Source: Escherichia phage SP22
Sequence record: LC519489.1
Reading direction: 5' to 3' (one strand)
Length of the DNA: 64,000 nt
Shown: positions 1-64,000 of the stretch, piece after piece
Layout: every line of letters begins with the position of its first letter
How positions within the stretch are numbered: position 1 is the stretch's first letter
The notes under the pieces: model-generated
Database searches by the model: none
The model's input: the letters and a program-made list of their open reading frames with translations, nothing else
What the model was told of the DNA's origin: nothing
Program-made: the position numbers and the translations under genes

Positions 1-93
1 CTCCTTTGTAGAACAAGGCAGACCTACAGCTTTAAGTAAGATGGTACAGTAATCCATACAACAAGTCAAGAACTATTGCAAGTTAAAAAAGTT

Positions 94-118
94 GTTGACA
101 AAGTACTTGACAAGGTGT
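94..118 (+). promoter_or_regulatory. Conserved 25-nt element GTTGACAAaGTACTTGACAAGGTGT (two tandem TTGACAA half-sites); candidate early promoter/operator
   Basis: Near-identical copy (24/25) at 42283-42307 at the head of the other plus-strand early block; -10 hexamers downstream are weak and not conserved. Confidence 0.4.
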
Positions 119-154
119 AGGCTTATAAATACTTAGAAGATAACTTAAAAGGTT

Positions 155-225
155 CCTCTAAAAAGGCTATTTAAACAGATATCTTTCTGGATATCTATCT
201 TTTATCTTAAAAGCCTTTTAAGAGG
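155..225. repeat. Nested inverted repeats upstream of first ORF (outer 13-bp arms 155-167/213-225, inner AGATATC/GATATCT 177-183/190-196)
   Basis: Arms reverse-complementary by eye (outer 12/13, inner 7/7). Confidence 0.45.
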
Positions 226-244
226 TCTTATAAGAGGCATACCA

Positions 245-616
245 ATGAAAAACAGAACAAACAAAGGCCAGTTTAAAAAAGGCCAGTCTGGAAACCCATC
301 TGGAAGACCAAAAGGCTCTCGTAACAAAAGCTCACTTGTAAAAGCTCAACTGACCATTGATAATTCTGCTGAGTTTGCTGCAAAACTGTTTGAGGCGATT
401 GTTACAAGGGACGCTGCTAAGCTTGCAGAGTTCGGGTTAAACACTGACGACGTAACCATCAAGAGCATGATTGAGGTCGGTAAAACTATCATGACTCACT
501 CAGCAGGTGAGATGAAAGCAATTGCAGCAGACACTAAGAAAACCCCTGATAACGGCGGTCAACCTCAGACAGATAACAAACCAACGTTCTCTGCTGTAGC
601 GACTCTCAAAAAATAA
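245..616 (+). CDS. DUF5681-like hypothetical protein
   Basis: N-terminal KGQSGNPSGRPKG motif recalled as DUF5681 signature; ORF track. Confidence 0.45.
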   Translation: MKNRTNKGQFKKGQSGNPSGRPKGSRNKSSLVKAQLTIDNSAEFAAKLFEAIVTRDAAKLAEFGLNTDDVTIKSMIEVGKTIMTHSAGEMKAIAADTKKTPDNGGQPQTDNKPTFSAVATLKK

Positions 617-696
617 TTTTAAAAGGTGTTGACAGACTCTACAAAGTTGTTCTAAAGTCTGTCACATCAAACAACAATGAGAGAAGAGAGTAAAAT

Positions 697-2112
697 ATGA
701 GCAAGTTATTTAAACATGCGCACCTTCATGCAGGTCGAACTGAAAATGGTGCTGTAAACCATACTTCATCAATGTCTGCTCTGGTAGACTTCTACAAAGC
801 CGCTGGCTCAAGCCGTAGCAATGTAGAAATCTTACCAGACCTGTTCTACAAAGCTTTGCGTGAGGATGTTGATGTTGCAGTTCGTATTTTGCTTCACATG
901 CGAGATGTACGAGAAGGTATGGGTGAGCGTAAAGCCTTCAGAACTGTTTTACTTCAAGCAATCGAAGATAAAGTTTTAGAGCCTACACAGGTTCTTCGTA
1001 TTATGGATAAGATTGCAGAACTTGGTCGTTTTGATGACTTCAAAATCTTCGTAGGTACTCGTTTTGAGACAGATGCCTTCAAACATTTAGAAGCAGCATT
1101 ACTAGACCCTGAAACAGCAGGTTTAGCAGCCAAGTGGTTACCACGAGTAAAACCACGACACAAACAGTTTGTAAAACGTTTCTGCAAGTTTGCTAACTTA
1201 AGTGAGAAAGAGTACCGCACACTGTTGTCTGCACTTTCTGATACGGTTGAGCAAAAAATCTCTGCTAATGAGTTCGGTAAGATTGACTACAGCAAGATTC
1301 CTTCACTCGCTGCTGCACGTTACCAAAAACTCTTTAACCGTAAAGATGGAGAACGCTACAAAGCTTACATTGAGTCCTTATCAAAAGGTGAGACTAAGAT
1401 TAACGCTGGTGCTGTTTACCCATACGATGTGATTAAATCTATCAAGTATGGTAATGCAGATGTTGCTAATGAGCAGTGGAAAGCACTACCAAACTGGATG
1501 GCAGAGGGTGAAAACATCTTGTGTATGACTGATGTCTCAAGCTCGATGTCTTGGGTAAATCTTGGTTCAATCACTGCTCTTGATATTGGTGTATCTCTTG
1601 CCTTGTATGTAGCAGAACGCAACACAGGATGCTTTAAGGACGAGTTAATGGTCTATTCAACAAACCCTCATTTCATTGAACTGAGTGGTGATTTGAAAAA
1701 CCGTCATCGTCAGGTGATGCGTCATGTTGAATATGGCTCAACTAACTTACAAGCAGCTTTTGACCGTATTCTTGAGACAGGTAAGAGAAACAACTTGACT
1801 CAGAAAGATATGCCAAGTAAGCTTATCATCTTCTCTGATATGGAGTTCAATCAGGTTGATGGTGCAAATGGTCGTACAAACTTTGAAGAAATTCGCAGTA
1901 AGTACAAAAAAGCTGGATATGAGATGCCACAACTGGTATTCTGGTACTTAGCAAACCGTAATGGTACTTGCGAAGTGTCTGTTAAGGATAACGGTGTAGC
2001 AATGGTATCAGGGTTCTCTCCAGCCACTTTAAAAGCTCTGCTTGGTGGTGAGAAGTTTGACCCAATCAGCGTAATGCTCAAAGCAGTAATGATTGACCGT
2101 TACATCTGGTAA
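697..2112 (+). CDS. vWA-domain protein with alpha-helical N-terminal region (DUF2828/TROVE-like)
   Basis: MIDAS-type DVSSSMS motif and LIIFSDMEF strand in C-terminal half; RDVREGMGER motif N-terminal; 471 aa. Confidence 0.5.
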   Translation: MSKLFKHAHLHAGRTENGAVNHTSSMSALVDFYKAAGSSRSNVEILPDLFYKALREDVDVAVRILLHMRDVREGMGERKAFRTVLLQAIEDKVLEPTQVLRIMDKIAELGRFDDFKIFVGTRFETDAFKHLEAALLDPETAGLAAKWLPRVKPRHKQFVKRFCKFANLSEKEYRTLLSALSDTVEQKISANEFGKIDYSKIPSLAAARYQKLFNRKDGERYKAYIESLSKGETKINAGAVYPYDVIKSIKYGNADVANEQWKALPNWMAEGENILCMTDVSSSMSWVNLGSITALDIGVSLALYVAERNTGCFKDELMVYSTNPHFIELSGDLKNRHRQVMRHVEYGSTNLQAAFDRILETGKRNNLTQKDMPSKLIIFSDMEFNQVDGANGRTNFEEIRSKYKKAGYEMPQLVFWYLANRNGTCEVSVKDNGVAMVSGFSPATLKALLGGEKFDPISVMLKAVMIDRYIW

Positions 2113-2130
2113 AAAGTTTTAAAAAGGGTA

Positions 2131-2159
2131 TTGACAATGTGTTTAATACCCTTTAATAT
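2131..2159 (+). promoter_or_regulatory. Sigma70-like promoter TTGACA-N17-TAATAT heading the tRNA array, embedded in hairpin AGGGTATT/AATACCCT (2124-2151)
   Basis: Hexamers and 17-nt spacing read directly; flanking 8-bp inverted repeat. Confidence 0.4.
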
Positions 2160-2382
2160 GTTCTACATAGAAACGAAATGAGAGCTTTTCTAAGATACTG
2201 AAAAATATTTTAAAAAAGTTCTTGACAACTACTAAAAAATAATGTTAAAGTGGTTACATAGAGTTTGAAAATGACAGTACTGACCGGAACATCGAAAGAT
2301 GGGTACTGCGCCGGGGTTTTACACCCTCCCAGCCTGAGAGCGGGATAACCAAAGGAAAGACCGAATTTATTAAAAAGTTTAT

Positions 2383-2459
2383 CTCTGTTTAGCTCAGCTT
2401 GGTAGAGCGTTCCGTTTGGGGCGGTAAGGCCGGAGGTTCAAGTCCTCCAACAGAGACCA
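2383..2459 (+). tRNA. tRNA-Pro(TGG)
   Basis: Acceptor ctctgtt/aacagag, D-arm AGCTCAGCTTGGTAGAGC, anticodon loop TTTGGGG, T-loop TTCAAGT, CCA encoded. Confidence 0.7.
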
Positions 2460-2466
2460 AATTAAT

Positions 2467-2544
2467 GTTCCAGTAGACAAAATGGTAAAGTCACCACTCT
2501 TTCAAAGTGGATATTTGAGGGTTCAAATCCCTTCTGGAACGCCA
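2467..2544 (+). tRNA. tRNA-Glu(TTC)
   Basis: Acceptor gttccag/ctggaac, anticodon stem ccact/agtgg, loop CTTTCAA, T-loop TTCAAAT, CCA encoded. Confidence 0.7.
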
Positions 2545-2635
2545 GTTTTGACAGAAGACCAATTACAGCAAACTTAATCTTATTCATCTGAAGGTAAATC
2601 GGACAAAGAAGAGATTTGGTTTGGTCATTAAGAAT

Positions 2636-2712
2636 TGCGGGTATAGAGAAAGGGCGTCTCACATGTCTCATTAGCATGGTATCGGCAGGTTCGACTCCTG
2701 CACCCGCCTCCA
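2636..2712 (+). tRNA. tRNA-Met(CAT) type, with U1-C72 mismatch or extra nucleotide before the D-stem
   Basis: Anticodon stem catgt/gcatg, loop CTCATTA, D-stem gaga/tctc, T-arm gcagg-TTCGACT-cctgc, CCA encoded; acceptor register ambiguous. Confidence 0.6.
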
Positions 2713-2789
2713 ATTTTGCAGAAGACCGTATTCAGCAACAAAATACTTTTTGCGGATAAAAGAAAAAACACGGTCTGGCAATGTATTAA

Positions 2790-2866
2790 GGTTAGGAAGC
2801 ACATAAGGTATGTGCGGTCGCCTGTTAAGCGAATGGCACAGGGTTCGAATCCCTGACTAACCGCCA
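2790..2866 (+). tRNA. tRNA-Asn(GTT)
   Basis: Acceptor ggttagg/actaacc, anticodon loop CTGTTAA, T-arm caggg-TTCGAAT-ccctg, CCA encoded. Confidence 0.7.
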
Positions 2867-2935
2867 AATTTAGGAGAGAAGCGATTGCTCACCGATTTGT
2901 AAGGTGCAAGTCCTTAGCCTGAATAGAAATTAAAT

Positions 2936-3023
2936 GTGTCGTTATCCCGTAGATGGTAGCGGTGGGGACTGTAAATCCCTTGTCATTGAGACTCGGTAGG
3001 TTCGACTCCTACACGGCACACCA
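2936..3023 (+). tRNA. tRNA-Tyr(GTA), type II (long variable arm)
   Basis: Acceptor gtgtcgt/acggcac, anticodon stem gggga/tccct, loop CTGTAAA, about 15-nt variable arm, T-loop TTCGACT, CCA encoded. Confidence 0.65.
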
Positions 3024-3029
3024 AATAAA

Positions 3030-3106
3030 GGTTATGTAGTTTAACTGGTTAAAATACTCCCCTGTCACGGGAGATGATGAGGGTTCAAATCCCTTCGTAA
3101 CCGCCA
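3030..3106 (+). tRNA. tRNA-Asp(GTC)
   Basis: Acceptor ggttatg/cgtaacc, D-stem gttt/aaat, anticodon stem ctccc/gggag, loop CTGTCAC, T-loop TTCAAAT, CCA encoded. Confidence 0.75.
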
Positions 3107-3318
3107 AATTATAATAAGTATTTCAAAATGATGTTTTGAGAGGGCTATTTAGCCCCTCCCTTAAAGAGTTCTTACGAGTATTCTTTAAAGGAGCAGAAGA
3201 CCAAATTCAGCAAGTACGTATGAAATTTTCAAGCCAATTTAATTTTGAAAAAATTTAAAACTTGGTCTGGCTCAACAAATTTACAGAAGACCGTTTACAG
3301 CAAACTTTAAACAATCTA

Positions 3319-3392
3319 TTTCTCCGGTAAAGAAAAGGCGAAGGTTCGATTCCTTCACTCGGCAGATGTCGAGTTGGTGTAATGGTAGCACT
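3319..3392 (+). tRNA. Circularly permuted tRNA-Thr(GGT)-like locus: 3' portion (anticodon arm, T-arm, acceptor 3' strand; 3319-3364) lies upstream of 5' portion (acceptor 5' strand, D-arm; 3368-3392)
   Basis: Anticodon arm tttct-CCGGTAA-agaaa, T-arm gaagg-TTCGATT-ccttc, 3' strand actcggc, linker, 5' strand gtcgagt (7/7 pairs incl. one G-U), D-arm gtgt-AATGGTA-gcac; no partner halves in the conventional order nearby. Confidence 0.35.
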
Positions 3393-3564
3393 TAAGATGA
3401 TAAACAACGGTCTGGTAATTATCTTTGTAGATAAGTTATTAAGCTTACCTGTGAGTATGCGACCACAAAGGGTGAAATGGTAAATTCTAGATTTAAACCC
3501 AACAATGCACATCGCTACAGACCTTAAGCAAGTCTGGGTAGCTTATCTACAAAGATAATTTAAT

Positions 3565-3640
3565 GGAAGTGTAGCAGAATGGTGATGCGGCAGACTTTTA
3601 ATCTGACAGGCGATGGGTTCGAATCCCTCCACTTCTACCA
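3565..3640 (+). tRNA. tRNA-Lys(TTT)
   Basis: Acceptor ggaagtg/cacttct, anticodon loop CTTTTAA, T-loop TTCGAAT, CCA encoded; T-stem has a bulge (gatggg/ccctc), shared with the Lys(CTT) paralogue. Confidence 0.65.
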
Positions 3641-3644
3641 ATAT

Positions 3645-3721
3645 GGTTCAGTCGCAGATAAGGTAATGCAGGGGTTTCATAAGCCCTATGAATGTGGGTT
3701 CGATTCCCATCTGAACCTCCA
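3645..3721 (+). tRNA. tRNA-Met(CAT) type (elongator Met or Ile2 not distinguishable)
   Basis: Acceptor ggttcag/ctgaacc, anticodon stem ggggt/gccct, loop TTCATAA, T-arm gtggg-TTCGATT-cccat, CCA encoded. Confidence 0.7.
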
Positions 3722-3722
3722 A

Positions 3723-3798
3723 GCTGGTATAGTTAAGAAGGTTATAACACTCCCCTGATAAGGGAACATCGGTGGTTCGATTCCACCTACCAGTACCA
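3723..3798 (+). tRNA. tRNA-Ile(GAT)
   Basis: Acceptor gctggta/taccagt, D-stem gtta/taac, anticodon loop CTGATAA, T-arm ggtgg-TTCGATT-ccacc, CCA encoded. Confidence 0.75.
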
Positions 3799-3813
3799 AT
3801 TTCAATAAAGTTG

Positions 3814-3842
3814 TTGACATTGAGATGTGACTACTTTATAGT
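3814..3842 (+). promoter_or_regulatory. Sigma70-like promoter TTGACA-N17-TATAGT inside the tRNA array
   Basis: Hexamers and spacing read directly; followed by about 290 nt with no tRNA or ORF. Confidence 0.5.
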
Positions 3843-4136
3843 AACTGAAAATGATTCAGCATATGTATAATTCAAACACCAATACATGAGCGTTAGACGT
3901 AACACAATGTGGGGAAATTTGTTGTACATATTCTGAATAGTTTTCGTTGCGTAGCGTCTATTTTGCAAATTTAAAATAAATGCAAACGACAATGTTTTTC
4001 TGGCAGTAGCTTGATAGGCTAAACACCAGTGAGGTCTTCCAATCCCTCATCAAAGAATTTGGCGTACTCGCCCACGGTATGATTAATAAGGTGGGCATCT
4101 TTAAGGGCTTTCTAAGAGAGTCTTTAAAGATAATTA

Positions 4137-4218
4137 CGGGGCGTATCTCAGCGGTCTTCTAAACCGCCGTTAACCGAGTAAGTGGAGTATGCGGGTTCGA
4201 GTCCTGCCGCCTCGACCA
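4137..4218 (+). tRNA. Atypical tRNA-like gene, anticodon TCT (Arg), no recognisable D-arm and a 23-nt extra region; possible pseudo-tRNA
   Basis: Acceptor cggggcg/cgcctcg, perfect hairpin gcggt-CTTCTAA-accgc, T-arm gcggg-TTCGAGT-cctgc, CCA encoded; only 7 nt between acceptor and anticodon stem. Confidence 0.35.
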
Positions 4219-4232
4219 ATTTTGGAGAAATC

Positions 4233-4580
4233 ATGAAAACTTGTATTAGGTGCAAACTTAGCAAGGATGAAAATGATTTCTACATGAAAGATGGTAAGAG
4301 AACTCATTCATACTGTAAAAAGTGTGTTAATGAGCAAACCATAGAAAGACAAAGAGCACTTAAACTTTCAGCTATTGAGTACAAAGGTGGGGTTTGTCAT
4401 GATTGTGGTAAAAGGTATCATCCAGCAGTGTATGACTTCCATCATTTGAATCCTTCAGAGAAAGATTTTAACATTGGTCATAGAAAAAGTCTGAAGTTCT
4501 CTCAAGAACTAAAAGATGAACTTGACAAATGTGTTTTGCTATGTTCAAATTGCCATAGGGTAAGACATGCAAAGTATTAG
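4233..4580 (+). CDS. HNH homing endonuclease
   Basis: HNH motifs (YDFHHLNPSEKDFNIGH ... LLCSNCHRVRH); start placed at ATG after GGAG; upstream extension in the ORF track overlaps the tRNA-like gene. Confidence 0.7.
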   Translation: MKTCIRCKLSKDENDFYMKDGKRTHSYCKKCVNEQTIERQRALKLSAIEYKGGVCHDCGKRYHPAVYDFHHLNPSEKDFNIGHRKSLKFSQELKDELDKCVLLCSNCHRVRHAKY

Positions 4581-4717
4581 TTAGCAGATTGCTTAGACGA
4601 CCTTATCGGGTCTCCGTGTAAGGAGGTGGTCTGTATCTCATGTTTTCCAGAACATGTAAATAATCTGAGAAGGGGCTTTACAGTGTTGCGAAAATACGGT
4701 AAGCTTCGAATTACAAT

Positions 4718-4800
4718 ATGGGACGATGTTAAGACTCTAAGGCATGAGCAACGGCCTCCAAAACCGTTTCAAAGGGGTTCAACTCCTCCGTCCCATGCCA
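4718..4800 (+). tRNA. tRNA-Trp(CCA)-like with a 7-nt insertion between acceptor and D-arm
   Basis: Acceptor atgggac/gtcccat (7/7), D-arm ctc-TAAGGCAT-gag, anticodon loop CTCCAAA, T-loop TTCAACT, CCA encoded; would complete the 20-amino-acid set. Confidence 0.45.
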
Positions 4801-4813
4801 AAGTCTTATTAGG

Positions 4814-4901
4814 GGTAGGTAGCGGCTAATGGCAGCCAAACAGTCTTGAAAACTGTTGCCACTGTAGAGATACGGTGAGGGTTCGACTCCTTTACTTACC
4901 G
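4814..4901 (+). tRNA. tRNA-Ser(TGA), type II
   Basis: Acceptor ggtaggt/acttacc, D-arm ggc-TAATGGCA-gcc, anticodon stem acagt/actgt, loop CTTGAAA, long variable arm, T-loop TTCGACT; CCA not encoded. Confidence 0.65.
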
Positions 4902-5057
4902 CCTAATAAGATTTATACCGTCCATGCTTGCTCGCATTTTCGGTTTATCCTCGTGTATTGGTTGTACACACTGATAAAGCACCTAGTAGGTGTCACGGAG
5001 AAGAGATAATATCAAGCTCTCCAAAGGTTCTAGTCACCGGATTAAACAAGACTATGC

Positions 5058-5079
5058 AAAGACCAAATTAGGTCTTTTT
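5058..5079 (+). terminator. Weak rho-independent terminator-like hairpin (AAAGACC/GGTCTTT + T-run)
   Basis: Inverted repeat and T-tract read directly; AT-rich stem. Confidence 0.3.
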
Positions 5080-5171
5080 AGAGGGCTTCTAAGGTTATTA
5101 CAGCTTGTTGTGGAACCTTGTTGCTTAGGTTCTTAGAAGTTCTCTAAAAAGATTTAATGGGAGATTGACAC

Positions 5172-5624
5172 ATGGCACGTAGCAGTTTGACTAAAGATAT
5201 TCTTGAACCTTTAGTAAAGGATTCAGTATCATTCAGAGAAGTACTTATTAAGCTTGGGAGAAAACCAGCAGGTGGTTCTCAGTCACATCTAAAGCGTGTT
5301 ATAGAGAAGTTTGAAATAGACACTTCTCATTTCCTCGGACAAAAGGCTGGTAAGGTTAAAACTGTACCAAAAAGAAAGCCTGAAGAAATACTAATTCTGC
5401 GTGAATCTGGTGAAAGAGCTAGGTCTTCACAACTAAGAAGAGCTTTAATAGCCTCTGGTGTCGAATACAAATGCTCTAAATGTGGTCAGTTACCGTATTG
5501 GTTGGGTAACCCTCTAACTCTTGATGTTGACCACATTAACGAGAACTGGTTAGATGATAGAAAAGAGAATCTTCGGTTCTTGTGTCCAAATTGCCACAGT
5601 CAATTCTCAAGACATTTGATTTAA
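5172..5624 (+). CDS. HNH homing endonuclease
   Basis: HNH motif LDVDHINENWLDDRKENLRFLCPNCH; GGGAG RBS upstream. Confidence 0.7.
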   Translation: MARSSLTKDILEPLVKDSVSFREVLIKLGRKPAGGSQSHLKRVIEKFEIDTSHFLGQKAGKVKTVPKRKPEEILILRESGERARSSQLRRALIASGVEYKCSKCGQLPYWLGNPLTLDVDHINENWLDDRKENLRFLCPNCHSQFSRHLI

Positions 5625-5625
5625 T

Positions 5626-5702
5626 GCACCTATAGCCCAACTGGTAGAGGCAGCAGACTTAGAATCTGCTCAGTGTGAGTTCGAATCTCTCTAGGTGTAC
5701 CA
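5626..5702 (+). tRNA. tRNA-Leu(TAG) by anticodon, type I length (short variable arm)
   Basis: Acceptor gcaccta/taggtgt, anticodon stem gcaga/tctgc, loop CTTAGAA, 5-nt variable region, T-loop TTCGAAT, CCA encoded. Confidence 0.6.
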
Positions 5703-5709
5703 AATTAAT

Positions 5710-5785
5710 GCAGGTGTAGCAAAATGGTTATGCGGCTGACTCTTAATCAGTAAGACGATGGGTTCAATTCCCTCCACCTGTACCA
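5710..5785 (+). tRNA. tRNA-Lys(CTT)
   Basis: Acceptor gcaggtg/cacctgt, anticodon stem ctga/tcag, loop CTCTTAA, T-loop TTCAATT, CCA encoded. Confidence 0.65.
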
Positions 5786-5791
5786 AACATT

Positions 5792-5867
5792 GGGGATGTA
5801 GTTTACATGGTTAAAACATAAGTTTTGCAAACTTAAGTACAGGGTTCAATTCCCTGCTTCTCCACCA
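5792..5867 (+). tRNA. tRNA-Ala(TGC)
   Basis: G3-U70 wobble pair present (Ala identity element), D-stem gttt/aaac, anticodon stem taagt/actta, loop TTTGCAA, T-arm caggg-TTCAATT-ccctg, CCA encoded. Confidence 0.75.
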
Positions 5868-5873
5868 ATTAGT

Positions 5874-5948
5874 GCATCCATAGTTTAAACGGGAAAATTA
5901 CAGTCTTCCAAACTGAGGTTGAGGGTTCGATTCCCTCTGGATGCTCCA
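5874..5948 (+). tRNA. tRNA-Gly(TCC)
   Basis: Acceptor gcatcca/tggatgc, anticodon loop CTTCCAA, T-arm gaggg-TTCGATT-ccctc, CCA encoded. Confidence 0.75.
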
Positions 5949-5962
5949 AATTAAGGTGTGAT

Positions 5963-6376
5963 ATGAAAATATGTAGTACTTGCAGAATACCAAAAGATGA
6001 AAGCTTATTCCATAAGAATAAGAACAAGAAAGATGGTCTTCAAAGTCAATGCAAAGACTGTGCAAGACTTCGTGATGCAAAGAGTTATCAAGCAAATGAT
6101 AAAAGGAAAGAGGCTATCAAAAGCACTCGTAACTTCAAGAGGGAGTATAATAAAACTCTAGCTAGAAGGTACAAAGCTTTATGCAAATGTCATATATGTG
6201 GTGAGAAAGAACCAGCTGCACTGGATTTACACCATACAGACCCTTCCCAGAAAGATTTGAATCCTGCATCACTTTATTCATACTCCACAAAAAGATTAAA
6301 AGATGAAATCAGAAAGTGTATCGTCTTGTGTGCTAACTGTCACAGAAAAGTACACGCTGGTATCATACAAGTTTAA
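5963..6376 (+). CDS. HNH homing endonuclease
   Basis: HNH motifs LDLHHTDPSQKDLNPA ... VLCANCHRKVH; Cys-rich N-terminus. Confidence 0.7.
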   Translation: MKICSTCRIPKDESLFHKNKNKKDGLQSQCKDCARLRDAKSYQANDKRKEAIKSTRNFKREYNKTLARRYKALCKCHICGEKEPAALDLHHTDPSQKDLNPASLYSYSTKRLKDEIRKCIVLCANCHRKVHAGIIQV

Positions 6377-6377
6377 T

Positions 6378-6454
6378 GCTGCTTTCGTATAATTGGCTAT
6401 TACACATCCCTTGTAAGGATGGAAATGCAGGTTCGAGTCCTGTGAGCAGCACCA
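6378..6454 (+). tRNA. tRNA-Thr(TGT)
   Basis: Acceptor gctgctt/gagcagc, anticodon stem catcc/ggatg, loop CTTGTAA, T-arm gcagg-TTCGAGT-cctgt, CCA encoded. Confidence 0.75.
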
Positions 6455-6550
6455 ATTTAGAGGTCAAGTGAAAGACCGCTTTGAGTCAACTGAAGACCGT
6501 AACAAATCCCACGGAGTTGAGTTAGCGGCACAACTTCAGACCTCTTTCAT

Positions 6551-6625
6551 ACTCGCTTAGTTTATATGGTAAAACATCACCCTTACAAGATGAAGAAAAA
6601 GGTTCAAGTCCTTTAGTGAGTACCA
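6551..6625 (+). tRNA. tRNA-Val(TAC)
   Basis: Acceptor actcgct/agtgagt, D-arm gttt-ATATGGTA-aaac, anticodon loop CTTACAA, T-arm aaagg-TTCAAGT-ccttt, CCA encoded. Confidence 0.7.
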
Positions 6626-6626
6626 T

Positions 6627-6704
6627 GTTCCAGTATCCCAATTGGCAGAGGATGCAAGCTCAAACCTTGTACTAGTGACGGTTCGAATCCGTCTTGGAAC
6701 ACCA
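6627..6704 (+). tRNA. tRNA-Leu(CAA) by anticodon, short variable arm
   Basis: Acceptor gttccag/ttggaac, anticodon stem gcaag/cttgt, loop CTCAAAC, 6-nt variable region, T-arm gacgg-TTCGAAT-ccgtc, CCA encoded. Confidence 0.6.
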
Positions 6705-6709
6705 ATTTT

Positions 6710-6785
6710 GCAGGATTAGTTCAAATGGATAGAGCAACAGTCTACGAAGCTGTTAATAGGGGTTCGAATCCCTTATCCTGCGCCA
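6710..6785 (+). tRNA. tRNA-Arg(ACG)
   Basis: Acceptor gcaggat/atcctgc, D-arm gttc-AAATGGATA-gagc, anticodon loop CTACGAA, T-loop TTCGAAT, CCA encoded. Confidence 0.75.
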
Positions 6786-6804
6786 ATTTAAAGAGGCTAT
6801 TTAG

Positions 6805-7362
6805 ATGAGATATTTGAAGTATGCTTCATGGATTTTCTTAGCTTTGTTAGAACCATTTGCAGCAATCTTAGCAGTTATCTTAGCACCTTTCGTAGTCCCA
6901 TTCTACAGTGAGAAGAAAGGACACTTACCTTTCGGCTTCAGATGGATGGAGACATATGACAACCCAATTGATGGTGATAAAGGGCATGTCGAACGATGGG
7001 CTAAGATTAGAAAGATTGGCAAGCTTGGTGTCTATATGCAGAGAGTCGGTTGGCTCTGGAGAAACAAAGCTTATAACTTCTCTTACCATGTGTTAGGAAG
7101 AGATGTAAAAGATGTTACTAAGTGGAAAGGCAATATCAACGTAAGTTCTAACCCTGAAGATAATCAGACAGGTTATCTCCTAATGTGGAACAGCAATGCT
7201 TGGGGATTATTCGCTTTTATCCCATCAATTAAAGTCTTTGGTAAACAATTTTACTGGAGAATTTATATTGGGTGGAAGCTAAAAAGTGTTGTCCCAGAAG
7301 AAAGAGCATTCTCAAGGGAAAGAGTTATGTTGGCATTCTTTATTCATCCACTAAGAAAGTAA
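6805..7362 (+). CDS. Hypothetical membrane protein (N-terminal hydrophobic segment, Trp-rich)
   Basis: ORF track; AGAGG RBS upstream; no motif recognised. Confidence 0.5.
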   Translation: MRYLKYASWIFLALLEPFAAILAVILAPFVVPFYSEKKGHLPFGFRWMETYDNPIDGDKGHVERWAKIRKIGKLGVYMQRVGWLWRNKAYNFSYHVLGRDVKDVTKWKGNINVSSNPEDNQTGYLLMWNSNAWGLFAFIPSIKVFGKQFYWRIYIGWKLKSVVPEERAFSRERVMLAFFIHPLRK

Positions 7363-7370
7363 AGATTTAA

Positions 7371-7446
7371 AGGGGATTAGTTTACAAGGTTAAAACCTCG
7401 GTCTTTGAAATCGAAGAAGTTGGTTCAATTCCAACATCCCCCGCCA
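7371..7446 (+). tRNA. tRNA-Gln(TTG)
   Basis: Acceptor aggggat/atccccc with unpaired A1-C72 (weak 1-72 pair is typical of tRNA-Gln), anticodon loop CTTTGAA, T-arm gttgg-TTCAATT-ccaac, CCA encoded. Confidence 0.7.
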
Positions 7447-7448
7447 AT

Positions 7449-7527
7449 GCTCCATTACTCCAATTGGCAGAGAGGCCAGACTTAAAATCTGTGTTATGTA
7501 TCGGTTCGAATCCGATATGGAGTACCA
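7449..7527 (+). tRNA. tRNA-Leu(TAA) by anticodon, short variable arm
   Basis: Acceptor gctccat/atggagt, anticodon stem caga/tctg, loop CTTAAAA, about 8-nt variable region, T-arm atcgg-TTCGAAT-ccgat, CCA encoded. Confidence 0.6.
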
Positions 7528-7532
7528 AATTT

Positions 7533-7608
7533 AGCGGTATAGCATAACTGGCAATGCAGCAGTCTCTGAAGCTGTCTTATTAAGGTTCAAATCCTTATGC
7601 CGCTGCCA
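7533..7608 (+). tRNA. tRNA-Gln(CTG)
   Basis: Acceptor agcggta/tgccgct (A1-U72), anticodon loop CTCTGAA, T-arm taagg-TTCAAAT-cctta, CCA encoded. Confidence 0.7.
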
Positions 7609-7639
7609 CTTCTAAGGGTTCTTACGAGAGTCCTTAAAT

Positions 7640-7715
7640 GTGGCCTTATCATAAATGGTAATGACCCATGCTGTGAACATGGTCTATACGGGTTCAAATC
7701 CCGTAGGTCACCCCA
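7640..7715 (+). tRNA. tRNA-His(GTG)
   Basis: Acceptor gtggcct/aggtcac, D-arm tcat-AAATGGTA-atga, anticodon stem ccatg/catgg, loop CTGTGAA, T-arm acggg-TTCAAAT-cccgt, CCA encoded; no G at -1. Confidence 0.75.
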
Positions 7716-7720
7716 ATTTA

Positions 7721-7797
7721 TAGTCCAAGTAGCTTATATGGTTAAAGCGCGTGTCTGAAAAACATGAGAAGAGGGTTCAAATCCCACTGGACTACCA
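7721..7797 (+). tRNA. tRNA-Phe(GAA)
   Basis: Acceptor tagtcca/tggacta, D-arm gctt-ATATGGTTA-aagc, anticodon stem cgtgt/acatg, loop CTGAAAA, T-loop TTCAAAT; two extra nt at the acceptor/D junction. Confidence 0.65.
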
Positions 7798-7813
7798 ATT
7801 TCAAAGGTGCTTA

Positions 7814-8548
7814 ATGAAAGAGATGACAGAACAAGGTAAGGAGATTTTTAATCTCTTAAAAACCGGTAAAGGGTTTTCTAATCCCCTTATTACTGGTGCA
7901 GCAGTTCTCGGTGGAACCGTAGCTGCCTCTACATCACTTGTAAGCTCTATTAGCTCTGTAACAGACCCTACAATAAAAGATAAGCTTGTTGCTGCTGGAC
8001 TTACAACAGTCCTGCTTAACAGCTTTACAACGAGTCTGACAAGCACTACATCAACTACCAAAACACTGACAGATTACGGTCAAAAATCTATTGATGAGTT
8101 TTCATCACGTATGCAGGTAGCAAAAGGCTATTCTAATGTTATGGGTGCAGCAGGAGAGCAGGTTGGTTGTACACCATTTAGTGGTATTATGGGTGTTGCT
8201 ACAGAGTATGGTCAAAAAGCTATTGACACGATTAACAGTGCACTAGATGGTGTTAATGATGTATTAAGTGACTTACAAGATGCTATTGACAAAGGTCTTG
8301 ATACTATTTCTGATTTAGCTAACCAAGCTGTTAGTAAGATTAATGAAGGTATTTCGAAGATTACAGCTTATGCAGATGAAGTTGTGCAGATGATTGAAGA
8401 AGAAGCTGCTCTTATTGCAGAGTACCTTAAAACGAATATCAATGGGTTCTTAGCAGGTATCTTACCAGACTGGTTTGATGATGCTTGTAAAACTGGTGTA
8501 ATTGATACTATTGCAACACCAGAAATGAAGAACGCATTACAGAAATAA
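7814..8548 (+). CDS. Hypothetical protein (Ser/Thr-rich N-terminal region)
   Basis: ORF track entry 7751-8548 overlaps tRNA-Phe; start moved to ATG after AAGGTG. Confidence 0.5.
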   Translation: MKEMTEQGKEIFNLLKTGKGFSNPLITGAAVLGGTVAASTSLVSSISSVTDPTIKDKLVAAGLTTVLLNSFTTSLTSTTSTTKTLTDYGQKSIDEFSSRMQVAKGYSNVMGAAGEQVGCTPFSGIMGVATEYGQKAIDTINSALDGVNDVLSDLQDAIDKGLDTISDLANQAVSKINEGISKITAYADEVVQMIEEEAALIAEYLKTNINGFLAGILPDWFDDACKTGVIDTIATPEMKNALQK

Positions 8549-8549
8549 T

Positions 8550-8642
8550 GGAAGATTAACCCTAAAAGGTAAGGGAGCAGTTTGCTAAACTGCCAGTAGC
8601 TGAGAAATCGGTGTACCAGTTCAAGTCTGGTATCTTCCTCCA
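8550..8642 (+). tRNA. tRNA-Ser(GCT), type II
   Basis: Acceptor ggaagat/atcttcc, D-stem ccc/ggg, anticodon stem gcagt/actgc, loop TTGCTAA, long variable arm, T-arm accag-TTCAAGT-ctggt, CCA encoded. Confidence 0.7.
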
Positions 8643-8646
8643 ATTT

Positions 8647-8722
8647 GAATCCGTGACAGAAATGGTTATGTGCCTGTCTGCAAAACAGGTTTATAAGGGT
8701 TCGAGTCCCTTCGGATTCTCCA
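8647..8722 (+). tRNA. tRNA-Cys(GCA)
   Basis: Acceptor gaatccg/cggattc, anticodon stem cctgt/acagg, loop CTGCAAA, T-arm aaggg-TTCGAGT-ccctt, CCA encoded. Confidence 0.75.
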
Positions 8723-8884
8723 AGTTATTTTACTCTCTCTCAATTAAAATAATAATAATGCCCTGCTATAAGTATTCTTCCTTTCGCTACCGAAGAGTAT
8801 TTTTAGACAGGGCTTTTTTACAGAGTTATACTTTATAAGAAGACTTATACAGTATGTCTCTGACGTACATTGTGGTTTCTCCTT

Positions 8885-8908
8885 GACGGTCTCTGTACCG
8901 TCTTTTTT
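8885..8908 (+). terminator. Rho-independent terminator (GACGGT-ctctgt-ACCGTC + T6) closing the tRNA array
   Basis: Perfect 6-bp stem and T-run read directly; a second GC hairpin + T-run at about 8760-8819. Confidence 0.6.
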
Positions 8909-8944
8909 AAGGGGAAACATGGTTAACTATTTGGAGAAAACATA

Positions 8945-9145
8945 ATGAGCGAGACCGTTTATAAAGAACTTTACGAAGCTAACAAGAAGCTAGAATTTAT
9001 GCAGAACACTATCATGGCAATTGCAGACAGATTATCTGTAGCAACAGGTATTGATATTCAAGAAGCGTCTATGGATGCACTTCTTGATGCTGTTGATGCA
9101 AAGTTCGAAGTTAAGAAAGAAGAGACTGCTACAGACTCTGAATAA
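8945..9145 (+). CDS. Small hypothetical protein preceding terminase
   Basis: ORF track; position only. Confidence 0.4.
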   Translation: MSETVYKELYEANKKLEFMQNTIMAIADRLSVATGIDIQEASMDALLDAVDAKFEVKKEETATDSE

Positions 9146-9166
9146 TTCTATTTGCGGAGGTGCTTA

Positions 9167-10768
9167 ATGGACTTAAATGCTGTTAAGCAGAAGCGAGTGG
9201 AAGATGTTAGGAAAGTCCTAGCTGGAGAGTTGGGGCTTTCTGATGAAGTAAAAGAAATTATCAAATCATTCGGTAAAGACCCCTCTAAATTCCTTCCAAC
9301 TCAAATTCTGACTTTATTAAGATACACACCAGACCAAGTTAGACTTATCTTCAAATTGATGACTGATAAGAACTATGTAGCCCCTCAGCCGGGTTCTCAA
9401 GAGGTCTTTTTAAATACTAATGCTGACTTGGTTCTCTATGGTGGTGCTGCTGGTGCTGGTAAGACTGCTGCATTGTTAATGGACTCTTTAAGGTTTATTG
9501 AAGACCCTAACTATAATGCTGTATATTTCCGTCGAAATACAACACAGTTACAAGGTGGTTTATGGCCTGCTGCAAAGAAACTATTTGGTAAGTTTGGTGG
9601 CGTTCCTCACGAGCAGAAGATGACTATCACATTCCCTTCTGGGGCAACTATCAAGTTCACCTACCTAGAACTTGAAAAGCACGCTGAAGGTCATCAGGGT
9701 ATTGAGTACTCAGCTATCTACTTTGACGAAGGTACGCACTTCTCTGCTTCACAGATTTCATACCTACAGACTCGTCTGCGTTCTGGTGCTGAAGGTGATT
9801 CATACATGAAGATTTCTATGAACCCAGATAGAGACCATTTCATTTACGATTGGGTAGAACCATTCTTAGATGAAGAAGGTTACCCAGACCCTGAAAAGTG
9901 TGGTCGTATCCGTTGGTATGTTATGAACGATGGTGTGATGGTTTCTGATTGGGAGAGAGACAAGATTCTTGAAATGTTTCCTCTTGAGATTCCTCAGACA
10001 TACACCTTCATCTCTGGTACGATTGATGATAACCCAATTCTTGACTTCTTAGAACCTAAATATCGTGGTAAGTTGGAAAACAACACACCTGTAAACGTTG
10101 CAAGACTTCGTTTCGGTAACTGGAAGGCTCGTGCAGAAGGTTCAAACTATTGGCAAAGACAATGGTGTGAAATTGTTGATTCACTCCCAGAAGATGTATT
10201 CGATGTCAGAGCATGGGACTTAGCAGCAACTTTACCATCTGAGATTAACCCTAATCCAGACTGGACAGCAGGTGTTAAGATGGGTAAATCTAAAAAAGAC
10301 GGTTGCTATTATATCATTGATGTAGTAAGATTTAGAGATAGACCCTCTGGAGTCGAAACACAAATTAATTTGACTGCTGAAAGTGACGGTAAGCGAACTG
10401 GTATTTTTATCCCTCAAGACCCAGGCGCTGCTGGTAAATCCTACGCAACATCCCTCATCAGGAAACTTGCCGAGAAAGGTTATCGAGCAAGAGCTAAACC
10501 AACAAATAAAGATAAAGTTACCCGATTTGCGGGGTTTTCTGCTGCTTCTGAAGCTGGACTTGTAAAAGTCTTGAGAGGTAGTTGGAATGAAGCTTACTTC
10601 CAAGAACTTGAAGGCTTTTGTGGTGATGGTAAAACTAAAGATGACCAAGTGGATGCTACCAGTGATGCTTTCAACAGTCTTAACGAAGTTAAATTATTCA
10701 AGCCACCATCAATGGGCGCTCACACAGACTTAGTGAGAGGAAACCCATATGAGGGGCTTAGACGTTGA
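9167..10768 (+). CDS. Terminase large subunit
   Basis: Walker A LYGGAAGAGKT, Walker B-like AIYFDEG, C-terminal nuclease-like region; start placed at ATG after GGAGG. Confidence 0.85.
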   Translation: MDLNAVKQKRVEDVRKVLAGELGLSDEVKEIIKSFGKDPSKFLPTQILTLLRYTPDQVRLIFKLMTDKNYVAPQPGSQEVFLNTNADLVLYGGAAGAGKTAALLMDSLRFIEDPNYNAVYFRRNTTQLQGGLWPAAKKLFGKFGGVPHEQKMTITFPSGATIKFTYLELEKHAEGHQGIEYSAIYFDEGTHFSASQISYLQTRLRSGAEGDSYMKISMNPDRDHFIYDWVEPFLDEEGYPDPEKCGRIRWYVMNDGVMVSDWERDKILEMFPLEIPQTYTFISGTIDDNPILDFLEPKYRGKLENNTPVNVARLRFGNWKARAEGSNYWQRQWCEIVDSLPEDVFDVRAWDLAATLPSEINPNPDWTAGVKMGKSKKDGCYYIIDVVRFRDRPSGVETQINLTAESDGKRTGIFIPQDPGAAGKSYATSLIRKLAEKGYRARAKPTNKDKVTRFAGFSAASEAGLVKVLRGSWNEAYFQELEGFCGDGKTKDDQVDATSDAFNSLNEVKLFKPPSMGAHTDLVRGNPYEGLRR

Positions 10769-10784
10769 TAGCTAGGTGAGAAGA

Positions 10785-12251
10785 ATGGCAGATATTACAG
10801 AAACACAAGAAAGCTTACCACCATTTAGAATGGGTGAAGTAGGTTCTTTGGGTCTGAAGGTTAAGAATGGAAGAATCTATGAAGAACCTCGTCAGGCACT
10901 AAGGTTCCCTGAAAGTATTAAAACTTTCCAATTAATGATGCGTGACCCTGCTGTAGCAGCATCTGTAAATATTATTAAGATGTTTGTCAGAAAAGTCAAC
11001 TGGAGATTCGTACCTCCAAAGGGAAAAGAGCAAGACCCTAAAATGCTTGAAAGAGCAGACTTCTTTAATTCTTTAATGGATGACATGGAGCATGATTGGG
11101 CAGATTTTATTAACTCTGTAATGTCATTCTGCACTTATGGGTTCTGTGTTAACGAAAAGGTTTATAAGAAACGTCAGGGTAAAAAAGGAAAGTACCAGTC
11201 AAAATTTGATGATGGTCTAATTGGGTGGGCTAAATTACCAATCAGAAACCAGTCAACACTTGATAAGTGGTATTTTGACGAAGACTTTAGAAAAGTTACT
11301 GGTGTTAGACAGAATCTGAGAAATGTTTCACATATTGCTGGAGCAATCAATCTCGGAGAAAGACCACTAACAAGAAAACTTCCACGAGCTAAATTCATGC
11401 TGTTTAAGTATGACGATGAATATGGAAATCCAGAAGGTCGTTCACCATTACTTAATGCTTATGTACCGTGGAAATATAAAGTACAGATTGAAGAGTATGA
11501 AGCTGTTGGTGTTTCAAGAGACTTAGTAGGTATGCCAAAGATTGGTTTACCACCAGACTATCTGGATGAAAATGCAGAACCTGAAAAGAAAGCTTTCGTA
11601 CAATACTGCAAAACTGTTGTTAATGATATGATTGCTAACGACAGAGCAGGTTTAATCTGGCCTAGATATATCGACCCAGATACTAAAGAGGATATCTTTG
11701 AGTTCTCATTAGTTTCTAGACAGGGTGCTAAAGCATACGATACAGGCTCTATTATTGATAGATATTCCAAGCAGATTATGATGGCATTTATGTCAGATGT
11801 TCTTGCTATGGGTCAGTCAAAATATGGTTCATTCTCTCTTGCAGATTCTAAGACAAGCCTATTAGCAATGTCAGTAGATATTCTGCTGAAGCAAATTAAG
11901 AACGTAATTAACCGTGATTTAGTTGCACAAACTTATGCTCTTAATATGTGGGATGATGAAGAACATGTACAAATCACATATGATGATATCGAAACTCCAG
12001 ACCTTGAAGCAATTGGTTCTTATATTCAGAAGACTGTTGCAGTAGGTGCTTTGGAAGTTGACAAAGAGCTATCTAACAAACTTAGAGAGCATATTGGTCT
12101 TCCTCCTGCTGATGAGTCTCAGCCAGTATCTGAAAAACTTTCTCCAAATAGCCAAAGCCGTTCAGGAGATGGTTATAAGACCGCTGGAGAAGGTACTGCA
12201 AAGACACCTTCAGCGAAAGACCCAAGCACAGCAAATAAGGCAAATAAATAA
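10785..12251 (+). CDS. Portal protein (putative)
   Basis: About 490 aa directly downstream of terminase; alternative GTG start at 10776. Confidence 0.6.
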   Translation: MADITETQESLPPFRMGEVGSLGLKVKNGRIYEEPRQALRFPESIKTFQLMMRDPAVAASVNIIKMFVRKVNWRFVPPKGKEQDPKMLERADFFNSLMDDMEHDWADFINSVMSFCTYGFCVNEKVYKKRQGKKGKYQSKFDDGLIGWAKLPIRNQSTLDKWYFDEDFRKVTGVRQNLRNVSHIAGAINLGERPLTRKLPRAKFMLFKYDDEYGNPEGRSPLLNAYVPWKYKVQIEEYEAVGVSRDLVGMPKIGLPPDYLDENAEPEKKAFVQYCKTVVNDMIANDRAGLIWPRYIDPDTKEDIFEFSLVSRQGAKAYDTGSIIDRYSKQIMMAFMSDVLAMGQSKYGSFSLADSKTSLLAMSVDILLKQIKNVINRDLVAQTYALNMWDDEEHVQITYDDIETPDLEAIGSYIQKTVAVGALEVDKELSNKLREHIGLPPADESQPVSEKLSPNSQSRSGDGYKTAGEGTAKTPSAKDPSTANKANK

Positions 12252-12751
12252 TGGCTGAAGTTATCTCTATTTCAAATGCTACACGAGTGCATTCGTATAG
12301 GGGTGTTCTTATCATTACTGATGAGTTATCTGTAGAGGCTGGCTCAAGGGTCAGCCTTTCAGGTTATGTTAGTGATGGTGGAATCTCTGACGTTTTCACT
12401 ATTTGTAGGTTACTTGATGCACCAATGAGTGGAAAACCGTTTATTTCAGGAAATTGTAGTGAAATTGTTAAAATTCCATTTGACAGTTCATGCCTTTTGG
12501 GTGTAAAGTTATATAACTGCGAGAATAAACGTATCAATGTTAATAGCATTGAAGCCGCTTTCATTACCCTCGATACTGCATTTCAATCCCCAATGACAGT
12601 TAACAAAGAAACAAACAGACTTGAATACATTTTTTCACAAAATGATTACAAAGTACTTGTCAAAGGTAAAGTATATGATATGATTGTAAATGTGGTAGAT
12701 GAATCTGGTAACCATTCAACAGTCCTTAAACAAAAAGTAAGGTTTAATTAA
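12251..12751 (+). CDS. Hypothetical virion protein
   Basis: ORF track; start codon overlaps portal stop. Confidence 0.45.
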   Translation: MAEVISISNATRVHSYRGVLIITDELSVEAGSRVSLSGYVSDGGISDVFTICRLLDAPMSGKPFISGNCSEIVKIPFDSSCLLGVKLYNCENKRINVNSIEAAFITLDTAFQSPMTVNKETNRLEYIFSQNDYKVLVKGKVYDMIVNVVDESGNHSTVLKQKVRFN

Positions 12752-13083
12752 TGGGAACATTAACTATTGATGGTAAGAATAAAATCCTCGCCACGCTAAC
12801 CCCAACGACTATTATTTTACACAATGTAGACCCAACGGCAGACCCTACAGCAAATAAGGTTACTCAGCCAGTGGCTATTTATTTTTCTGAACCGGATAAT
12901 GGCTTAATTGCCTCAGAAGACACAGTTAATATTACTGTTCCAGCTTCTGCAACGGTCTCACACTATAGCTTGTGGGATGCTAACGATAAATGCGTGGCAA
13001 CTGGTACTCTTAGCAAACCTCAATTCTTTGCTGAAGAAGGTATCTATGTTATCTCTTCAGTCTCTGTAGATTTAAACAAATAG
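12751..13083 (+). CDS. Hypothetical virion protein
   Basis: ORF track; position. Confidence 0.45.
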   Translation: MGTLTIDGKNKILATLTPTTIILHNVDPTADPTANKVTQPVAIYFSEPDNGLIASEDTVNITVPASATVSHYSLWDANDKCVATGTLSKPQFFAEEGIYVISSVSVDLNK

Positions 13084-13094
13084 GGTGAGTAAAA

Positions 13095-14441
13095 ATGAGT
13101 TCGAATATCTTCAGACTTGCTGATAGATTATTCAACCAACCTTTACTAGCCACTGAATCATTAGCTCACTCAGCAGCAACTTATGTGAATAACAGATTGC
13201 TGGGTGATGTCCAAGCAGCAGTAAACTTTGATAAACCTAAAGGTGAAGCAAGAAGTCTTTTAAAAGTAAAAGATGATATTGCTATTATCCCTATTATGGG
13301 TGGCTTAACCCATCGTATGACATTCATTGATGCAATGTGTACTGGTGGTTTAAGCTCTTATGAAGGTTTACGTAGAGGCTTTGACGAAGCTTTAGCAGAT
13401 GAGTCAATCAAGACTATTGTTCTGCATATTGATTCTGGTGGTGGTGAAGCTTCAGGTTGCTTTGAATTAGCACGTCACATTATGGCTTCAAGAGGCCAAA
13501 AGAAAATTATTGCTTATGTAGATGAGTTCGCTTGTTCCGCTGCATATGCTCTTGCATCTTCTGCTGAAGAAATTATTGCATCACCAGATGCAGATGTTGG
13601 TTCTATTGGTGTAATCATGGTTCATCAGGAATTAACTAAGGCATTTGAAAAGAATGGCGTAACAATTAACGTCATCAAAGCTGGTGAGTTTAAAGGTATG
13701 GGTTCACCATTCCAAGCACTTTCAGAAGAAAGCAAAGAAAGACTTCAAAAGAGAATTAATGATACCTACGCAACCTTCACAGGTTTTGTAGCTGAATCTC
13801 GTAATCTCTCTGAAGAAGCTGTAAAGAATACTGAGGCGAATGTTTATTCTGCTCAGGAAGCTCTTGAACTTGGTTTAATTAACTCAATCATGTCTCAAGA
13901 TGATTTCTTAAATTACTTACAAGGTTCTGAAGAGGCTCCTGTAAGTTTAAACGTTAACAATTCAGGTGAAGAAATGACTGAACAAGAAAAGCAAGAACTA
14001 GAAGCTTTGCGTCTTCAGGTTGCTCAAATGAAAGCTAAAGAACAGGAAGCTGCTTTGTCAGATTTGACTAATAAGATTTCTGCTTCTGCTGAAGCTTTTG
14101 GATTTGATGCAAAAGAAGCTGCAACGACTATTTTAGGTGCTGGTCTTGATAACCCTCTGAGTGTTCTGTTTATGAATGCTATGGAAGGTGCTAACCAGAA
14201 ACTTAATGAAACTATCGCGTCCCATGCTTCTGCAATGGAAGAAAAAGAATCAGAAATTACCAAGCTGAAAGAAACTGCTGGTGCTGTTCTTGAACATTCC
14301 AACGCTATGGAAGAAGTGGGTAATGACGGCGAAGCTGATTTGGTTGAAGAAGAAAAAGAACCAGCTAAGAATGCTTCCGAAGACACCGCTGAACAACGCA
14401 AACTGGCTCTCCAGAATGCTCTAAAATCTCTTATCAAATAA
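13095..14441 (+). CDS. Prohead protease, S49 (SppA/ClpP-like) family, with Glu/Ala/Lys-rich scaffold-like C-terminus
   Basis: Motifs IVLHIDSGGGEASG and ACSAAYALASSA; coiled-coil-like acidic C-terminal third. Confidence 0.7.
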   Translation: MSSNIFRLADRLFNQPLLATESLAHSAATYVNNRLLGDVQAAVNFDKPKGEARSLLKVKDDIAIIPIMGGLTHRMTFIDAMCTGGLSSYEGLRRGFDEALADESIKTIVLHIDSGGGEASGCFELARHIMASRGQKKIIAYVDEFACSAAYALASSAEEIIASPDADVGSIGVIMVHQELTKAFEKNGVTINVIKAGEFKGMGSPFQALSEESKERLQKRINDTYATFTGFVAESRNLSEEAVKNTEANVYSAQEALELGLINSIMSQDDFLNYLQGSEEAPVSLNVNNSGEEMTEQEKQELEALRLQVAQMKAKEQEAALSDLTNKISASAEAFGFDAKEAATTILGAGLDNPLSVLFMNAMEGANQKLNETIASHASAMEEKESEITKLKETAGAVLEHSNAMEEVGNDGEADLVEEEKEPAKNASEDTAEQRKLALQNALKSLIK

Positions 14442-14452
14442 GGAACACAACA

Positions 14453-14830
14453 ATGGCATATCAAGGTTTTACTAAGTTAGGTAAAAGAGAACCTCTGAAT
14501 GATATCATTCTTTGGGAACAGGTTACCCCAACAGGCCACTCTCGTAAAGAGTACACTCCGGTTGCTTCAACAGAATACCGTGTAGGTGAAGTTCTGAAAG
14601 CAGACGGTACTAAAGTTACAGCAGGGCAAGAAGCTCAGGCTGATTCTGTATGTATCGTTAACTTCTATGCAGACCTGCAACTGTCTTACCACGGTCAGTT
14701 GAAAGTTGTTGGTATTTACCGCGACGCAGAGCTAAAAGACCTGCTTACTCTTGAGTCAGGTGTTGATGCTGCCGCAGTCAAGACAGCTCTGGCTGCTAAA
14801 GGTATCGATTTCGTACCAACTGGCCTGTAA
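14453..14830 (+). CDS. Hypothetical head protein
   Basis: Between protease and capsid gene; position only. Confidence 0.45.
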   Translation: MAYQGFTKLGKREPLNDIILWEQVTPTGHSRKEYTPVASTEYRVGEVLKADGTKVTAGQEAQADSVCIVNFYADLQLSYHGQLKVVGIYRDAELKDLLTLESGVDAAAVKTALAAKGIDFVPTGL

Positions 14831-14863
14831 TAACAATAATAAGACATTCTGGAGAATTTTACA

Positions 14864-15973
14864 ATGTTGACTAATTCTGAAAAAAGCAGATTTTTCCTTG
14901 CTGACCTGACTGGTGAAGTCCAGTCTATCCCAAATACTTATGGGTATATTTCCAACTTAGGTCTGTTCCGTTCAGCACCAATCACCCAAACTACTTTCCT
15001 TATGGACTTGACTGATTGGGATGTTAGCTTGCTTGATGCGGTAGACCGCGATAGCCGTAAAGCAGAGACTAGCGCACCTGAGCGTGTTCGTCAAATCAGC
15101 TTCCCAATGATGTATTTCAAAGAAGTTGAAAGCATCACTCCTGATGAAATTCAGGGTGTACGTCAGCCAGGCACTGCAAACGAACTGACTACTGAAGCTG
15201 TAGTACGTGCTAAGAAGCTGATGAAGATTCGTACCAAGTTCGATATTACTCGTGAGTTCCTGTTTATGCAAGCTCTGAAGGGTAAAGTTGTTGATGCTCG
15301 TGGTACTCTGTATGCTGACCTGTACAAGCAGTTCGACGTTGAGAAGAAGACTGTTCACTTCGACCTCGACAATCCTAATGCTGACATCGACGCTGCTATT
15401 GAAGAACTGCGTATGCACATGGAAGACGAAGCTAAGACTGGCACTGTAATCAACGGTGAAGAAATTCACGTAGTTGTTGACCGTGTATTCTTCAGCAAAC
15501 TGGTTAAGCATCCTAAGATTCGTGACGCTTATCTTGCACAGCAGACTCCGCTGGCTTGGCAACAGATTACTGGTTCTCTGAGAACTGGTGGTACTGACGG
15601 CGTTCAGGCTCACATGAACACTTTCTACTATGGTGGTGTTAAGTTTGTCCAGTACAACGGTAAGTTCAAAGACAAGCGCGGTAAGGTTCACACTCTGGTT
15701 AGCATTGATGGTGTTACTCAGGATGGAACTGTAGGTGTAGGACACGCTTTCCCTAACGTTTCTATGCTGGGTGAAGCAAACAACATCTTCGAAGTGGCAT
15801 ATGGTCCATGTCCTAAGATGGGTTATGCAAATACGCTTGGTCAGGAACTGTACGTATTTGAATACGAAAAAGACCGTGACGAAGGTATCGACTTTGAAGC
15901 TCACTCTTACATGCTGCCATACTGTACTCGTCCTCAGTTGCTGGTAGACGTTCGTTCTGACGCTCAAGGCTAA
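14864..15973 (+). CDS. Major capsid protein (putative)
   Basis: 369 aa downstream of protease; GGAG RBS; overlapping antisense ORF rejected. Confidence 0.6.
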   Translation: MLTNSEKSRFFLADLTGEVQSIPNTYGYISNLGLFRSAPITQTTFLMDLTDWDVSLLDAVDRDSRKAETSAPERVRQISFPMMYFKEVESITPDEIQGVRQPGTANELTTEAVVRAKKLMKIRTKFDITREFLFMQALKGKVVDARGTLYADLYKQFDVEKKTVHFDLDNPNADIDAAIEELRMHMEDEAKTGTVINGEEIHVVVDRVFFSKLVKHPKIRDAYLAQQTPLAWQQITGSLRTGGTDGVQAHMNTFYYGGVKFVQYNGKFKDKRGKVHTLVSIDGVTQDGTVGVGHAFPNVSMLGEANNIFEVAYGPCPKMGYANTLGQELYVFEYEKDRDEGIDFEAHSYMLPYCTRPQLLVDVRSDAQG

Positions 15974-15994
15974 TATTCTTAAGGAGGGTTATGA

Positions 15995-16444
15995 ATGTGC
16001 TATACAGGCGACCCAGCCAATAACCCTCTTGATAGAGTAAGAATCCTCTGCACAGACACCAATAATGATGAAATTCTTATTGAACAGTCTGTGCTAGAGT
16101 GGTTCTATCTAGAATCTGGAAAGGATGAAAAGAAAGCAGCCATCAAAGCTCTTAAATATTTACTCTTTCAAGTAGCCAAGATGGGAGATGAGAAGGTTGG
16201 TGGTGTTTATTTACGTAACTCTTCCAGATTCAAATCTCTGAAAGCTGTTTATGACGACCTTGTTAAAAGCTCTGTTTCAGGACTACCCTATGCAGGTGGT
16301 ATTAATCAGTGTGATATTGATATGCGTCGTCAAAATCCTTGCTCTGTCAAGAAATACACAGAATATGGTGATGCTGCCAGATACGAAGGCAGAGATTACT
16401 GCAACCGTGTTAATGGCGTATTTATTATCGAGCGAGATGAATAA
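15995..16444 (+). CDS. Hypothetical head-completion/connector protein
   Basis: ORF track; position. Confidence 0.4.
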   Translation: MCYTGDPANNPLDRVRILCTDTNNDEILIEQSVLEWFYLESGKDEKKAAIKALKYLLFQVAKMGDEKVGGVYLRNSSRFKSLKAVYDDLVKSSVSGLPYAGGINQCDIDMRRQNPCSVKKYTEYGDAARYEGRDYCNRVNGVFIIERDE

Positions 16445-16926
16445 TGGTTAAAAGGGTTATTCACCCCGCTAGAGCAAAATTAGTCGGGGCTATGAAGAAC
16501 TTGCAAACGGCTAATGCTCAAGTTGGGTATTTTCAAGAACAAGGTCAACATAGCTCTGGTTTTTCTTATCCTGCTTTAATGTATTTACAAGAAGTTATTG
16601 GGGTTCCCTCAGCTTCTGGTAAAGTATATCGTAGGTTGTTTGAAATCACTATGATGCTAAACAGACAGACCTTGTTAGAGCAGACTAAGAAGAATCTATA
16701 TAAGCAACTTAGCAGTCTCAACACAGACCCTTCAAATACCTTAGAAGCATTTGCAAAGAATGCTCAAAAGGCAATTAAAAGAGGTTTTGGTAATTCTGCT
16801 ATCCTCCCTCCTAACGCACCTTCCACAGTCAAGAAAAAAGGCTTTAATGCACCTCTTGTTGAGACAGGTGACTTAAGGGATAACCTTGCTTATAAAATTT
16901 CTACTAAGAAGGGTATTAAAAAATGA
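16444..16926 (+). CDS. Hypothetical head-tail joining protein
   Basis: ORF track; position. Confidence 0.4.
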   Translation: MVKRVIHPARAKLVGAMKNLQTANAQVGYFQEQGQHSSGFSYPALMYLQEVIGVPSASGKVYRRLFEITMMLNRQTLLEQTKKNLYKQLSSLNTDPSNTLEAFAKNAQKAIKRGFGNSAILPPNAPSTVKKKGFNAPLVETGDLRDNLAYKISTKKGIKK

Positions 16927-17324
16927 GACTCTTAAACAGACACAGCTTTGTAGTAAAGCGCAAAGCCTCTGAAGATGGTTATTACAATGATGATGGTGAT
17001 TGGGTAGCTTCACAAGATATTGTAGAGGTTAACTGTAAAGGTAATATCCAGCCATATATCAAAGGTTCTGTAAAGAATGGTACACAGATTGCTTTACCGG
17101 AAGGTATCAGACTTACCGATACAAGAATCCTGTATACTACATATAAACTTAGAACTTCAGATGATGTAGAGTGGAATGAGTCTGACATTGTTATGATTGA
17201 TGGTCATGAGTATGAAGTATTTATGACTATGGATTGGTCACAGCAATTAGCCCATACGTCCCATTATGAATATATCATTATTAGAAGGGATAAAATGAAT
17301 GCAGTTAGAAACAGCAGAACTTGA
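16923..17324 (+). CDS. Hypothetical tail-completion protein
   Basis: ORF track; start overlaps previous stop. Confidence 0.4.
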   Translation: MRLLNRHSFVVKRKASEDGYYNDDGDWVASQDIVEVNCKGNIQPYIKGSVKNGTQIALPEGIRLTDTRILYTTYKLRTSDDVEWNESDIVMIDGHEYEVFMTMDWSQQLAHTSHYEYIIIRRDKMNAVRNSRT

Positions 17325-17898
17325 AAAAGGTCTAGTTAGAACCTTAGTGGATGTTATTGGTCACAGACTAGCTCGTGATAAAAATAATAGACCAAATGTA
17401 ATTAGAGCTTACCCTTCTGATAACTCAAATGACAAAGGTTTAAAACCTGACCAGCCATTTATTACCGTATATTGTCAAGATGCTGCAACACCTTATGGTT
17501 GGGTTCTTGATAAGTTTGTTGAGGATGATGTAGTTTGCTATAGAATTGCTTTTCAAATTCCAGTATTAATTACGGTAAATGGTAAAGGTGCTCACAGTAT
17601 TATGCTTGAGCTTAAACAACGATTAGAGATGAGTTCAGTCAGAGATTTAATTCTTGAAGAGACAGGAGCTACAGTTTTAGACACTGGAGCTATCCCAAAT
17701 GACTACACTTATCTTAATACAGATTTCGAAAATTCTGCACCTCTTGTTGTAACTCTTGTAAAAAATTCAGTCCTGAAAGATGAACGTGGAAGTATTATTG
17801 AGCGTGTCATTGTTGATGGTGAATTAGTTTACGAAGAAGGACAAGAGCCACCAGAATATACTATCCATCTAGATGTAGACTCCAAAGGGGTAAAATAA
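17299..17898 (+). CDS. Hypothetical tail-completion protein
   Basis: ORF track; position. Confidence 0.4.
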   Translation: MQLETAELEKGLVRTLVDVIGHRLARDKNNRPNVIRAYPSDNSNDKGLKPDQPFITVYCQDAATPYGWVLDKFVEDDVVCYRIAFQIPVLITVNGKGAHSIMLELKQRLEMSSVRDLILEETGATVLDTGAIPNDYTYLNTDFENSAPLVVTLVKNSVLKDERGSIIERVIVDGELVYEEGQEPPEYTIHLDVDSKGVK

Positions 17899-19251
17899 AT
17901 GTGGAATCCAATTGTTAATGTAGATATTACATTGAACACCGCAGGAACTACAAGAGAAGGTTTTGGGCTGCCACTATTTTTAGCTTCAACAGATAACTTT
18001 GAAGAAAGAGTCCGTGGTTACACTTCCTTAACTGAAGTTGCTGAAGATTTCGATGAAAATTCTGCTGCATATAAGGCTGCTAAACAACTTTGGAGTCAGA
18101 CTCCTAAAGTAACTCAGCTTTATATTGGTAGACGTGCTATGCAGTACACTGTATCAATTCCTGATGAGGTTACTGAGAGCACCGATTATTCTTTAACTGT
18201 AGCTGTGGGCGGTGGAGTTTCTCAGCCATTCCAGTATACAGCACAGACATCAGATACCGCTGAGAAGGTGTTGCAGCAGCTTAAAACACAAATTGAAGCA
18301 GAACCTTCTGTAAAAGACCTTGTTACTGTCAATGTAACTGGTTCTGGTGGTTCAGCAACAATGGTAATCACCAAAGCTGGTGTCAACGACTTCGTGAAGG
18401 TTACTACTACAGCACAAACAGTGTCAATTGCAAGTACAACTGCTGACACAGCATCGACTGCTCTGGCAGCTATTGAAGCGTATTCAACTGACTGGTATTT
18501 CATTGCAGCAGAAGACAGAACTCAACAGTTTGTCTTAGCAATGGCTTCTGAGATTCAAGCTCGTAAGAAGATTTTCTTTACAGCTAACTCCGATGTAGCA
18601 GCACTGCAAGGTACAGAATTAGCCAGTGCAAATGATGTTCCAGCACAACTTGCTAAGAATAAGTACACTCGCACAGTTTGCTTGTGGCATCACACAGCAG
18701 CAGAAGACTATCCAGAAATGGCATACATCGCTTATGGTGCTCCATATGATGCAGGTTCAATTGCTTGGGGTAACGCACAGCTAACTGGCGTAGCTGCTTC
18801 TCTACAGCCATCTAATCAGAGACCTCTGACAAGTATTCAGAAGTCAGCTTTAGATGCACGTCACTGTAACTTTATTGACCTTGATGGTGGTGTTCCAGTG
18901 GTTCGTAGAGGGATTACTTCTGGTGGGGAATGGATTGATATCATCCGTGGTGTTGACTGGTTAGAATCAGACCTGAAAACTTCTCTGAGAGACTTGCTAA
19001 TTAACCAGAAGGGTGGTAAGATTACTTATGATGATACTGGTATTACCCGTATTCGTCAAGTCATTGAAACCTCTCTGCAAAGAGCAGTCAACAGAAACTT
19101 CCTGTCATCTTACACAGTTAATGTTCCTAAAGCCTCTCAAGTTGCTTTGGCAGACAAGAAAGCTCGTATCCTGAAAGATGTTACCTTCGCAGGTATCTTA
19201 GCAGGGGCTATCTTGGATGTTGACTTGAAAGGTACAGTGGCTTACGAATAA
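17899..19251 (+). CDS. Tail sheath protein (putative)
   Basis: 450 aa immediately upstream of a tube-sized ORF, chaperone pair and tape measure (myovirus order). Confidence 0.55.
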   Translation: MWNPIVNVDITLNTAGTTREGFGLPLFLASTDNFEERVRGYTSLTEVAEDFDENSAAYKAAKQLWSQTPKVTQLYIGRRAMQYTVSIPDEVTESTDYSLTVAVGGGVSQPFQYTAQTSDTAEKVLQQLKTQIEAEPSVKDLVTVNVTGSGGSATMVITKAGVNDFVKVTTTAQTVSIASTTADTASTALAAIEAYSTDWYFIAAEDRTQQFVLAMASEIQARKKIFFTANSDVAALQGTELASANDVPAQLAKNKYTRTVCLWHHTAAEDYPEMAYIAYGAPYDAGSIAWGNAQLTGVAASLQPSNQRPLTSIQKSALDARHCNFIDLDGGVPVVRRGITSGGEWIDIIRGVDWLESDLKTSLRDLLINQKGGKITYDDTGITRIRQVIETSLQRAVNRNFLSSYTVNVPKASQVALADKKARILKDVTFAGILAGAILDVDLKGTVAYE

Positions 19252-19266
19252 TAGAGGTAAATTGGA

Positions 19267-19713
19267 ATGGCTATGTATCAGCAATATTCCCCTAAAGACG
19301 TTGTGTGTAGCTGGAATGGTATTGCCATTGAAGGCTTTGCCCCAGACTCATTCTTACGTCTACAGAGAACATCACCACTTGTGACACCAGTTGTAGGTGC
19401 AGGTGGTCAGGTTGCTCTGACAAGAAATGCAGACAAGACAGGTACTATTGAGATTGAGCTAATGCAGACTTCTCTCTCTAATCAGATGCTTTCTGCAATT
19501 CAAGCTAAACAAGACAATATGGAACTTGAAGAAGATATCTCTTCTAACTTCGTAATCTACGACCCATCAGGCTCTGTTCTGGCAACTGGTATTAATGCTT
19601 GGTTGCAGGAATTACCACAGATTGAACTTGGTCGTGACCAGAACTCTAAAACTTGGATTTTTGGTTGTGAGAAGCTAGACTATACTTCTACAATTCCAGC
19701 GTCAAGTGTTTAA
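19267..19713 (+). CDS. Tail tube protein (putative)
   Basis: 148 aa after sheath gene; strong terminator downstream. Confidence 0.5.
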   Translation: MAMYQQYSPKDVVCSWNGIAIEGFAPDSFLRLQRTSPLVTPVVGAGGQVALTRNADKTGTIEIELMQTSLSNQMLSAIQAKQDNMELEEDISSNFVIYDPSGSVLATGINAWLQELPQIELGRDQNSKTWIFGCEKLDYTSTIPASSV

Positions 19714-19725
19714 TAAATCCTATAA

Positions 19726-19757
19726 GGGGGAGACTTTAAAAGGTCTTCCCCTTTTTT
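19726..19757 (+). terminator. Rho-independent terminator after tube gene
   Basis: GGGGGAGAC / GTCTTCCCC stem followed by T6. Confidence 0.6.
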
Positions 19758-19785
19758 GTTTCTTTTAAAGTATTAAGGAATCACA

Positions 19786-20184
19786 ATGAAAACAGAATCT
19801 AGAGTAATTAATGGTAAGAAAGTAAATATCGTTCTGCTTGGGGCAAGAGATGGTATTAAGATGTCTATGAAGTTGGGTAAAATTGTTGTTCCAACATTTG
19901 CACAGATGCTGTCAAGCCTGACTGATAAAGATAAGAAAGAAGCTCCAATGGTTCCATTTAAAGAACTTGTTGAAGCTTGTTTTGACAGAATTGAAGAAAT
20001 TAACCTTGAAGAAATGGCTACCATGTTATTTCAAGGGGCAACTGTTGATGACTTCCCACTTAATATTGATACATACTTCCAAGCAAACTACGGTGAATTT
20101 ATTGATTACTTAGCATTTGCGCTGGAGGCAAACTTCGGAAGTTTTTTCGAAGCAAGCATTTTCAAAAGCCTAACTTCTCAGTAA
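19786..20184 (+). CDS. Tail assembly chaperone (G-like)
   Basis: Upstream of tape measure; slippery heptamer T_TTT_TTC at 20142-20148 near 3' end. Confidence 0.5.
   Translation: MKTESRVINGKKVNIVLLGARDGIKMSMKLGKIVVPTFAQMLSSLTDKDKKEAPMVPFKELVEACFDRIEEINLEEMATMLFQGATVDDFPLNIDTYFQANYGEFIDYLAFALEANFGSFFEASIFKSLTSQ
20142..20148 (+). promoter_or_regulatory. Candidate -1 programmed frameshift site (T TTT TTC) joining 19786-20184 to 20187-20426
   Basis: Heptamer in X_XXY_YYZ register of the upstream ORF; -1 frame open from here into the downstream ORF. Confidence 0.45.
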
Positions 20185-20186
20185 AC

Positions 20187-20425
20187 ATGGGTAACACTCT
20201 ACAGACACCACTAACTGATGCTGCTGTAGAGGCAACCTATGAAGAAGCAGACGAGATGAAATTTGTGCTTGCTATTTATGGTATGGAAGGGTGTAAAGAA
20301 ACACTTGACCAACTCTTTGCTATGACATTCTCTGATTTATTATCATTGAGACAATTTCTTGAAATTCAGAGGTCGTATAAAGAGGAAATTGCTTACAACG
20401 AACTTAGAAGAGCAGGAAAAATGTA

Positions 20426-20426
<1 letters not shown>
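20187..20426 (+). CDS. Tail assembly chaperone extension (GT-like, likely expressed by frameshift)
   Basis: Frame is -1 relative to 19786 ORF; immediately precedes tape measure. Confidence 0.45.
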
Positions 20427-25789
<5,363 letters not shown>

Positions 25790-25790
<1 letters not shown>

Positions 25791-27259
25791 TGGCAGGATT
25801 AACTACAACAGGATTACAAACTCTAAGATATCAGGAAATTTTTGATAATATCAAATCAAGACTTCTTAGAGATATTTCACCCAACCTTGACGTTTCTGAA
25901 GATAGTCAATTAGGACTCTTCCTAGCTTCAATTGCAAGGTCTTTAGCTGATACTCATGAGATTCTATCAGAAATCTACGATGGAGGTACAATTGATAAGG
26001 CTGAAGGGTTTAACCTTGATGATATTACAGCTTTAAATGCGGTATACAGATATGTTGCTCAGGCAACAAGAGGTCAAGTTGAGTTTACTGGAACGACTGG
26101 TGCTACCATTCCTTCAACAACAAGGTTAAGAAGTACTGCCGGAAACATCTTTTATCCAGTTAATAATATTACCCTTACTCCATCATATTGTGTTGAAGCT
26201 ATCCTTGAAGTTAACTCTTTACGAACTGATGCAGATTATGTTATTATTATTGATAACGTCATTTTCTCATATAAACCAACCTCATCAGACACAATCACCA
26301 CGCTTCTAACAAAATTAGCAGAAGCTATTAATGGTGGTATTGTAGCAAAAGCAGAAGTCATTAATGATGGAGCCGCACTAAGAGTCTATAAAGACGAGGG
26401 TGATATCATTGCAAGAACAAATCCTATGGTTGTCACTGCAACAACGTTTCTGACCTTTACAAAAATTACAACTATTTCAGATGTAGTAGCTGAAGAGGTT
26501 GGTGCTACCCCTGCTTTGGCTGGTACGCTTATTGAGATTGAGACAACTGTTGATGGTCTTGACAGTATTTATAACAGGTATGACTTAACAACTGGTAGAA
26601 ACGAAGAAACTGACACAGAACTTAGACAGAGATATTTAGAATCTTTAGCAGTTACTGGTGTAGGGACTTTGGATGCAATTGTAGCTGCTGTTAAAAGAGT
26701 TCAAGGTGTCTCAGATGCTTCAGGTGTTGAGAATGATACTGAAGAGACAAGCTCAGAAGGTCTTCCACCAAAATCTTTTAAGATTGTTGTAGTTGGTGGT
26801 CAAAATGATAATGTTGCTCAAGCAATCTGGGATACAAAACCTGCTGGTATTAGAGCTTATGGCTCAATTTTTGGTACAGCCCATGATTTAGGTGGATTGG
26901 CACATAATATTTATTTTAGCAGACCAACACCAAAATACGCATTTGTTAAAGTCTCTTACTCTTTATATGATGAAGAAAGCTTGACAATCCCTGAAGAGGA
27001 TATCAGAGACAGCATTGTACAAGGTATTAATGCTTATGGGAGAACTCTTAAGGTTGGTAATGATGTTATCCCTAACAGAATCTATGGATATATCTATGAC
27101 GTAATTAAAGGTATTGAGATTAATGAGGTTAAAGTAGCCTTATCAAACAGCCAATCAGTCCCACCTAGTGACGGGCAGTATACTACAGCAAGAATTACTG
27201 TTGACGGTGACCAATATACTGTTTGGGAAAGCAGCCAGTATACCATCACTAAGGAGTAA
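25790..27259 (+). CDS. Baseplate J-like protein (putative)
   Basis: 489 aa, position in baseplate cluster. Confidence 0.45.
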
Positions 27260-27261
27260 TA

Positions 27262-28116
27262 ATGTTTGAAAAGATTGATAGTGTTTATTACAAAACACTT
27301 GATGAAAGGACTGTAACACAGTTTAAAGATAAATTTATCTATACAAGTATCTTGAAAGCAATCACTGATGAATTACAAACTCTAGAGGATGTTTGCTGGC
27401 AGATGCACACAGAGAGAAATATCAGGACGTCAGTAGGCCAACAGCTTGATAACATTGGCTCACTGATTAAAGTTCCTAGACCTTTAGGTGCAGATGATGA
27501 AACATATAGGGCTATGCTTTATATTCAAATCTTCCTAAGACGCTCTGACACCACCCCAACATTCTTGCAAAAAGCAATTATGACGCTATACGGTGCAACT
27601 TTCTCTCAGATTTTTGAGCATATTACTCCTAAGACTGGTGGTATCGTTATCCGTATCAACACTAGAAAAAGCGTTCTAGATGCTGCATATACACTGTCAA
27701 AGATTTCTGCAACAACTACTGGCTCCGCTGTTATCTTAAGAGATGTTACTTTAAATGGGACTGCTTGGACACCTGTAGAGGTTGCTGATTCATCACTTGC
27801 TATTGTTGATGATAAAGAGAACTGGTTTGTAACTGATGCTAACAGAGGTCTTGTCACAAATAACACTGGTGGCTCTCTGGAGTCCAACTTAGTAGGTAGT
27901 CTTGCAGATGCTGGTGTTATTGATGGTTACTTTAGGGTTGACAGAACAGCAAACTCACAGAGTGATGATTATATGACTGTAGATAGGTCCAATAATAGTG
28001 GTTATTTCATCGTTGGTAAAGAAGCTATTGCAGGTGGTGCATATGGAATCATGGCTGAGGTTGCACAAATTGTCAAAGGCAGAAAAGATAAATCACAACA
28101 AGAAGGAAATTCTTAA
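27262..28116 (+). CDS. Baseplate/tail fibre attachment protein (putative)
   Basis: Position. Confidence 0.4.
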
Positions 28117-28418
28117 TGGCAGTTTTAAATTGGTCTACAAATGAAGTAGATACTGATGGTAACCAGTTAAAAGTTTTACCACCACCGGAAGTTCAAGAGA
28201 CAGGTCTTTTAAAGGGTGAACCTATGGGTAGACAGTGGTTCAACTATATTATCAACTACCTGCTTAATAAAGTAAACGGCACTGTTGGTGAAGTTCGCTC
28301 ATATGCAACTGAGCAACCAGATTTAGTGGCTAATGGATGGAATCTGATTAAATCTGAGACAGGGACTGCATCAACAAGTACAGGAAACCTTTACACATAT
28401 GAATATGTAGGAGCTTAA
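28116..28418 (+). CDS. Hypothetical tail protein
   Basis: ORF track. Confidence 0.4.
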
Positions 28419-28420
28419 TA

Positions 28421-29596
28421 ATGGCAGTAGGTGAAATTCAAATTAGTGCCTTGCCACAAGCGGCCTTACCAGTTGATTTAAGTGATATCTTCCATCTTAA
28501 GCAAGGTGTTGAGGATAAAAGATGTACGCTTGAACAGTTGTTAGCACCTCACGCATCTTTGAGGAATAATCCTCATGGTGTAACCAAATCGCAAGTGGGT
28601 CTTGATAATGTTATTAACTCTCTCCAATTAGTTGCAGCTAATAACTTGTCAGACATTGTGAATGTTGCTGAGGCAAGAGCAAATCTACAAATTATGTCGT
28701 CAGAGGAAGTGAATAACTTAATTCAGCAACATATTGACGACAAAAGTAACCCACACAATACAACGAAAGCGCAGGTCGGTTTAAGTAATGTTCAGAACTG
28801 GACAACATCTAATCTGTACAATGAAGATGCTGATAAGTACGCTACCGCGAGAGCAGTGAATAATTTATACAAAGCTATTCAAGCATCATATCCAGTAGGG
28901 ACTATTCATCTATCTGTTAACTCTGCTAACCCATCAACTTACTTGCTTTGTGGAGGTACTTGGGAGTTAGTTTCTAAAGGTAGAGCACTAGTTGGTTATG
29001 ATACAGATTCTAGACCTGTTGGTTCAATGTTTGGTTCTCAGACTGTAGCATTAACGAATAATAATTTACCAGCACACACACACTCTATCTATCTAACAGG
29101 TGGTGGTCATACACACTCTGCAAGTGTATCTATCTCTAGTTTTGATTATGGTTCAAAGAGTACATCAACTTTTGACTACGGTACAAAAACGACTAATAGT
29201 ACTGGTGCTCATACTCACACGTTTAGTGGTACAACAAGTAATGCTGGTAACCACAACCATAGAGTACCTATGAGGGGTAATGATAGGGGCGGTACAAATG
29301 CTATTACTGCATCTGCTGATGCTGGTGTTGGTAATGCTATGTATACTGATTTAGCTGGTGCTCACACCCATAGCTTCTCAGGCACAACTGCATCATCTGG
29401 TGCTCATAGCCATACTGTTGCAATTGGTGCTCACAGCCACACTGTTAATATTGGTTCACACAGTCATACTGGCACTGTTACTGTTTCTAGCTCTGAGCAT
29501 ACACACTCAGGGACATCTGGTTCTGTTGGTGGTGGTCAAGCTTTCAGTGTTGAGCAACCATCTTTTGTAGTATATGTGTGGCAGAGAACAGCTTAA
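28421..29596 (+). CDS. Tail fibre protein with C-terminal His-x-His repeat array
   Basis: Repeated GAHSHTV / HTHS motifs; C-terminus resembles that of the next ORF (ends W-x-RTA). Confidence 0.6.
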   Translation: MAVGEIQISALPQAALPVDLSDIFHLKQGVEDKRCTLEQLLAPHASLRNNPHGVTKSQVGLDNVINSLQLVAANNLSDIVNVAEARANLQIMSSEEVNNLIQQHIDDKSNPHNTTKAQVGLSNVQNWTTSNLYNEDADKYATARAVNNLYKAIQASYPVGTIHLSVNSANPSTYLLCGGTWELVSKGRALVGYDTDSRPVGSMFGSQTVALTNNNLPAHTHSIYLTGGGHTHSASVSISSFDYGSKSTSTFDYGTKTTNSTGAHTHTFSGTTSNAGNHNHRVPMRGNDRGGTNAITASADAGVGNAMYTDLAGAHTHSFSGTTASSGAHSHTVAIGAHSHTVNIGSHSHTGTVTVSSSEHTHSGTSGSVGGGQAFSVEQPSFVVYVWQRTA

Positions 29597-29642
29597 TTTC
29601 TTTACAGGGGTTTTGTAGCCCCTTTTAAGAGGAAAATTTATA

Positions 29643-32012
29643 ATGGCAGATTACAAATTGAGTCAATTAAACTCAATCGACACAATTCGTTCAGAAGACC
29701 TATTGCACATCAGAGTTAAGAAAAGACCTGAAATGTTGGGTGACGAAGACCGTAGAATGACCTATCAAGACTTCTTAGCTTCCTTCAAACTAGAAAGGTT
29801 TGTTCAGATTGCTGGGAGTACTATGACGGGAGACTTAGGTATTGTCAAGTTACTTTACGGTGGTAAGGCAGTATTTGACCCAACAGGCTCTTCTGAGATT
29901 ACTATTGGGGATATTTTAAAGACTTTTAAAATTAACTCAAATGGGCTTAAACTCACTATTGCAGATGCCACAAGGTCGGCAACTGTTTATCATACTTTGA
30001 ATAAACCAAGCCCTAATGAACTTGGTATGAGAACTAATGAAGAGAATGATGCAAGATATGCAAGGCTTGCTGTTACAAACACATTCTCTGGAACTCAGAA
30101 CATTCAAGGTGATGCTAACTTACTTCGTCTTAGAAACCAGAATGCAAATAATGCGCAATATATTGAGGGTGTGAACTTAGATGGTTCAGCTAGATGGTGG
30201 GTTGGTATTGGTAGTAATGGCTCTGATGAAGTAAAACTGTACAATAACAAATACAACTCAGCTTTGACTATTGCAAGCAATATCTCTGTTAATAAGTCTT
30301 TAGCAATCACTGGTCAAGTTCAACCTTCAGACTTCTCTAACTTAGATGCTAGATACTTCACTCAGACAGTTGCTAATCAGAGATTTGCACAGTTAGCTGG
30401 TAATAACACTTTTACAGGTGCTAACACATTTAGGACTATGAGTGTTATTTCAAATGCTGCTGCTATCACACTGCAATGTGCATCAGCAAACGAATCCCTG
30501 TATCTACTTGCAAAAGATTATGAAGGTGGAAACTTATGGTATCTTGGTAAAGGTAGTTCAGGTGCTGGTGTAACTATCTACAACTATACCACTAACACCT
30601 CTTTGGTCTTAGATGCTGCTGGGGTATCAGCAAATAAAAATGTCAGAATCACTGGTCAAGTTCAACCTTCAGATTGGGCTAACATTGACTCTAGATATAT
30701 TCCGGCAGCAACATTAAGCACGATTGCAAGAACTAATGCACAAAATACTTTTAATGGTGTACAGAAAGTTGTTACGGATGATGAAGCCCTAATTGTGAAA
30801 AACTCTACTCAGAACAGACCATTGTATATCCGTGGTGTGGACACTGCTAATGTTTCAAGATGGTGGGTAGGTGTTGGTGGGGCAGATACTAATGACGTGA
30901 CACTAAATAACAGTTTTTCTGGAACTCAGTTAGTTTTAGGTAACTCATCTGCAAGTATCAACAAAACACTAACTCTAACTGGACAGATTCAACCTTCAGA
31001 TTTCTCTAACTTAGATGCTAGATACTACGTTAAATCTGCAACAGATGCAAAGTACTTATGGTCATCAGCCAGAGCTTTGGTGGAGGAGTCTGATGGTGGT
31101 GTGGCTTGGAACCAACCTTCAGGAATTTATGCAGAGACTATCAATGGTGGTGGTTCAAGCCGTTTAGTCTTACACCTATTCGCTAATATGTTAGCATCAA
31201 CACCAACTGCACAATTAAGATTTGATTACAGGAATAGTGGTTTATGGTATAGAACAGCCAGAGATAGGTATGGTTTTGAGGCTGAATGGTCTAAGGTTTA
31301 CACTGAAGCTCAGAAACCAACACCTTCAGAAATTGGTGCATACACTAAAGCAGAGACTGACCAGAAGATTGCAGAGGCGATTAGTGACTCTACAGACCTG
31401 AATAAAATCTATCCAGTAGGTATTGTAACGTGGTTTAACAGTAATGTTAACCCTAATACAGCACTTCCTGGATTAACTTGGACGTACCTGAACAATGGTG
31501 TTGGTAGAACTATTAGAATTGCAGCAGCAAATGGTTCAGATGTTGCTACAACTGGTGGTTCAGACTCTGTAACGTTGTCTGTCGGTAACTTACCTTCACA
31601 TACACATAGCTTCTCTGCTACCACTTCATCATTTGATTATGGTACTAAGACAACAAATACGACTGGCAACCATGCTCATGATAGAGGTAACATGGAAATC
31701 TCTGGTGTGTTTGGTTGGTTCAGAAGTGACAATGGTGCATTTTACACTGCGAGTGGTGCGTTTGTGATGGGTAGTAGTCAGGCTTCACATGGCTTCACAG
31801 GCTCTAACTTCACTTACGGTGCTCCTGTTGATTTCCACGCGTCAAGAACTTGGACAGGTGTAACTAATACAACCGGTAACCACGCTCACAGCGTCGGTAT
31901 TGGTGCTCACAACCACACAGTTAGCGGTAACACTGGTGGTACAGGTTCTGGTTCAGCATTTAGTGTTACTAACCAGTTCTACAAGTTAATGGCTTGGGTG
32001 AGAACTGCTTAA
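29643..32012 (+). CDS. Long tail fibre protein with internal repeats and C-terminal His-x-His array
   Basis: Three copies of ITGQVQPSD(F/W)SNLD(A/S)RY; C-terminal NHAHSVGIGAHNHTV. Confidence 0.65.
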   Translation: MADYKLSQLNSIDTIRSEDLLHIRVKKRPEMLGDEDRRMTYQDFLASFKLERFVQIAGSTMTGDLGIVKLLYGGKAVFDPTGSSEITIGDILKTFKINSNGLKLTIADATRSATVYHTLNKPSPNELGMRTNEENDARYARLAVTNTFSGTQNIQGDANLLRLRNQNANNAQYIEGVNLDGSARWWVGIGSNGSDEVKLYNNKYNSALTIASNISVNKSLAITGQVQPSDFSNLDARYFTQTVANQRFAQLAGNNTFTGANTFRTMSVISNAAAITLQCASANESLYLLAKDYEGGNLWYLGKGSSGAGVTIYNYTTNTSLVLDAAGVSANKNVRITGQVQPSDWANIDSRYIPAATLSTIARTNAQNTFNGVQKVVTDDEALIVKNSTQNRPLYIRGVDTANVSRWWVGVGGADTNDVTLNNSFSGTQLVLGNSSASINKTLTLTGQIQPSDFSNLDARYYVKSATDAKYLWSSARALVEESDGGVAWNQPSGIYAETINGGGSSRLVLHLFANMLASTPTAQLRFDYRNSGLWYRTARDRYGFEAEWSKVYTEAQKPTPSEIGAYTKAETDQKIAEAISDSTDLNKIYPVGIVTWFNSNVNPNTALPGLTWTYLNNGVGRTIRIAAANGSDVATTGGSDSVTLSVGNLPSHTHSFSATTSSFDYGTKTTNTTGNHAHDRGNMEISGVFGWFRSDNGAFYTASGAFVMGSSQASHGFTGSNFTYGAPVDFHASRTWTGVTNTTGNHAHSVGIGAHNHTVSGNTGGTGSGSAFSVTNQFYKLMAWVRTA

Positions 32013-32091
32013 TCACTTGTTGACTGATTGTTAAGATGGTGTTAATATTCTTTATAGGTATTCTCACCATCTTGGCTGATGAGGTGATTAA

Positions 32092-32289
32092 ATGCCTACA
32101 ATCCTAGCAATTCTTCTAAAAAATCTAGGTAGCTTCTTCTGGAAACTCGTTTTATCCCTTCTAAGTGAATACATGATTGAGAAAGTGTTCTTCAGACTTG
32201 CAAGATATCTTGCGAGTAAAACAGATACACCTATTGATGATGAGTTCGTAGATAACTTAGAAAAAGCTTTTAAGGGGGAGAATAAATGA
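32092..32289 (+). CDS. Small hypothetical membrane protein
   Basis: Hydrophobic N-terminus; ORF track. Confidence 0.4.
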   Translation: MPTILAILLKNLGSFFWKLVLSLLSEYMIEKVFFRLARYLASKTDTPIDDEFVDNLEKAFKGENK

Positions 32290-32657
32290 AGTGGCTAGAG
32301 GAAGCTTTTAAAAATAATATTGGTGCAATTGTAGTTGGTATTTTTAGTGTTATTGGGATGTATACCACCATGCAAGTTTCGGATGGTAAGCAAGAAGTGT
32401 CTGTCACAACAAAGTTACAACAGCTAGATAATTATTCCAAAAGTAACTATTCAGCTATTCGTGATTTACAGTCTGACATGAGACTGATTCAGCTAGGGAT
32501 GGAGAACCAGAAAGTTCAGTTAGAGAATGTTAAGGGTGAGAATGCAAAACTTACCAAAACTCTTGATAAATTCTCTGACAGTGTGAACAATCTGGCTCAA
32601 TCAGTATCAGCCTTGCAAGCTATTACTGAAAAGAACACAAAGAATACTGAAAAATAA
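32286..32657 (+). CDS. Hypothetical membrane-anchored coiled-coil protein
   Basis: One hydrophobic segment then helical Gln/Lys-rich region. Confidence 0.4.
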   Translation: MKWLEEAFKNNIGAIVVGIFSVIGMYTTMQVSDGKQEVSVTTKLQQLDNYSKSNYSAIRDLQSDMRLIQLGMENQKVQLENVKGENAKLTKTLDKFSDSVNNLAQSVSALQAITEKNTKNTEK

Positions 32658-32664
32658 AATTTTA

Positions 32665-32692
32665 AGGCTCCCGTAAAAAGGAGCCTTTTTTG
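32665..32692. terminator. Bidirectional rho-independent terminator between convergent modules
   Basis: AGGCTCC-cgtaaaa-GGAGCCT hairpin flanked by A-run and T-run. Confidence 0.65.
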
Positions 32693-32694
32693 TT

Positions 32695-33594
32695 TTATTT
32701 ACCTACTGATAAAGGTGCTTCAATTTTTCCTGCATGTTGGTAATTATTAATACCACCGATAAAATCACTTGCAGTGAGATGTTTTAAGTCACTTAAAGTG
32801 TTAAGTGGGATACCAATCTCAAAAGTTGGTGCATGGAACTCTTCATTGTTCATCAGTTCATAAACCTGTTTCATATGGTTCTGATAAATCTGAGTATCTC
32901 CAAAGACTCCTATCAAGTACCGTGGAGTGTATCCAGTCATCTTACAAAGAACTTCCAGAATAAAGCCGTAAGATGCAATGTTAAATGGAAGTCCTAAAAA
33001 GGTGTCTACAGAACGCTGATACCATTGCAAATCTACTTCACCTTCATTAGTAATGTAAATCTGAAACAGAACATGACAAGGTGCTAAAGCCATTGAGTTT
33101 GCTGCGATATCTGCTGCATTCCAAGCATTAACAAGCATGTATCTGTCTGTGATATCACCCTTCATCTTCGTTACTAAGGTCTCTAGCTGGTCTACAACAC
33201 AACCGTTATGACCTTCAAAGTTTCTCCACTGAACTCCATAGATTCTCCCACCTGCATCCTCTAACCAATCTTGTTCAGAAGAATAATTAGAGCTTAACCA
33301 ACGTTTAAAATCATCTGACCAGATAGTCCAGCGTTCTCCGTCATTTTCATCCCAAGTACGGTAACGAAGTTCACCCAGCTTATTCTCACCATTCAGGAAC
33401 CATAAAGCCTCCCCAATAACTTGCCGTGTAAACACCTGTTTAGATGTTAAGAGCGGGAAACCAGTCCTCATATCAAAACGAAACTGAGGTGGAGCAAAAG
33501 CAGAGATAACATCTCCAGTTCGTGTAGTACGCAGTTCACCAACGGATAAAACATGGTTCAGGATATTTTTGTAACTTGTATCTGCTTGTGACAT
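32695..33594 (-). CDS. thyA: Thymidylate synthase
   Basis: Active-site ALAPCH motif; 299 aa. Confidence 0.85.
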   Translation of the reverse strand: MSQADTSYKNILNHVLSVGELRTTRTGDVISAFAPPQFRFDMRTGFPLLTSKQVFTRQVIGEALWFLNGENKLGELRYRTWDENDGERWTIWSDDFKRWLSSNYSSEQDWLEDAGGRIYGVQWRNFEGHNGCVVDQLETLVTKMKGDITDRYMLVNAWNAADIAANSMALAPCHVLFQIYITNEGEVDLQWYQRSVDTFLGLPFNIASYGFILEVLCKMTGYTPRYLIGVFGDTQIYQNHMKQVYELMNNEEFHAPTFEIGIPLNTLSDLKHLTASDFIGGINNYQHAGKIEAPLSVGK

Positions 33595-33595
33595 A

Positions 33596-34141
33596 TCAAA
33601 AGTGTCCTTTTACTTGTGGAACATAAATTTCAAAAGTTGCTTTACCATCCTCTGATGGTTTTGACTGTACCTTTGTAAACACACGGTTATCATACAGCTT
33701 CTCAAAGAAGTTTTCAAAAGGTAAATGCACAGTGGCCTCTTCAGTAACTTTATGGAAAACAGTATGGAACACCACACTAGCATACGGTAAAGCATTGACA
33801 AGGATATCTGCACCACCAATTACAAAGACATCTTCATCAATAGAGCTATCAAGATACTTCAAAAATGCTCCAAATGACTCTTTACTGGCTTTAGCATACA
33901 TTACATCATCTTTGCCAAAGTCTATGCCTAAGTATGGTACAGAATTTGTTAAGATGAGGTTTGCACGTTCTGGTAAAGGTTTACTACCCAGAGTCTTAAA
34001 AGTCTCATTACCCATGACTACTAAGTTATTTTTAGTGAGTCTCTTAAACTCTTGCATGTCCTGTTTATGTCGAGGCCACGGCATACCAGTCGGTGTACCA
34101 AATTCACCGTTTTCACCACTTGCAAATATTAGCTTAATCAT
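33596..34141 (-). CDS. Dihydrofolate reductase
   Basis: GMPWP and VVMGNETFKTLG motifs; adjacent to thyA. Confidence 0.75.
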   Translation of the reverse strand: MIKLIFASGENGEFGTPTGMPWPRHKQDMQEFKRLTKNNLVVMGNETFKTLGSKPLPERANLILTNSVPYLGIDFGKDDVMYAKASKESFGAFLKYLDSSIDEDVFVIGGADILVNALPYASVVFHTVFHKVTEEATVHLPFENFFEKLYDNRVFTKVQSKPSEDGKATFEIYVPQVKGHF

Positions 34142-34398
34142 TTTGTAAACCCTTTCTTAATGAACCAGTTAATAACATTCTTCACAGCTTTATTGCTGTG
34201 GTAGATTAAGTGTGGTGTAGGTTGGTATGAACCATAGGCCCAGAATGATAGATGCTCACCACAACCAACACATGTAGTACTTTCTTCAGCTATATGGCCA
34301 TTAACAATCACATGAACTTCACCTTGTAAGTCTGTACACCCACAATGTGGACATCGGATAGGTGTTCCGTCAGGCTCATAGCAGTGTTCAATTTTCAT
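34138..34398 (-). CDS. Zinc-ribbon protein
   Basis: CPHCGC ... CVGCGEH cysteine pairs. Confidence 0.45.
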   Translation of the reverse strand: MKIEHCYEPDGTPIRCPHCGCTDLQGEVHVIVNGHIAEESTTCVGCGEHLSFWAYGSYQPTPHLIYHSNKAVKNVINWFIKKGFTK

Positions 34399-34914
34399 TT
34401 ATTTAACCTCAAAAACTGGTTCAAGAACCAATATAAAGTCTACACAGTCATCTTCTTCATCCAGAATACCATCAAAGTTCTTAGGAACGAAGTCGAAGAG
34501 GCTCATCACAAAACAGTCAGAAGTAACCTTTATAGTTCCCCCCATGTTCTCTACAGTTAACACTGTACGACTTTCTTTTACCTCCCTCAGAAGATTACCC
34601 ACAAAGTCATCTAAGAAGTACTTCATCAATGACTTGAAACCTTTAGGGTAATCTGTACCAGAGTATGTTTCAATCTGAGGCACAAGCTTAACATTTATAC
34701 TAGTCTTTGTTAAGAATGCACTAGAGAACATACTATCAGGTAGCTTACAAACAGTCTTTCCAGTACCTTCATGTTCAATCTCAACAAAACCAGCTTCATC
34801 GCCACATGTAACTATTTTAAAAGATGCTTCATTCTCATACTGTGAAGCCATAAACTTTTTAAGCATCTCTTTAAGGAAGTCTGCATGAGCATCTTGTAAG
34901 AAGATATCAATCAT
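34399..34914 (-). CDS. Hypothetical protein
   Basis: ORF track. Confidence 0.45.
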   Translation of the reverse strand: MIDIFLQDAHADFLKEMLKKFMASQYENEASFKIVTCGDEAGFVEIEHEGTGKTVCKLPDSMFSSAFLTKTSINVKLVPQIETYSGTDYPKGFKSLMKYFLDDFVGNLLREVKESRTVLTVENMGGTIKVTSDCFVMSLFDFVPKNFDGILDEEDDCVDFILVLEPVFEVK

Positions 34915-34927
34915 AGTTAATCACCTA

Positions 34928-35287
34928 TTATGGGAACAAGCACTTAATGTCGTCGTTTTTGAAAACAAAACTCGTGTAGTTGTGACCATCAACATCCAAC
35001 CAAACAGCCTGAACATCTACACCGTCAAGATTATGGTAAAGCTCTTTGATGAAGTGGTCTTTTACAATCTGACTACTAGTGGTTTCCAGCTTAATGTTCG
35101 AGATTGCTGAACCTACAGCCATGTAGCCCATGACACGTTTCTTCTCAGTGTGCTTAATCTTACCATCTTTGTAAGCCATAATGAGATTGGAAAGAATTTT
35201 TACACCGTAGTACTTTTCAAGGTGAGTAGGTGCACCATAAAAGCCTAATGCGAAGTTTTCAGAGTGGATAATGTTTTCACGTTTCAT
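34928..35287 (-). CDS. Hypothetical protein
   Basis: ORF track. Confidence 0.45.
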   Translation of the reverse strand: MKRENIIHSENFALGFYGAPTHLEKYYGVKILSNLIMAYKDGKIKHTEKKRVMGYMAVGSAISNIKLETTSSQIVKDHFIKELYHNLDGVDVQAVWLDVDGHNYTSFVFKNDDIKCLFP

Positions 35288-35288
35288 A

Positions 35289-35618
35289 TTAATCTGCCAA
35301 CCTTAAATTGAAATTAACACCAAATTTTTCACACACTTCCAACATATACTCAAGAGAGACATTCCCAGTGAGGTGGATTATGTTGGATACACGAGCTTGA
35401 GAGATACCACAAATTTTAGCGACTTGTTCTTGAGAAAGACCTCTGGATTTAATCTCTCTCTTAAAACGATGTGCAACGAAGTCTCTCATTTCGTCTACAT
35501 CCATTGGACAAATATAACTCTCCATTTCAGCCTCTCTATCAGCCTCCCAATCATCTTGTGGAGCATAAGGGTCAAAAACCTCATTCATCTTTCTTCTTCC
35601 GTTTACGTGAAGTATCAA
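35289..35618 (-). CDS. Helix-turn-helix (XRE-like) DNA-binding protein
   Basis: LSQEQVAKICGISQARVSNI motif. Confidence 0.5.
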   Translation of the reverse strand: MILHVNGRRKMNEVFDPYAPQDDWEADREAEMESYICPMDVDEMRDFVAHRFKREIKSRGLSQEQVAKICGISQARVSNIIHLTGNVSLEYMLEVCEKFGVNFNLRLAD

Positions 35619-35793
35619 TTAATGAGTCTATGTTTGTAGCTCTGACCTTTTCACGTTCATCATTAAGATAATCATCAAGAGCCTTTTCAATCTGTGAATC
35701 ATCTTGACAGATGACTGTAAAGACTGTAAAGCCGTCTGTATCGTCAATTATCTTACCATAACCGCTTCTGGGATGTAACTTTTTAAGAGCCAT
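35581..35793 (-). CDS. Hypothetical protein
   Basis: ORF track. Confidence 0.35.
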   Translation of the reverse strand: MALKKLHPRSGYGKIIDDTDGFTVFTVICQDDSQIEKALDDYLNDEREKVRATNIDSLIDTSRKRKKKDE

Positions 35794-35794
35794 A

Positions 35795-36178
35795 TCAAAT
35801 ACCTGTGCAGCTTCTGTTTTCTAAGAAATACTCAACACCATACATAGCTTTTTGCATCAAATCTTCTTTAAACTGGATACGGTGGTTGAGCATCGCCTGT
35901 ACATCAATATCATCATGGTGCTTCTCTTTAATATTTGCAGATTGCAGGAAATACTCTGCAAGAACGCGATATTGATAGTCAGTCACCTTATCAGTCATCT
36001 CTGTCAAAGACTCTTCAGAAATTGGTTTTAGTAGCTCACCATTAGCTAGAGCAACACCTTTTACAATCTGACAAGTATCCTCTGGGACACCTGATAAGTT
36101 CACATTTGGCAGTTCTGTTGCATTGACTGGTAAATTCATTGCCATAATCATTGCAGCAGCTAATAAAATCTTTTTCAT
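35795..36178 (-). CDS. Secreted/periplasmic hypothetical protein
   Basis: Signal-peptide-like N-terminus MKKILLAAAMIMAMNLPVNA. Confidence 0.45.
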   Translation of the reverse strand: MKKILLAAAMIMAMNLPVNATELPNVNLSGVPEDTCQIVKGVALANGELLKPISEESLTEMTDKVTDYQYRVLAEYFLQSANIKEKHHDDIDVQAMLNHRIQFKEDLMQKAMYGVEYFLENRSCTGI

Positions 36179-36459
36179 AATGACCTCAAAGTTATATTAA
36201 ATTTTGTATTACGTTGAGTATAAAAATAAGCTATAACACCTGACTTGTCAACAGATTTTATAGCTTATTTGGCAGATTTTTTATAAGGCTACTGCCATCC
36301 TTCCATACCAGACTACACCATGCAAGACCAGACTTCACATCACCTTACCGTGCAATACATTACTTAAAAACCCTCTTAGAAGACTCTTAAGTGATGCTGG
36401 TGAGTACCTGTTGGTTTATGCTGCTCAGTATACTCACCAAATTTTCTATGTCAACAACT

Positions 36460-36606
36460 TTATATAAAAGCCCTGATAACTATATGTGTTACAAAACAGA
36501 AGATTGTGAACAAGACACCCATTGCAAAGGATGTGTTCAAAAGTTTACTTGTTATGTAAGATAACACAAAGACAACTAATGCAAACAGAATGATTGTGCT
36601 TAACAT
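36460..36606 (-). CDS. Small hydrophobic peptide (48 aa, two predicted membrane helices), not in ORF track
   Basis: Hand translation of minus strand: MLSTIILFALVVFVLSYITSKLLNTSFAMGVLFTIFCFVTHIVIRAFI. Confidence 0.3.
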   Translation of the reverse strand: MLSTIILFALVVFVLSYITSKLLNTSFAMGVLFTIFCFVTHIVIRAFI

Positions 36607-36609
36607 AGT

Positions 36610-37749
36610 TTACTCATAATCCCTAATAACTAGCCCAACAGGGAACTGTAAAGACCCTTTACGAGTCATCTTCTGGAACTGAACCGTTAAAGGTTTCCCG
36701 ATAAACTCATCAGGATGCTCAGCAAGGTACTGTTTCTTCTCATGAGTAGTCTTCCATGAGACATCTACAAAGACGTTAGGAAGAGTCTCTACAACGAACT
36801 TGCCATGACCACGTTTATCGGTCTTTACACCAGTCACTTTAAACTCTTCAGTGTGCATCTTCTTGTGCTTAATCAAGAAGTATGAACGGTGACCACACTC
36901 GTAGAAGGAGTCTTCAGAGATTGAACGGTACATTGCACCTTCAAACTTAGCTTCAACCCACTTATCATGAGCTTCATCAAACTCTTCCCAAGAATTTACA
37001 CGACGAGACTTAACAGGAACAACTTTACAGCCATCCCTGAAGTCATTCAATGGTGAAGTCTCAATGATATCTCTACGCTCAGGCCACGTCTTAGTACTGT
37101 CACAGATATCATACCAGTAAAACTTGAGTAGGTGTCTGTCAGGATTGTCTTCATTTTTAATCATGGAGACGATATCTTCTAAGTCCCACCCATGAGCATA
37201 AATCTCTCCATCAAATTCATCAACATCTTTGTGGAGCCTTAACATTACCATAATGTCAGGTATTAGTTCAGTAGGGATTTTGTAAACAGTATTCTCACGA
37301 GAATATGCTGTAAATACACTGCCAATACTCAAGTGCCTTGAAATCCTACAACGGACACCATCAAGTTTCGGTTGAGCATCAGCAGGGAACTTCAGATACT
37401 TTGCATGGCTAACCTTTGCAGCATCATGAGCAAGCTGTACACCTACCTTCTCGGTATTCTGTGCAGACTCTTTTGTGTAAGCATAACCTTTGCGGTCAAC
37501 CTGCTTTTTATACTTTGCAGCAACTTCAAAGAGAGCTTGCTGTTCAGCGTTACGCTCATTCTTTTTACCGATGTTTTTAGGTTCTGCTGTATACTCTTCA
37601 AACATCATCTTGCCATTTTCTTTACCATACGTGGTAACAACTTTGTCACCTACAGCAACACATGACCAGACGTTGAAGGAGCCATCTTTATTTTGTTTGT
37701 ACAGAATTGTCATTTTTAACCTCTGAATGATACCAAGTATAACAAGCAT
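36610..37749 (-). CDS. ATP-dependent DNA ligase
   Basis: Adenylation KxDG motif (PKLDGVRC); 379 aa. Confidence 0.7.
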   Translation of the reverse strand: MLVILGIIQRLKMTILYKQNKDGSFNVWSCVAVGDKVVTTYGKENGKMMFEEYTAEPKNIGKKNERNAEQQALFEVAAKYKKQVDRKGYAYTKESAQNTEKVGVQLAHDAAKVSHAKYLKFPADAQPKLDGVRCRISRHLSIGSVFTAYSRENTVYKIPTELIPDIMVMLRLHKDVDEFDGEIYAHGWDLEDIVSMIKNEDNPDRHLLKFYWYDICDSTKTWPERRDIIETSPLNDFRDGCKVVPVKSRRVNSWEEFDEAHDKWVEAKFEGAMYRSISEDSFYECGHRSYFLIKHKKMHTEEFKVTGVKTDKRGHGKFVVETLPNVFVDVSWKTTHEKKQYLAEHPDEFIGKPLTVQFQKMTRKGSLQFPVGLVIRDYE

Positions 37750-37906
37750 TACATGCGTAAAGCTCTAAGTCATTTTTATCTGGTTTATGGAAACAGTTTG
37801 ACCCACAACGACACCGGAATAGCTTACCATCAACACGAAGAATGAATGTTTCAAGCTCACCATCTTCTGTAAGAACTGCGTTCTTAAATTTATCTTCTAC
37901 AGTCAT
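37688..37906 (-). CDS. Small zinc-finger protein
   Basis: CRCGSNC ... CNAC cysteine pairs. Confidence 0.4.
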   Translation of the reverse strand: MTVEDKFKNAVLTEDGELETFILRVDGKLFRCRCGSNCFHKPDKNDLELYACNACYTWYHSEVKNDNSVQTK

Positions 37907-38208
37907 TTTCTCTTACCACCAATCTCTACGTCGATAACCTGAACATCACCAGCAACATCAAACTTATGGATGATGCTTTCCACAGTGTAAGTCCAACCCT
38001 CGATGCGAACCAACTCACCTTCTCGTGGGACGATTGGGTTACGTTGAGCTACGGTTGTAGTGGAGTGAACAACATCATAACAATAGATATAGTTTACTAG
38101 GACTTCCATCGTGAAAACCTCACTCAATAACCGTAGTGTGTGATTGACCATTTTTCCCATAACTATAAGATGTTGTTGTTTGAGAGTTTGGACATCTGAC
38201 AACAACAA
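37903..38208 (-). CDS. Hypothetical protein
   Basis: ORF track. Confidence 0.4.
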   Translation of the reverse strand: MLLSDVQTLKQQHLIVMGKMVNHTLRLLSEVFTMEVLVNYIYCYDVVHSTTTVAQRNPIVPREGELVRIEGWTYTVESIIHKFDVAGDVQVIDVEIGGKRK

Positions 38209-38377
38209 TATCTCTGCTTATGGCATCACCATGTAACTTATAGACTTTGCAATCTTGCATCTCTGGTGGGAGGCTATAAGAAGCGTTTTTGTCCTCGTAA
38301 GAGGGGTTGCAGCCAGATAGAAAAATTACTCCAAGTGCAACCATTGCTTTCACACAACTCTTAACCTTATTGTTCAC
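38120..38377 (-). CDS. Small lipoprotein (putative)
   Basis: Signal peptide ending in lipobox-like LSGC. Confidence 0.4.
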   Translation of the reverse strand: MNNKVKSCVKAMVALGVIFLSGCNPSYEDKNASYSLPPEMQDCKVYKLHGDAISRDIVVVRCPNSQTTTSYSYGKNGQSHTTVIE

Positions 38378-38509
38378 GATAGTCTACCTCTCTGTATGTT
38401 TTTAAATAGTGAGTAATGAGTTCTGGTAATTCACTACGTTTAACGTTTGAACGAAGAAGTGTCCAGTCAAAACCTTTACCAACCCTTCCCCAGAGACTGT
38501 ACATTTTCT

Positions 38510-38743
38510 TCATAGCAACTCCAGAATATCAATACGCTCGCCTTTGAGTACTCCAGTACGGTCTTTTGCAATCTTACCTTCAACAATAAGAATGTGTGTA
38601 GACCTTAAAGTGTCGCTGTTAAAGGTTTTTACGAACCTACTAGGCATGACTACAATGCACATCTCCTGAATCAACTCTGGAGTATAGCAGTTGTCGTGAA
38701 GTTGCTGAATAACGTCTGCAAGTGTCATTTTTGATGCCTCCAA
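38510..38743 (-). CDS. Hypothetical protein
   Basis: ORF track. Confidence 0.4.
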   Translation of the reverse strand: MEASKMTLADVIQQLHDNCYTPELIQEMCIVVMPSRFVKTFNSDTLRSTHILIVEGKIAKDRTGVLKGERIDILELL

Positions 38744-38934
38744 TACTCAATATCAATAAGTTCTTGTGCAATGCTTTTAAGGTTACCTTTCAAGAAAAAC
38801 TTCTCAGAACCTGAAAGAGATGAATTGTCAATTAACCTGTTCATCCTCTCAAACAACTTCTGCTTACGATTCTTGATAGTCTCTTTTGAAGCACCTTTCA
38901 TCATCGCTGCATGGGTTCTTCCACGGTGGCTCAT
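38725..38934 (-). CDS. Hypothetical protein
   Basis: ORF track. Confidence 0.35.
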   Translation of the reverse strand: MSHRGRTHAAMMKGASKETIKNRKQKLFERMNRLIDNSSLSGSEKFFLKGNLKSIAQELIDIEYWRHQK

Positions 38935-38985
38935 AAGCCCTCCTATATAAGATATAGTATAAGGTACTCTTCCATGAGCACCTTG

Positions 38986-39552
38986 TCAACTTAGTTTTGC
39001 AAACTCTCCGTGGAGTTTAATAGCAGCTTCACAGTAAGCTTTATGGGCTTCTTCAGGCGTGTCATAGTAACCTAATGACATCTTTTTACCTTTATAGCTT
39101 ATTTGCGCAACCCACCTACCAGACTTCTTCTTCAGGCTTACACCTTTATAGCCTGATTTATTGGTGGATAGTTTGCTTTTATTCCAAGCACTTTGGCAGT
39201 CATCTGCTTCTCTTAAGTTTACAACCCTGTTATCAAGAGAGTCCCCATTAATATGGTCAATAACACCTTTCGGTAGCCTACCATACACGTACAGCCATGC
39301 GAGTCTGTGTGCTTTATGTGCTTTCTTGTCAAAATAGATAGTAATCTGCTTATGACCAGTTGAGTCAATCTGGATGCTCCCCGCTACCTGTCCGGCGTAC
39401 TTACTATTAAAGACTTTAACAGCCCTTGAGTCACCATCTCTACGAAGCCAAGTAAAGACCCCTGTTTCGGGGTCATAGTGTAGTAGTTCCTTTAAACGTT
39501 CTTGTGTAATCATTTTGTCACCATTAATGCACTTCCAACCACGATTTACCAA
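38986..39552 (-). CDS. HNH homing endonuclease with AP2-type DNA-binding domain
   Basis: HNH motif IDHINGDSLDNRVVNLR plus AP2-like YKGVSLKKKSGRWVAQISYKGKKMSLGYYDTPEEA; overlaps 3' end of polymerase gene. Confidence 0.6.
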   Translation of the reverse strand: MVNRGWKCINGDKMITQERLKELLHYDPETGVFTWLRRDGDSRAVKVFNSKYAGQVAGSIQIDSTGHKQITIYFDKKAHKAHRLAWLYVYGRLPKGVIDHINGDSLDNRVVNLREADDCQSAWNKSKLSTNKSGYKGVSLKKKSGRWVAQISYKGKKMSLGYYDTPEEAHKAYCEAAIKLHGEFAKLS

Positions 39553-42253
39553 CCTTACCAGTACCAGTTACCAGTGTTTCACTCTTTAGTCCTAAGTTCT
39601 TAGAGGCTTGCCCGTAATACCAATCAGTGACAGCCTTCACCTCTGCCGTCATACTTTCTGGACATTCCCAACTTGTCTCGTCGTGATAGGAGCACAATAA
39701 ACGAGCACCTATAGCTGGTTTACGACCGTTCAACTTCATCAAACCTTCGTCAATCATACGACGGCAAGCAAGGTTAATTGCCTCGTTCTGAATCTGACTT
39801 TCCGAACCCATGAGCAAATAATTCAACAGTTTGTGTGGAGATTTACACCACAACCAAGCTCCAGCAACCTTTACAAAACCTCCTTTAGAGATTGCAGCAG
39901 TCTTACCAAACACCTCTTCAAGTGCCTTTTTAGTTGCTTTGTAGTCAGCTTCCAAGTCATCTAGCAGCTTCTTAATTTTAGGCAAACGAATAAAGTAAGT
40001 CTGTTTAGTCAGCGCACCTTCCTGAGTAGTTGCAGCTTTAATCGTCTTAGCAAACTTCTCATCCCCTGCACCGAACAGTAGTGCATAGATACCATTCTTA
40101 GCTTTCTTACGACCTTTACTAATCTCATGAAGAAGATTCTCATCCTGCGTTGCACGACAAGTCAAGATATCCTGCTCATCATTCAAGCTAAAGTAAATAC
40201 TGTTCAGTGTGTGTGCATCAGTCCCTGAATAGACAACGTATAGGTCATTCTCAGAGTCATAGCGAAGGTACTTATCAATCTCTGGGTTGAGGTACTCATC
40301 AAAGTGTTTGCAGTAATAGCGTCCATCTTCTTGACGAATGAACTCAATTTCTTCTTTACCTTGCGTTACCGCTTTGGTGAAGTCTTTATCACCCATAAAG
40401 TTACAAAGAAGAACTAGCTGGGCTGAGTTCATATCTACAGAGACAACGTTAGTACCTTCCTCACAAATCCACACTGCCCTCATTGGTTCCCCATAGACAG
40501 CAGCACCAGACGGTACGTTTACAATACCATATTGTGTCATACGTCCAGTTGAAGTACCAAACACCATTGCACCAGCACTAAGGCGACCATCAGGACGAAT
40601 CTGGTTCAACCAACCTTTTTCATCATCCTTTGAGTTCTCAATAGTTCTGCGTCGGTGCATCAAAGTATAGTACTTAGCAATCTTCTGTCCAAGCTCACCT
40701 TCAATCGTATCATAAGATGATTCAGTAAGTTTTGGTGAAGTACGGATTAAGCAAGGCTCAAGCAAATCTGTGTACTTCTTCACAGACCAGTTATGCTCAA
40801 TGTACTGTACACCTTCATGTTCAACATAGCTCAAACCACACTGCTCAACCATTTCCTGCCACTTAGGATGTTTTGTAATCATCTTTTTATTGTCTTTGAA
40901 ACGACAAACTTTGACAGGGCGACCGTCTGAGTCTTTCTTGTAGTTCCAGTCATCTGGAATCCAACCAACTGATTTCAAGTAGTCTTTAACAACTGCTACC
41001 TGAGTCATACGAGAAACTTCAAAATCAATTGGTGTATATGGTGCATCAATCAAACCTGTGTAGCGACTTGACTCAAGTTCAAAGTGGTTAACAACGTGAC
41101 TGTTATAGTACTTCACAGTTTTGACTGTTTTCACTGGCTTCCAGTCTTTGCATTTCTTACCAATCTTTGCATTCAACTCATTGCAAATTGCACGAGCATC
41201 CTTCATTGCTACAAAGCCTTCCTTGTACTCTTCACCAGTTACAGAGTTGGTTGGTGTATAGCAATTTCTCTTTTCAATGTTAAAAATCTTTGTAGTTGGC
41301 TTACCAAATGGTTTGATTTCGTATGTCTGCATCTCACCGTTACGCACCTGTTGACGGTACTTCGTCTTAGGATACTTGGTGATTCTCTTCAACCCATCTG
41401 CATGACCAAATGTTTCAACATACTCATTCCAAGCCTTTGCAAACTCTTCACCAGTTACTTTACCTTTGGTCTTAATAGTTGGAGGTAGATGTGGTTCAAC
41501 CTCTGAAGCAAGCTCATTAGTCAACTTGTCAAGTTCCTTTACATGGAACTCCATAAGCTCTTTATCAGCTTTCCAACCATTGATAGCTTGCTGGCTCATC
41601 CAGAAAGATGTTTCTTTAGCTCGCATGTAGGTTTCATAAGTATCTATGCCACACTTCTTAAGCTTGAGATACTCATTATCAAGTGCTCGTTTAGTTTTGG
41701 CGTTAATACGAATATCTTCTACAACACGGGTGAAGATTTCTGCATTCCACACACCCCAATGCTCAATCTCTGGCTTACGAACACCGACACGAGCACCCCA
41801 TGCAGCCAAACCATGAGCACCTTTATAACCCTTTGGAGTTGGTCTATCCATCCACTGAACACGAGACTGGATAAGAGAATCCTGAAAGAAATTACTCCAC
41901 GGCTTACATTTTGGATTATCAAAGTTCCATAAATCCGGTGCAATGTGATTGAAGACCCACCAGTCATAACCGAGGCCGTTATGGATACAAAGTCGTTTTG
42001 CCTTTAACGCAAACTCAACACCTTCACGTAAACCACCCTTAATGTACTTAGTGTACTTGTGACCGAGGATAGGTTCATCTGTAAAGACCCATACAGGTGG
42101 CTCTTCATCGTCAGATTTATAATCTGCGAAAGCCATTACGTGAACTTTAGTGAACTCAAGGAGTAAACCATCAGTTTCTGTATCACCAACTAAATGTAAG
42201 TTTTTAAAATCTACGTTTTCCATTTTTACTCCCTCTAAAATCATTAACCTCAT
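39524..42253 (-). CDS. DNA polymerase, family A (Pol I-like) with 3'-5' exonuclease domain
   Basis: Exo I VGDTETDGL; motif A DMNSAQLVLL; motif B RKKAKNGIYALLFGAG; motif C YHDE. Confidence 0.85.
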   Translation of the reverse strand: MRLMILEGVKMENVDFKNLHLVGDTETDGLLLEFTKVHVMAFADYKSDDEEPPVWVFTDEPILGHKYTKYIKGGLREGVEFALKAKRLCIHNGLGYDWWVFNHIAPDLWNFDNPKCKPWSNFFQDSLIQSRVQWMDRPTPKGYKGAHGLAAWGARVGVRKPEIEHWGVWNAEIFTRVVEDIRINAKTKRALDNEYLKLKKCGIDTYETYMRAKETSFWMSQQAINGWKADKELMEFHVKELDKLTNELASEVEPHLPPTIKTKGKVTGEEFAKAWNEYVETFGHADGLKRITKYPKTKYRQQVRNGEMQTYEIKPFGKPTTKIFNIEKRNCYTPTNSVTGEEYKEGFVAMKDARAICNELNAKIGKKCKDWKPVKTVKTVKYYNSHVVNHFELESSRYTGLIDAPYTPIDFEVSRMTQVAVVKDYLKSVGWIPDDWNYKKDSDGRPVKVCRFKDNKKMITKHPKWQEMVEQCGLSYVEHEGVQYIEHNWSVKKYTDLLEPCLIRTSPKLTESSYDTIEGELGQKIAKYYTLMHRRRTIENSKDDEKGWLNQIRPDGRLSAGAMVFGTSTGRMTQYGIVNVPSGAAVYGEPMRAVWICEEGTNVVSVDMNSAQLVLLCNFMGDKDFTKAVTQGKEEIEFIRQEDGRYYCKHFDEYLNPEIDKYLRYDSENDLYVVYSGTDAHTLNSIYFSLNDEQDILTCRATQDENLLHEISKGRKKAKNGIYALLFGAGDEKFAKTIKAATTQEGALTKQTYFIRLPKIKKLLDDLEADYKATKKALEEVFGKTAAISKGGFVKVAGAWLWCKSPHKLLNYLLMGSESQIQNEAINLACRRMIDEGLMKLNGRKPAIGARLLCSYHDETSWECPESMTAEVKAVTDWYYGQASKNLGLKSETLVTGTGKVGKSWLEVH

Positions 42254-42282
42254 ACATTACTGCAAAAAATTATAAAAAGCAA

Positions 42283-42307
42283 GTTGACAATGTACTTGAC
42301 AAGGTGT
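42283..42307 (+). promoter_or_regulatory. Second copy of conserved element GTTGACAAtGTACTTGACAAGGTGT at head of plus-strand early block
   Basis: 24/25 identical to 94-118; lies in the divergent region between polymerase and the 42480 operon. Confidence 0.4.
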
Positions 42308-42479
42308 TAATCTTTGCGAAGTGGGTTTTACTTAAAAGGTTACTTAACAGTTTAACTATACAGATACTTTAAAACTCTTAAAAGATTATTTAATAGCTTT
42401 TAAAAAGCTTTAAAGTATAACGTATAGAATACGTTAAGATAAAAGATTAAAACTTAATAGTTACTTAAAAGAGGCTTAC

Positions 42480-42902
42480 ATGCAGAAAATGTTTGTTCAC
42501 CCAGACATAGCTGACTTTGTTAGAGCTTTGCAGAAGTTGGAAGAACTTGACATTGCTGCTCAACGGGAATATGCTCACCATCACAGGAGAATGGTTGATA
42601 TACAACATGAAATAGAGTTGTCTGAAAACTATGAAGATGACTTAAAATGCTCTGTATTTGAGCATATGAAAGATGTTGCTACAGCGAGACGTAAAGCTAA
42701 AGACACAGTTGCTTTACTAGATTCTCTTAAAAAGAGGTTGCAAAGTGGTACAGACCTGTGTAATCTAGCGTCACTGATTAATGATGTTGAAACTTCTTGG
42801 GATAGACATTACTATCCACGTTCTGAAAAGACACTTGACTTTTCTTCATCCGAAAACTTAAAATGTTCTAGAAAGAAACTTAACCAACTGAGAGAGAAAT
42901 AA
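42480..42902 (+). CDS. Hypothetical early protein
   Basis: First ORF after conserved element. Confidence 0.45.
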   Translation: MQKMFVHPDIADFVRALQKLEELDIAAQREYAHHHRRMVDIQHEIELSENYEDDLKCSVFEHMKDVATARRKAKDTVALLDSLKKRLQSGTDLCNLASLINDVETSWDRHYYPRSEKTLDFSSSENLKCSRKKLNQLREK

Positions 42903-42903
42903 T

Positions 42904-43704
42904 ATGAATATCGATGTAGAAAAGATGCTTGAAGAGAAAGGTGTTGATGAAGCATTCTTAATCAATGCCGTAGAAAGCATGGCTATGATTCTTCGTGGTA
43001 ACAACTACACAGAACAGTTTATGCCTGCAAGCTATAACTTGCCTGAAGACAAGTCTGATAACGGTGCTTTTGCAGAACAGGTCAACATGATGTTAACAGA
43101 CACTACACTTGCTCTGGCATCTATTGCGGTTGGTGTTGATGCACTTGCTGAGTTCATTTTTTATGAAATGCAAAAGAATGACTATATCAGGATGTCAGAC
43201 GAAGATAAGGAACTGTTGCTGACTAAGGACACTGATTTCATTATTGATACGCTTATCTCATCAACGAGTGCTGTTATGGCTGTTCTTGAGAAGCGTATGG
43301 AAGAGAAACTTTCACGATATGAAAAACTTGATTGGGGCGTAGAAGAATTAAACCCACGAATCAAAGAGATTATCCAGCAAACTAAAGAGTCTTTGGAAGA
43401 AGCTGTTGAAAATGACTCTGTAGCTGACATTGAACCACTTCAGGTGAAAGTTGCACTGATGATTCCAGCTATCTCTACGATGATGAATATCGTTGCACTA
43501 ATCCAACTGTCACAGATGATGGGTGTGAGTATTGAGTTCATTGAGGAAATGACTGGTGGCGTTAGTATGCAAGCAATCAATGATGTTCTGGTGAATATTG
43601 GTGCTTCAATCATTGAAGAGAAGCTACGCATTAACTTCGGTGATGATTTTGTGAAGCAAATCTCAGCTATGGCTGAAAAAGAGTCTGCTGACCAACTGCA
43701 CTAA
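42904..43704 (+). CDS. Hypothetical acidic early protein
   Basis: Asp/Glu-rich; ORF track. Confidence 0.45.
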   Translation: MNIDVEKMLEEKGVDEAFLINAVESMAMILRGNNYTEQFMPASYNLPEDKSDNGAFAEQVNMMLTDTTLALASIAVGVDALAEFIFYEMQKNDYIRMSDEDKELLLTKDTDFIIDTLISSTSAVMAVLEKRMEEKLSRYEKLDWGVEELNPRIKEIIQQTKESLEEAVENDSVADIEPLQVKVALMIPAISTMMNIVALIQLSQMMGVSIEFIEEMTGGVSMQAINDVLVNIGASIIEEKLRINFGDDFVKQISAMAEKESADQLH

Positions 43705-43722
43705 GTCTTTATAAATCTTACA

Positions 43723-43747
43723 AGCCTCCTTAGTTGGGGGCTTTTTA
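43723..43747 (+). terminator. Rho-independent terminator
   Basis: AGCCTCC / GGGGGCT stem + T-run. Confidence 0.5.
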
Positions 43748-43765
43748 GTAATTAAGGGAGATAAA

Positions 43766-44509
43766 ATGAGTAATATTATCGCATTTACTGGAAAGGCACG
43801 TTCTGGAAAAGACACCTCATGTTCTATTGTGAAGAACATCTTAGAGGATGAGTATGGCTACAATGTTGCTGTAATGGCCTTTGCAGACAACCTTAAACTG
43901 TCTGCATCAAAGATATTTGACCTGACTTGGAATGACCTGTATGGTGAAACTAAAGAGACTCCACAGGTATTTGACTTATCATATCCTGAACTGATGTTTA
44001 AAGTTACGGAAGCTATGGAGTTCACCTTCAGAGATGAACGTTACCATATGGACTTCAAGCTTATGTCAGAGTTAACCGGACGATTAATCATGGAGCTTAA
44101 GAAGGTTGCTAAACCTACCCTATTAACACGTCTGGGATTTAGTAAAAAGTATAAATTCTCATCAAGACAAATTCAACAGATTTGGGGTACTGAAGTTGTC
44201 CGTAAAGTAATGGGCGACAAGTTCTGGTCTAAAGACCTTGAAAAAAGAATGGTTAGATTCCATGAAATGTGCTCACTTAGAAATCAATATGGTTTTGTCT
44301 TAATCAGTGATTTAAGATTTGACTCTGAAGCTGAATGGCTGAGTAGATTTGCACACCAAACTATTGAAGTAAAAAGAGACAATGTGGACAAAGTTTCATC
44401 ACATGTTTCAGAAAATGGGATTTCTACAAAATATGAGCGTGACATTATTCATAATAATGGTACTCTTGCAGACCTTGAGAACAAGCTAAGAGCCATCATT
44501 AAAGTTTAA
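43766..44509 (+). CDS. Deoxynucleoside monophosphate kinase (putative)
   Basis: N-terminal P-loop FTGKARSGKDT, resembling recalled T4 gp1 motif. Confidence 0.5.
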   Translation: MSNIIAFTGKARSGKDTSCSIVKNILEDEYGYNVAVMAFADNLKLSASKIFDLTWNDLYGETKETPQVFDLSYPELMFKVTEAMEFTFRDERYHMDFKLMSELTGRLIMELKKVAKPTLLTRLGFSKKYKFSSRQIQQIWGTEVVRKVMGDKFWSKDLEKRMVRFHEMCSLRNQYGFVLISDLRFDSEAEWLSRFAHQTIEVKRDNVDKVSSHVSENGISTKYERDIIHNNGTLADLENKLRAIIKV

Positions 44510-44517
44510 AAGAGAGA

Positions 44518-44718
44518 ATGAAGATGAGAGTAAAAGACAATTTTAAAGTTATTGACCACCGTTTAGTGGAACTCTCATCTCTTTCCAATGAGGTAATGAT
44601 TGAACGTCTTAAGAGAGTTGAATCACGAAGGAAAGAGATTGCAGATGAAATTCATGAACTGGACAAGATTGAAAATGGATTGAAGGCAGAACTACAACGA
44701 AGAGGTGCTAATGTCTAA
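44518..44718 (+). CDS. Small hypothetical protein
   Basis: ORF track. Confidence 0.35.
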   Translation: MKMRVKDNFKVIDHRLVELSSLSNEVMIERLKRVESRRKEIADEIHELDKIENGLKAELQRRGANV

Positions 44719-46696
44719 AGGTCGTAAATTGAAAGAGGCTGGTCAGTTTATTGGTCATTGCGCATGTCCACGTTGTGGTTCATCAGATGCTGGTTCAATC
44801 TATCATCATGACGATGGTTCTTATTCAATGACTTGCTTTAGTTGTAACAAAGGTTTCCCAGAGTGGGATTTTGATAAAGGACAAATCGTGAGCACTTATT
44901 CTACTGGTTCAGACAATAAAAACCGTACTTTCCGTGGAATGGATTTAGACGATGTGAAAGAAAACCTTGAAGCGATGGACTTGAAAGACAGGAAGATTCC
45001 TGCAAAAGTTCTTGAGCGTTTGGGTATCAAGGTTGACATTGACAGTGACGGTGAAATTGATGCGCACTTCTATCCAACTTACAAACGTAATGAAGATGGT
45101 AAGCTAGAACATGTTGGCTACCGTGTACGTCACCGTTACCCAGAAGACCATCCAAAAGAGCACCTACGTGGTAAGCTAAAAGACTTTTCTGGTGGTGTTG
45201 GAGACATTAAAGGTGAACTGGCAATGTTCGGCTCATGGATTGCTCCAGAAGGTGGTAACCGTCTATTCATCTGGGAAGGTGAGATGGAATGTGCGACAGC
45301 AATCTATATGACTTCTCTTGCGATTAAGGACAAATCTCGTCGTAAGAATTACTGTCATGTATCTGTTCCGTCAGGTGCAAACATCAAGTCTATCAAAGAT
45401 AACTATCAGTACATCACATCATTTGATGAAATTTACTTGTGCTTTGATAACGATGAAGCAGGTGCTAAAGCTACCAAAGAGGCTGCTGGTATCTTACCTA
45501 TTGAGAAGGTTCGTTTATTCCAGTATCCAGAGGGTGTAAAAGACCTTAACGAATGGTGGACAAAGTTCTATAAAGAGAAAGACACAGTTCTGGAAGGATT
45601 TAAGCAGCGTATCTACAACGCACCTCGTTATTGCCCTGCTGGTATCAAGAACTTTGCAGATGGTTTTGAGGCAATGAAGAATCGTGGTCAGATTCCATTG
45701 ATTCCTTTCCCAGAATCTTTCGGGGATTTGAACAGACTGACTTACGGTGGTTATGGTTTGGGTGAGATTACAACTATTGCAGCACCATCTTCAGTAGGTA
45801 AGTCAGCTTACACTCGTGAGATGATTTATTCAGCTTGGAAAGAAACTGATTATAATATCGGTGTAATTCCTGTAGAAGATACTTACGAAGAACTTATGGA
45901 AATGCTCTGTGCAATCCACCTGAGCAAGCAGATTTCTGAGATTCCTTATGACGAACGTGATTGGGATGAACTAAAAGGGGCACACGCAGAACTGTCTAAA
46001 GGTCGTCGTATCCACATCGTTGACCATCAAGGGGCAATTGACCAAGATAACCTGCTGGAATTTGTTGACTATCTTGTTAACAGTTTAGATTGCAAGATTA
46101 TCATTCTTGACCCTATCACGTTAGCTCTGTCACGTTCAGATACGGATGAAGAGGAAGTTTTGTCTGAGCTATTGCGTCGTTGCAAACGCTACCAGTATGC
46201 GCAGGTAAACGTATGTCACGTTCGTAAGAGTGCAGGTGGTCAGAAAGCTAACTCTGAAGGTGGGGATATCTCTGAAGAGGATATCAAGGGTTCTGGTGCG
46301 TATTTCCAGATTTCCATGAATAATATTTTGTTAATGCGTAACAAGGTTGACCCAGACCCTGTTAAGAAAAACTTGACAAAAATCAAGTTAACTAAATGTC
46401 GTCGTCACGGTAAGTCAACGGGTATTGCTGGTCATACTTGGTACAATCCAGATACAGGGCGTCTCATTAAAGCATCTGGTTGTGGGGTTGACATTGATGG
46501 TGCAGCAGAAAATATCCGTCAACAGTTTGGTATTGGTGAGGCTGAAGACCATTACGATGACTCTTTGCCACATTATGAGGATGAAGTGTTTGACCGTGAG
46601 ACTGGTGAAGTCTATACTGATGAGCAGCGTCAAAGCTCAACGATTCCACCTGTATTAAGTGAGGATGCAGATGACTGCCCGTTCGAAACTGAGTGA
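44705..46696 (+). CDS. Primase-helicase (T7 gp4-like)
   Basis: N-terminal zinc ribbon CPRCGSS ... CFSCNKG, TOPRIM-like FDNDEAGAKAT, Walker A APSSVGKSAYT. Confidence 0.8.
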   Translation: MLMSKGRKLKEAGQFIGHCACPRCGSSDAGSIYHHDDGSYSMTCFSCNKGFPEWDFDKGQIVSTYSTGSDNKNRTFRGMDLDDVKENLEAMDLKDRKIPAKVLERLGIKVDIDSDGEIDAHFYPTYKRNEDGKLEHVGYRVRHRYPEDHPKEHLRGKLKDFSGGVGDIKGELAMFGSWIAPEGGNRLFIWEGEMECATAIYMTSLAIKDKSRRKNYCHVSVPSGANIKSIKDNYQYITSFDEIYLCFDNDEAGAKATKEAAGILPIEKVRLFQYPEGVKDLNEWWTKFYKEKDTVLEGFKQRIYNAPRYCPAGIKNFADGFEAMKNRGQIPLIPFPESFGDLNRLTYGGYGLGEITTIAAPSSVGKSAYTREMIYSAWKETDYNIGVIPVEDTYEELMEMLCAIHLSKQISEIPYDERDWDELKGAHAELSKGRRIHIVDHQGAIDQDNLLEFVDYLVNSLDCKIIILDPITLALSRSDTDEEEVLSELLRRCKRYQYAQVNVCHVRKSAGGQKANSEGGDISEEDIKGSGAYFQISMNNILLMRNKVDPDPVKKNLTKIKLTKCRRHGKSTGIAGHTWYNPDTGRLIKASGCGVDIDGAAENIRQQFGIGEAEDHYDDSLPHYEDEVFDRETGEVYTDEQRQSSTIPPVLSEDADDCPFETE

Positions 46697-46796
46697 TAGT
46701 TAAGTCTATACTGATGAGCAGCGTCAAAGCTCAACGATTCCACCTGTATTAAGTGAGGATGCAGATGACTGCCCGTTCGAAACTGAGTGATAGTTA
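46609..46796 (+). repeat. Perfect tandem direct duplication, 2 x 94 bp (46609-46702 and 46703-46796), spanning the helicase stop codon
   Basis: Second copy read as identical to the first by eye. Confidence 0.7.
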
Positions 46797-46860
46797 CAAA
46801 AGAGAGGGGTTCATACCCTTCTTTGAAGAAAAAAGTTTAAATAAATTTCAGGAAGAGTGT

Positions 46861-46889
46861 TTGACAAAGGTTGATAGGTTCTATAGAAT
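46861..46889 (+). promoter_or_regulatory. Sigma70-like promoter TTGACA-N17-TAGAAT
   Basis: Hexamers and spacing read directly; upstream of small basic ORF 47043-47192. Confidence 0.45.
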
Positions 46890-47042
46890 GCTCTACATGA
46901 AATGTGATGGGGGTGTTGAGGTAGAAGAAAAGTTCCATCACAGCATAATCACAGTCACTATTACTATACCTAAACATAATATTGGTTGGCTGTTTATAAT
47001 GAAAGAAAATGTGTTTGAATATCAAGTATATCGGAGAATATC

Positions 47043-47192
47043 ATGAAACACTCTAAAGCATTTGAAAAAGTTTTTGGGGACTCTTTAAAAGCCACTGCTG
47101 GAAAACCAGCAAAATACTATGAAGAAAAACGTGTAAGAACTGGAAAAACTGCACGTAAAGCAGCTTCTAAAGATAAGCACAACTTCCAGTAA
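47043..47192 (+). CDS. Small basic protein (49 aa), not in ORF track
   Basis: Hand translation MKHSKAFEKVFGDSLKATAGKPAKYYEEKRVRTGKTARKAASKDKHNFQ; GGAG about 9 nt upstream. Confidence 0.35.
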   Translation: MKHSKAFEKVFGDSLKATAGKPAKYYEEKRVRTGKTARKAASKDKHNFQ

Positions 47193-47199
47193 TTAATGT

Positions 47200-47228
47200 T
47201 TGACAATAGAGTATCAACAAATTAGAAT
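47200..47228 (+). promoter_or_regulatory. Sigma70-like promoter TTGACA-N17-TAGAAT
   Basis: Hexamers and spacing read directly; upstream of 47265 ORF. Confidence 0.5.
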
Positions 47229-47264
47229 TGGTACTCTTCATAAATTGAGATAGAGGTTTAAATA

Positions 47265-48122
47265 ATGTCTAAAGTTGTTAAAATGAAAGCTCCGGTAGAG
47301 AAGTACAACGGTACTGAACGTCAAACTCTGCGTTACCTGCTGAAAGATGTCTGGTTTTATTACCTGAATACTTCACCACGTCCTGGAAAAGGTAAGTCTA
47401 TTGATAAGAAATTCCCAGGAAAAGATTGTAACTACAGCGTATCAATTCTGGCAGAAGACGGTAACAAACTGTTTAAAGAGTTTACTAAGTCTAAGAAAAA
47501 TCCAGAAGGATGGGATAAAGTTACTACTGAAGCAGTTGATGCAGACGACTTCGAAGAGAAGTTTGGTTGTAAACCACCTTTTGAAGCAGACACTTACTAC
47601 ATCTTGAAAGTAAGTCGTGCAGCAGCTTATAAAGACGGTGCTGTATGGACAGCTAAACAGTCATTCCCTGTGATGCTGATTGAAGAAGTAAATGGTAAGC
47701 GTGTAGCTGTTAAACAGCCGATGAAGAAAATCAAAGCTCAAGCATCTGATAAACATGAAGATGACAAGAACTATGATGTAATTCATCCAGATATTGCAGT
47801 CGGTAACGGTTCTTTTGGTAGTGTGATTCTTTCTACTCACTTCTACACTTTTGAGAACAATGTTCTGACAAAACCTATTCAGGAACAGTTTATCATTGAT
47901 ACTCTTGTACCTTACACTGGTGGTAACGGTGCTAATGGTGAACCTGAACTGGATGAAGATGAACTGGCTATGCTTGGTCTTGATGGTGTTGAAGATAACG
48001 GTGAAATCACTGAAGAAGACGCAACAGACCATAAACCTTCGAATGCTTCTGATGATGGTGACGATGAAGACTTGCCAGACCCAGATGACGAAGAAGATGA
48101 AGACTTCGATACAGAAGACTAA
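47265..48122 (+). CDS. Hypothetical protein with strongly acidic C-terminal tail (possible ssDNA-binding protein)
   Basis: C-terminal DDGDDEDLPDPDDEEDEDFDTED; position among replication genes. Confidence 0.35.
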   Translation: MSKVVKMKAPVEKYNGTERQTLRYLLKDVWFYYLNTSPRPGKGKSIDKKFPGKDCNYSVSILAEDGNKLFKEFTKSKKNPEGWDKVTTEAVDADDFEEKFGCKPPFEADTYYILKVSRAAAYKDGAVWTAKQSFPVMLIEEVNGKRVAVKQPMKKIKAQASDKHEDDKNYDVIHPDIAVGNGSFGSVILSTHFYTFENNVLTKPIQEQFIIDTLVPYTGGNGANGEPELDEDELAMLGLDGVEDNGEITEEDATDHKPSNASDDGDDEDLPDPDDEEDEDFDTED

Positions 48123-48141
48123 TCTCTAAAAGTTACTTTAA

Positions 48142-48168
48142 AGCCCTGTACTCAGTATGGGGCTTTTT
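48142..48168 (+). terminator. Rho-independent terminator
   Basis: AGCCC / GGGCT stem + T5. Confidence 0.45.
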
Positions 48169-48184
48169 CATATGGAGAGCCATA

Positions 48185-49225
48185 ATGGAGAAGTACACAT
48201 TAACAAAACTTCCCGATTCAGTTACACATGTTTTTATTGACTCTGACAGTATTGCCTACAAAGGTGCTTGTGTAGTTGAGAAAGCAAAATATAAATATGT
48301 CAATAAACTCACAGCAGAAGAATCTGAGCCATTTGATAATGCGAAAGATGCTGCAAGATGGTTAGCAGACCAGAGAATCCTTGTGGAAGAACTTGGCCTG
48401 ACATTTGATGAAGATGAATGGGAAAGACAGACTTGGAAAGAAGCTAAGAGTGAAAAAGAAGCTATCATGGCTACTCAACAGGTGCTTCAGGAATGGCTTA
48501 AGGTTGTTGGGAAAGAAAGAACTTGGGTAGGTTATTTAACAGAGAAAGGTGTACATAAACATAAAGACATTAAAGGTCTTGAGCACCAATATCAAGGTAA
48601 CCGTAAAGATGCTGTCACACCAACACACTTAGTTGCTTGTCGTGAATACCTTCTGTCAAGACCAGAGTTTAAGCTCTTAAAGGGGGGCTTCGAAGCCGAT
48701 TCAATCGTAATCGCTAAAGCTGAAAAGATGGGTAAGAAAGCTGCTCTTATGAGTATTGACAAAGACCTTCGACAAGCTGAAGGAACTTATTGTATTGATA
48801 TGACTTATGAAAAGTCACCACTAATTTTTATTGCTGACAATAATGTTGGTGATATCTGGGATTGCCCTATCAAATCAAAACCAAAAGCTGCAAAAACAGT
48901 TGGCGTAGGTTTTAAATTCTTGTGTTATCAGGCTGTTGCTGGAGATAATGCAGACAACTACTTCGGCCTAAAAGGTGCTGGTAAAGTAGCTGTGATGAAT
49001 GCTTTAGAGGGTAAAGAGACCTACAAAGAGTGTCTTGACGCTATCTATGAACTTTATGCTAAAAAAGATTCTTATACCTATGTGTCATGGGATGGACAGA
49101 CTGTTACCAAAACACCATTAGAGTTAATGGAACAGCATTTCTGGATAGCATATCAAGAGAGAAATCCAAAAGACAATTTCTCTTTCAAGAAATATAATTG
49201 GGAGCCGTGTATGAATGAAGATTAA
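48185..49225 (+). CDS. 5'-3' exonuclease / flap endonuclease (putative)
   Basis: N-terminal FIDSDSIAYKG and helix-3-turn-helix-like GDNADNYFGLKGAGKVA. Confidence 0.55.
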   Translation: MEKYTLTKLPDSVTHVFIDSDSIAYKGACVVEKAKYKYVNKLTAEESEPFDNAKDAARWLADQRILVEELGLTFDEDEWERQTWKEAKSEKEAIMATQQVLQEWLKVVGKERTWVGYLTEKGVHKHKDIKGLEHQYQGNRKDAVTPTHLVACREYLLSRPEFKLLKGGFEADSIVIAKAEKMGKKAALMSIDKDLRQAEGTYCIDMTYEKSPLIFIADNNVGDIWDCPIKSKPKAAKTVGVGFKFLCYQAVAGDNADNYFGLKGAGKVAVMNALEGKETYKECLDAIYELYAKKDSYTYVSWDGQTVTKTPLELMEQHFWIAYQERNPKDNFSFKKYNWEPCMNED

Positions 49226-49712
49226 AGGATTTGGCAATTGCCCTACCTACGGTCATTGGGTATCTTTATGTGGGGAAGTTGACCCCACTAAACATTTTGG
49301 CTTTGTCTATTTAGTGCACTGTAAGAAGACTGGACAATATTATATCGGAAAGAAACAGCTTAACAGTGTGACAAAAAGAAAAGTTGCTGGGAAGACTCGG
49401 AAGAAGGTAGTCACTAAGGAGAGTGATTGGATGACTTACGAAACCTCTTCTGAGTATATTAAAAAAGATATTGAAAGCTTTGGAAAAGAATCTTTTGATT
49501 TTTACATTATTCAAACCTACTACACAAAAGGTGGTCTAGTCTATGGTGAAGCAAACCTTCAACATAAATTCGATGTAATGACAAAAAGGATTGACTCGAA
49601 GCTCAGGCTCTTCTACAATGCCAATATTGCAGCAATTAAGTTTATTACTAAAGAAACTTATGAAGATGCTGAAAAAAGAATCCATAAGGTAATGAAAGCA
49701 AATTATGCTTGA
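49215..49712 (+). CDS. GIY-YIG nuclease
   Basis: FVYLVHCKKTGQYYIGKK motif. Confidence 0.55.
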   Translation: MKIKGFGNCPTYGHWVSLCGEVDPTKHFGFVYLVHCKKTGQYYIGKKQLNSVTKRKVAGKTRKKVVTKESDWMTYETSSEYIKKDIESFGKESFDFYIIQTYYTKGGLVYGEANLQHKFDVMTKRIDSKLRLFYNANIAAIKFITKETYEDAEKRIHKVMKANYA

Positions 49713-49718
49713 TAACTA

Positions 49719-49982
49719 TTGAGAGAGAATAAAATGTTTAACAAAAGCAAAGCTGTGAGTCATGTAGCAAAAGTTGACAGCAAGATTGAAGAACTTGAGC
49801 GCATTCTTGCAAATGCTAGAGAGTCAATAATTAAAGAAGTTGAAGCTGTTGAATCTCAAATGCAACACCTAATGCTTAAACGTCAAGAGCTACGTGAGCA
49901 TCTAGAATATATCGAAACACGAGAGCTAAAGGTTAACAGATATTTTAAGGAGCCAAAATGTTTAACTCAAGAGAATCAGTAA
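49719..49982 (+). CDS. Hypothetical protein
   Basis: ORF track. Confidence 0.4.
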   Translation: MRENKMFNKSKAVSHVAKVDSKIEELERILANARESIIKEVEAVESQMQHLMLKRQELREHLEYIETRELKVNRYFKEPKCLTQENQ

Positions 49983-50713
49983 AAAACTGGAATCTTCGTT
50001 GTGGAAACACTCAAAAACAACCTTACAGTAATGAGTATTGGGAATCTTTGAAATCTCAATCTCTGTGTATGCTTGAAGAAGCAAAAGAGCTTGTAAAAGC
50101 AATTGAAGAGAAAGACCCCATTGAGACACTGGATGCTCAGGCAGATTTGCAATATGTTCTTGACGGTTTGATTTACCTGTCACAACATGACCATAACGGT
50201 GCTATGAAAGCTGTTTGCCATAATAATGACCTGAAGTACACAGACGATTATGAAGAAGCTTTAAAACGTCTTGCAGACATTGAAAAGCGCACTGGTCAAG
50301 AGTGTATTATCAGAATGTCAGTTGTTGATGGTAAAGAATGGTATGCGATTGTTCGTGCAGCCGATGGGAAGATTATGAAGCAATCAAATCTCCCTAAAGT
50401 ACAGCTTGGTGAATACATTGTAGAACTTGAAAGCCAAGAACTTTTTGTGGTAGTATCTGAGACATGCGTTATCTGCAAAGGTATTGTAGATAGCTTAAAG
50501 GATTTGGGTGTAGATGGTTTTGTAGAAGTTAATCCAATTACCTCTAAAGCAGATAAAGATTTCTGTAAAGAGAATGGACTATGGATTGCAGATATTGTCT
50601 ACTATGATGGTGAGCAGTTCCATGTAACCTCATACCCGAAACTGAATTATGATGCTAATAACCTGAAGTGTTGGTTAAAAGGGGTTGGTTATAATGGATT
50701 CACAGAACATTAA
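49958..50713 (+). CDS. Hypothetical protein
   Basis: ORF track; no firm motif. Confidence 0.4.
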   Translation: MFNSRESVKNWNLRCGNTQKQPYSNEYWESLKSQSLCMLEEAKELVKAIEEKDPIETLDAQADLQYVLDGLIYLSQHDHNGAMKAVCHNNDLKYTDDYEEALKRLADIEKRTGQECIIRMSVVDGKEWYAIVRAADGKIMKQSNLPKVQLGEYIVELESQELFVVVSETCVICKGIVDSLKDLGVDGFVEVNPITSKADKDFCKENGLWIADIVYYDGEQFHVTSYPKLNYDANNLKCWLKGVGYNGFTEH

Positions 50714-51017
50714 TAAAGAGGGTGTGGCTCAGAAGAGCCACTTCTCAAACTACAATATTTCTATGACGGTGTTTATGAATGACCCGTTACTAGAAAAATA
50801 TGGTGAGACTCCAGATACACTTCTGGACAATGAACAAGTTTTAAAAGCAGTCCTGTACAAATATGGGATTGATATTGAGAAAGAGTATTCTTTTGAAATC
50901 TGTCAACACAGGAATACTTTCGGTAAAGTTGTAATGGCTCCACTCTTCATGGGTGTAGAAAGAACTGACTATGGTTGGTTATATCTAAAAAGAAACTTGG
51001 AGAAATACCGTGTTTAA
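50685..51017 (+). CDS. Hypothetical protein
   Basis: ORF track. Confidence 0.4.
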   Translation: MVIMDSQNINKEGVAQKSHFSNYNISMTVFMNDPLLEKYGETPDTLLDNEQVLKAVLYKYGIDIEKEYSFEICQHRNTFGKVVMAPLFMGVERTDYGWLYLKRNLEKYRV

Positions 51018-51345
51018 AGCAAAGAAGTTAGATTACGATGCCATTATCTCTGGTGCTAAATTAGGTGTTGACAGTCTCGGACGGGACGTTAAACACGGAG
51101 ACACAGTTATGTACTGTGATGACCGAAGAGGAAGAAGTGCAATCTTGTTTGGAAAAGTTGTATGTAAAATACGCGGTAATTATGTTGTTTCAGATATGGA
51201 TGGCAACGTCGCACAAAAGCTCAAAATAATCATGGATTGCAAGACTCCATCATGGCTCTTAAATTGTATGCACGCTTCGTCTATCACAAAAGTAAGTGAT
51301 AAGTTTTACGATATGTGGCAGAATGAGCAAATTTTCAAGATTTAA
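51010..51345 (+). CDS. Hypothetical protein
   Basis: ORF track. Confidence 0.4.
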   Translation: MFKAKKLDYDAIISGAKLGVDSLGRDVKHGDTVMYCDDRRGRSAILFGKVVCKIRGNYVVSDMDGNVAQKLKIIMDCKTPSWLLNCMHASSITKVSDKFYDMWQNEQIFKI

Positions 51346-51351
51346 ACTAGG

Positions 51352-51373
51352 GAGCCTCTTCGGAGGCTCTTTT
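51352..51373 (+). terminator. Rho-independent terminator
   Basis: GAGCCTC-ttcg-GAGGCTC + T-run. Confidence 0.6.
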
Positions 51374-51391
51374 CATCTGTAGGATTCGAAA

Positions 51392-53626
51392 ATGATTAAG
51401 ACAATTAAAAAATCAAATGGTACAGTAGTAAGCTTTGACCCAGAAAGACTGAATAAGTGGGCATCATGGGCAGATAAACGTGGAATTATCTGGTCAGAAG
51501 TCACTATGGAAGCTATGAAACGTGTCTATGAAGGTTGCACTACAAAAGAGATGCACCAAGCCATGATTGATGTTTGTGTTGATAAACAAACTCAAGAGTA
51601 CTCAGATATGGCTGGACGGCTACTTCTAGGGATTATCTACAAAGAAGCCTTTGGAGGCTTTACTAAGGTTCCTACGCTGATTACCTTCGTTAAAAATATG
51701 GAGAGAGCAGGACTTTGGGAGAAGATGGATTATTCACAGGAAGAGCTTGAATACCTGCAAGGTTACATCGTGCACTCAAAAGATATCTCTTACGGTTATG
51801 CAGTCTTGAAACAGTTCAGAGACAAGTATGGTATCCGAGATATTAAAACGGGAAGACTGTTTGAGTCACCACAATTTATGTTCATGGGTATGGCTATGAA
51901 AGCCTTTGAGAAGCAACCAAAGCACCGTAGACTGCAAGATGTTATCAAGCTGTACACTTACTTATCTGACCTGAAGATTAACGCTCCTACGCCCTATTTA
52001 AACGGGTTAAGAGCAACTAAATCAGGTTATGCGTCATGCTGTTTGATTAAGGCAAATGATACTGCTGAGTCTCTTGGTATTGCTGCAAAGGTTGCTTATG
52101 ATATGACCACAAAGCAAGCTGGTATTGGTATGCTGATGGAGACACGTACTATTGGTGATGGTATCCGTCAAAATACGATTGAGCACATGGGTAAACTACC
52201 TTATTACAAGCTTGTACGTTCATCTGTAGAGGCAAACAAACAGAAGAGTCGTGGCGGTTCAGCTAATAACTTCTACACTGCTCTAGACCCGCAGATTGAA
52301 GATTTACTGCGTTTGAAACACCCTACAACGGTTCCTTCTAAACGTATTAATGAGATGGACTATTCATTCGGCACAAACGATTATTTCTGGCAGTGTGTTC
52401 AGTATGATACAGATTGGTTGCTATTCTCTTACAAAGATGCACCAAAACTCTATGACATGTTCTACACAGCATCTGCTGATGAGTTTGCTATGGCAGTTGG
52501 TCACGCAGTACATTCAGGAGTTAAGCACAGACGAGTAAAGGCTCGTGAAATTGCCAAGCTGTTTATTCAACAGCGTTATGCTACAGGTCGTGTGTATCCA
52601 TTCTTCACTAACAATGCGAACACACATACACCATTTAAAGAACCATTGAAGATGTCAAATCTTTGTATGGAAATTGTGTTGCCAGTGTATGGTTTTGAGA
52701 AAGAGACAGACCTTTACAGAGACGATGCTGTGAAAGAGGATGGTGAGGTGGCTCTTTGCTTCCTAGCTAGTTTGGTTGCAGGGAGAATTTCAGAAGATGA
52801 ATACGCTGACGTTGCTTATTATGCTCTTGCAATGGTTGACTCCGTTATTGACCTTATGGATTATCCGTATCCGTCGATGCGTAACCATGTTCAGAAGCGT
52901 CGTTCTGTTGGGATTGGCCTTACAAATGTGGCTCATTACCTTGCGAAGAACTACGTGAACTACTCTTCACGAGCAGGTAAAACGAAACTTCATGAACTGG
53001 CAGAGATGCACTCTTACTATCTGCATGAAGCCTCTCTGAGACTTGCTAAAGAGCGTGGCGTTCCAGAATACATGAAGTTCACTAAGTATCCTGAAGGTTG
53101 GGTTCCTCCAAAGACAGCTAACAAGAAGATTGATGAAAAGCATGATGCAAAACTACGATATGATTGGGATGACTTAGCACAACGTATCAAAGAAAATGGT
53201 GGAATCCGAAACTCTGTATTAGAAGCTTACATGCCTAATGAGAGTTCTTCACTAGCAACTAACACGACAAATGGCTTGTACCCAATTCGTGACTTTATTT
53301 TAACTAAAAAGTCTGCAACTGGTAACGTACTGTTTATTGTTCCAGATTATGAAGAGTTGAAGTATGTCTATGAAATTGCTTGGGATATTGACACCTTTGA
53401 TATGATTGATTGTTATGCAATTGTTCAAAAGTTCACTGGTCAAGCTATCTCTTCAGATTTCTATGTTGACTACGCAAAAGCTAAGAAGGTATCATTGGCT
53501 CAAGCTTTGAAGTACATGATTTATGCCAACTCGGTAGGTATGAAAACCATGTACTACCTTAACAGCCGCATTGGTGTAGGTAAATCTGCACTGCAAGATG
53601 CTTATTGCGAGGGTTGTGGTGTTTAG
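51392..53626 (+). CDS. nrdA: Ribonucleotide reductase class Ia, alpha subunit
   Basis: N-terminal ATP-cone-like region, SNLCMEI active-site motif, C-terminal CEGCG. Confidence 0.85.
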   Translation: MIKTIKKSNGTVVSFDPERLNKWASWADKRGIIWSEVTMEAMKRVYEGCTTKEMHQAMIDVCVDKQTQEYSDMAGRLLLGIIYKEAFGGFTKVPTLITFVKNMERAGLWEKMDYSQEELEYLQGYIVHSKDISYGYAVLKQFRDKYGIRDIKTGRLFESPQFMFMGMAMKAFEKQPKHRRLQDVIKLYTYLSDLKINAPTPYLNGLRATKSGYASCCLIKANDTAESLGIAAKVAYDMTTKQAGIGMLMETRTIGDGIRQNTIEHMGKLPYYKLVRSSVEANKQKSRGGSANNFYTALDPQIEDLLRLKHPTTVPSKRINEMDYSFGTNDYFWQCVQYDTDWLLFSYKDAPKLYDMFYTASADEFAMAVGHAVHSGVKHRRVKAREIAKLFIQQRYATGRVYPFFTNNANTHTPFKEPLKMSNLCMEIVLPVYGFEKETDLYRDDAVKEDGEVALCFLASLVAGRISEDEYADVAYYALAMVDSVIDLMDYPYPSMRNHVQKRRSVGIGLTNVAHYLAKNYVNYSSRAGKTKLHELAEMHSYYLHEASLRLAKERGVPEYMKFTKYPEGWVPPKTANKKIDEKHDAKLRYDWDDLAQRIKENGGIRNSVLEAYMPNESSSLATNTTNGLYPIRDFILTKKSATGNVLFIVPDYEELKYVYEIAWDIDTFDMIDCYAIVQKFTGQAISSDFYVDYAKAKKVSLAQALKYMIYANSVGMKTMYYLNSRIGVGKSALQDAYCEGCGV

Positions 53627-53681
53627 TTTTAACAATTATGAGGGTCGTAAAAGACCCTCTAAAAATAACTTTGGAGAGACC

Positions 53682-53939
53682 ATGAAAGATTTAATAGAAA
53701 AACATGAGCGACCTATATACTTGCTCCACAAGCCTCGGAAAACGATGTACTATGTGAGTAGCACAGACATGATGATAAAACAAAATGATGACTCATGGGT
53801 TGCTGGTATCTCTTACATCTCTACAGCAGATGGTAAAATCTACGCAAGACCTTATGAGATGTTTAACAAAGAAAATTGGGAAGTTTTAGACAGAAAACAA
53901 GCCTTAGAAATGATAAAGAAAGGAGAAATCACACTATGA
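53682..53939 (+). CDS. Small hypothetical protein between nrdA and nrdB
   Basis: ORF track entry 53598 starts inside nrdA; start moved to ATG after GGAGAG. Confidence 0.4.
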   Translation: MKDLIEKHERPIYLLHKPRKTMYYVSSTDMMIKQNDDSWVAGISYISTADGKIYARPYEMFNKENWEVLDRKQALEMIKKGEITL

Positions 53940-55009
53940 TTAACCAGCACCCAATCTTTTTAGGTGGTGAGAGAAAAACTTTTGACTCACTTAATAAGCA
54001 CTACCCAAAAATCTTTGAACTTTATAAACAACAAAAAGCACAAGACTGGTCAGAAGATGAGTTCCCTTTTGAACAATCACGTCTTGATTTTGAGAGTGTC
54101 CCAGCATCAATGTCAGGTGTAATGCTTGAGATTCTTAAGTGGCAATGGGAAGCAGATACTCAAGTTGCTAAGAGCTTGGCATTCGCCTTTGCACCATTCA
54201 TCTCTGATGACATCTATGCAACTGCAATTATGAAGCAGTCTGAGATTGAAAACCTACATGCTCTTACTTACTCAGAGATTGTAAGGCAATGTATTAAAAA
54301 CCCTGAAACAATCTTAGATGAGATTAACCAGAATGTTGCTGTGCAAGACCGATTAAAAACTGTGAATCGTGTTCTTGAAGAATTACTGGATGAAGGCATA
54401 AACTATCGTCTCAGTTATGTGCGTGACTCACTTCTGGACAAAGACCCATTACACTTTCATAAAGTGATTCTAAAAGGTCTATTTGCAGTGACTGCACTTG
54501 AAGGCATTTCCTTCATGGCATCCTTTGCATGTACCTTTGCACTTGATGCTCAGGATAAATTTCAGGGTATTGCTCAAGCTGTCCAGAAAATTATGCTTGA
54601 TGAAATCCTTCACACCAAGATTGATATTGAAGTTTTAAAAGAAACTTTAAGAGATGATGAGTGGCAGAAAGCTTTTCAACAAATTCTTCCAGAGATTAAA
54701 GTAATCTTAGATGAAGTAGTTGAAAGTGAAGAGAAATGGTCGTATTATATCTTCTCCGAAGGACGTGCTGTAGTTGGCTTAAATACAAAACTTCTTCATG
54801 AGTGGGTTTACTATAATGCTGCCCCACTGTATGATATGTTTGGCATTCTCAGAGATTTTGTAGCTCCTAAAGAACCACCTTTGAAGTATATGATTAAGAA
54901 GATGGAAATTGATAAAGAGCAGAATGCTAATCAGGAGCAACAGAACGGTGCGTACCTGTTGAATACTGTTGTAGATGATTTGAATAGTGGATTTTTAGAG
55001 GTTCCTTAA
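53936..55009 (+). CDS. nrdB: Ribonucleotide reductase class Ia, beta subunit
   Basis: Di-iron/tyrosyl-radical family pattern; start at MINQHP after AAGGAG. Confidence 0.8.
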   Translation: MINQHPIFLGGERKTFDSLNKHYPKIFELYKQQKAQDWSEDEFPFEQSRLDFESVPASMSGVMLEILKWQWEADTQVAKSLAFAFAPFISDDIYATAIMKQSEIENLHALTYSEIVRQCIKNPETILDEINQNVAVQDRLKTVNRVLEELLDEGINYRLSYVRDSLLDKDPLHFHKVILKGLFAVTALEGISFMASFACTFALDAQDKFQGIAQAVQKIMLDEILHTKIDIEVLKETLRDDEWQKAFQQILPEIKVILDEVVESEEKWSYYIFSEGRAVVGLNTKLLHEWVYYNAAPLYDMFGILRDFVAPKEPPLKYMIKKMEIDKEQNANQEQQNGAYLLNTVVDDLNSGFLEVP

Positions 55010-55251
55010 TGACTTATGTGATTTACTCCAAAACTGGATGCCCTCAGTGTGAGACTGCAAAGAATTTTGCAAAAGCTCGTGGTATTGACCATGTTGTGAG
55101 AATGTTAGGGCAGGACTATGAACTGTCAGACCTGATGGATATTGCACAGATGCCAGTTCGTCAGATGCCATTCATCATGAAAACTGATGGACAAAACCTA
55201 AAACCTGTTGGGACGCTACAGAATTTTATGGCAGAGGTGAATAATGCTTAA
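55009..55251 (+). CDS. Glutaredoxin-like protein (NrdH-type)
   Basis: CPQC redox motif near N-terminus; 80 aa. Confidence 0.6.
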   Translation: MTYVIYSKTGCPQCETAKNFAKARGIDHVVRMLGQDYELSDLMDIAQMPVRQMPFIMKTDGQNLKPVGTLQNFMAEVNNA

Positions 55252-55450
55252 ACGCATTTGGGAAGGTTTGGTTGTCGATGCACCAGCTATTGTGATTGGT
55301 ATGCTGATTGTTAACCTATTTACTGATTTTGAACAAGGTTCATTGTTTGGGGCCATGTTACTATGGGTTATCTTTGAAATATTAGAGATACAGCTAGGCA
55401 TCACTGAAAAACTGAGAAAACTCGTTTCTAAGTTTTCTAAAAAGATTTAA
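55244..55450 (+). CDS. Small membrane protein
   Basis: Hydrophobic; ORF track. Confidence 0.4.
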   Translation: MLKRIWEGLVVDAPAIVIGMLIVNLFTDFEQGSLFGAMLLWVIFEILEIQLGITEKLRKLVSKFSKKI

Positions 55451-55457
55451 AATGAAA

Positions 55458-55479
55458 GGGTCTCTTCGGAGACCTTTTT
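55458..55479 (+). terminator. Rho-independent terminator
   Basis: GGGTCTC-ttcg-GAGACC + T5. Confidence 0.6.
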
Positions 55480-55498
55480 AGCATGTAAAGGGGCAATA

Positions 55499-57643
55499 AT
55501 GAACAAAGTACAGATTATTAAAAAGAATGGCTCACTTGAAGAACCTGATATCAAAAAAGTTTTAGCAGCAGTCACAAAGTCAGCTAACAGAGTTGGTTAT
55601 AAAGAGCTTCCACCAGATGTTACTCAAGCTCTTGAGTCAGCATTTATGAGGATTCTGGTAAAGTCCACTAAGCAGAATAATTTGCTTATCTCGGTAAATG
55701 ATATTCACAGTATTGTTGAAGGTGCTTTGGCAGAAGTTAATCACGAGATTTATGAGTCTTACTCAACATATAGAAATTACCGTAAAGAAGTTGCTCAAAA
55801 TTGGGATGAACTCTACCAGAAGACCAAAGATACACTCTTCTTAGGTGACAGAGAGAATGCTAACTTTGACAGCAGTTTAATTTCTACAAAAGGTTCAATT
55901 ATTCGTGGTTATCTGACTAAAGAAATCTTTAAACAGTACCATTTAACACCAGAGGAACTTGAAGCCATTGAAAAAGGGTTTATCTATATCCATGATTTAA
56001 GAGACCTAATCTTTGGTGGTATCAACTGTTGCCTGTTTGACATTGGTAAAGTCCTGAAAGGTGGCTTTGAAATGTCTGGCATCGAATATTGTGAACCAAA
56101 GTCTGTGCTGTCGGCCTTACAGGTTATTGGTGACGTAGTTCTTTCAGCAACTGCACAGCAATTTGGTGGCTTTACTTTAGCAGAGATTGATAAGGTACTT
56201 GTACCGTATGCTAAGAAGTCTCTACGCTATCATGCTGAGAAAGCAGCATCTTATGGTATTCCTAAAGAACATTACCACAATTATGTCATGGAGCAGCTAC
56301 AGATTGAACTAACTCAAGGTTTCCAGTCACTTGAAATGAAACTAAATACCGTACCTTGTAGCCGTGGGGATTTTGCATTTACAACTTTGACATTCGGGTT
56401 ACTTGACTCAGATATGTCTAATGAAGATAACCGACTGCAATATATGATTGCAAGTACTCTCCTAGATGTTCGTATGAATGGACAAGGTAAGAGCAAGAAA
56501 CCTGTTGTATTCCCTAAACTGGTTTATATTTATGACCAGAAGAGACATAATGAGAATATCTGTCAAGGCCACCTGTACAGTAAAGCTATAGAGTGTTGCT
56601 CTAAAGCGATGTATCCAGATTTCTTAAGTGTATCTGGTCATGGTGCTGTAGCAGAAGCTTTTGAGCGTTCTGGCAAGGTAATCTCGCCGATGGGTTGTAG
56701 AGCCTTCTTATCTCCATATCTTAACGAGGATGGGGAAGAGTTCTACGTTGGTCGTGCTAACATTGGTGCTGTATCTTTGAACTTACCAATGATTTACCAG
56801 TATTCTAAAGAGAATGGTTTAGATTTCTGGAAAGAGCTTGATAAGTACCTAGAGATGATTCGCAGCTTCCACAAGAAACGCTACGAAATGATTGCTAATA
56901 TGCCAGCAAGTTCTAACCCTCTTGCATTCACACAAGGTGGTCTGTACAAAGGGACTAAGAAACCTACTGACAAGGTTGGTTGGGATATCGTGAAGTCCTT
57001 CACAGCTTCTTTTGGGGTTACTGCTCTTGATGAGCTATCTGTTCTTGCTGAGGGTAAACGACTTCATGAAGTTGGAAGCTATAGTTTTGCATACGATGTT
57101 CTGGCGTACATCAACATGAAAACTGAAGAGTTTAAAAATGAAGATGGTTTCTTATATGCAGTCTATGGCACTCCAGCAGAATCACTTTGTGGAACTCAGC
57201 TAAAACAGTTCAGAGATATGTTTGGCGTTATCAAAGGTGTTTCTGATAAAGAATACTTTACAAATAGTTTCCATATGAATGTTGCAGCAGACATTACACC
57301 ATTTGAGAAGCAGGACTTAGAAGAACCCTTCTTCCATATCTGTAGAGGCGGCAGAATCCAGTATGTAAGGGTAGCTAACCCAGAAAACTTGCCAGCACTT
57401 AAAAGTTGTATTACCAGAGGGATGTTGAAGGGTTTTTATCAGGGACTTAACTTTGACTTAGCAATCTGTGAACATTGTGGTAACAGACCAAAATCAGATG
57501 TTGAAGAGTGTGAAGTTTGTCACTCACATGATATCTCTGTGATTAACAGGGTGTGCGGATATCTTGGGTGGACTAAGATTAAAGGTGAATCTCGAATGAA
57601 TGATGCAAAAATCGCTGAGATTCGTGACAGAGTTTCTATGTAA
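55499..57643 (+). CDS. nrdD: Anaerobic ribonucleotide reductase (class III)
   Basis: C-terminal Zn site CEHCGN ... CEVCHSHD and glycyl-radical motif RVCGYLG. Confidence 0.85.
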   Translation: MNKVQIIKKNGSLEEPDIKKVLAAVTKSANRVGYKELPPDVTQALESAFMRILVKSTKQNNLLISVNDIHSIVEGALAEVNHEIYESYSTYRNYRKEVAQNWDELYQKTKDTLFLGDRENANFDSSLISTKGSIIRGYLTKEIFKQYHLTPEELEAIEKGFIYIHDLRDLIFGGINCCLFDIGKVLKGGFEMSGIEYCEPKSVLSALQVIGDVVLSATAQQFGGFTLAEIDKVLVPYAKKSLRYHAEKAASYGIPKEHYHNYVMEQLQIELTQGFQSLEMKLNTVPCSRGDFAFTTLTFGLLDSDMSNEDNRLQYMIASTLLDVRMNGQGKSKKPVVFPKLVYIYDQKRHNENICQGHLYSKAIECCSKAMYPDFLSVSGHGAVAEAFERSGKVISPMGCRAFLSPYLNEDGEEFYVGRANIGAVSLNLPMIYQYSKENGLDFWKELDKYLEMIRSFHKKRYEMIANMPASSNPLAFTQGGLYKGTKKPTDKVGWDIVKSFTASFGVTALDELSVLAEGKRLHEVGSYSFAYDVLAYINMKTEEFKNEDGFLYAVYGTPAESLCGTQLKQFRDMFGVIKGVSDKEYFTNSFHMNVAADITPFEKQDLEEPFFHICRGGRIQYVRVANPENLPALKSCITRGMLKGFYQGLNFDLAICEHCGNRPKSDVEECEVCHSHDISVINRVCGYLGWTKIKGESRMNDAKIAEIRDRVSM

Positions 57644-57797
57644 AACTTGACATGGTGGTGTGAGTCTTGATAGGCTTACATCACCTTTTTATTTGGATGT
57701 TAGATATGGCAGAGAGTATTATTGGGTTGTTCATAGGTTCTGTCTTACTAGGGTTCTTTTTAGGACTCTCTTATTGTGAATTAAGAGGCAAGTTAAA

Positions 57798-57998
57798 ATG
57801 TTTAAAATATCAAAAGCGTTGATATACATTCTCCACATTCTAATCTTCTTCTTTGGGGTTAGTGTTATGGTATGGGGTTTTTCAGACCCACAATGGAGTT
57901 TCGCATATCAGGGTCAGATGGATTTATGGTCATGCTTCAAACCATTTTTAGGGTTAGTCATAGCATTCAGTGCATTGCCAACTAAGGTGAAATTATGA
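57798..57998 (+). CDS. Small membrane protein
   Basis: Hydrophobic; ORF track. Confidence 0.4.
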   Translation: MFKISKALIYILHILIFFFGVSVMVWGFSDPQWSFAYQGQMDLWSCFKPFLGLVIAFSALPTKVKL

Positions 57999-58390
57999 TT
58001 AAGTTGAACAAAAAACAGTTAGAGTGGATTAAAGATTATACCTCAGAGTGTGGCTCTTGCGAAAAGAATCACGTAAGATATTCAACATTCCATACGACCT
58101 TCACATTGTACATCAGCGACAACGTTCTAAGTGATTCCGTAGAAGACGGTGTAGCATTGCCTAATGAATTGCTTGACAAATTAGCTGTAGTCACTGGAAC
58201 TTGGTCTGAAGAAGATGGTCACGAACTATCTGGTGATGTTGTCTTCTACAGTCTTGAAAATATCATGAATCCAGAGTACGTCATGCTAATGACTTGCGCA
58301 CAAGACTGTGTGCCATTACAAAACTTCATTAAAGAACACTGTGAAGAATTTATTACTAAACAGGTTCCTTGTCAGGTGGTGTTTGAATGA
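57995..58390 (+). CDS. Hypothetical protein
   Basis: ORF track. Confidence 0.4.
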   Translation: MIKLNKKQLEWIKDYTSECGSCEKNHVRYSTFHTTFTLYISDNVLSDSVEDGVALPNELLDKLAVVTGTWSEEDGHELSGDVVFYSLENIMNPEYVMLMTCAQDCVPLQNFIKEHCEEFITKQVPCQVVFE

Positions 58391-58686
58391 GTAAAACAAT
58401 TCGAAGAAAAGGTTTAAAGAACGTTCATGGACTTTATGAGTGGAGAAATGAGGTACGTAACAGAGAAAATGCTTCAGAGGCCTACTACCACTCTGATATG
58501 ATGTCCAGAAAAGGTGGCTCTTATGACTTTACAAGCCAACCTTGTAGAGAGATTAAGAAGGCCACTAAACGTCTTACAAGAACACAAATAAGGCAGCTTT
58601 CTAAGACATCCTTCTTAGATGAAGATTTTGATATTGATAGCAAGTCTCCAAAGAAAGCCGCTAAGAACACTTATATGTATTGGTGA
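58387..58686 (+). CDS. Hypothetical protein
   Basis: ORF track. Confidence 0.4.
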   Translation: MSKTIRRKGLKNVHGLYEWRNEVRNRENASEAYYHSDMMSRKGGSYDFTSQPCREIKKATKRLTRTQIRQLSKTSFLDEDFDIDSKSPKKAAKNTYMYW

Positions 58687-58695
58687 GGTAACTAG

Positions 58696-59181
58696 ATGAA
58701 TTACATGGAGATTCGACCATTTGACACAGCTAATGGTGAAGGGGTTCGTGTAAGCCTCTTCGTAGCTGGTTGTAAGCATCACTGTGAAGGTTGCTTTAAC
58801 AGGGAGTCTTGGAAGTTTAATGCTGGTAAAGAGTTCACTTATGCAAACCTCTATGGCATCATTAAATTAATGGATGATAATGCCGTCAGTGGGTTGTCAA
58901 TACTTGGTGGAGAACCTCTGGATGATAGAAATATCCAAGAGGTTACCAACATATGCAAACGTATTAAAACCGTTTACCCAGAAAAATCTATCTGGCTATG
59001 GACAGGTTTTCAGTTACACGAAAAAATTCACCTTGATGTGATGAAATATGTTGACGTGGTGATTGATGGTAAGTATGATTCATCTAAACCAACAGTTAAA
59101 CCGTATCGTGGTTCAGATAACCAAAACCTCTGGAGAAAAGAGTACGGATGGCAAGGTGATTGTCAGTGGAGAGCAGAGTGA
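58696..59181 (+). CDS. nrdG: Anaerobic RNR activating protein (radical SAM)
   Basis: CKHHCEGC (Cx3Cx2C) motif near N-terminus. Confidence 0.75.
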   Translation: MNYMEIRPFDTANGEGVRVSLFVAGCKHHCEGCFNRESWKFNAGKEFTYANLYGIIKLMDDNAVSGLSILGGEPLDDRNIQEVTNICKRIKTVYPEKSIWLWTGFQLHEKIHLDVMKYVDVVIDGKYDSSKPTVKPYRGSDNQNLWRKEYGWQGDCQWRAE

Positions 59182-59277
59182 TTATTCTGGCAGATGGACT
59201 AAGGTATAACTCCAATTGGTATCACTGAAGAAGAACTTCATAAGTTCTGTATTAAACTTTAATGAGAGAGACTAAAA

Positions 59278-59544
59278 ATGGGAATTTTAGGTAATATGAA
59301 AGCTGGATTCTTGAAGGCACTGGAAAAAGCAGCAGCAATTGTTTCTATGACTGGAAAGCAGGTCGGTGTAGATGCTTCAGCGGTTGCACAGGTTCTTGCA
59401 AGCCAAATTGAACAGCAGCCTTACATCTACGTAGGACGTGGTAAAGGTGGTAAGAAACAAGCCCACCGCCAATCTGGTGCAGCAGCTATTAAACGAGCAG
59501 CTAAAAAAGCTCGTAACCGTAAACGTAATAAGAAGGCTAAATAA
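59278..59544 (+). CDS. Small protein with basic C-terminal tail
   Basis: C-terminal KRAAKKARNRKRNKKAK. Confidence 0.4.
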   Translation: MGILGNMKAGFLKALEKAAAIVSMTGKQVGVDASAVAQVLASQIEQQPYIYVGRGKGGKKQAHRQSGAAAIKRAAKKARNRKRNKKAK

Positions 59545-59546
59545 TC

Positions 59547-59867
59547 ATGAGCAAAGTTTATAACACTCGTAAATTACAGATTTTCGTACTGTGCCAGTTT
59601 ATGGCTAAAGAATACAACTTCTACTATTGTGGTACAGGTTTTATTAGTGATGATGATGGCTCATACCTCCCATTCAAAGAAGCTGTAAAACTCTTTAATG
59701 AAGAGAAAAGCTCTAAGAAAGATATTGAAAAGGTTAAGCTAACTTACAGCAAGAAAGATAAGAAGATTATCTGCCTAGATAACTTTGTAAAAGTTACTGG
59801 AAAAGCAAAAGAGCTTATGGATGAGAGTGAGATTCCATTCACAAGCCTCTTGAAAGTAGCTCAGTAA
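59547..59867 (+). CDS. Hypothetical protein
   Basis: ORF track. Confidence 0.4.
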   Translation: MSKVYNTRKLQIFVLCQFMAKEYNFYYCGTGFISDDDGSYLPFKEAVKLFNEEKSSKKDIEKVKLTYSKKDKKIICLDNFVKVTGKAKELMDESEIPFTSLLKVAQ

Positions 59868-59880
59868 ACAGAGACTATAG

Positions 59881-59904
59881 GGGAACTGTAAAGGTTCCCT
59901 TTTT
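59881..59904 (+). terminator. Rho-independent terminator
   Basis: GGGAAC-tgtaaa-GGTTCCC + T5. Confidence 0.6.
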
Positions 59905-59918
59905 ATTTTGGAGGTAAA

Positions 59919-60434
59919 ATGTATCTGTCAAACCTGAAACGTTCGGTTGCAATGTCAGTTCTAAGACTCAGCTTTGATGAGCGTCAAGAGTTTATAGACT
60001 CCCACAAATATGACCCTTCAAATTCTAATCACATGGTTCTTTGGAATCGTGATAACTTCCGTGAAAGAGCACTTGTCCGTTATTACCCACACTACACAAT
60101 AGATAACCTGTATGAATGGTGTGTTGTGAAGAACACCATTGCAACACTGAACAATCTTTGCAGGTATACGGGTAAGCAAACATTTACATTAGGTCATCAC
60201 AAACCTGTTACAAAAGGTGGTGAACATCACTGTGCAAACTGGTTTATCCAAACTAAAGCTGATAACCAGAAGCAAGGAGATAGCCTCCTAAGTATCCCTA
60301 AGATGACCTATGAAGAGCAAGAGAAATATATCAAAAATAATATGCCAGATGTGCTTGACAACAACTATACAGATTTGGCAATATCTCTCCTGTTGAAGTT
60401 CGAGACAGTTTATAGGGCAACTTATAATGGCTAA
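59919..60434 (+). CDS. HNH-like endonuclease (putative)
   Basis: LGHHKPVTKGGEHHCANWF motif. Confidence 0.4.
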   Translation: MYLSNLKRSVAMSVLRLSFDERQEFIDSHKYDPSNSNHMVLWNRDNFRERALVRYYPHYTIDNLYEWCVVKNTIATLNNLCRYTGKQTFTLGHHKPVTKGGEHHCANWFIQTKADNQKQGDSLLSIPKMTYEEQEKYIKNNMPDVLDNNYTDLAISLLLKFETVYRATYNG

Positions 60435-60705
60435 AGAAAAGTGGGAGATTTTACCATTAGTCAGTGAAGGAGGTAATGGTTGTGAAATGTACATGATACG
60501 TGGTCATGTTCCAGAGCCAATTGCACTTGAGATGGTAAACAACTTTACAGATGGTTCTTACAAAGACTTAGGCGAACCAACTGTCAAGCAACAATGGGTT
60601 AAACCTGTACCAGACAGCACAGGTAACTGTAGTGTACTTTATCACGTTGTAGACCCTGCAAAATGCAAATCTGCAATGGCAGTAACAAACGTAACTTTTG
60701 ATTGA
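60427..60705 (+). CDS. Hypothetical protein
   Basis: ORF track. Confidence 0.4.
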   Translation: MAKEKWEILPLVSEGGNGCEMYMIRGHVPEPIALEMVNNFTDGSYKDLGEPTVKQQWVKPVPDSTGNCSVLYHVVDPAKCKSAMAVTNVTFD

Positions 60706-61598
60706 GAGAGAAAACTATGAAAACATCTATCCGTGTTACAGTTCATTCACCAACTAAAGGAACTCATGAAGAAGAGTTTAACATCATCCAATTTCCTTCT
60801 GGTGAGATTGGTGGACACTTTTCGCCAGAGTTTGTTGATTTCACTGCTTATGCAGCATCATCCATCAACAATGTGATTATGATTGTAAAAGGTTATGATA
60901 AGGATACATTGTTTGCTGTGGCACTTGCTAAAGAAGCAATTGATGATTTAATTCCTCATGATTATGCTTTAAAGACTGTCATCTTTTACTACTTACCAAA
61001 TGCACGTTATGACCGTCACATGTTTAAAGGCGACGCAGCAGCTTTAAAGGTTTTTGCTAAACAGGTAAATGCAATGGGATTTGGTGCAGTCTGTGCAGTT
61101 GACCCTCACAGCTATGTACCAGATAACCTGTTTAACTGCTTCCAGAGTATTCCTCAAAAGGAAATTGCAGTCCACTATGCAAATGACCCACTGATTGATT
61201 ACTTAGTAGCCCCAGATGCAGGTGCTGCTAAGAAGATTGCAGAGACTGCTAAAGAGGTGGATAAACCATATATCACAATGTCTAAAGTACGCAACCTTAA
61301 GACTGGTGAAATTACTGGTATGCGAATCCTTGATGATGTTGATTTGACAGATAAAACCGTCATGATTCTGGATGATATCTGTGATGGTGGTCGAACCTTC
61401 ATAGAAGCAGCTAAACATCTTCGTGAAGCAGGTGCAAAACGTGTGGAACTCTATGTAACACACGGTATCTTCTCTAAAGATGTTGAAAACCTTCTTGACA
61501 ATGGCATTGACCACATCTACACTACAAACTCTTTAGGGGAAGCTAAAGACCGTGGCTTAACACATTATGGTCAAGTTACTGTAGCAAACCTTGATTGA
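60702..61598 (+). CDS. prs: Ribose-phosphate pyrophosphokinase-like protein (Prs family; could instead be an ADP-ribose pyrophosphate synthetase homologue)
   Basis: PRPP-binding-type motif VMILDDICDGGRT; 298 aa; adjacent to NAMPT-like gene. Confidence 0.6.
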   Translation: MREKTMKTSIRVTVHSPTKGTHEEEFNIIQFPSGEIGGHFSPEFVDFTAYAASSINNVIMIVKGYDKDTLFAVALAKEAIDDLIPHDYALKTVIFYYLPNARYDRHMFKGDAAALKVFAKQVNAMGFGAVCAVDPHSYVPDNLFNCFQSIPQKEIAVHYANDPLIDYLVAPDAGAAKKIAETAKEVDKPYITMSKVRNLKTGEITGMRILDDVDLTDKTVMILDDICDGGRTFIEAAKHLREAGAKRVELYVTHGIFSKDVENLLDNGIDHIYTTNSLGEAKDRGLTHYGQVTVANLD

Positions 61599-61607
61599 AA
61601 CTTTATA

Positions 61608-61628
61608 GGGGCTTAAAAGCCCCATTTT
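61608..61628 (+). terminator. Terminator-like hairpin between Prs-like and NAMPT-like genes
   Basis: GGGGC-ttaaaa-GCCCC + ATTTT. Confidence 0.45.
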
Positions 61629-61643
61629 GAGAGAGATTAAAAG

Positions 61644-63425
61644 ATGACTAAATCACTTTATGCAGTACCAGCAGGTTTAAACGCAGATGCTTACAAATCT
61701 GGTCATGTTTACCAGTACCCTAGTGCAACAGAGTACTTGATGTTCAACCTGACACCACGTAGTGACAAATGGTTTAACAGCCCCTTAGCAATTGATGGTG
61801 TAGTAGCTTTTGGTATTCAACGTTTCGTTAAAGATTACTTGATAGACCACTGGAACGCCACTTTCTTTGAACGTGATAAAAAAGAAGCCATTGATGAAAT
61901 CTTAGAAGTCATGAATGGTGTTCTGGGTAAAGATGCTATCGGTCGAGAGCATTGGGAAGCACTTCACGACTTAGGTTATCTACCAGTTGAAGTATACGCT
62001 GTAGAAGAAGGTACAGTTGTTCCTATGCGTGTACCAATGATTGTCTTCCAGAACACTGTTTCAGGTTTCCATTGGGTAGCGGGATATCTGGAAGATGCTT
62101 TCTCTGCTGAGATTTGGAAGGCTTGCACCATTGCAACTATTGCATTGCATTATAAACGCATCTGTAAGAAGTGGGCTGACCTTACTTGCGACAATGACTT
62201 ACATTTACCTTATCAGTGCCATGACTTTGCTATGCGTGGTATGTCCGGCTTTACTGATGACGCATTTAACGCTGTAGGCCACTTAACCAGCTTTAAAGGA
62301 ACTGATAGCTTTCCTGCTGTGTATACGGCTAAACGAATCTATGGACAGTCCTACCCAATCTCTGATATTGGTAGTTCTGTACCAGCCACTGAACACTCTG
62401 TAATGTGTGCAAACATTGCTTGGGAAGGTGGTAATGAGTTGGTTGAAGAAGAAAGACGCTTTAAAGGTGAGTTGCAAACCTTCCGTCGCTTCTTAACAGA
62501 AACTTATCCAACTGGTATTGCAAGTGTTGTTTCAGACACTTATAACTTCTGGAGAACTGTGTCAGAAATCTTACCAGCACTCCGTAAAGAAATTATGGAA
62601 CGTGATGGCAAACTGGTAATTCGTCCTGACTCTGGAGACCCTGTACACATTGTCACAGGTTATAAAGCAATCCACTTAGAGTGTGCTAAAAAGGCTTATT
62701 ATGAGCACCTAAGCAATCTGGAAGCCAGTGACACAATGCTGAATGCTGTTCTGAACATGAAGCTTGAAAACATCAGCTATGGTATTGCTGGATGGCTACT
62801 GTCAGAAGGCTACGAAATGGTTGTTGACAGAGAAGACTTTGAAGTTGCTGATACAGTGATGTTGAAGAACGCTTATATGGTTGGTTCTGCAAACGTTGTA
62901 ACACGCCCTGTAGCAGAGGTTGATGGAGCTATTAAGACCTTGTATAACATCTTTGGAGGAACTATCAACTCTAAAGGTTTTAAGGTACTGGATGAGCACA
63001 TTGGACTTATCTATGGTGACTCTATCACGTTGGAACGTGCAAACGAAATCCTGAAGCGTCTGTATGAAATGGGGTTTGCAAGCTCTAACGTGGTGTTTGG
63101 TGTAGGCTCTTACACTTACCAGTACATGACTCGTGACACCTTTGCATTTGCTGTCAAAGCAACTCTTGCAAGCATTGGTGGCAAAGAGATTATGCTTGCA
63201 AAAGACCCTAAAACAGATAGTGGTGTTAAGAAATCTGCCTTTGGTGGTGTAGCACCTATGTGGGATGGTGAGAATTTGAAAGCTGTAGATGGCTATGGAT
63301 TCCAGAGCTTTGCAGATGCACTTGAACATCCAGCTTGTGCTTTACGTTTAGTCTTTAGCGACTCTGAGCAGTACGGTTACACAACTCTTGGTGATATTCG
63401 AAATAATATTGACAATCAGCTTTAA
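61644..63425 (+). CDS. nadV: Nicotinamide phosphoribosyltransferase-like protein (NadV/NAMPT family), 593 aa
   Basis: N-terminus DAYKSGHVYQYP resembles NAMPT; longer than typical NAMPT (about 470-500 aa from memory). Confidence 0.7.
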   Translation: MTKSLYAVPAGLNADAYKSGHVYQYPSATEYLMFNLTPRSDKWFNSPLAIDGVVAFGIQRFVKDYLIDHWNATFFERDKKEAIDEILEVMNGVLGKDAIGREHWEALHDLGYLPVEVYAVEEGTVVPMRVPMIVFQNTVSGFHWVAGYLEDAFSAEIWKACTIATIALHYKRICKKWADLTCDNDLHLPYQCHDFAMRGMSGFTDDAFNAVGHLTSFKGTDSFPAVYTAKRIYGQSYPISDIGSSVPATEHSVMCANIAWEGGNELVEEERRFKGELQTFRRFLTETYPTGIASVVSDTYNFWRTVSEILPALRKEIMERDGKLVIRPDSGDPVHIVTGYKAIHLECAKKAYYEHLSNLEASDTMLNAVLNMKLENISYGIAGWLLSEGYEMVVDREDFEVADTVMLKNAYMVGSANVVTRPVAEVDGAIKTLYNIFGGTINSKGFKVLDEHIGLIYGDSITLERANEILKRLYEMGFASSNVVFGVGSYTYQYMTRDTFAFAVKATLASIGGKEIMLAKDPKTDSGVKKSAFGGVAPMWDGENLKAVDGYGFQSFADALEHPACALRLVFSDSEQYGYTTLGDIRNNIDNQL

Positions 63426-63439
63426 AAGTATATGATAAG

Positions 63440-63461
63440 AGGCTCCTACGGGAGCCTTTTT
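63440..63461 (+). terminator. Rho-independent terminator
   Basis: AGGCTCC-tacg-GGAGCCT + T-run. Confidence 0.6.
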
Positions 63462-63478
63462 AATTTCTGGAGAAGATT

Positions 63479-63814
63479 ATGAAAATCAAAGAGATGAACA
63501 TCAACATTGTCTTAGAAGAACGTTGGGAGAATATTAAGAAACCTGAAGATGGTAAAAAGTTCCTTAACAAAATTTTAGTAGCAGCTAAAGAAGAACTGAA
63601 TGGCAAGATTGCAGCAGCAGTCACAATAAAAGTTTGTGTAAAAGGTCTTCCAGACAACCACCAATTTGCGCTTGACGAGTTTAAAAAAAGCTTCTACAAT
63701 CCAAACAAACAGATGCTTGAAAGTAACTTTGCAGTATCTACAAGTATCGTCCATGACAGAAGCTTTATCCTTTACAAAAATATGAGAGGTGAGTCATGCA
63801 AGCATATTGGATAG
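63479..63814 (+). CDS. Hypothetical protein
   Basis: ORF track. Confidence 0.4.
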   Translation: MKIKEMNINIVLEERWENIKKPEDGKKFLNKILVAAKEELNGKIAAAVTIKVCVKGLPDNHQFALDEFKKSFYNPNKQMLESNFAVSTSIVHDRSFILYKNMRGESCKHIG

Positions 63815-64000
63815 AAATTTTACTGTCACTTGGTAGCGTAGCAGTATTTGTTTACCTTCTTTGCAAGTACTTTGCAGAACACAAGAAGTGTGACTACTGC
63901 AATGGGGAAGGGTATACAAGAGCAGGTTGTTGCCCTATGTGTGGTGGTTCTGGTAAAATGTTTAATAAGTAATTTAACAGTAAACTAAGAGGAAAGTATT

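What the first reader, a model, noticed from the sequence alone, without database searches (positions are those of the whole stretch)
35795..38377. Early-region secreted protein, lipoprotein and unannotated 48-aa membrane peptide
The minus-strand early block encodes a signal-peptide protein (35795-36178), a lipobox-containing small protein (38120-38377) and a hydrophobic 48-aa peptide (36460-36606) missing from the ORF track. Small phage lipoproteins and membrane peptides are classic superinfection-exclusion or receptor-masking factors.
Basis: inference. Interest (0 to 1): 0.4.

Follow-up and report, generated by a model that had tools for sequence, protein, structure and literature searches.

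The report
Small envelope proteins of a Felixounavirus
A Felix O1-like phage encodes three small proteins that are real, conserved, unrelated to each other and aimed at the host cell envelope (one secreted, one membrane peptide, one lipoprotein), but nothing links them to any known superinfection-exclusion protein, and receptor masking is unlikely for the lipoprotein.

Summary
The window is a Felixounavirus (about 94% nucleotide identity to known phages). All three ORFs exist as described and are under purifying selection (dN/dS 0.06-0.12).

- **A (35795-36178):** a Sec-signal, two-cysteine, all-alpha periplasmic protein. It is core to Felixounavirus and Mooglevirus, is found nowhere else, and has its own strong sigma70-like promoter.
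- **B (36460-36606):** a 48-aa two-TM peptide in a hypervariable slot after the ligase gene. It occurs in about a third of relatives and is already annotated in some of them (bas63_0038; phrog_22006).
- **C (38120-38377):** a lipoprotein (LSGC, Cys23) of a widespread family (phrog_902). The family has three invariant cysteines and occurs in unrelated virulent phages of Entero-, Vibrio-, Aeromonas- and Acinetobacter hosts.

None shows detectable homology to T5 Llp, T4 Spackle, RI or Imm, or to spanins.

Llp-style receptor masking is disfavoured for C. These phages use LPS, C is not next to the tail-fibre genes, and its family spans phages with unrelated receptors and varies at the +2 sorting residue.

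Published Bas63 knockout data show a fitness cost for the C orthologue and near-neutrality for A.

Verdict: real accessory envelope proteins with unproven function. Exclusion remains a reasonable hypothesis for A and B. Interest is modest.

The parts
35795..36178 (-). Gene A: 127-aa pre-protein. After cleavage it gives a 107-aa acidic (pI 4.7), all-alpha periplasmic protein with two invariant Cys (C36, C124). phrog_4332.
   Evidence: (secondary structure only)
36119..36178 (-). Sec signal peptide of A (residues 1-20, predicted cleavage VNA|TE).
   Evidence: Read directly from the sequence. An AxA-type site is conserved in divergent orthologues.
36460..36606 (-). Gene B: 48-aa two-TM inner-membrane peptide with a conserved SKLL loop. 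phrog_22006. Its start lies 4 nt after the ligase stop codon.
38120..38377 (-). Gene C: 85-aa prolipoprotein (alternative GTG start at 38353 gives 77 aa). The mature form is a 63-aa lipoprotein with Asn at +2, a C43-C62 cysteine pair and the motif VVVRCPNSQTTT. phrog_902 family.
38309..38377 (-). Lipoprotein signal peptide plus the lipobox Cys23 codon (38309-38311) of C.
   Evidence: 27 of 89 family members hit Pfam LPAM_1.
36427..36454 (-). Promoter-like site P1 (TTGACA-16-TATACT, 11/12), directly after B. It overlaps a 9-bp perfect inverted repeat (36398-36406 / 36431-36439).
   Evidence: Compensatory arm changes are seen in L018 and L019.
36223..36251 (-). Promoter-like site P2 (TTGACA-17-TATTTT, 10/12), 45 nt upstream of A. 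It is embedded in a 19-nt inverted repeat (36224-36242 / 36252-36270).
   Evidence: A promoter is annotated at the same place in phage ASO1A.

Best explanation
These are three unrelated, independently inherited accessory proteins that the phage sends to the envelope of the infected cell. They are not one system.

A is exported by Sec, cleaved, and probably disulfide-bonded in the periplasm. It is transcribed from its own sigma70-type promoter at the head of an operon that also contains an HTH regulator. I infer that it binds a periplasmic target to protect or condition the infected cell. Exclusion of, or tolerance to, secondary phage attack is the leading guess.

B inserts in the inner membrane as a two-helix hairpin. 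It is a swappable cargo gene in a hypervariable slot.

C is lipidated at Cys23 and tethered in the periplasm. In this phage the Asn at +2 predicts the outer-membrane inner leaflet. C folds into a small disulfide-stapled beta-sheet. I infer that it binds a conserved envelope component of Gammaproteobacteria rather than the phage's own receptor, and that it acts within the infected cell itself (envelope integrity, timing of lysis or yield).

Shown: gene reality, targeting signals, family distribution, and lack of homology to known factors.
Inferred: localisation, disulfides, timing and all functions.
For: - All three genes are real and under purifying selection.
- Targeting signals are conserved across divergent orthologues. 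In 120 members of the C family, about 110 have a canonical lipobox and 89 have exactly two mature Cys. The lipobox Cys and these two are invariant in the 89-sequence alignment.
- The genes are independent. In 31 related loci A occurs in 31, B in 9 and C in 23, in all combinations. C has no conserved neighbours in distant phages.
- Both B and C sit in variable slots. In C-less relatives the C slot holds other small genes, including a Tad2-like ORF. The B slot alternatively holds a 62-aa basic ORF or nothing.
- C-family members occur in Ounavirinae, Vequintavirinae, Demerecviridae-type Vibrio phages, Straboviridae of Aeromonas and jumbo Eneladusvirus. They always lie among small genes; replication or nucleotide-metabolism genes flank most of the six loci, and none has an annotated tail-fibre gene nearby.
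- The +2 residue varies across the family (D 27, E 25, N 17, S 16, T 11). This argues that periplasmic tethering, not a particular membrane face, is what is conserved.
- Bas63 knockouts: gene 42 (the C orthologue) scores -0.6 to -1.55 in three hosts. Gene 37 (A) scores about 0.
- The best promoter-like sites flank the B/A junction.
Against: - No direct evidence for localisation, disulfides, expression time or any phenotype of this phage's genes.
- The negative Bas63 score for gene 42 may reflect disturbed expression of the essential downstream genes 41-39. The neighbouring genes 41 and 43 are also mildly negative. C is also naturally absent from 8 of 31 relatives, which fits badly with an important cell-autonomous role.
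- The C model has only medium confidence (pLDDT 65), and the A model failed (pLDDT 38).
- The Enterobacterial +2 rule may not apply to all hosts of the family.
Confidence: 0.45

Rival explanations
1. One reading: the lipoprotein C (and perhaps A and B) is a superinfection-exclusion or receptor-masking factor of the Llp/Cor/Rtp45 type. It would bind the periplasmic face of the phage's outer-membrane receptor and so prevent adsorption of further phages and of progeny to debris.
For: C is a small lipoprotein with an Asn at +2 (predicted outer-membrane sorting) and a cysteine pair, like T5 Llp. hhalign aligns 34 columns with Llp, including a P-x-D/E-I/L-x-C-x-x-Y stretch after the lipobox. Known SE lipoproteins act this way (PMC9586334; PMC12685063).
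Against: - Felixounaviruses use LPS, not a protein receptor (PMC8594841).
- C is about 6 kb from the tail-fibre genes (28421-32012) and on the opposite strand.
- The mature domain is conserved across phages of many hosts with unrelated receptor-binding proteins.
- A quarter of the family has Asp at +2.
- The Bas63 knockout is costly in pooled lab infections, which a shared-benefit anti-debris function would not predict.
Confidence: 0.15
2. The genes are lysis-related. C would be an o-spanin-like lipoprotein. A would be a periplasmic antiholin (T4 RI-like) acting on the single-TM holin-like protein at 32286-32657. B would be a holin or antiholin-type membrane peptide that sets lysis timing.
For: The phage has rII-type genes and a 123-aa type-II membrane protein labelled holin in Bas63. 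RI is also a small, early, periplasmic helical protein (PDB 6psk). A lysis-timing defect could explain the fitness cost of the C-orthologue knockout.
Against: - Separate i-spanin and o-spanin genes exist elsewhere in the genus (Bas63 genes 89/90; PMC8300805).
- C has no adjacent i-spanin gene and is not proline-rich.
- A shows no similarity to RI (probability 0.2%).
- All three lie in the replication block, not with the lysis genes.
Confidence: 0.12
3. The genes are counter-defence proteins. One or more of them would neutralise an envelope-associated host or prophage defence (membrane Abi or exclusion systems) rather than excluding other phages.
For: In relatives the C slot alternates with a Tad2-like (anti-Thoeris) ORF. 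Such variable slots often hold anti-defence cargo. A is highly conserved yet near-neutral on lab strains, as expected of a conditionally useful gene.
Against: The Tad2-like match is just below the Pfam cut-off (24.7 vs 25 bits). There is no PADLOC or other match for A, B or C. Genes 37 and 42 are not mentioned anywhere in the PhageMaP main text, including its defence-screen section; the defence table itself was not read.
Confidence: 0.15
4. One or more of the ORFs, B above all, is a chance hydrophobic ORF and not a gene.
For: Short hydrophobic ORFs arise in wrong frames of this AT-rich genome. B has only a weak Shine-Dalgarno sequence (GAG). Many depositors leave it unannotated.
Against: B has dN/dS 0.12 with dS up to 0.9 and a third-position excess of changes. 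Its length and two-TM layout are kept at about 40% identity in Moogle-type phages. It is positioned for translational coupling to the ligase gene.
Confidence: 0.03

Closest known systems
T5 Llp (lytic conversion lipoprotein) and the SE lipoproteins Cor and Rtp45
   Same: Like C, these are small (about 6-7 kDa mature) phage lipoproteins that carry a lipobox and act in the periplasm. Llp also has a cysteine pair, and it is made soon after infection by a virulent phage.
   Different: - No credible homology in sequence or fold.
- Those genes target the phage's own protein receptor (FhuA, LptD) (PMC9586334; PMC12685063). C belongs to an LPS-binding myovirus and lies in the replication block.
- The C family spans many phage groups with unrelated receptors.
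T4 Spackle (Sp, gp61.3)
   Same: Like A, it is a small, early, Sec-exported, helical periplasmic protein with two cysteines in the mature part. It is non-essential in the laboratory.
   Different: Only the signal peptides align (probability 16%). Spackle inhibits the gp5 tail lysozyme (PMC7677548). No peptidoglycan-hydrolase domain was found in this phage's tail or baseplate ORFs, and none is mentioned in the Bas63 virion structure paper.
T4 Imm (Imm_superinfect)
   Same: Like B, it is a small inner-membrane protein with two hydrophobic segments encoded by a virulent myovirus (from my own knowledge of T4).
   Different: B is 48 aa against 83 aa (Imm length from my own knowledge) and has no Pfam hit to any family above noise, PF14373 (Imm; accession recalled from memory) included. 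B is present in only about a third of relatives.
o-spanins (Rz1 family)
   Same: Like C, a small phage-encoded outer-membrane lipoprotein with cysteines.
   Different: C has no partner i-spanin gene, is not proline-rich and lies in the replication block. The genus has its own spanin pair elsewhere.
T4-type PeSL (promoter-early stem-loop) cassettes flanking hyperplastic regions
   Same: The slot holding B is bounded by sigma70-like promoters embedded in inverted repeats. Its content varies between relatives.
   Different: The PeSL comparison is recalled from memory, not tested. The sequences are unrelated to T4, and recombination at these repeats is not shown.

Membership tests
Bacterial-type lipoproteins (SPase II substrates) | A positively charged n-region, an uncharged hydrophobic h-region and a lipobox [LVI][ASTVI][GAS]C within about 15-35 residues of the start. 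| tested here: met
   C has K4/K6/K10, AMVALGVIF and LSGC with Cys23. It is the only ORF in the window that passes the rule. About 110 of 120 family members have a lipobox. 27 of 89 members hit Pfam LPAM_1.
Bacterial-type lipoproteins (SPase II substrates) | Actual lipid modification (globomycin sensitivity, palmitate labelling). | not testable with these tools
   Requires an experiment.
T5 Llp / SE lipoproteins | Sequence or profile homology to Llp. | tested here: inconclusive
   hhalign gives probability 85% but over only 34 columns, mostly the signal peptide and lipobox plus a short Cys-containing stretch. The C-family profile finds no Llp or Rtp45 chain in the PDB at E<=10.
T5 Llp / SE lipoproteins | Shared fold with Llp (PDB 7qjf, 8a60). 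| tested here: not met
T5 Llp / SE lipoproteins | A cognate outer-membrane protein receptor used by the same phage. The SE gene beside the receptor-binding-protein gene is typical, recalled from memory, not checked. | tested here: not met
   The receptor is LPS in this genus (PMC8594841). C is about 6 kb from the tail-fibre genes and on the other strand. None of the six distant homologue loci fetched has an annotated tail-fibre gene nearby.
T5 Llp / SE lipoproteins | An exclusion phenotype on expression. | not testable with these tools
   Requires plating and adsorption assays.
o-spanin (Rz1-like) | The gene is embedded in, overlapping or adjacent to an i-spanin gene in the lysis cassette. | tested here: not met
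   The neighbours of C are small cytoplasmic-type ORFs in the replication operon. Bas63 has its i-spanin and o-spanin as genes 89/90.
T4 Spackle | Homology to Spackle (PDB 6x6o). | tested here: not met
   hhalign probability is 16%, signal peptide only. The A profile finds no Spackle chain in the PDB at E<=10.
T4 Spackle | A tail-associated lysozyme target in the same phage group. | tested here: not met
   No PG-hydrolase Pfam domain in the nine largest ORFs between 20426 and 29596 (tape measure to proximal tail-fibre gene; the 100-aa ORF 28116-28418 was not scanned). Caveat: three of them (325, 139 and 284 aa, including the 325-aa ORF labelled baseplate hub in Bas63) have no Pfam hit at all.
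T4 RI antiholin | Homology to RI (PDB 6psk). | tested here: not met
   hhalign probability is 0.2%.
T4 Imm (Pfam Imm_superinfect) | A match to the family model. | tested here: not met
   B's only Pfam hit at E<=1 is a noise-level DUF2929 match.
PHROG families phrog_4332 (A), phrog_22006 (B), phrog_902 (C) | A significant full-length match to the family HMM. | tested here: met
   E-values are 7e-67, 7e-29 and 1.7e-17. All three families are of unknown function.
Pfam PF16225 | A match to the Pfam model. | tested here: inconclusive
   The precomputed label PF16225 is attached to nearly all C-family proteins. None of 89 members hits it in the local Pfam-A copy at E<=1.

The most novel reading that the evidence does not exclude
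The C family (phrog_902) would be a previously uncharacterised, widespread class of disulfide-stapled periplasmic lipoproteins. Unrelated virulent phages of Gammaproteobacteria (Felix O1-like, rV5-like, T5-like Vibrio phages, T4-like Aeromonas phages, jumbo phages) would use it to act on one conserved envelope machine, for example LPS or lipoprotein transport, BAM or Tol-Pal. That would give either a receptor-independent form of superinfection exclusion or envelope stabilisation needed for full phage yield.
Probability: 0.2. Interest if true: 0.6.

Novelty: new variant of a known kind. Interest (0 to 1): 0.3.

Why it matters
If the function of the lipoprotein family were found, it would explain a gene shared by hundreds of therapeutic-candidate phages (Felix O1-like, rV5-like, jumbo and Vibrio phages). 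It might also reveal a conserved envelope vulnerability of Gram-negative bacteria. Known exclusion lipoproteins (Llp, Rtp45) have already served as structural probes of FhuA and LptDE. A and B are narrower: genus-level accessory genes relevant to phage-phage competition and cocktail design. As it stands, the finding is an ordinary set of hypothetical envelope proteins with one useful lead.

Tried and rejected
- **Structure of A.** Only four near-identical homologues were allowed into the alignment, and the model failed (pLDDT 38.5), so no fold search was done for A.
- **Homologues of A.** A phmmer scan of 1.84 billion representative proteins found 5 clusters, 3 of them full-length relatives at 32-34% identity. 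tblastn against phages finds A only in Felixounavirus- and Mooglevirus-type records.
- **Library searches.** Pfam, NCBIfam and PADLOC gave nothing meaningful for A, B or C.
- **PF16225.** The precomputed label on the C family could not be reproduced.
- **Rfam.** A scan of 35000-39000 gave no hits. TRF found no formal tandem repeat in the intergenic region.
- **Conserved neighbours of C in distant phages.** None found.
- **Ligase dN/dS.** My value is unreliable (implausibly high; cause not traced) and is not used.
- **Literature.**
  - No paper links Felixounavirus to a phage-encoded lipoprotein or to exclusion.
  - The HIDEN-SEQ paper does not cover this genus.
  - The PhageMaP main text never discusses genes 37, 38 or 42.
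  - The DH10B sheet and the defence-screen table of PhageMaP were not read.
Full report
**Identity of the window.** The 3.3-kb stretch around the finding matches 259 phage records at 80-99% nucleotide identity. Nearly all are Felixounavirus (Felix O1-like myoviruses of Escherichia, Salmonella, Shigella) or related Citrobacter and Shigella phages. The best matches are about 94-95% identical. GC skew shows a minus-strand block from about 32.7 to 42.3 kb. That block encodes thymidylate synthase, DHFR, an HTH regulator, DNA ligase, a homing endonuclease and DNA polymerase. The finding lies inside it.

All three ORFs are at the stated coordinates.
- A (35795-36178, 127 aa) starts MKK-ILLAAAMIMAMNL-PVNA|TE, a textbook Sec signal. 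The mature 107-aa protein is acidic (pI 4.7) with two cysteines.
- C (38120-38377, 85 aa, GTG start overlapping the upstream ORF by 11 nt) has a lysine-rich n-region, an uncharged hydrophobic core and the lipobox L-S-G-C. The Cys23 codon is at 38309-38311. A second GTG at 38353 would give a 77-aa form that aligns with the 78-aa orthologues. Either start gives a valid lipoprotein signal.
- Among all 1753 start/ORF combinations of the window, only this ORF passes a strict lipoprotein rule.
- B (36460-36606, 48 aa) has two hydrophobic segments. It starts 4 nt after the ligase stop codon.

**All three are real genes.** I fetched 29 related IMG/VR loci with the ligase protein and added two GenBank loci.
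- A is present in 31 of 31 loci, C in 23 and B in 9.
- Against close relatives, median dN/dS is 0.057 for A, 0.123 for B and 0.088 for C. Synonymous divergence reaches 0.9.
- For B, differences fall 49:14:92 on codon positions 1, 2 and 3.
- Moogle-type orthologues of B are about 40% identical. They keep the length, both hydrophobic helices and the SKLL loop.
- B is therefore a gene, although hydrophobic short ORFs also arise by chance in this genome.
- B is not truly unannotated. It is a CDS in Bas63, VpaE1, Ro111lw and others, it is unannotated in many more, and it matches the 48-position phrog_22006.

**Protein A.**
- tblastn finds A in 258 phage records, essentially every record that matches the region. 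It is 95-100% identical within Felixounavirus and 30-35% identical in Mooglevirus-type phages.
- A full HMMER scan of 1.84 billion representative proteins found only five clusters, three of them full-length relatives at 32-34% identity. A is thus a lineage-restricted core gene.
- The AxA-type cleavage site, C36, C124 and the GEL.KP motif are invariant.
- Structure prediction failed for lack of allowed diverse sequences (pLDDT 38.5). Only an all-helical secondary structure can be read.
- A profile of A hits nothing in the PDB.
- It aligns to T4 Spackle only over the signal peptide (probability 16%) and not at all to the T4 RI antiholin (0.2%). I checked both reference sequences against the PDB.
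- A sits 45 nt downstream of a TTGACA-17-TATTTT site. It heads an operon with a 70-aa ORF and an HTH regulator.

**Protein B and its slot.** The ligase-to-A interval ranges from 88 to 2138 bp in relatives.
- Directly after the ligase gene there is B, or a basic cysteine-rich 62-aa ORF (phrog_5428), or nothing.
- Many genomes add a 1.5-kb insert with 200-aa and 146-aa ORFs of unknown function.
- B is therefore swappable cargo.
- B has no match in Pfam, Imm_superinfect included, nor in NCBIfam or PADLOC.

**Protein C belongs to a large family.**
- C matches phrog_902.
- tblastn finds it in 599 phage records, of which 403 are below 60% identity. These include Eneladusvirus jumbo phages of Yersinia, Serratia and Erwinia, other >300-kb jumbo phages of Escherichia and Salmonella, Vequintavirinae of Klebsiella and Acinetobacter, about 114-kb Vibrio phages and Demerecviridae (JSF12), and Aeromonas Straboviridae.
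- A profile search returned 174 proteins.
- In an 89-sequence alignment the only invariant columns are the lipid-attachment Cys and two further Cys. The nearly invariant motif is Y-x-LP-x-EL-x-DC ... VVRCPNS-x-T.
- Of 120 members, about 110 have a canonical lipobox and 89 have exactly two mature cysteines. 27 of 89 hit Pfam LPAM_1.
- AlphaFold2 gives a medium-confidence model (mean pLDDT 65; 70-78 in the mature domain). It is a five-stranded antiparallel sheet, with C43 at the start of one strand and C62 just after the next.
- hhalign against T5 Llp aligns 34 columns. These are mostly signal peptide plus a short Cys-containing stretch, which I regard as inconclusive.
- In every distant phage examined, the gene lies among small hypothetical genes. 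Replication or nucleotide-metabolism genes flank most loci, and none has an annotated tail-fibre gene nearby. It shares no neighbours with the window.

**Why receptor masking is unlikely for C.**
- Known exclusion lipoproteins (Llp, Rtp45, Cor) bind the periplasmic face of the phage's own protein receptor (PMC9586334; PMC12685063).
- Felixounaviruses recognise LPS, not a protein (PMC8594841).
- C is about 6 kb from the tail-fibre genes, on the other strand.
- Its mature domain is conserved across phages with unrelated receptors.
- The +2 sorting residue varies across the family (Asp 27, Glu 25, Asn 17, Ser 16, Thr 11). By the Enterobacterial rule, different members would then sit in different membranes. 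This suggests that tethering in the periplasm is what matters.
- C is not an o-spanin. It has no i-spanin partner, and the genus has a separate spanin pair (Bas63 genes 89/90).
- A Spackle-like role for A lacks its target. No peptidoglycan-hydrolase domain was found in the tail and baseplate ORFs scanned, and the Bas63 virion paper mentions none.

**Experimental data from a close relative.** Bas63 (JohannRWettstein) carries all three genes: bas63_0037 is A, 0038 is B and 0042 is C. In the PhageMaP barcoded-knockout screen (bioRxiv 10.1101/2024.10.10.617714, supplementary file 3), scores below 0 lie on the 'essential' side.

| Gene | S17 | MG1655 | BW25113 |
|---|---|---|---|
| 42 (C) | -0.59 / -0.79 / -0.78 | -1.02 / -1.13 / -1.35 | -1.55 / -0.92 / -0.83 |
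| 37 (A) | -0.41 / 0.08 / -0.08 | 0.08 / -0.08 / -0.09 | -0.01 / 0.32 / 0.25 |

- Gene 38 (B) was not measured.
- The authors state that DNA-level insertions avoid polar effects.
- However, genes 41 and 43 are also mildly negative, gene 40 is strongly essential, and C is naturally missing from 8 of 31 relatives. In those relatives other small ORFs fill the slot, one of them Tad2-like at E = 3.5e-5, just under the Pfam cut-off. A cis effect on downstream genes therefore cannot be excluded.
- A's profile, highly conserved yet near-neutral on lab strains, is what one expects of a conditionally useful competition or defence gene such as T4 sp or imm.

**Conclusion.**
- The three genes are unrelated, independently inherited accessory envelope proteins, not one system.
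In its receptor-masking form it is disfavoured for C.
- My best estimate is that C binds a conserved envelope component and acts within the infected cell itself.
- None of the three is a member of any characterised family. All are already catalogued as PHROGs of unknown function.
- Interest is modest. The one lead worth following is the breadth of the C family together with the Bas63 fitness signal.

Noticed in passing
window 36179-36459 (minus strand): The B-to-A intergenic region holds the two best sigma70-like promoters in the 11.5 kb scanned (32000-43500). Each is embedded in an inverted repeat: a 9-bp perfect repeat at 36398-36406 / 36431-36439 overlapping the -10 of P1, and a 19-nt repeat at 36224-36242 / 36252-36270 around the -35 of P2. 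In Moogle-like loci L018 and L019 the P1 arms differ in sequence but stay complementary. This resembles the T4-type promoter-early stem-loop cassettes that flank hyperplastic regions (comparison from memory). The RNA fold z-score is -2.8.
   Followed up: partly
window 36290-36390; loci L007, L013, L030, L031 (ligase-to-A interval): Between P1 and P2 there is a hairpin followed by a U-run (CTTAAGAGTCTTCTAAGAGGGTTTTT), annotated as a terminator in phage ASO1A. It is followed by a G/T-rich degenerate stretch (GGTAAGGT..., GGTCTGGT...) whose length and sequence vary greatly between relatives. TRF does not call it a tandem repeat.
   Followed up: partly
ligase-to-A interval of related loci, e.g. 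L005:5677-6722, L015:5104-5292: This is a hypervariable slot of 88-2138 bp. Its alternative cargo is a basic cysteine-rich 62-aa ORF (phrog_5428) and a 1.5-kb insert with 200-aa (phrog_4652) and 146-aa (phrog_5926) ORFs of unknown function. The insert and the 62-aa ORF are absent from the window.
   Followed up: partly
L016:3376-3603 and L020 (slot equivalent to window 38120-38377): In Moogle-like relatives that lack the lipoprotein, the same slot holds a 75-aa ORF with a Tad2-like (anti-Thoeris) N-terminal match: PF11195, E = 3.5e-5, 24.7 bits against a cut-off of 25. Other relatives carry an unrelated 84-aa ORF there.
   Followed up: partly
window 37688-37906 and 36610-37749: A 72-aa Cys-rich (CxC...CxxC, zinc-ribbon-like) ORF overlaps the annotated ligase start by 62 nt. 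Most relatives' ligase matches begin at residue 12-13, so the true ligase start is probably the ATG at 37713. In Bas63 the small ORF (gene 40, labelled 'DNA ligase*') is among the most essential genes (-2 to -3.4), more so than the ligase itself.
   Followed up: no
window 38986-39552 and 39524-42253: The 188-aa ORF annotated as an HNH homing endonuclease in relatives overlaps the 3' end of the DNA polymerase gene by 29 nt. Relatives have different or no endonuclease ORFs here. Several GenBank records list two 'DNA ligase' features under the match, which hints at mobile-element activity in this block.
   Followed up: no
window 32092-32657 and 32664-32687: At the end of the late tail-fibre operon lie a 65-aa membrane ORF (phrog_402) and a 123-aa type-II membrane, coiled-coil ORF (phrog_4038, labelled 'holin*' in the Bas63 screen, fitness -1.2 to -1.7). 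A bidirectional GC-rich terminator follows, shared with the convergent thymidylate synthase gene.
   Followed up: partly
C-family proteins P0001-P0124: The protein database's precomputed Pfam label PF16225 is attached to almost all family members. None of 89 members matches that model in the local Pfam-A copy at E<=1. The discrepancy is unexplained.
   Followed up: yes

What the first reader, a model, noticed from the sequence alone, without database searches (positions are those of the whole stretch)
46609..46796. Perfect 94-bp tandem duplication spanning the primase-helicase stop codon
Positions 46609-46702 are repeated exactly at 46703-46796, so the last 29 codons and the stop of the helicase gene are duplicated immediately downstream. 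A perfect repeat implies a very recent duplication, a hotspot for slippage or recombination, or an assembly artefact. It also creates a second in-frame copy of the C-terminal peptide-coding sequence and lies just upstream of a TTGACA-N17-TAGAAT promoter.
Basis: seen in the sequence. Interest (0 to 1): 0.55.

Follow-up and report, generated by a model that had tools for sequence, protein, structure and literature searches.

The report
Private 94-bp duplication, probably assembly overlap
A Felix O1-like phage genome carries an exact back-to-back 94-base duplication at the end of its primase-helicase gene that none of about 280 relatives has and that changes no protein, so it is most likely a leftover assembly overlap or, failing that, a very recent harmless duplication.

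Summary
Window 46609-46702 is repeated exactly at 46703-46796 and cannot be chance. The window is a Felixounavirus, and the gene is a T7 gp4-like primase-helicase (44711-46696).

The repeat is private. All 258 GenBank relatives and 25 metagenome, Logan or IMG/VR contigs carry one copy. This includes REP8, whose haplotype runs unbroken across the site. The junction 35-mer is absent from three large collections.

The repeat is silent. The helicase ends at TGA-TAG in copy 1. It is not the genus's terminal repeat (581 bp, about 33 kb away in Pr103Blw), not a recombination breakpoint and not a slippage hotspot.

The origin cannot be settled without reads. I favour an untrimmed end overlap of a circularised assembly that became internal when the record was rotated (about 0.55). 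The junction has only 1 nt of microhomology. Deposited records of this genus often keep such overlaps: REP8 and REP12 have an exact 77 bp, and XTG1 has 465 bp. A genuine, very recent neutral duplication remains plausible (about 0.4), because the site disrupts no gene and 94 is not a common default assembler k. Either way, interest is low.

The parts
44711..46696 (+). Primase-helicase gene (661 aa, related to T7 gp4). It is intact, and its stop codon TGA at 46694-46696 is followed directly by TAG at 46697-46699.
   Evidence: Pfam Toprim_2 and DnaB_C. PHROG 239 'DNA primase/helicase', E 1.5e-184. PDB 6n7i, T7 gp4, E 1.2e-40 over residues 149-592. The start matches the REP8 annotation.
46609..46702 (+). 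Copy 1 of the 94-bp unit. It holds the last 28 codons of the helicase, TGA, and TAGTTA. This is the translated copy.
46703..46796 (+). Copy 2 of the 94-bp unit. It is identical to copy 1, non-coding for the helicase (+1 frame, behind two stops), and continuous with the native downstream sequence.
   Evidence: In all relatives the single copy is followed by the same downstream sequence.
46695..46710 (.). The novel copy 1 to copy 2 junction (GTTA|AGTC, between 46702 and 46703). Microhomology is 1 nt (A), or 3 of 4 bases if GTGA is compared with GTTA.
   Evidence: The junction 35-mer is absent from viral contigs, metagenome contigs and genome contigs. It is never contiguous in any phage record.
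46765..47046 (+). A 93-aa ORF that automated pipelines annotate in relatives (PHROG 4982). Its ATG lies inside the unit, so it is duplicated at 46671, where it reads only 10 codons. The 5' third of the ORF shows no coding signature.
   Evidence: REP8 and Pr103Blw annotate it, while the XTG1 and ECML-1 annotations omit it. Variable sites by codon position are 5/5/8 for 46791-46896 and 16/8/22 for 46897-47046. PHROG hit.
46801..46824 (+). A conserved 10-bp-stem hairpin just downstream of copy 2, with no T-run after it. The duplication moves it 94 nt further from the helicase stop.
   Evidence: Fold energy -13.8 kcal/mol, z -2.5. Not called by the terminator scan. Conserved in relatives.
46861..46889 (+). 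Sigma-70-like promoter TTGACA-17-TAGAAT. Both hexamers are invariant in 13 aligned relatives. The duplication does not touch it.
   Evidence: An identical hexamer pair occurs at 47200-47228.
47043..47192 (+). Downstream 49-aa gene (PHROG 4424) with a clear coding signature. It is unaffected.
   Evidence: Variable sites by codon position are 1/0/8.

Best explanation
The 94-bp repeat is private to this record and functionally silent. Most likely it is not in the phage DNA at all.

Felixounaviruses have short direct terminal repeats, so short-read assemblers close them into an apparently circular contig whose two ends overlap by a k-mer-sized or read-sized stretch. If that contig is then rotated to a preferred start without trimming the overlap, the two copies land side by side inside the record as an exact tandem duplication. 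The site is arbitrary and shows no microhomology.

Under this model the original contig began at 46703 and ended at 46702. An overlap of 94 would correspond to k-1 for k=95 in a Velvet- or ABySS-type assembler, or to an arbitrary overlap from an overlap-layout assembler.

Shown here: exactness, uniqueness, silence, the lack of microhomology, and the fact that untrimmed overlaps and re-orientation are both common in deposited genomes of this genus. Inferred: that this particular record went through such a history.
For: 1. The copies are 100% identical over 94 nt.
2. The repeat is unique. All 258 related GenBank phages span 707 nt against the 801-nt query, exactly 94 fewer, and none matches the junction contiguously. 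All 21 contigs from ENA, Logan or NCBI and 4 more that share a window-specific 38-mer are single-copy. The junction 35-mer is absent from three collections.
3. REP8 differs from the window at only 6 positions between 46300 and 47100 and runs straight across the site with one copy. So the extra copy is younger than any substitution.
4. The junction has only 1 nt of microhomology, which is what a random break point gives.
5. The genus has terminal repeats and so assembles as a circle (PMC8303462; Pr103Blw repeats annotated at 1-581 and 87841-88421). PMC8785237 states that circularisation is a common assembly artefact and that redundancies can end up inside contigs.
6. In a sample of 8 deposited Felixounavirus records, REP8 and REP12 end with an exact 77-bp copy of their own start, and XTG1's last 465 bp repeat its first 464 bp at 98.9%. 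JohannRWettstein and ECML-1 have been re-oriented to start at or just upstream of the terminase gene.
7. There is no other tandem duplication of this kind in the window or in 231 kb of relatives.
Against: - 94 is not a default final k of SPAdes (55, 77, 99, 127) or MEGAHIT (99, 119, 141). A less common setting (k=95 with k-1 overlap) or an overlap-layout assembler has to be assumed.
- Under random placement, only about 21% of sites would leave every ORF intact, and this site does. That modestly favours a real, selection-filtered event.
- The window's own record, reads and assembly history could not be found, so nothing here shows directly that the record was rotated.
Confidence: 0.55

Rival explanations
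1. The repeat is a genuine, very recent and selectively neutral tandem duplication in the phage DNA. It would have been made by replication slippage, template switching or illegitimate end joining at the 3' end of the primase-helicase gene, and fixed by a plaque-purification bottleneck. Copy 1 completes the helicase and copy 2 carries the native downstream context, so no gene is damaged. The structure would be unstable, because homologous recombination between 94-bp direct repeats removes one copy. It would therefore be short-lived in evolutionary terms.
For: - The duplication spans a gene end, so every ORF stays intact. Only about 21% of random placements do this.
- 94 matches no common default assembler k.
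- The rest of the window looks like a clean assembly, with full-length conserved genes and no other anomaly.
- Perfect identity and absence from all relatives are also what a very young event predicts.
Against: - The junction has only 1 nt of microhomology. From general knowledge, slippage-type duplications in phage and E. coli usually use several bases.
- A 94-bp perfect direct repeat should be lost quickly in a recombination-proficient lytic phage (general knowledge, not tested here).
- None of about 283 relatives shows any copy-number variation here.
- The artefact class that mimics it is demonstrably common in this genus.
Confidence: 0.4
2. The repeat is the phage's natural direct terminal repeat, that is, the physical genome ends, which ended up inside the assembled record.
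For: Felixounaviruses do have direct terminal repeats (PMC8303462, PMC11737134). PMC8785237 notes that terminal redundancies can end up internal.
Against: The experimentally inferred repeat of Pr103Blw is 581 bp and lies at the record ends. Its helicase 3' end is at 54735 of 88421, about 33 kb away. That repeat sequence has no match anywhere in the window. Packaging ends inside the replicative helicase gene would also be odd.
Confidence: 0.02
3. The repeat is a functional element: a recoding or extension device for the helicase, a regulatory repeat, or a junction-created RNA such as a hammerhead-like ribozyme.
For: The junction places CGAAAC, GUC and CUGAUGAG in hammerhead type II order, giving a sub-threshold Rfam hit (19.2 bits). 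The unit contains the ATG of an ORF annotated in relatives.
Against: - Copy 2 is out of frame, behind TGA-TAG, and all three frames close quickly.
- The hammerhead hit is half the gathering score (37). Stem I is absent (0 nt against 18 in the model), stem III has two non-standard pairs, and the fold is no better than shuffles, z -0.8.
- The repeat is not conserved in any relative.
- The 5' part of the annotated ORF shows no coding signature.
Confidence: 0.02

Closest known systems
Untrimmed end overlap of a circularised de novo assembly, for example the exact 77-bp start/end repeat in the GenBank records of phages REP8 (OQ174507.1) and REP12 (OQ174511.1)
   Same: An exact direct repeat of k-mer or read size, at an arbitrary genomic site, without microhomology, private to one record, in a genus whose terminal repeats make assemblies close into circles.
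   Different: Here the two copies are adjacent inside the sequence rather than at the two record ends, which requires a rotation step. The length of 94 is not a default SPAdes or MEGAHIT k.
Spontaneous short tandem duplication by slippage or illegitimate recombination, as described classically for T4 rII, T7 and lambda (from general knowledge, not tested here)
   Same: Head-to-tail exact copies, a single novel junction, preservation of every gene when a gene boundary lies inside the unit, and expected instability.
   Different: Only 1 nt of junction microhomology. No read-level evidence that the molecule exists.
Felixounavirus short direct terminal repeat (581 bp in vB_EcoM-Pr103Blw, MW481326.1)
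   Same: It is a direct repeat in the same genus, and it is the reason assemblies circularise.
   Different: Different sequence, length (581 against 94) and location (record ends, about 33 kb from the helicase 3' end). It is absent from the window.

Membership tests
Assembler end-overlap artefact (rotated, untrimmed) | The two copies are exactly identical | tested here: met
   94/94 identical
Assembler end-overlap artefact (rotated, untrimmed) | The repeat is absent from all close relatives and from independent assemblies | tested here: met
   258 GenBank records plus 25 contigs are single-copy, and the junction 35-mer is absent from 3 collections
Assembler end-overlap artefact (rotated, untrimmed) | The repeat length equals the assembler's k or k-1, or the read-overlap length | tested here: inconclusive
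   94 fits k-1 for k=95 or an overlap-layout overlap, but not the SPAdes or MEGAHIT defaults. The assembler used is unknown.
Assembler end-overlap artefact (rotated, untrimmed) | The genome type assembles as a circle, and records of the group are commonly left untrimmed or rotated | tested here: met
   The genus has terminal repeats. REP8 and REP12 keep an exact 77-bp overlap and XTG1 keeps 465 bp. JohannRWettstein and ECML-1 are re-oriented to the terminase.
Assembler end-overlap artefact (rotated, untrimmed) | No sequencing read spans the copy-copy junction | not testable with these tools
   Reads are not available, and the window's own record was not found
Genuine tandem duplication (slippage or illegitimate recombination) | Head-to-tail copies with one novel junction and native outer contexts | tested here: met
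   The right-hand context, including C at 46797, is shared with Pr103Blw.
Genuine tandem duplication (slippage or illegitimate recombination) | Short direct homology (several nt) at the end points | tested here: not met
   Only 1 nt (A), or 3 of 4 bases for GTGA against GTTA. Microhomology is usual for such events but not obligatory.
Genuine tandem duplication (slippage or illegitimate recombination) | Compatible with viability (no essential gene disrupted) | tested here: met
   The helicase and the downstream ORFs are intact. Only about 21% of random sites would give this.
Genuine tandem duplication (slippage or illegitimate recombination) | Physical molecules carry two copies (reads or PCR) | not testable with these tools
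   No reads are available
Felixounavirus direct terminal repeat | Homologous in position and sequence to the mapped terminal repeat of the genus | tested here: not met
   The Pr103Blw repeat is 581 bp at the record ends, about 33 kb from the helicase end, and has no match in the window
Programmed recoding or C-terminal extension | The downstream copy is in frame or reachable by a single frameshift or readthrough | tested here: not met
   +1 phase, a TGA-TAG double stop, and all frames close within a few codons
Hammerhead ribozyme type II (RF02276) | Score at or above the Rfam gathering threshold, with stems I, II and III formed | tested here: not met
   19.2 bits against 37. Stem I is absent and stem III has two non-standard pairs. 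Fold z -0.8.
Conserved regulatory repeat or iteron array | The repeat is present in relatives, or there are three or more copies | tested here: not met
   Two copies, and only in this record

The most novel reading that the evidence does not exclude
The duplication is physically real and was fixed because it does something. One possibility is that it uncouples the helicase 3' end from the hairpin, promoter and small-ORF block downstream. Another is that it creates a junction RNA in which CGAAAC, GUC and CUGAUGAG form a minimal self-cleaving hammerhead-like core that processes the helicase mRNA 3' end.
Probability: 0.02. Interest if true: 0.4.

Novelty: not a real feature. Interest (0 to 1): 0.07.

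Why it matters
This matters mainly for data quality. If the repeat is an untrimmed overlap, the record is 94 bp too long and should be corrected, and automated annotation around the helicase stop could be misled. If the repeat is real, it is a snapshot of a neutral, unstable duplication. That is a well-known class of mutation with no consequence for the helicase or its neighbours. Neither outcome bears on an open biological question.

Tried and rejected
1. Natural terminal repeat. Rejected because the Pr103Blw repeat is 581 bp, lies about 33 kb away and is absent from the window.

2. Unequal crossing-over at a mosaic breakpoint. The nearest relatives differ between the left and right flanks. 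But a per-200-nt mismatch map shows the REP8-like haplotype running unbroken from about 46200 to 47080 across the repeat.

3. A 'private' substitution at 46797, next to the repeat end, as a mutational scar. It looked unique among 12 aligned loci, but Pr103Blw shares it at 100% over 66 nt with a single copy. It is an inherited polymorphism.

4. In-frame extension or recoding. Rejected on frame analysis.

5. Duplication of a real gene start. The 93-aa ORF whose ATG lies in the unit has no codon periodicity in its 5' third, and the XTG1 and ECML-1 annotations omit it.

6. Hammerhead type II across the junction. The hit is sub-threshold and lacks stem I.

7. Finding the window's own record or an independent assembly of the same phage. 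Exact look-ups of the helicase (two start choices), the tail fibre and a 714-aa protein found nothing. Neighbouring proteins and a window-specific 38-mer returned only relatives 93-98% identical to the window, all single-copy.

8. Literature search for a reported 94-bp repeat in Felix O1-like phages. Nothing relevant was found.

Full report
**Observation.** Window 46609-46702 is repeated exactly at 46703-46796. A direct comparison gives 94/94 identity, with one extra matching base on the left (A at 46608 and 46702) and none on the right. Tandem Repeats Finder reports period 94, 2.0 copies, 100% matches. It is the only tandem duplication with period 30-400 and at least 95% identity in the window. 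Chance cannot produce it.

**Context.** The window is a Felixounavirus (Ounavirinae, Felix O1-like). 258 phage records match the region. The best local relatives are REP8 to REP12 at 99.1%. Over 24 kb the best relatives are only about 95% identical, so the genome itself is not in the collection. The gene ending in the repeat is a primase-helicase of 661 aa (44711-46696). It has Toprim_2 and DnaB_C domains, matches PHROG 239, and matches T7 gp4 structures at E 1e-40 over residues 149-592. The duplicated coding part is the acidic end of a 69-aa tail that lies beyond the gp4-aligned core.

**Anatomy.**
- The unit consists of the third base of a GAA codon, 28 complete codons (VYTDEQRQSSTIPPVLSEDADDCPFETE), TGA, and TAGTTA.
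- The helicase therefore ends normally in copy 1, at a TGA-TAG double stop.
- Since 94 mod 3 = 1, copy 2 is in the +1 phase. Its peptide frame is closed by a stop just upstream and has no start codon, and all three frames close quickly.
- Downstream of copy 2 come a conserved hairpin (46801-46824, -13.8 kcal/mol, z -2.5, no T-run) and the promoter-like TTGACA-17-TAGAAT (46861-46889). The promoter hexamers are invariant in 13 aligned relatives.
- The unit also contains the ATG (46671 in copy 1, 46765 in copy 2) of a 93-aa ORF that automated pipelines annotate in REP8 and Pr103Blw. That ORF's first third shows no codon periodicity (5/5/8 variable sites by codon position). By contrast the helicase tail gives 1/1/10 and the next gene gives 1/0/8. 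The XTG1 and ECML-1 annotations omit the ORF.
- Either way, one intact copy of everything remains.

**Uniqueness.**
- Every listed relative spans 707 nt against my 801-nt query, which is 94 fewer.
- An 80-nt query across the junction never matches contiguously.
- 21 contigs retrieved through neighbouring proteins (NCBI, ENA metagenomes, Logan) each carry one copy.
- Four contigs that share a window-specific 38-mer are 96-98% identical to the window and single-copy.
- The junction 35-mer is absent from viral contigs, metagenome contigs and genome contigs.
- So this is not a slippage or recombination hotspot.

**Alternatives tested.**
- *Terminal repeat.* PhageTerm work on Pr103Blw reports 581-bp repeats (PMC8303462). 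The record carries them at 1-581 and 87841-88421, while its helicase ends at 54735. That sequence is absent from the window. Rejected.
- *Recombination breakpoint.* The flanks have different nearest relatives, as is usual for this highly mosaic genus. However, the REP8-like haplotype runs unbroken from about 46200 to 47080 across the repeat. Rejected.
- *Mutational scar.* C at 46797 looked private, but Pr103Blw shares it. Rejected.
- *Junction RNA.* A Hammerhead_II hit spans the junction at 19.2 bits against a gathering score of 37. It lacks stem I, and the fold is no better than shuffles. Rejected.

**Origin.** Two explanations survive, and the sequence alone cannot separate them.

For an assembly artefact:
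- The copies are perfectly identical and the repeat is unique.
- The junction has only 1 nt of microhomology, as expected for a random break.
- The genus has terminal repeats, which make assemblies circularise. PMC8785237 calls circularisation a common artefact and notes that redundancies can end up inside contigs.
- In my sample of eight deposited records, REP8 and REP12 end with an exact 77-bp copy of their own start. XTG1's last 465 bp repeat its first 464 bp at 98.9%. JohannRWettstein and ECML-1 have been re-oriented to the terminase.
- Rotating an untrimmed contig would give exactly the structure seen here.

For a real duplication:
- 94 is not a default SPAdes or MEGAHIT k.
- The site leaves all ORFs intact, which only about 21% of random placements would do.
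- The likelihood ratio from placement shrinks if many genes tolerate disruption, and the microhomology argument offsets it.

I put the artefact at about 0.55, a genuine recent neutral duplication at about 0.40, and everything else at about 0.05.

**Independent evidence sought.** I could not find the window's own record or another assembly of the same phage. Exact look-ups of the helicase, the tail fibre and a 714-aa protein returned nothing.

**Verdict.** The repeat is private to this record and has no predicted effect on any gene product or signal. It is either an artefact or an ordinary, short-lived mutation, so interest is low. Read mapping or a single PCR across 46550-46850 (301 bp against 207 bp) would settle the origin.

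Noticed in passing
window 46765-47046 (especially 46791-46896): Pipelines annotate a 93-aa 'hypothetical protein' in relatives (PHROG 4982) that overlaps the helicase end. It contains a hairpin and a strong promoter-like site, and its first third has no codon-position bias (5/5/8). An in-frame ATG at 46897 lies 7 nt after the -10 hexamer. The real product, if there is one, may be a 49-aa protein translated from a leaderless mRNA.
   Followed up: partly
GenBank OQ174507.1 (REP8) and OQ174511.1 (REP12): L031/L032 and L039/L040: Both 'complete genome' records end with an exact 77-bp copy of their own first 77 bp, at different genomic break points. These look like untrimmed k=77 assembly overlaps.
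   Followed up: yes
GenBank KT184316.1 (XTG1): L035/L036: The last 465 bp of the record repeat its first 464 bp at 98.9% (4 mismatches, 1 gap). The redundancy lies in the tRNA region, not at the genus's terminal repeat. It is probably an untrimmed overlap with end errors, and the tRNA genes in the second copy are not annotated.
   Followed up: partly
window 2383-8722: A cluster of 25 tRNA genes on the + strand. Their shared T-arm segments account for repeat family D1.
   Followed up: partly
window 84-118 and 42273-42307 (weaker copy at 2199-2233); also 46861-46889 and 47200-47228: Recurrent promoter boxes. One is a 35-nt motif with two overlapping TTGACA elements (TTGACAAAGTACTTGACAAGGTGT). 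The other is two identical TTGACA-17-TAGAAT sites 339 nt apart. Together they suggest a shared early or middle promoter family.
   Followed up: no
window 44000-49200: Very fine-grained mosaicism. Stretches of 400-1200 nt are identical to one relative (ECML-1 and ERZ27237949 at 44000-44600, ERZ27237949 again at 45400-46200, XTG1 at 47400-48600) and then switch abruptly to 5-10% divergence. Relatives also differ in whether an HNH endonuclease gene sits between the exonuclease gene and the SegE-like gene.
   Followed up: partly
phage collection hits GU169904.1 (Staphylococcus phage SA1), MG065664.1 and MG065668.1 (Campylobacter phages A132 and A126): Records labelled as Staphylococcus and Campylobacter phages contain Felixounavirus primase-helicase sequence at 95-98% identity. 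These records are probably contaminated or chimeric.
   Followed up: no
window 29379-29471 and 30309-31026: A 27-nt in-frame tandem repeat (about 2.7 copies) lies inside the 391-aa ORF at 28421-29596. A 49-nt motif recurs three times at a spacing of about 330 nt inside the 789-aa tail-fibre ORF, which points to a modular repeat structure in the fibre proteins.
   Followed up: no
window 46681-46727: The duplication junction happens to place CGAAAC, GUC and CUGAUGAG in hammerhead type II order (Rfam 19.2 bits, gathering score 37). Stem I is absent, so this is judged a chance match.
   Followed up: yes

What the first reader, a model, noticed from the sequence alone, without database searches (positions are those of the whole stretch)
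60702..63425. Adjacent Prs-like and NAMPT-like genes: candidate phage NAD+ reconstitution (counter-defence) module
A PRPP-synthetase-family ORF (motif VMILDDICDGGRT) sits directly upstream of a NAMPT-family ORF, separated only by a hairpin. Phage NadV-type genes are known as NAD+ salvage. Recent work describes a two-enzyme phage pathway (ADP-ribose pyrophosphate synthetase, a Prs homologue, plus a NAMPT homologue) that rebuilds NAD+ from ADP-ribose and nicotinamide to defeat NAD+-depleting immunity. Sequence alone cannot tell the two chemistries apart. The NAMPT-like protein is about 100 aa longer than typical, and no NMN adenylyltransferase was recognised inside the window.
Basis: partly seen in the sequence, partly recalled or inferred. 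Interest (0 to 1): 0.8.

Follow-up and report, generated by a model that had tools for sequence, protein, structure and literature searches.

The report
Known phage NAD+ rebuilding operon (NARP1)

Summary
A Prs-family ORF (true start ATG 60717, to 61598, 293 aa) lies 45 nt upstream of a NAMPT-family ORF (61644-63425, 593 aa), and a stable hairpin sits between them. The window is a Felixounavirus, 98% identical in DNA to phage wV8. The NAMPT-like protein is 98% identical (580/593, no gaps) to gene 80 of phage Bas63. The Prs-like protein is 79% identical to Bas63 gene 79. That Bas63 operon is the one in which NARP1 was discovered. The wV8 orthologues are already listed in that paper's Adps and Namat tables.

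Sequence can now separate the two chemistries. The protein carries the Namat-specific adenine clamp (GSYTYQYMTRD, and Lys42-Trp43), which true Nampts lack. ORF A groups with Adps, not bacterial Prs. I found no NMNAT, Nudix, Macro or RyR gene.

The extra ~100 aa is mostly a confidently folded ~85-residue subdomain. It is shared by all Ounavirinae-type Namats, including functional Bas63, and has no structural relative.

Verdict: interpretation supported, already known, low interest. Two small open points remain: the orphan insertion, and a recombinant N-terminal allele of Adps that has not been tested.

The parts
60717..61598 (+). adps: ADP-ribose pyrophosphate (ADPR-PP) synthetase, a Prs-family enzyme of 293 aa. 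This is the wV8-type allele.
   Evidence: Pfam, NCBIfam and PHROG hits. 79% identical to Bas63_0079 and 98.6-99.7% to wV8-type phages. The wV8 orthologue is listed as Adps in Osterman Table S1. It groups with Adps proteins, not bacterial Prs, in an NJ tree.
60717..61226 (+). Mosaic N-terminal segment of adps (codons 1-170). It is a divergent allele relative to Bas63.
   Evidence: DNA identity to Bas63 falls to 64-78% here, against 92-99% in the flanks. Amino-acid identity is 68%, against 93.5% for codons 171-293. dS is saturated and dN/dS is 0.085. The identity distribution among phage records is bimodal.
61284..61286 (+). Lys190 of Adps, the predicted catalytic lysine.
   Evidence: It aligns with SPbetaL1 Adps K162. 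The K162A mutation abolished NAD+ formation.
61371..61397 (+). DDICDGGRT loop of Adps (residues 219-227), at the position of the Prs ribose-5-phosphate loop DDxxDTAGT.
   Evidence: Alignment of Adps and Prs proteins. The residues differ from Prs in the same way across the Adps proteins in that alignment.
61608..61623 (+). Intergenic hairpin GGGGCT-TAAA-AGCCCC, followed by ATTTTG and a GAGAG ribosome-binding stretch.
   Evidence: dG -12.6 kcal/mol, z -3.1. The stem is invariant in Felixounavirus and Mooglevirus and only the loop varies. It falls below the terminator scan's T-run threshold.
61644..63425 (+). namat: nicotinamide ADPR-transferase, a NAMPT-family enzyme of 593 aa.
   Evidence: 98% identical to Bas63_0080. 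Best solved relative by sequence is SPbetaL1 Namat 9W5W/9W5X (7e-128), against Xcc Nampt (5.6e-52) and human NAMPT (~1e-40). AF2 model pLDDT 93.7; Foldseek top hits are 9W5X/9W5W with target TM-score 0.95.
61758..61775 (+). Selectivity-clamp loop (SCL), RSDKWF, residues 39-44. Lys42-Trp43 lie at the adenine-stacking positions.
   Evidence: Alignment to SPbetaL1 Namat, where R40 pairs with K42. PMC12774641 states that when Lys occupies the third position the fourth residue stacks, giving Bas63 as the example.
62394..62396 (+). His251 in ATEHSV, at the position of the catalytic, autophosphorylated histidine of the NAMPT family.
   Evidence: Invariant in a 35-sequence alignment. The catalytic core is described in PMC12774641.
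62661..62924 (+). Inserted alpha/beta subdomain of Namat (residues ~340-427), absent from the ~495-aa Namats and Nampts.
63105..63137 (+). Selectivity-clamp helix (SCH) motif GSYTYQYMTRD, residues 488-498.
   Evidence: [quoted passage not shown] True Nampts have GAQTYQRNTRD (HdNadV) or GGALLQKVDRD (Xcc).
63437..63460 (+). Terminator-like hairpin with a T-run, closing the operon.
   Evidence: Terminator scan. dG -17.2 kcal/mol, z -3.35. Conserved in Bas63.
59879..59901 (+). Upstream terminator-like hairpin. It marks the likely 5' limit of the transcription unit, which also holds two unrelated small ORFs (59919-60434 and 60427-60705).
   Evidence: Terminator scan and fold. The two ORFs are not NARP1 parts.

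Best explanation
This is a two-gene NARP1 (NAD+ reconstitution pathway 1) operon of a Felixounavirus.

Trigger. A host NAD+-depleting defence (SIR2-HerA/Nezha, type I Thoeris, DSR1/DSR2, SEFIR, Kongming and similar) cleaves NAD+ into ADP-ribose and nicotinamide.

Step 1. Adps (60717-61598) transfers pyrophosphate from ATP to the 1'' position of ADP-ribose, giving ADPR-PP.

Step 2. Namat (61644-63425) replaces that pyrophosphate with nicotinamide and regenerates NAD+ directly. No NMN intermediate and no NMN adenylyltransferase are needed.

What is shown and what is inferred. Shown here: orthology to the type example, clade membership, the specificity motifs and the absence of an NMNAT. Shown by others on orthologues: the phenotype and ADPR-PP production in Bas63, and the two enzyme activities on the SPbetaL1 proteins. 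Inferred: that this particular allele pair has the same activities, and that the two genes are transcribed together, with the intergenic hairpin acting as a stability or attenuation element.
For: - Host phage: the window is 98% identical in DNA to Felixounavirus wV8.
- Orthology: Namat is 580/593 identical with no gaps to Bas63_0080. Adps is 231/293 identical to Bas63_0079, with the same lengths and the same spacer hairpin and terminator.
- Bas63 experiments: deleting genes 79-80 gave about 20-fold fewer plaques on SIR2-HerA cells and deeper NAD+ depletion. ADPR-PP (m/z 720.010) appeared only with wild-type phage. Protection persisted in a pncC nadR double-deletion host.
- Published listing: wV8 Adps and Namat appear in the published NARP1 tables.
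- Adps clade: an NJ tree places ORF A with Adps proteins. It is 30% identical to the biochemically tested SPbetaL1 Adps and about 20% to bacterial Prs. K190 aligns with SPbetaL1 K162.
- Not a housekeeping Prs: all Prs equivalog models score far below their cut-offs (40-103 bits against 296-536).
- Namat signature: the SCH motif GSYTYQYMTRD and SCL K42-W43 match the published Namat signature and differ from HdNadV and Xcc Nampt.
- Structure: the best structural match is the Namat crystal structure.
- Accessory genes: no NMNAT, Nudix, Macro or RyR gene was found.
Against: - No enzyme from a Felixounavirus has been assayed in vitro. The biochemistry was done on SPbetaL1, DyoEdafos and Paenibacillus homologues that are 30-38% identical.
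- The window's Adps carries an N-terminal half only 68% identical to the genetically tested Bas63 allele. Its activity therefore rests on conserved motifs and purifying selection.
- SPbetaL1 Namat can still make NMN from PRPP in vitro when ADPR-PP is absent, so some ordinary salvage flux is not excluded.
- The role of the ~85-residue insertion in Namat is unknown.
Confidence: 0.93

Rival explanations
1. Ordinary phage NAD+ salvage. ORF A is a true PRPP synthetase and ORF B a NadV-type Nampt that makes NMN. A host enzyme (NadR, or NadD after PncC) then converts NMN to NAD+. This would boost NAD+ supply in general rather than repair defence damage.
For: Database names say so: 'ribose-phosphate pyrophosphokinase' and 'nadV / nicotinamide phosphoribosyl transferase' in wV8 and Bas63. 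TIGR01251 is just passed (121.3 against 113 bits) and NF006629 is passed. Namat homologues can form NMN from PRPP in vitro.
Against: For the 98%/79% identical Bas63 operon, protection did not need pncC or nadR, and the intermediate detected was ADPR-PP. ORF A fails every Prs equivalog cut-off, lacks the Prs C-terminal tail and the DLHxxQIQGFF motif, and groups with Adps. ORF B carries the adenine clamp, which true Nampts lack. With both substrates present, SPbetaL1 Namat made only NAD+.
Confidence: 0.03
2. NARP2-type or extended pathway. The pair would work with a third enzyme encoded elsewhere in the phage: an NMNAT/Nudix (NARP2), a Macro-domain ADPR-1''-phosphatase (NARP1-AP), or a RyR-domain cADPR glycosidase (RyDEP).
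For: Such extensions exist in other phages. About 23 kb of this phage's genome lies outside the window. Bas63 annotates a 'putative phosphatase' (bas63_0095) about 8 kb downstream.
Against: Neither the four flanking ORFs nor the ten mid-size hypothetical ORFs gave a Macro, RyR, NMNAT or Nudix Pfam hit. No NMNAT or Nudix motif occurs in the window. None of the 161 features annotated in Bas63 is such a gene. Published lists class the Bas63 and wV8 Namats as Adps-associated, not Nmnat-associated.
Confidence: 0.03
3. The wV8-type Adps allele has a changed substrate or regulatory specificity relative to the Bas63 type. The mosaic N-terminal domain would be functionally significant rather than a neutral recombination variant.
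For: There is a sharp recombination boundary within the gene. Two discrete allele classes are seen among phage records: 154 at 90% identity or more, 90 at 60-80%, and only 8 in between.
Against: dN/dS is 0.085, which indicates purifying selection. Every motif shared across Adps proteins is kept in both alleles (FPSGE, LPNARYDRH, DPHS, APDAGAAKK, K190, DDICDGGRT). Both alleles sit next to nearly identical Namats.
Confidence: 0.05

Closest known systems
NARP1 operon of Escherichia phage JohannRWettstein (Bas63), genes 79-80 (Osterman et al., 'Phages reconstitute NAD+ to counter bacterial immunity', bioRxiv 10.1101/2024.02.11.579819)
   Same: Same virus genus, same gene order, identical protein lengths (293 and 593 aa), and the same intergenic hairpin and terminator. 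Namat is 98% identical. The C-terminal 123 residues of Adps are 93.5% identical. The Namat insertion is the same.
   Different: The first 170 codons of Adps are a different allele (68% amino-acid identity, 69% DNA identity). Bas63 has an extra small gene (0081) just after the operon's terminator, which the window and wV8 lack.
NARP1 of Bacillus phage SPbetaL1 (Adps WIT26982.1; Namat crystal structures 9W5W and 9W5X, PMC12774641)
   Same: Same two-enzyme architecture, the same catalytic residues, the same SCH clamp motif (GSFTYQYNTRD against GSYTYQYMTRD) and the same fold (target TM-score 0.95).
   Different: Only 30% (Adps) and 38% (Namat) identical. The SCL uses Arg40 there and Lys42-Trp43 here. 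SPbetaL1 Namat lacks the ~85-residue inserted subdomain and the ~15-residue insertion after the catalytic histidine.
NARP2 / NadV-NatV salvage of Vibrio phage KVP40, and bacterial NadV (for example Haemophilus ducreyi HdNadV, 9KE8)
   Same: The Nampt-family fold and catalytic core are shared. Both raise NAD+ in infected cells.
   Different: NARP2 uses PRPP and needs an NMNAT. The window has no NMNAT, has an Adps instead, and its transferase carries the adenine clamp that HdNadV lacks (GAQTYQRNTRD).
NARP1-AP (Vibrio phage Gary) and RyDEP-linked NARP1 (phage DyoEdafos)
   Same: The core Adps and Namat genes.
   Different: Those operons carry a third gene, a Macro-domain ADPR-1''-phosphatase or a RyR-domain cADPR glycosidase. 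Neither was detected here, so this phage is predicted to remain sensitive to aRES-type NAD+ cleavage.
Class I ribose-phosphate pyrophosphokinase (Prs; B. subtilis 1DKR, E. coli, human PRPS1)
   Same: Homologous phosphoribosyltransferase-type fold. The RxDR motif, the catalytic-loop lysine and the DD...T loop are conserved.
   Different: About 20% identity. There is no C-terminal ~25-residue tail. DPHS replaces DLHxxQIQGFF, and DGGRT replaces DTAGT. All Prs equivalog models score far below their cut-offs.

Membership tests
NARP1 - Adps (ADPR-PP synthetase) | Prs-family (phosphoribosyltransferase-type) protein | tested here: met
   PF00156 1.2e-11, PF14572 4.7e-10, TIGR01251 3.7e-35, phrog_619 8.7e-97.
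NARP1 - Adps (ADPR-PP synthetase) | Falls in the phage Adps clade, separate from bacterial and archaeal Prs | tested here: met
   A small NJ tree (8 Adps, 4 Prs) places it with Adps. It is 30% identical to SPbetaL1 Adps and 19-22% to Prs. The 98.6%-identical wV8 protein is listed in the published Adps table. My tree has no bootstrap support values.
NARP1 - Adps (ADPR-PP synthetase) | A Namat homologue within ten genes | tested here: met
   Namat starts 45 nt downstream on the same strand.
NARP1 - Adps (ADPR-PP synthetase) | Catalytic lysine equivalent to SPbetaL1 K162 / B. subtilis Prs K197 | tested here: met
   K190 in SKVRNLKTGE aligns with K162 in HKQRNFHTGE.
NARP1 - Adps (ADPR-PP synthetase) | Converts ADP-ribose plus ATP to ADPR-PP, and does not act on ribose-5-phosphate | not testable with these tools
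   Shown in vitro for SPbetaL1 Adps. ADPR-PP was detected in Bas63-infected cells only when genes 79-80 were present.
NARP1 - Namat (nicotinamide ADPR-transferase) | NAMPT fold with an intact catalytic core (D15/Y17, F195, R198, D221, H251, R327, D329) | tested here: met
   All are invariant in a 35-sequence alignment. AF2 model pLDDT 93.7, target TM-score 0.95 to 9W5X.
NARP1 - Namat (nicotinamide ADPR-transferase) | [quoted passage not shown] | tested here: met
   GSYTYQYMTRD at residues 488-498, with Y490 and Y494. The true Nampts HdNadV and Xcc lack the aromatics.
NARP1 - Namat (nicotinamide ADPR-transferase) | SCL loop supplying an adenine-stacking residue (Arg at position 3, or Lys/Tyr followed by a stacking residue) | tested here: met
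   K42-W43 align with SPbetaL1 R40-V41. This is identical to Bas63, the paper's own example. Actual stacking is inferred, not modelled with a ligand here.
NARP1 - Namat (nicotinamide ADPR-transferase) | Prefers ADPR-PP over PRPP and forms NAD+ directly | not testable with these tools
   Shown for SPbetaL1 Namat. Not assayed for any Felixounavirus enzyme.
NARP1 - whole pathway | Counteracts NAD+-depleting defence in vivo | not testable with these tools
   Shown by deletion in Bas63 (SIR2-HerA). The window phage itself is untested.
NARP2 (Nampt + Nmnat) | An NMN adenylyltransferase encoded by the same phage | tested here: not met
   No H/TxGH, ISSTxxR or Nudix motif in six-frame ORFs. No Pfam hit in 16 candidate ORFs. 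None is annotated in Bas63. About 23 kb of this phage's own genome was not seen.
NARP1-AP / RyDEP-extended NARP1 | A Macro-domain phosphatase or RyR-domain glycosidase within two genes of the operon | tested here: not met
   Pfam at E up to 1 gave no Macro or RyR hit for the six flanking ORFs tested, which include the two on each side of the operon. This used hmmscan only, which is less sensitive than the HHpred search used in the paper.
Housekeeping Prs (PRPP synthetase) | Passes the curated Prs equivalog models and has the N-terminal Prs domain and C-terminal tail | tested here: not met
   Equivalog scores are 40-103 bits against cut-offs of 296-536. No N-terminal Prs-domain hit at E up to 0.01. 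The C-terminal ~25 residues and the QIQGFF motif are absent.

The most novel reading that the evidence does not exclude
The ~85-residue alpha/beta subdomain inserted in Namat (residues ~340-427; window 62661-62924) may be a functional module rather than decoration.

What I found: it is conserved in Ounavirinae-type Namats down to about 46% identity, it folds confidently on its own, and it has no detectable structural relative in the PDB or BFVD.

Possible roles: docking Adps so that the hydrolysis-prone ADPR-PP is handed on directly; changing the oligomeric state; or shielding the enzyme from a host inhibitor.

[quoted passage not shown] Other Namat lineages carry unrelated insertions at the same loop, which suggests the site is repeatedly exploited.
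Probability: 0.15. Interest if true: 0.45.

Novelty: already known. Interest (0 to 1): 0.15.

Why it matters
The call is useful mainly for annotation. Public records still name these genes 'ribose-phosphate pyrophosphokinase' and 'nadV / nicotinate phosphoribosyltransferase', which implies the wrong chemistry.

Recognising the pair as NARP1 makes three predictions:
- This phage, and more than 200 close relatives, some of which are used for phage typing of E. coli O157, can infect hosts carrying SIR2-, TIR- or SEFIR-type NAD+-depleting defences.
- It should remain sensitive to aRES-type defence, because it lacks the Macro-domain phosphatase.
- It should not need host NMN salvage enzymes.

None of this is new biology. 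The system, its mechanism and even this exact gene family are published.

Tried and rejected
1. A four-gene operon. The two co-oriented ORFs between the upstream terminator and adps (59919-60434 and 60427-60705) were tested as possible accessory genes.
   - Neither has a Macro, RyR or other NAD-related domain.
   - The 92-aa ORF is confined to Felixounavirus, Suspvirus and Mooglevirus and has no counterpart in Kolesnikvirus.
   - The 171-aa HNH-like ORF is syntenic in Kolesnikvirus (51% identity). In Stephanstirmvirinae it sits beside a helicase with no Adps or Namat nearby.
   - Rejected as NARP1 parts.

2. The intergenic hairpin as an intrinsic terminator. It fails the T-run criterion, and the T-run is ACTTTG in Mooglevirus. 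The stem is invariant, so covariation says nothing either way. Its function is left open.

3. Positive selection on the Adps N-terminus. Rejected: dN/dS is 0.085 with saturated dS, which points to exchange of old alleles by recombination.

5. TATAGGG motif. It occurs three times within 1.8 kb around the operon but is not enriched in the window overall (5 found, 4.3 expected).

6. Solved Adps structure. None found: the best PDB sequence hit is an archaeal Prs, 4TWB, at 4.4e-18. No Adps structure paper turned up in the library.

7. A first guess at the Bas63 accession (MZ501111) was a different BASEL phage. The correct record is MZ501086.


Full report
**Observation**

ORF A is listed mechanically from TTG 60702. 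That TTG overlaps the stop codon of the upstream ORF. ATG 60717 is preceded by GAGAGAGAAAACT and is the start annotated in wV8 and Bas63. The gene is therefore 60717-61598 (293 aa). The motif VMILDDICDGGRT is at residues 215-227. ORF A matches:
- Pfam Pribosyltran (1.2e-11) and Pribosyl_synth (4.7e-10);
- TIGR01251 (121.3 bits, cut-off 113);
- PHROG 619, 'ribose-phosphate pyrophosphokinase' (8.7e-97).

ORF B (61644-63425, 593 aa) matches NAPRTase (2.8e-35), NAMPT_N, NF006629 (1.9e-140) and PHROG 448 (1.9e-202).

The 45-nt spacer contains a GGGGCT/AGCCCC hairpin at 61608-61623 (dG -12.6 kcal/mol, z -3.1). A stronger terminator-like hairpin with a T-run follows ORF B at 63437-63460.

**Where the window comes from**

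Megablast of 60400-64000 finds 257 phage records. The best is Escherichia phage wV8 at 98.0% over 100% of the query, and nearly all are Felixounavirus or close Ounavirinae. Public records annotate the two genes as 'ribose-phosphate pyrophosphokinase' and 'nadV / nicotinamide (or nicotinate) phosphoribosyltransferase'.

**Link to the published system**

The paper that discovered NARP1 (bioRxiv 10.1101/2024.02.11.579819) started from genes 79-80 of BASEL phage Bas63 (JohannRWettstein), which is a Felixounavirus. I fetched that record, MZ501086.
- ORF B is 580/593 (98%) identical to Bas63_0080, with no gaps.
- ORF A is 231/293 (79%) identical to Bas63_0079, with the same length.
- The spacer hairpin, both ribosome-binding stretches and the downstream terminator are conserved.

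What that paper shows for Bas63:
- Deleting the operon cut plating on SIR2-HerA cells about 20-fold and deepened NAD+ depletion.
- Protection persisted in a pncC nadR double-deletion host.
- ADPR-PP (m/z 720.010) appeared only in cells infected by wild-type phage.

What it shows with the purified SPbetaL1 homologues:
- Adps pyrophosphorylates ADP-ribose.
- Namat joins ADPR-PP to nicotinamide to give NAD+.
- Namat prefers ADPR-PP over PRPP.

The paper's supplementary tables list the wV8 proteins as an Adps homologue and as an 'Adps-associated' Namat. The wV8 Adps sequence printed there differs from the window's at about four positions.

**Can sequence tell Adps/Namat from Prs/Nampt?**

Yes.

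*Namat.* The crystal-structure paper (PMC12774641) defines a selectivity clamp with two elements.
- The SCH helix has the consensus GS-X-phi-X-phi-X-phi-TRD. [quoted passage not shown]
- The SCL loop supplies a third stacking residue. It is Arg at position 3, or Lys/Tyr at position 3 followed by a stacking residue at position 4, with Bas63 given as the example.

The window has GSYTYQYMTRD (residues 488-498) and RSDK42W43F. For comparison:

| Protein | Type | SCH region | SCL stacking residue |
|---|---|---|---|
| Window ORF B | Namat (proposed) | GSYTYQYMTRD | K42-W43 |
| SPbetaL1 | Namat | GSFTYQYNTRD | R40 |
| H. ducreyi NadV | true Nampt | GAQTYQRNTRD | none |
| X. campestris | true Nampt | GGALLQKVDRD | not aligned here |

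By sequence, the best solved relatives are 9W5W/9W5X (SPbetaL1 Namat, 7e-128), well ahead of Xcc Nampt (5.6e-52) and human NAMPT (~1e-40). An AlphaFold2 model (pLDDT 93.7, pTM 0.92) matches 9W5X best (E 1.2e-53, target TM-score 0.95), then HdNadV, then mammalian NAMPT. The catalytic-core residues D15, Y17, F195, R198, D221, H251, R327 and D329 are invariant in a 35-sequence alignment.

*Adps.* I aligned ORF A with seven Adps and four bacterial Prs sequences taken from the published table.
- ORF A groups with the Adps set: 30% identity to SPbetaL1 Adps against 19-22% to Prs.
- K190 aligns with the catalytic K162.
- It shares the Adps-specific differences from Prs: DPHS in place of DLHxxQIQGFF, DGGRT in place of DTAGT in the ribose-5-phosphate loop, and no C-terminal ~25-residue tail.
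- All NCBIfam Prs equivalog models score far below their cut-offs.

**NMNAT and accessory genes**

No NMNAT or Nudix signature occurs in any six-frame ORF of the 64-kb window. Pfam scans of the six ORFs around the operon and of ten mid-size hypothetical ORFs gave no NMNAT, Nudix, Macro or RyR hit. None of the 161 features annotated in Bas63 is such a gene. The genes downstream of its operon are three small hypotheticals followed by rIIA and rIIB.

This is therefore plain two-gene NARP1. It is not NARP2. It is also not the extended NARP1-AP (Macro phosphatase, bioRxiv 10.64898/2026.01.28.702374) or the RyDEP-linked form (bioRxiv 10.64898/2026.05.28.727677). By that work, plain NARP1 should fail against aRES defence.

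**The extra ~100 residues**

Relative to the ~495-aa Namats and Nampts, the protein has two insertions.
- The larger one adds about 72 residues in the loop after RPDSGDP. Together with the reshaped loop it forms a subdomain at residues ~340-427.
- The smaller one adds about 15 residues after the catalytic His251.

**A mosaic Adps**

DNA identity to Bas63 drops sharply to 64-78% over 60717-61220 and is 92-99% on both sides.
- Codons 1-170 are 68% identical at the protein level, with saturated dS and dN/dS of 0.085.
- Codons 171-293 are 93.5% identical.
- Namat is 97.8% identical.

Across phage records the Adps identity distribution is bimodal: 154 records at 90% or more, 90 at 60-80%, and 8 in between. 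This points to two old alleles of the N-terminal domain exchanged by recombination, both under purifying selection. The window carries the wV8-type allele. The genetically tested allele is the Bas63 type. Every motif shared across Adps proteins is retained in both.

**Surroundings**

Terminator-like hairpins at 59879-59901 and 63437-63460 bracket four co-oriented ORFs. I tested the two upstream ORFs as possible accessory genes and rejected them.
- The 92-aa ORF is confined to three Ounavirinae genera.
- The 171-aa HNH-like ORF is syntenic in Kolesnikvirus, but in Stephanstirmvirinae it lies beside a helicase with no NARP1 nearby.

In Kolesnikvirus phages an HNH homing endonuclease gene sits between adps and namat.

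**Verdict**

The module is an orthologue of the published type example of NARP1, and its near-identical wV8 counterpart is already listed in the published NARP1 tables.
- Novelty: already known.
- Interest: 0.15.
- Confidence in the NARP1 assignment: 0.93.
- Residual uncertainty: no Felixounavirus enzyme has been assayed in vitro, and the wV8-type Adps allele is untested.
- Most novel reading still open: the orphan Namat insertion has a function of its own (probability about 0.15).

Noticed in passing
window 60717-61226: The N-terminal 170 codons of adps are a recombinant cassette. They are 64-78% identical in DNA to Bas63, while the flanks are 92-99%. Two discrete allele classes exist among related phages. 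dN/dS is 0.085, so these are old alleles under purifying selection, not an arms-race signal.
   Followed up: yes
[not shown]
   Followed up: yes
window 62415-62468 (Namat residues ~258-275): A second, smaller insertion lies just after the catalytic His251. Its length varies among Ounavirinae: Suspvirus and Mooglevirus forms are 12-15 residues longer.
   Followed up: partly
window 61608-61623; L005, L006, L008, L009: The stem of the adps-namat intergenic hairpin is invariant across Felixounavirus and Mooglevirus, although Adps differs by more than 20% in protein sequence between them. Only the loop varies (TAAA, TGAA, GAAA). The T-run is weak, so it may be an RNA stability or attenuation element rather than a terminator.
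   Followed up: partly
window 59919-60434: A 171-aa ORF with an HNH-like motif (LGHHKPVTKGGEHHCANW). It is 51% identical to a gene at the same position in Erwinia phage Harbringer, which is better conserved than Adps (40%). In phAPEC8-like phages it sits next to a helicase instead. Function unknown.
   Followed up: partly
L007 4295-4882 (Erwinia phage Harbringer); L010 1045-1289 (Hafnia phage SPARTY): In Kolesnikvirus phages an HNH homing endonuclease gene is inserted between adps and namat. The two NARP1 genes therefore need not be contiguous, and homing endonucleases could drive the local recombination mosaic.
   Followed up: no
window ~63476; L005 6009-6353: Bas63 carries an extra 345-nt gene (bas63_0081) immediately after the Namat terminator. 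It is absent from the window and from wV8.
   Followed up: no
window 55499-57643; L004 46630-49516: The anaerobic ribonucleotide reductase gene nrdD is uninterrupted in the window (714 aa). In Bas63 it is split in two pieces around a homing endonuclease gene.
   Followed up: no
proteins P0069-P0082, P0109-P0118: Chromosomal ~496-aa homologues occur in Klebsiella, Cronobacter, Erwinia, Kosakonia and Phytobacter, at 40-48% identity. Those aligned (Erwinia, Klebsiella, Cronobacter) carry the Namat clamp motif GS[YF]TYQYNTRD, so they may be bacterial Namats rather than NadV. This is consistent with the bacterial NARP1 homologues reported in PMC12774641.
   Followed up: no
window 49958-50710: A 251-aa ORF with a MazG-like phosphoribosyl-ATP pyrophosphohydrolase domain (PF01503, 9.8e-06). 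It is another nucleotide-metabolism gene of unknown role.
   Followed up: no
window 59876, 60411, 61604: TATAGGG occurs three times within 1.8 kb around the operon, twice at the 5' edge of a hairpin. The motif is not enriched in the whole window (5 found, 4.3 expected).
   Followed up: partly
L012 781-2973 (Klebsiella phage KP13-26): This phage carries a nadR-pnuC pair, a different NAD+ supply route, about 2 kb upstream of its homologue of the 171-aa ORF.
   Followed up: no
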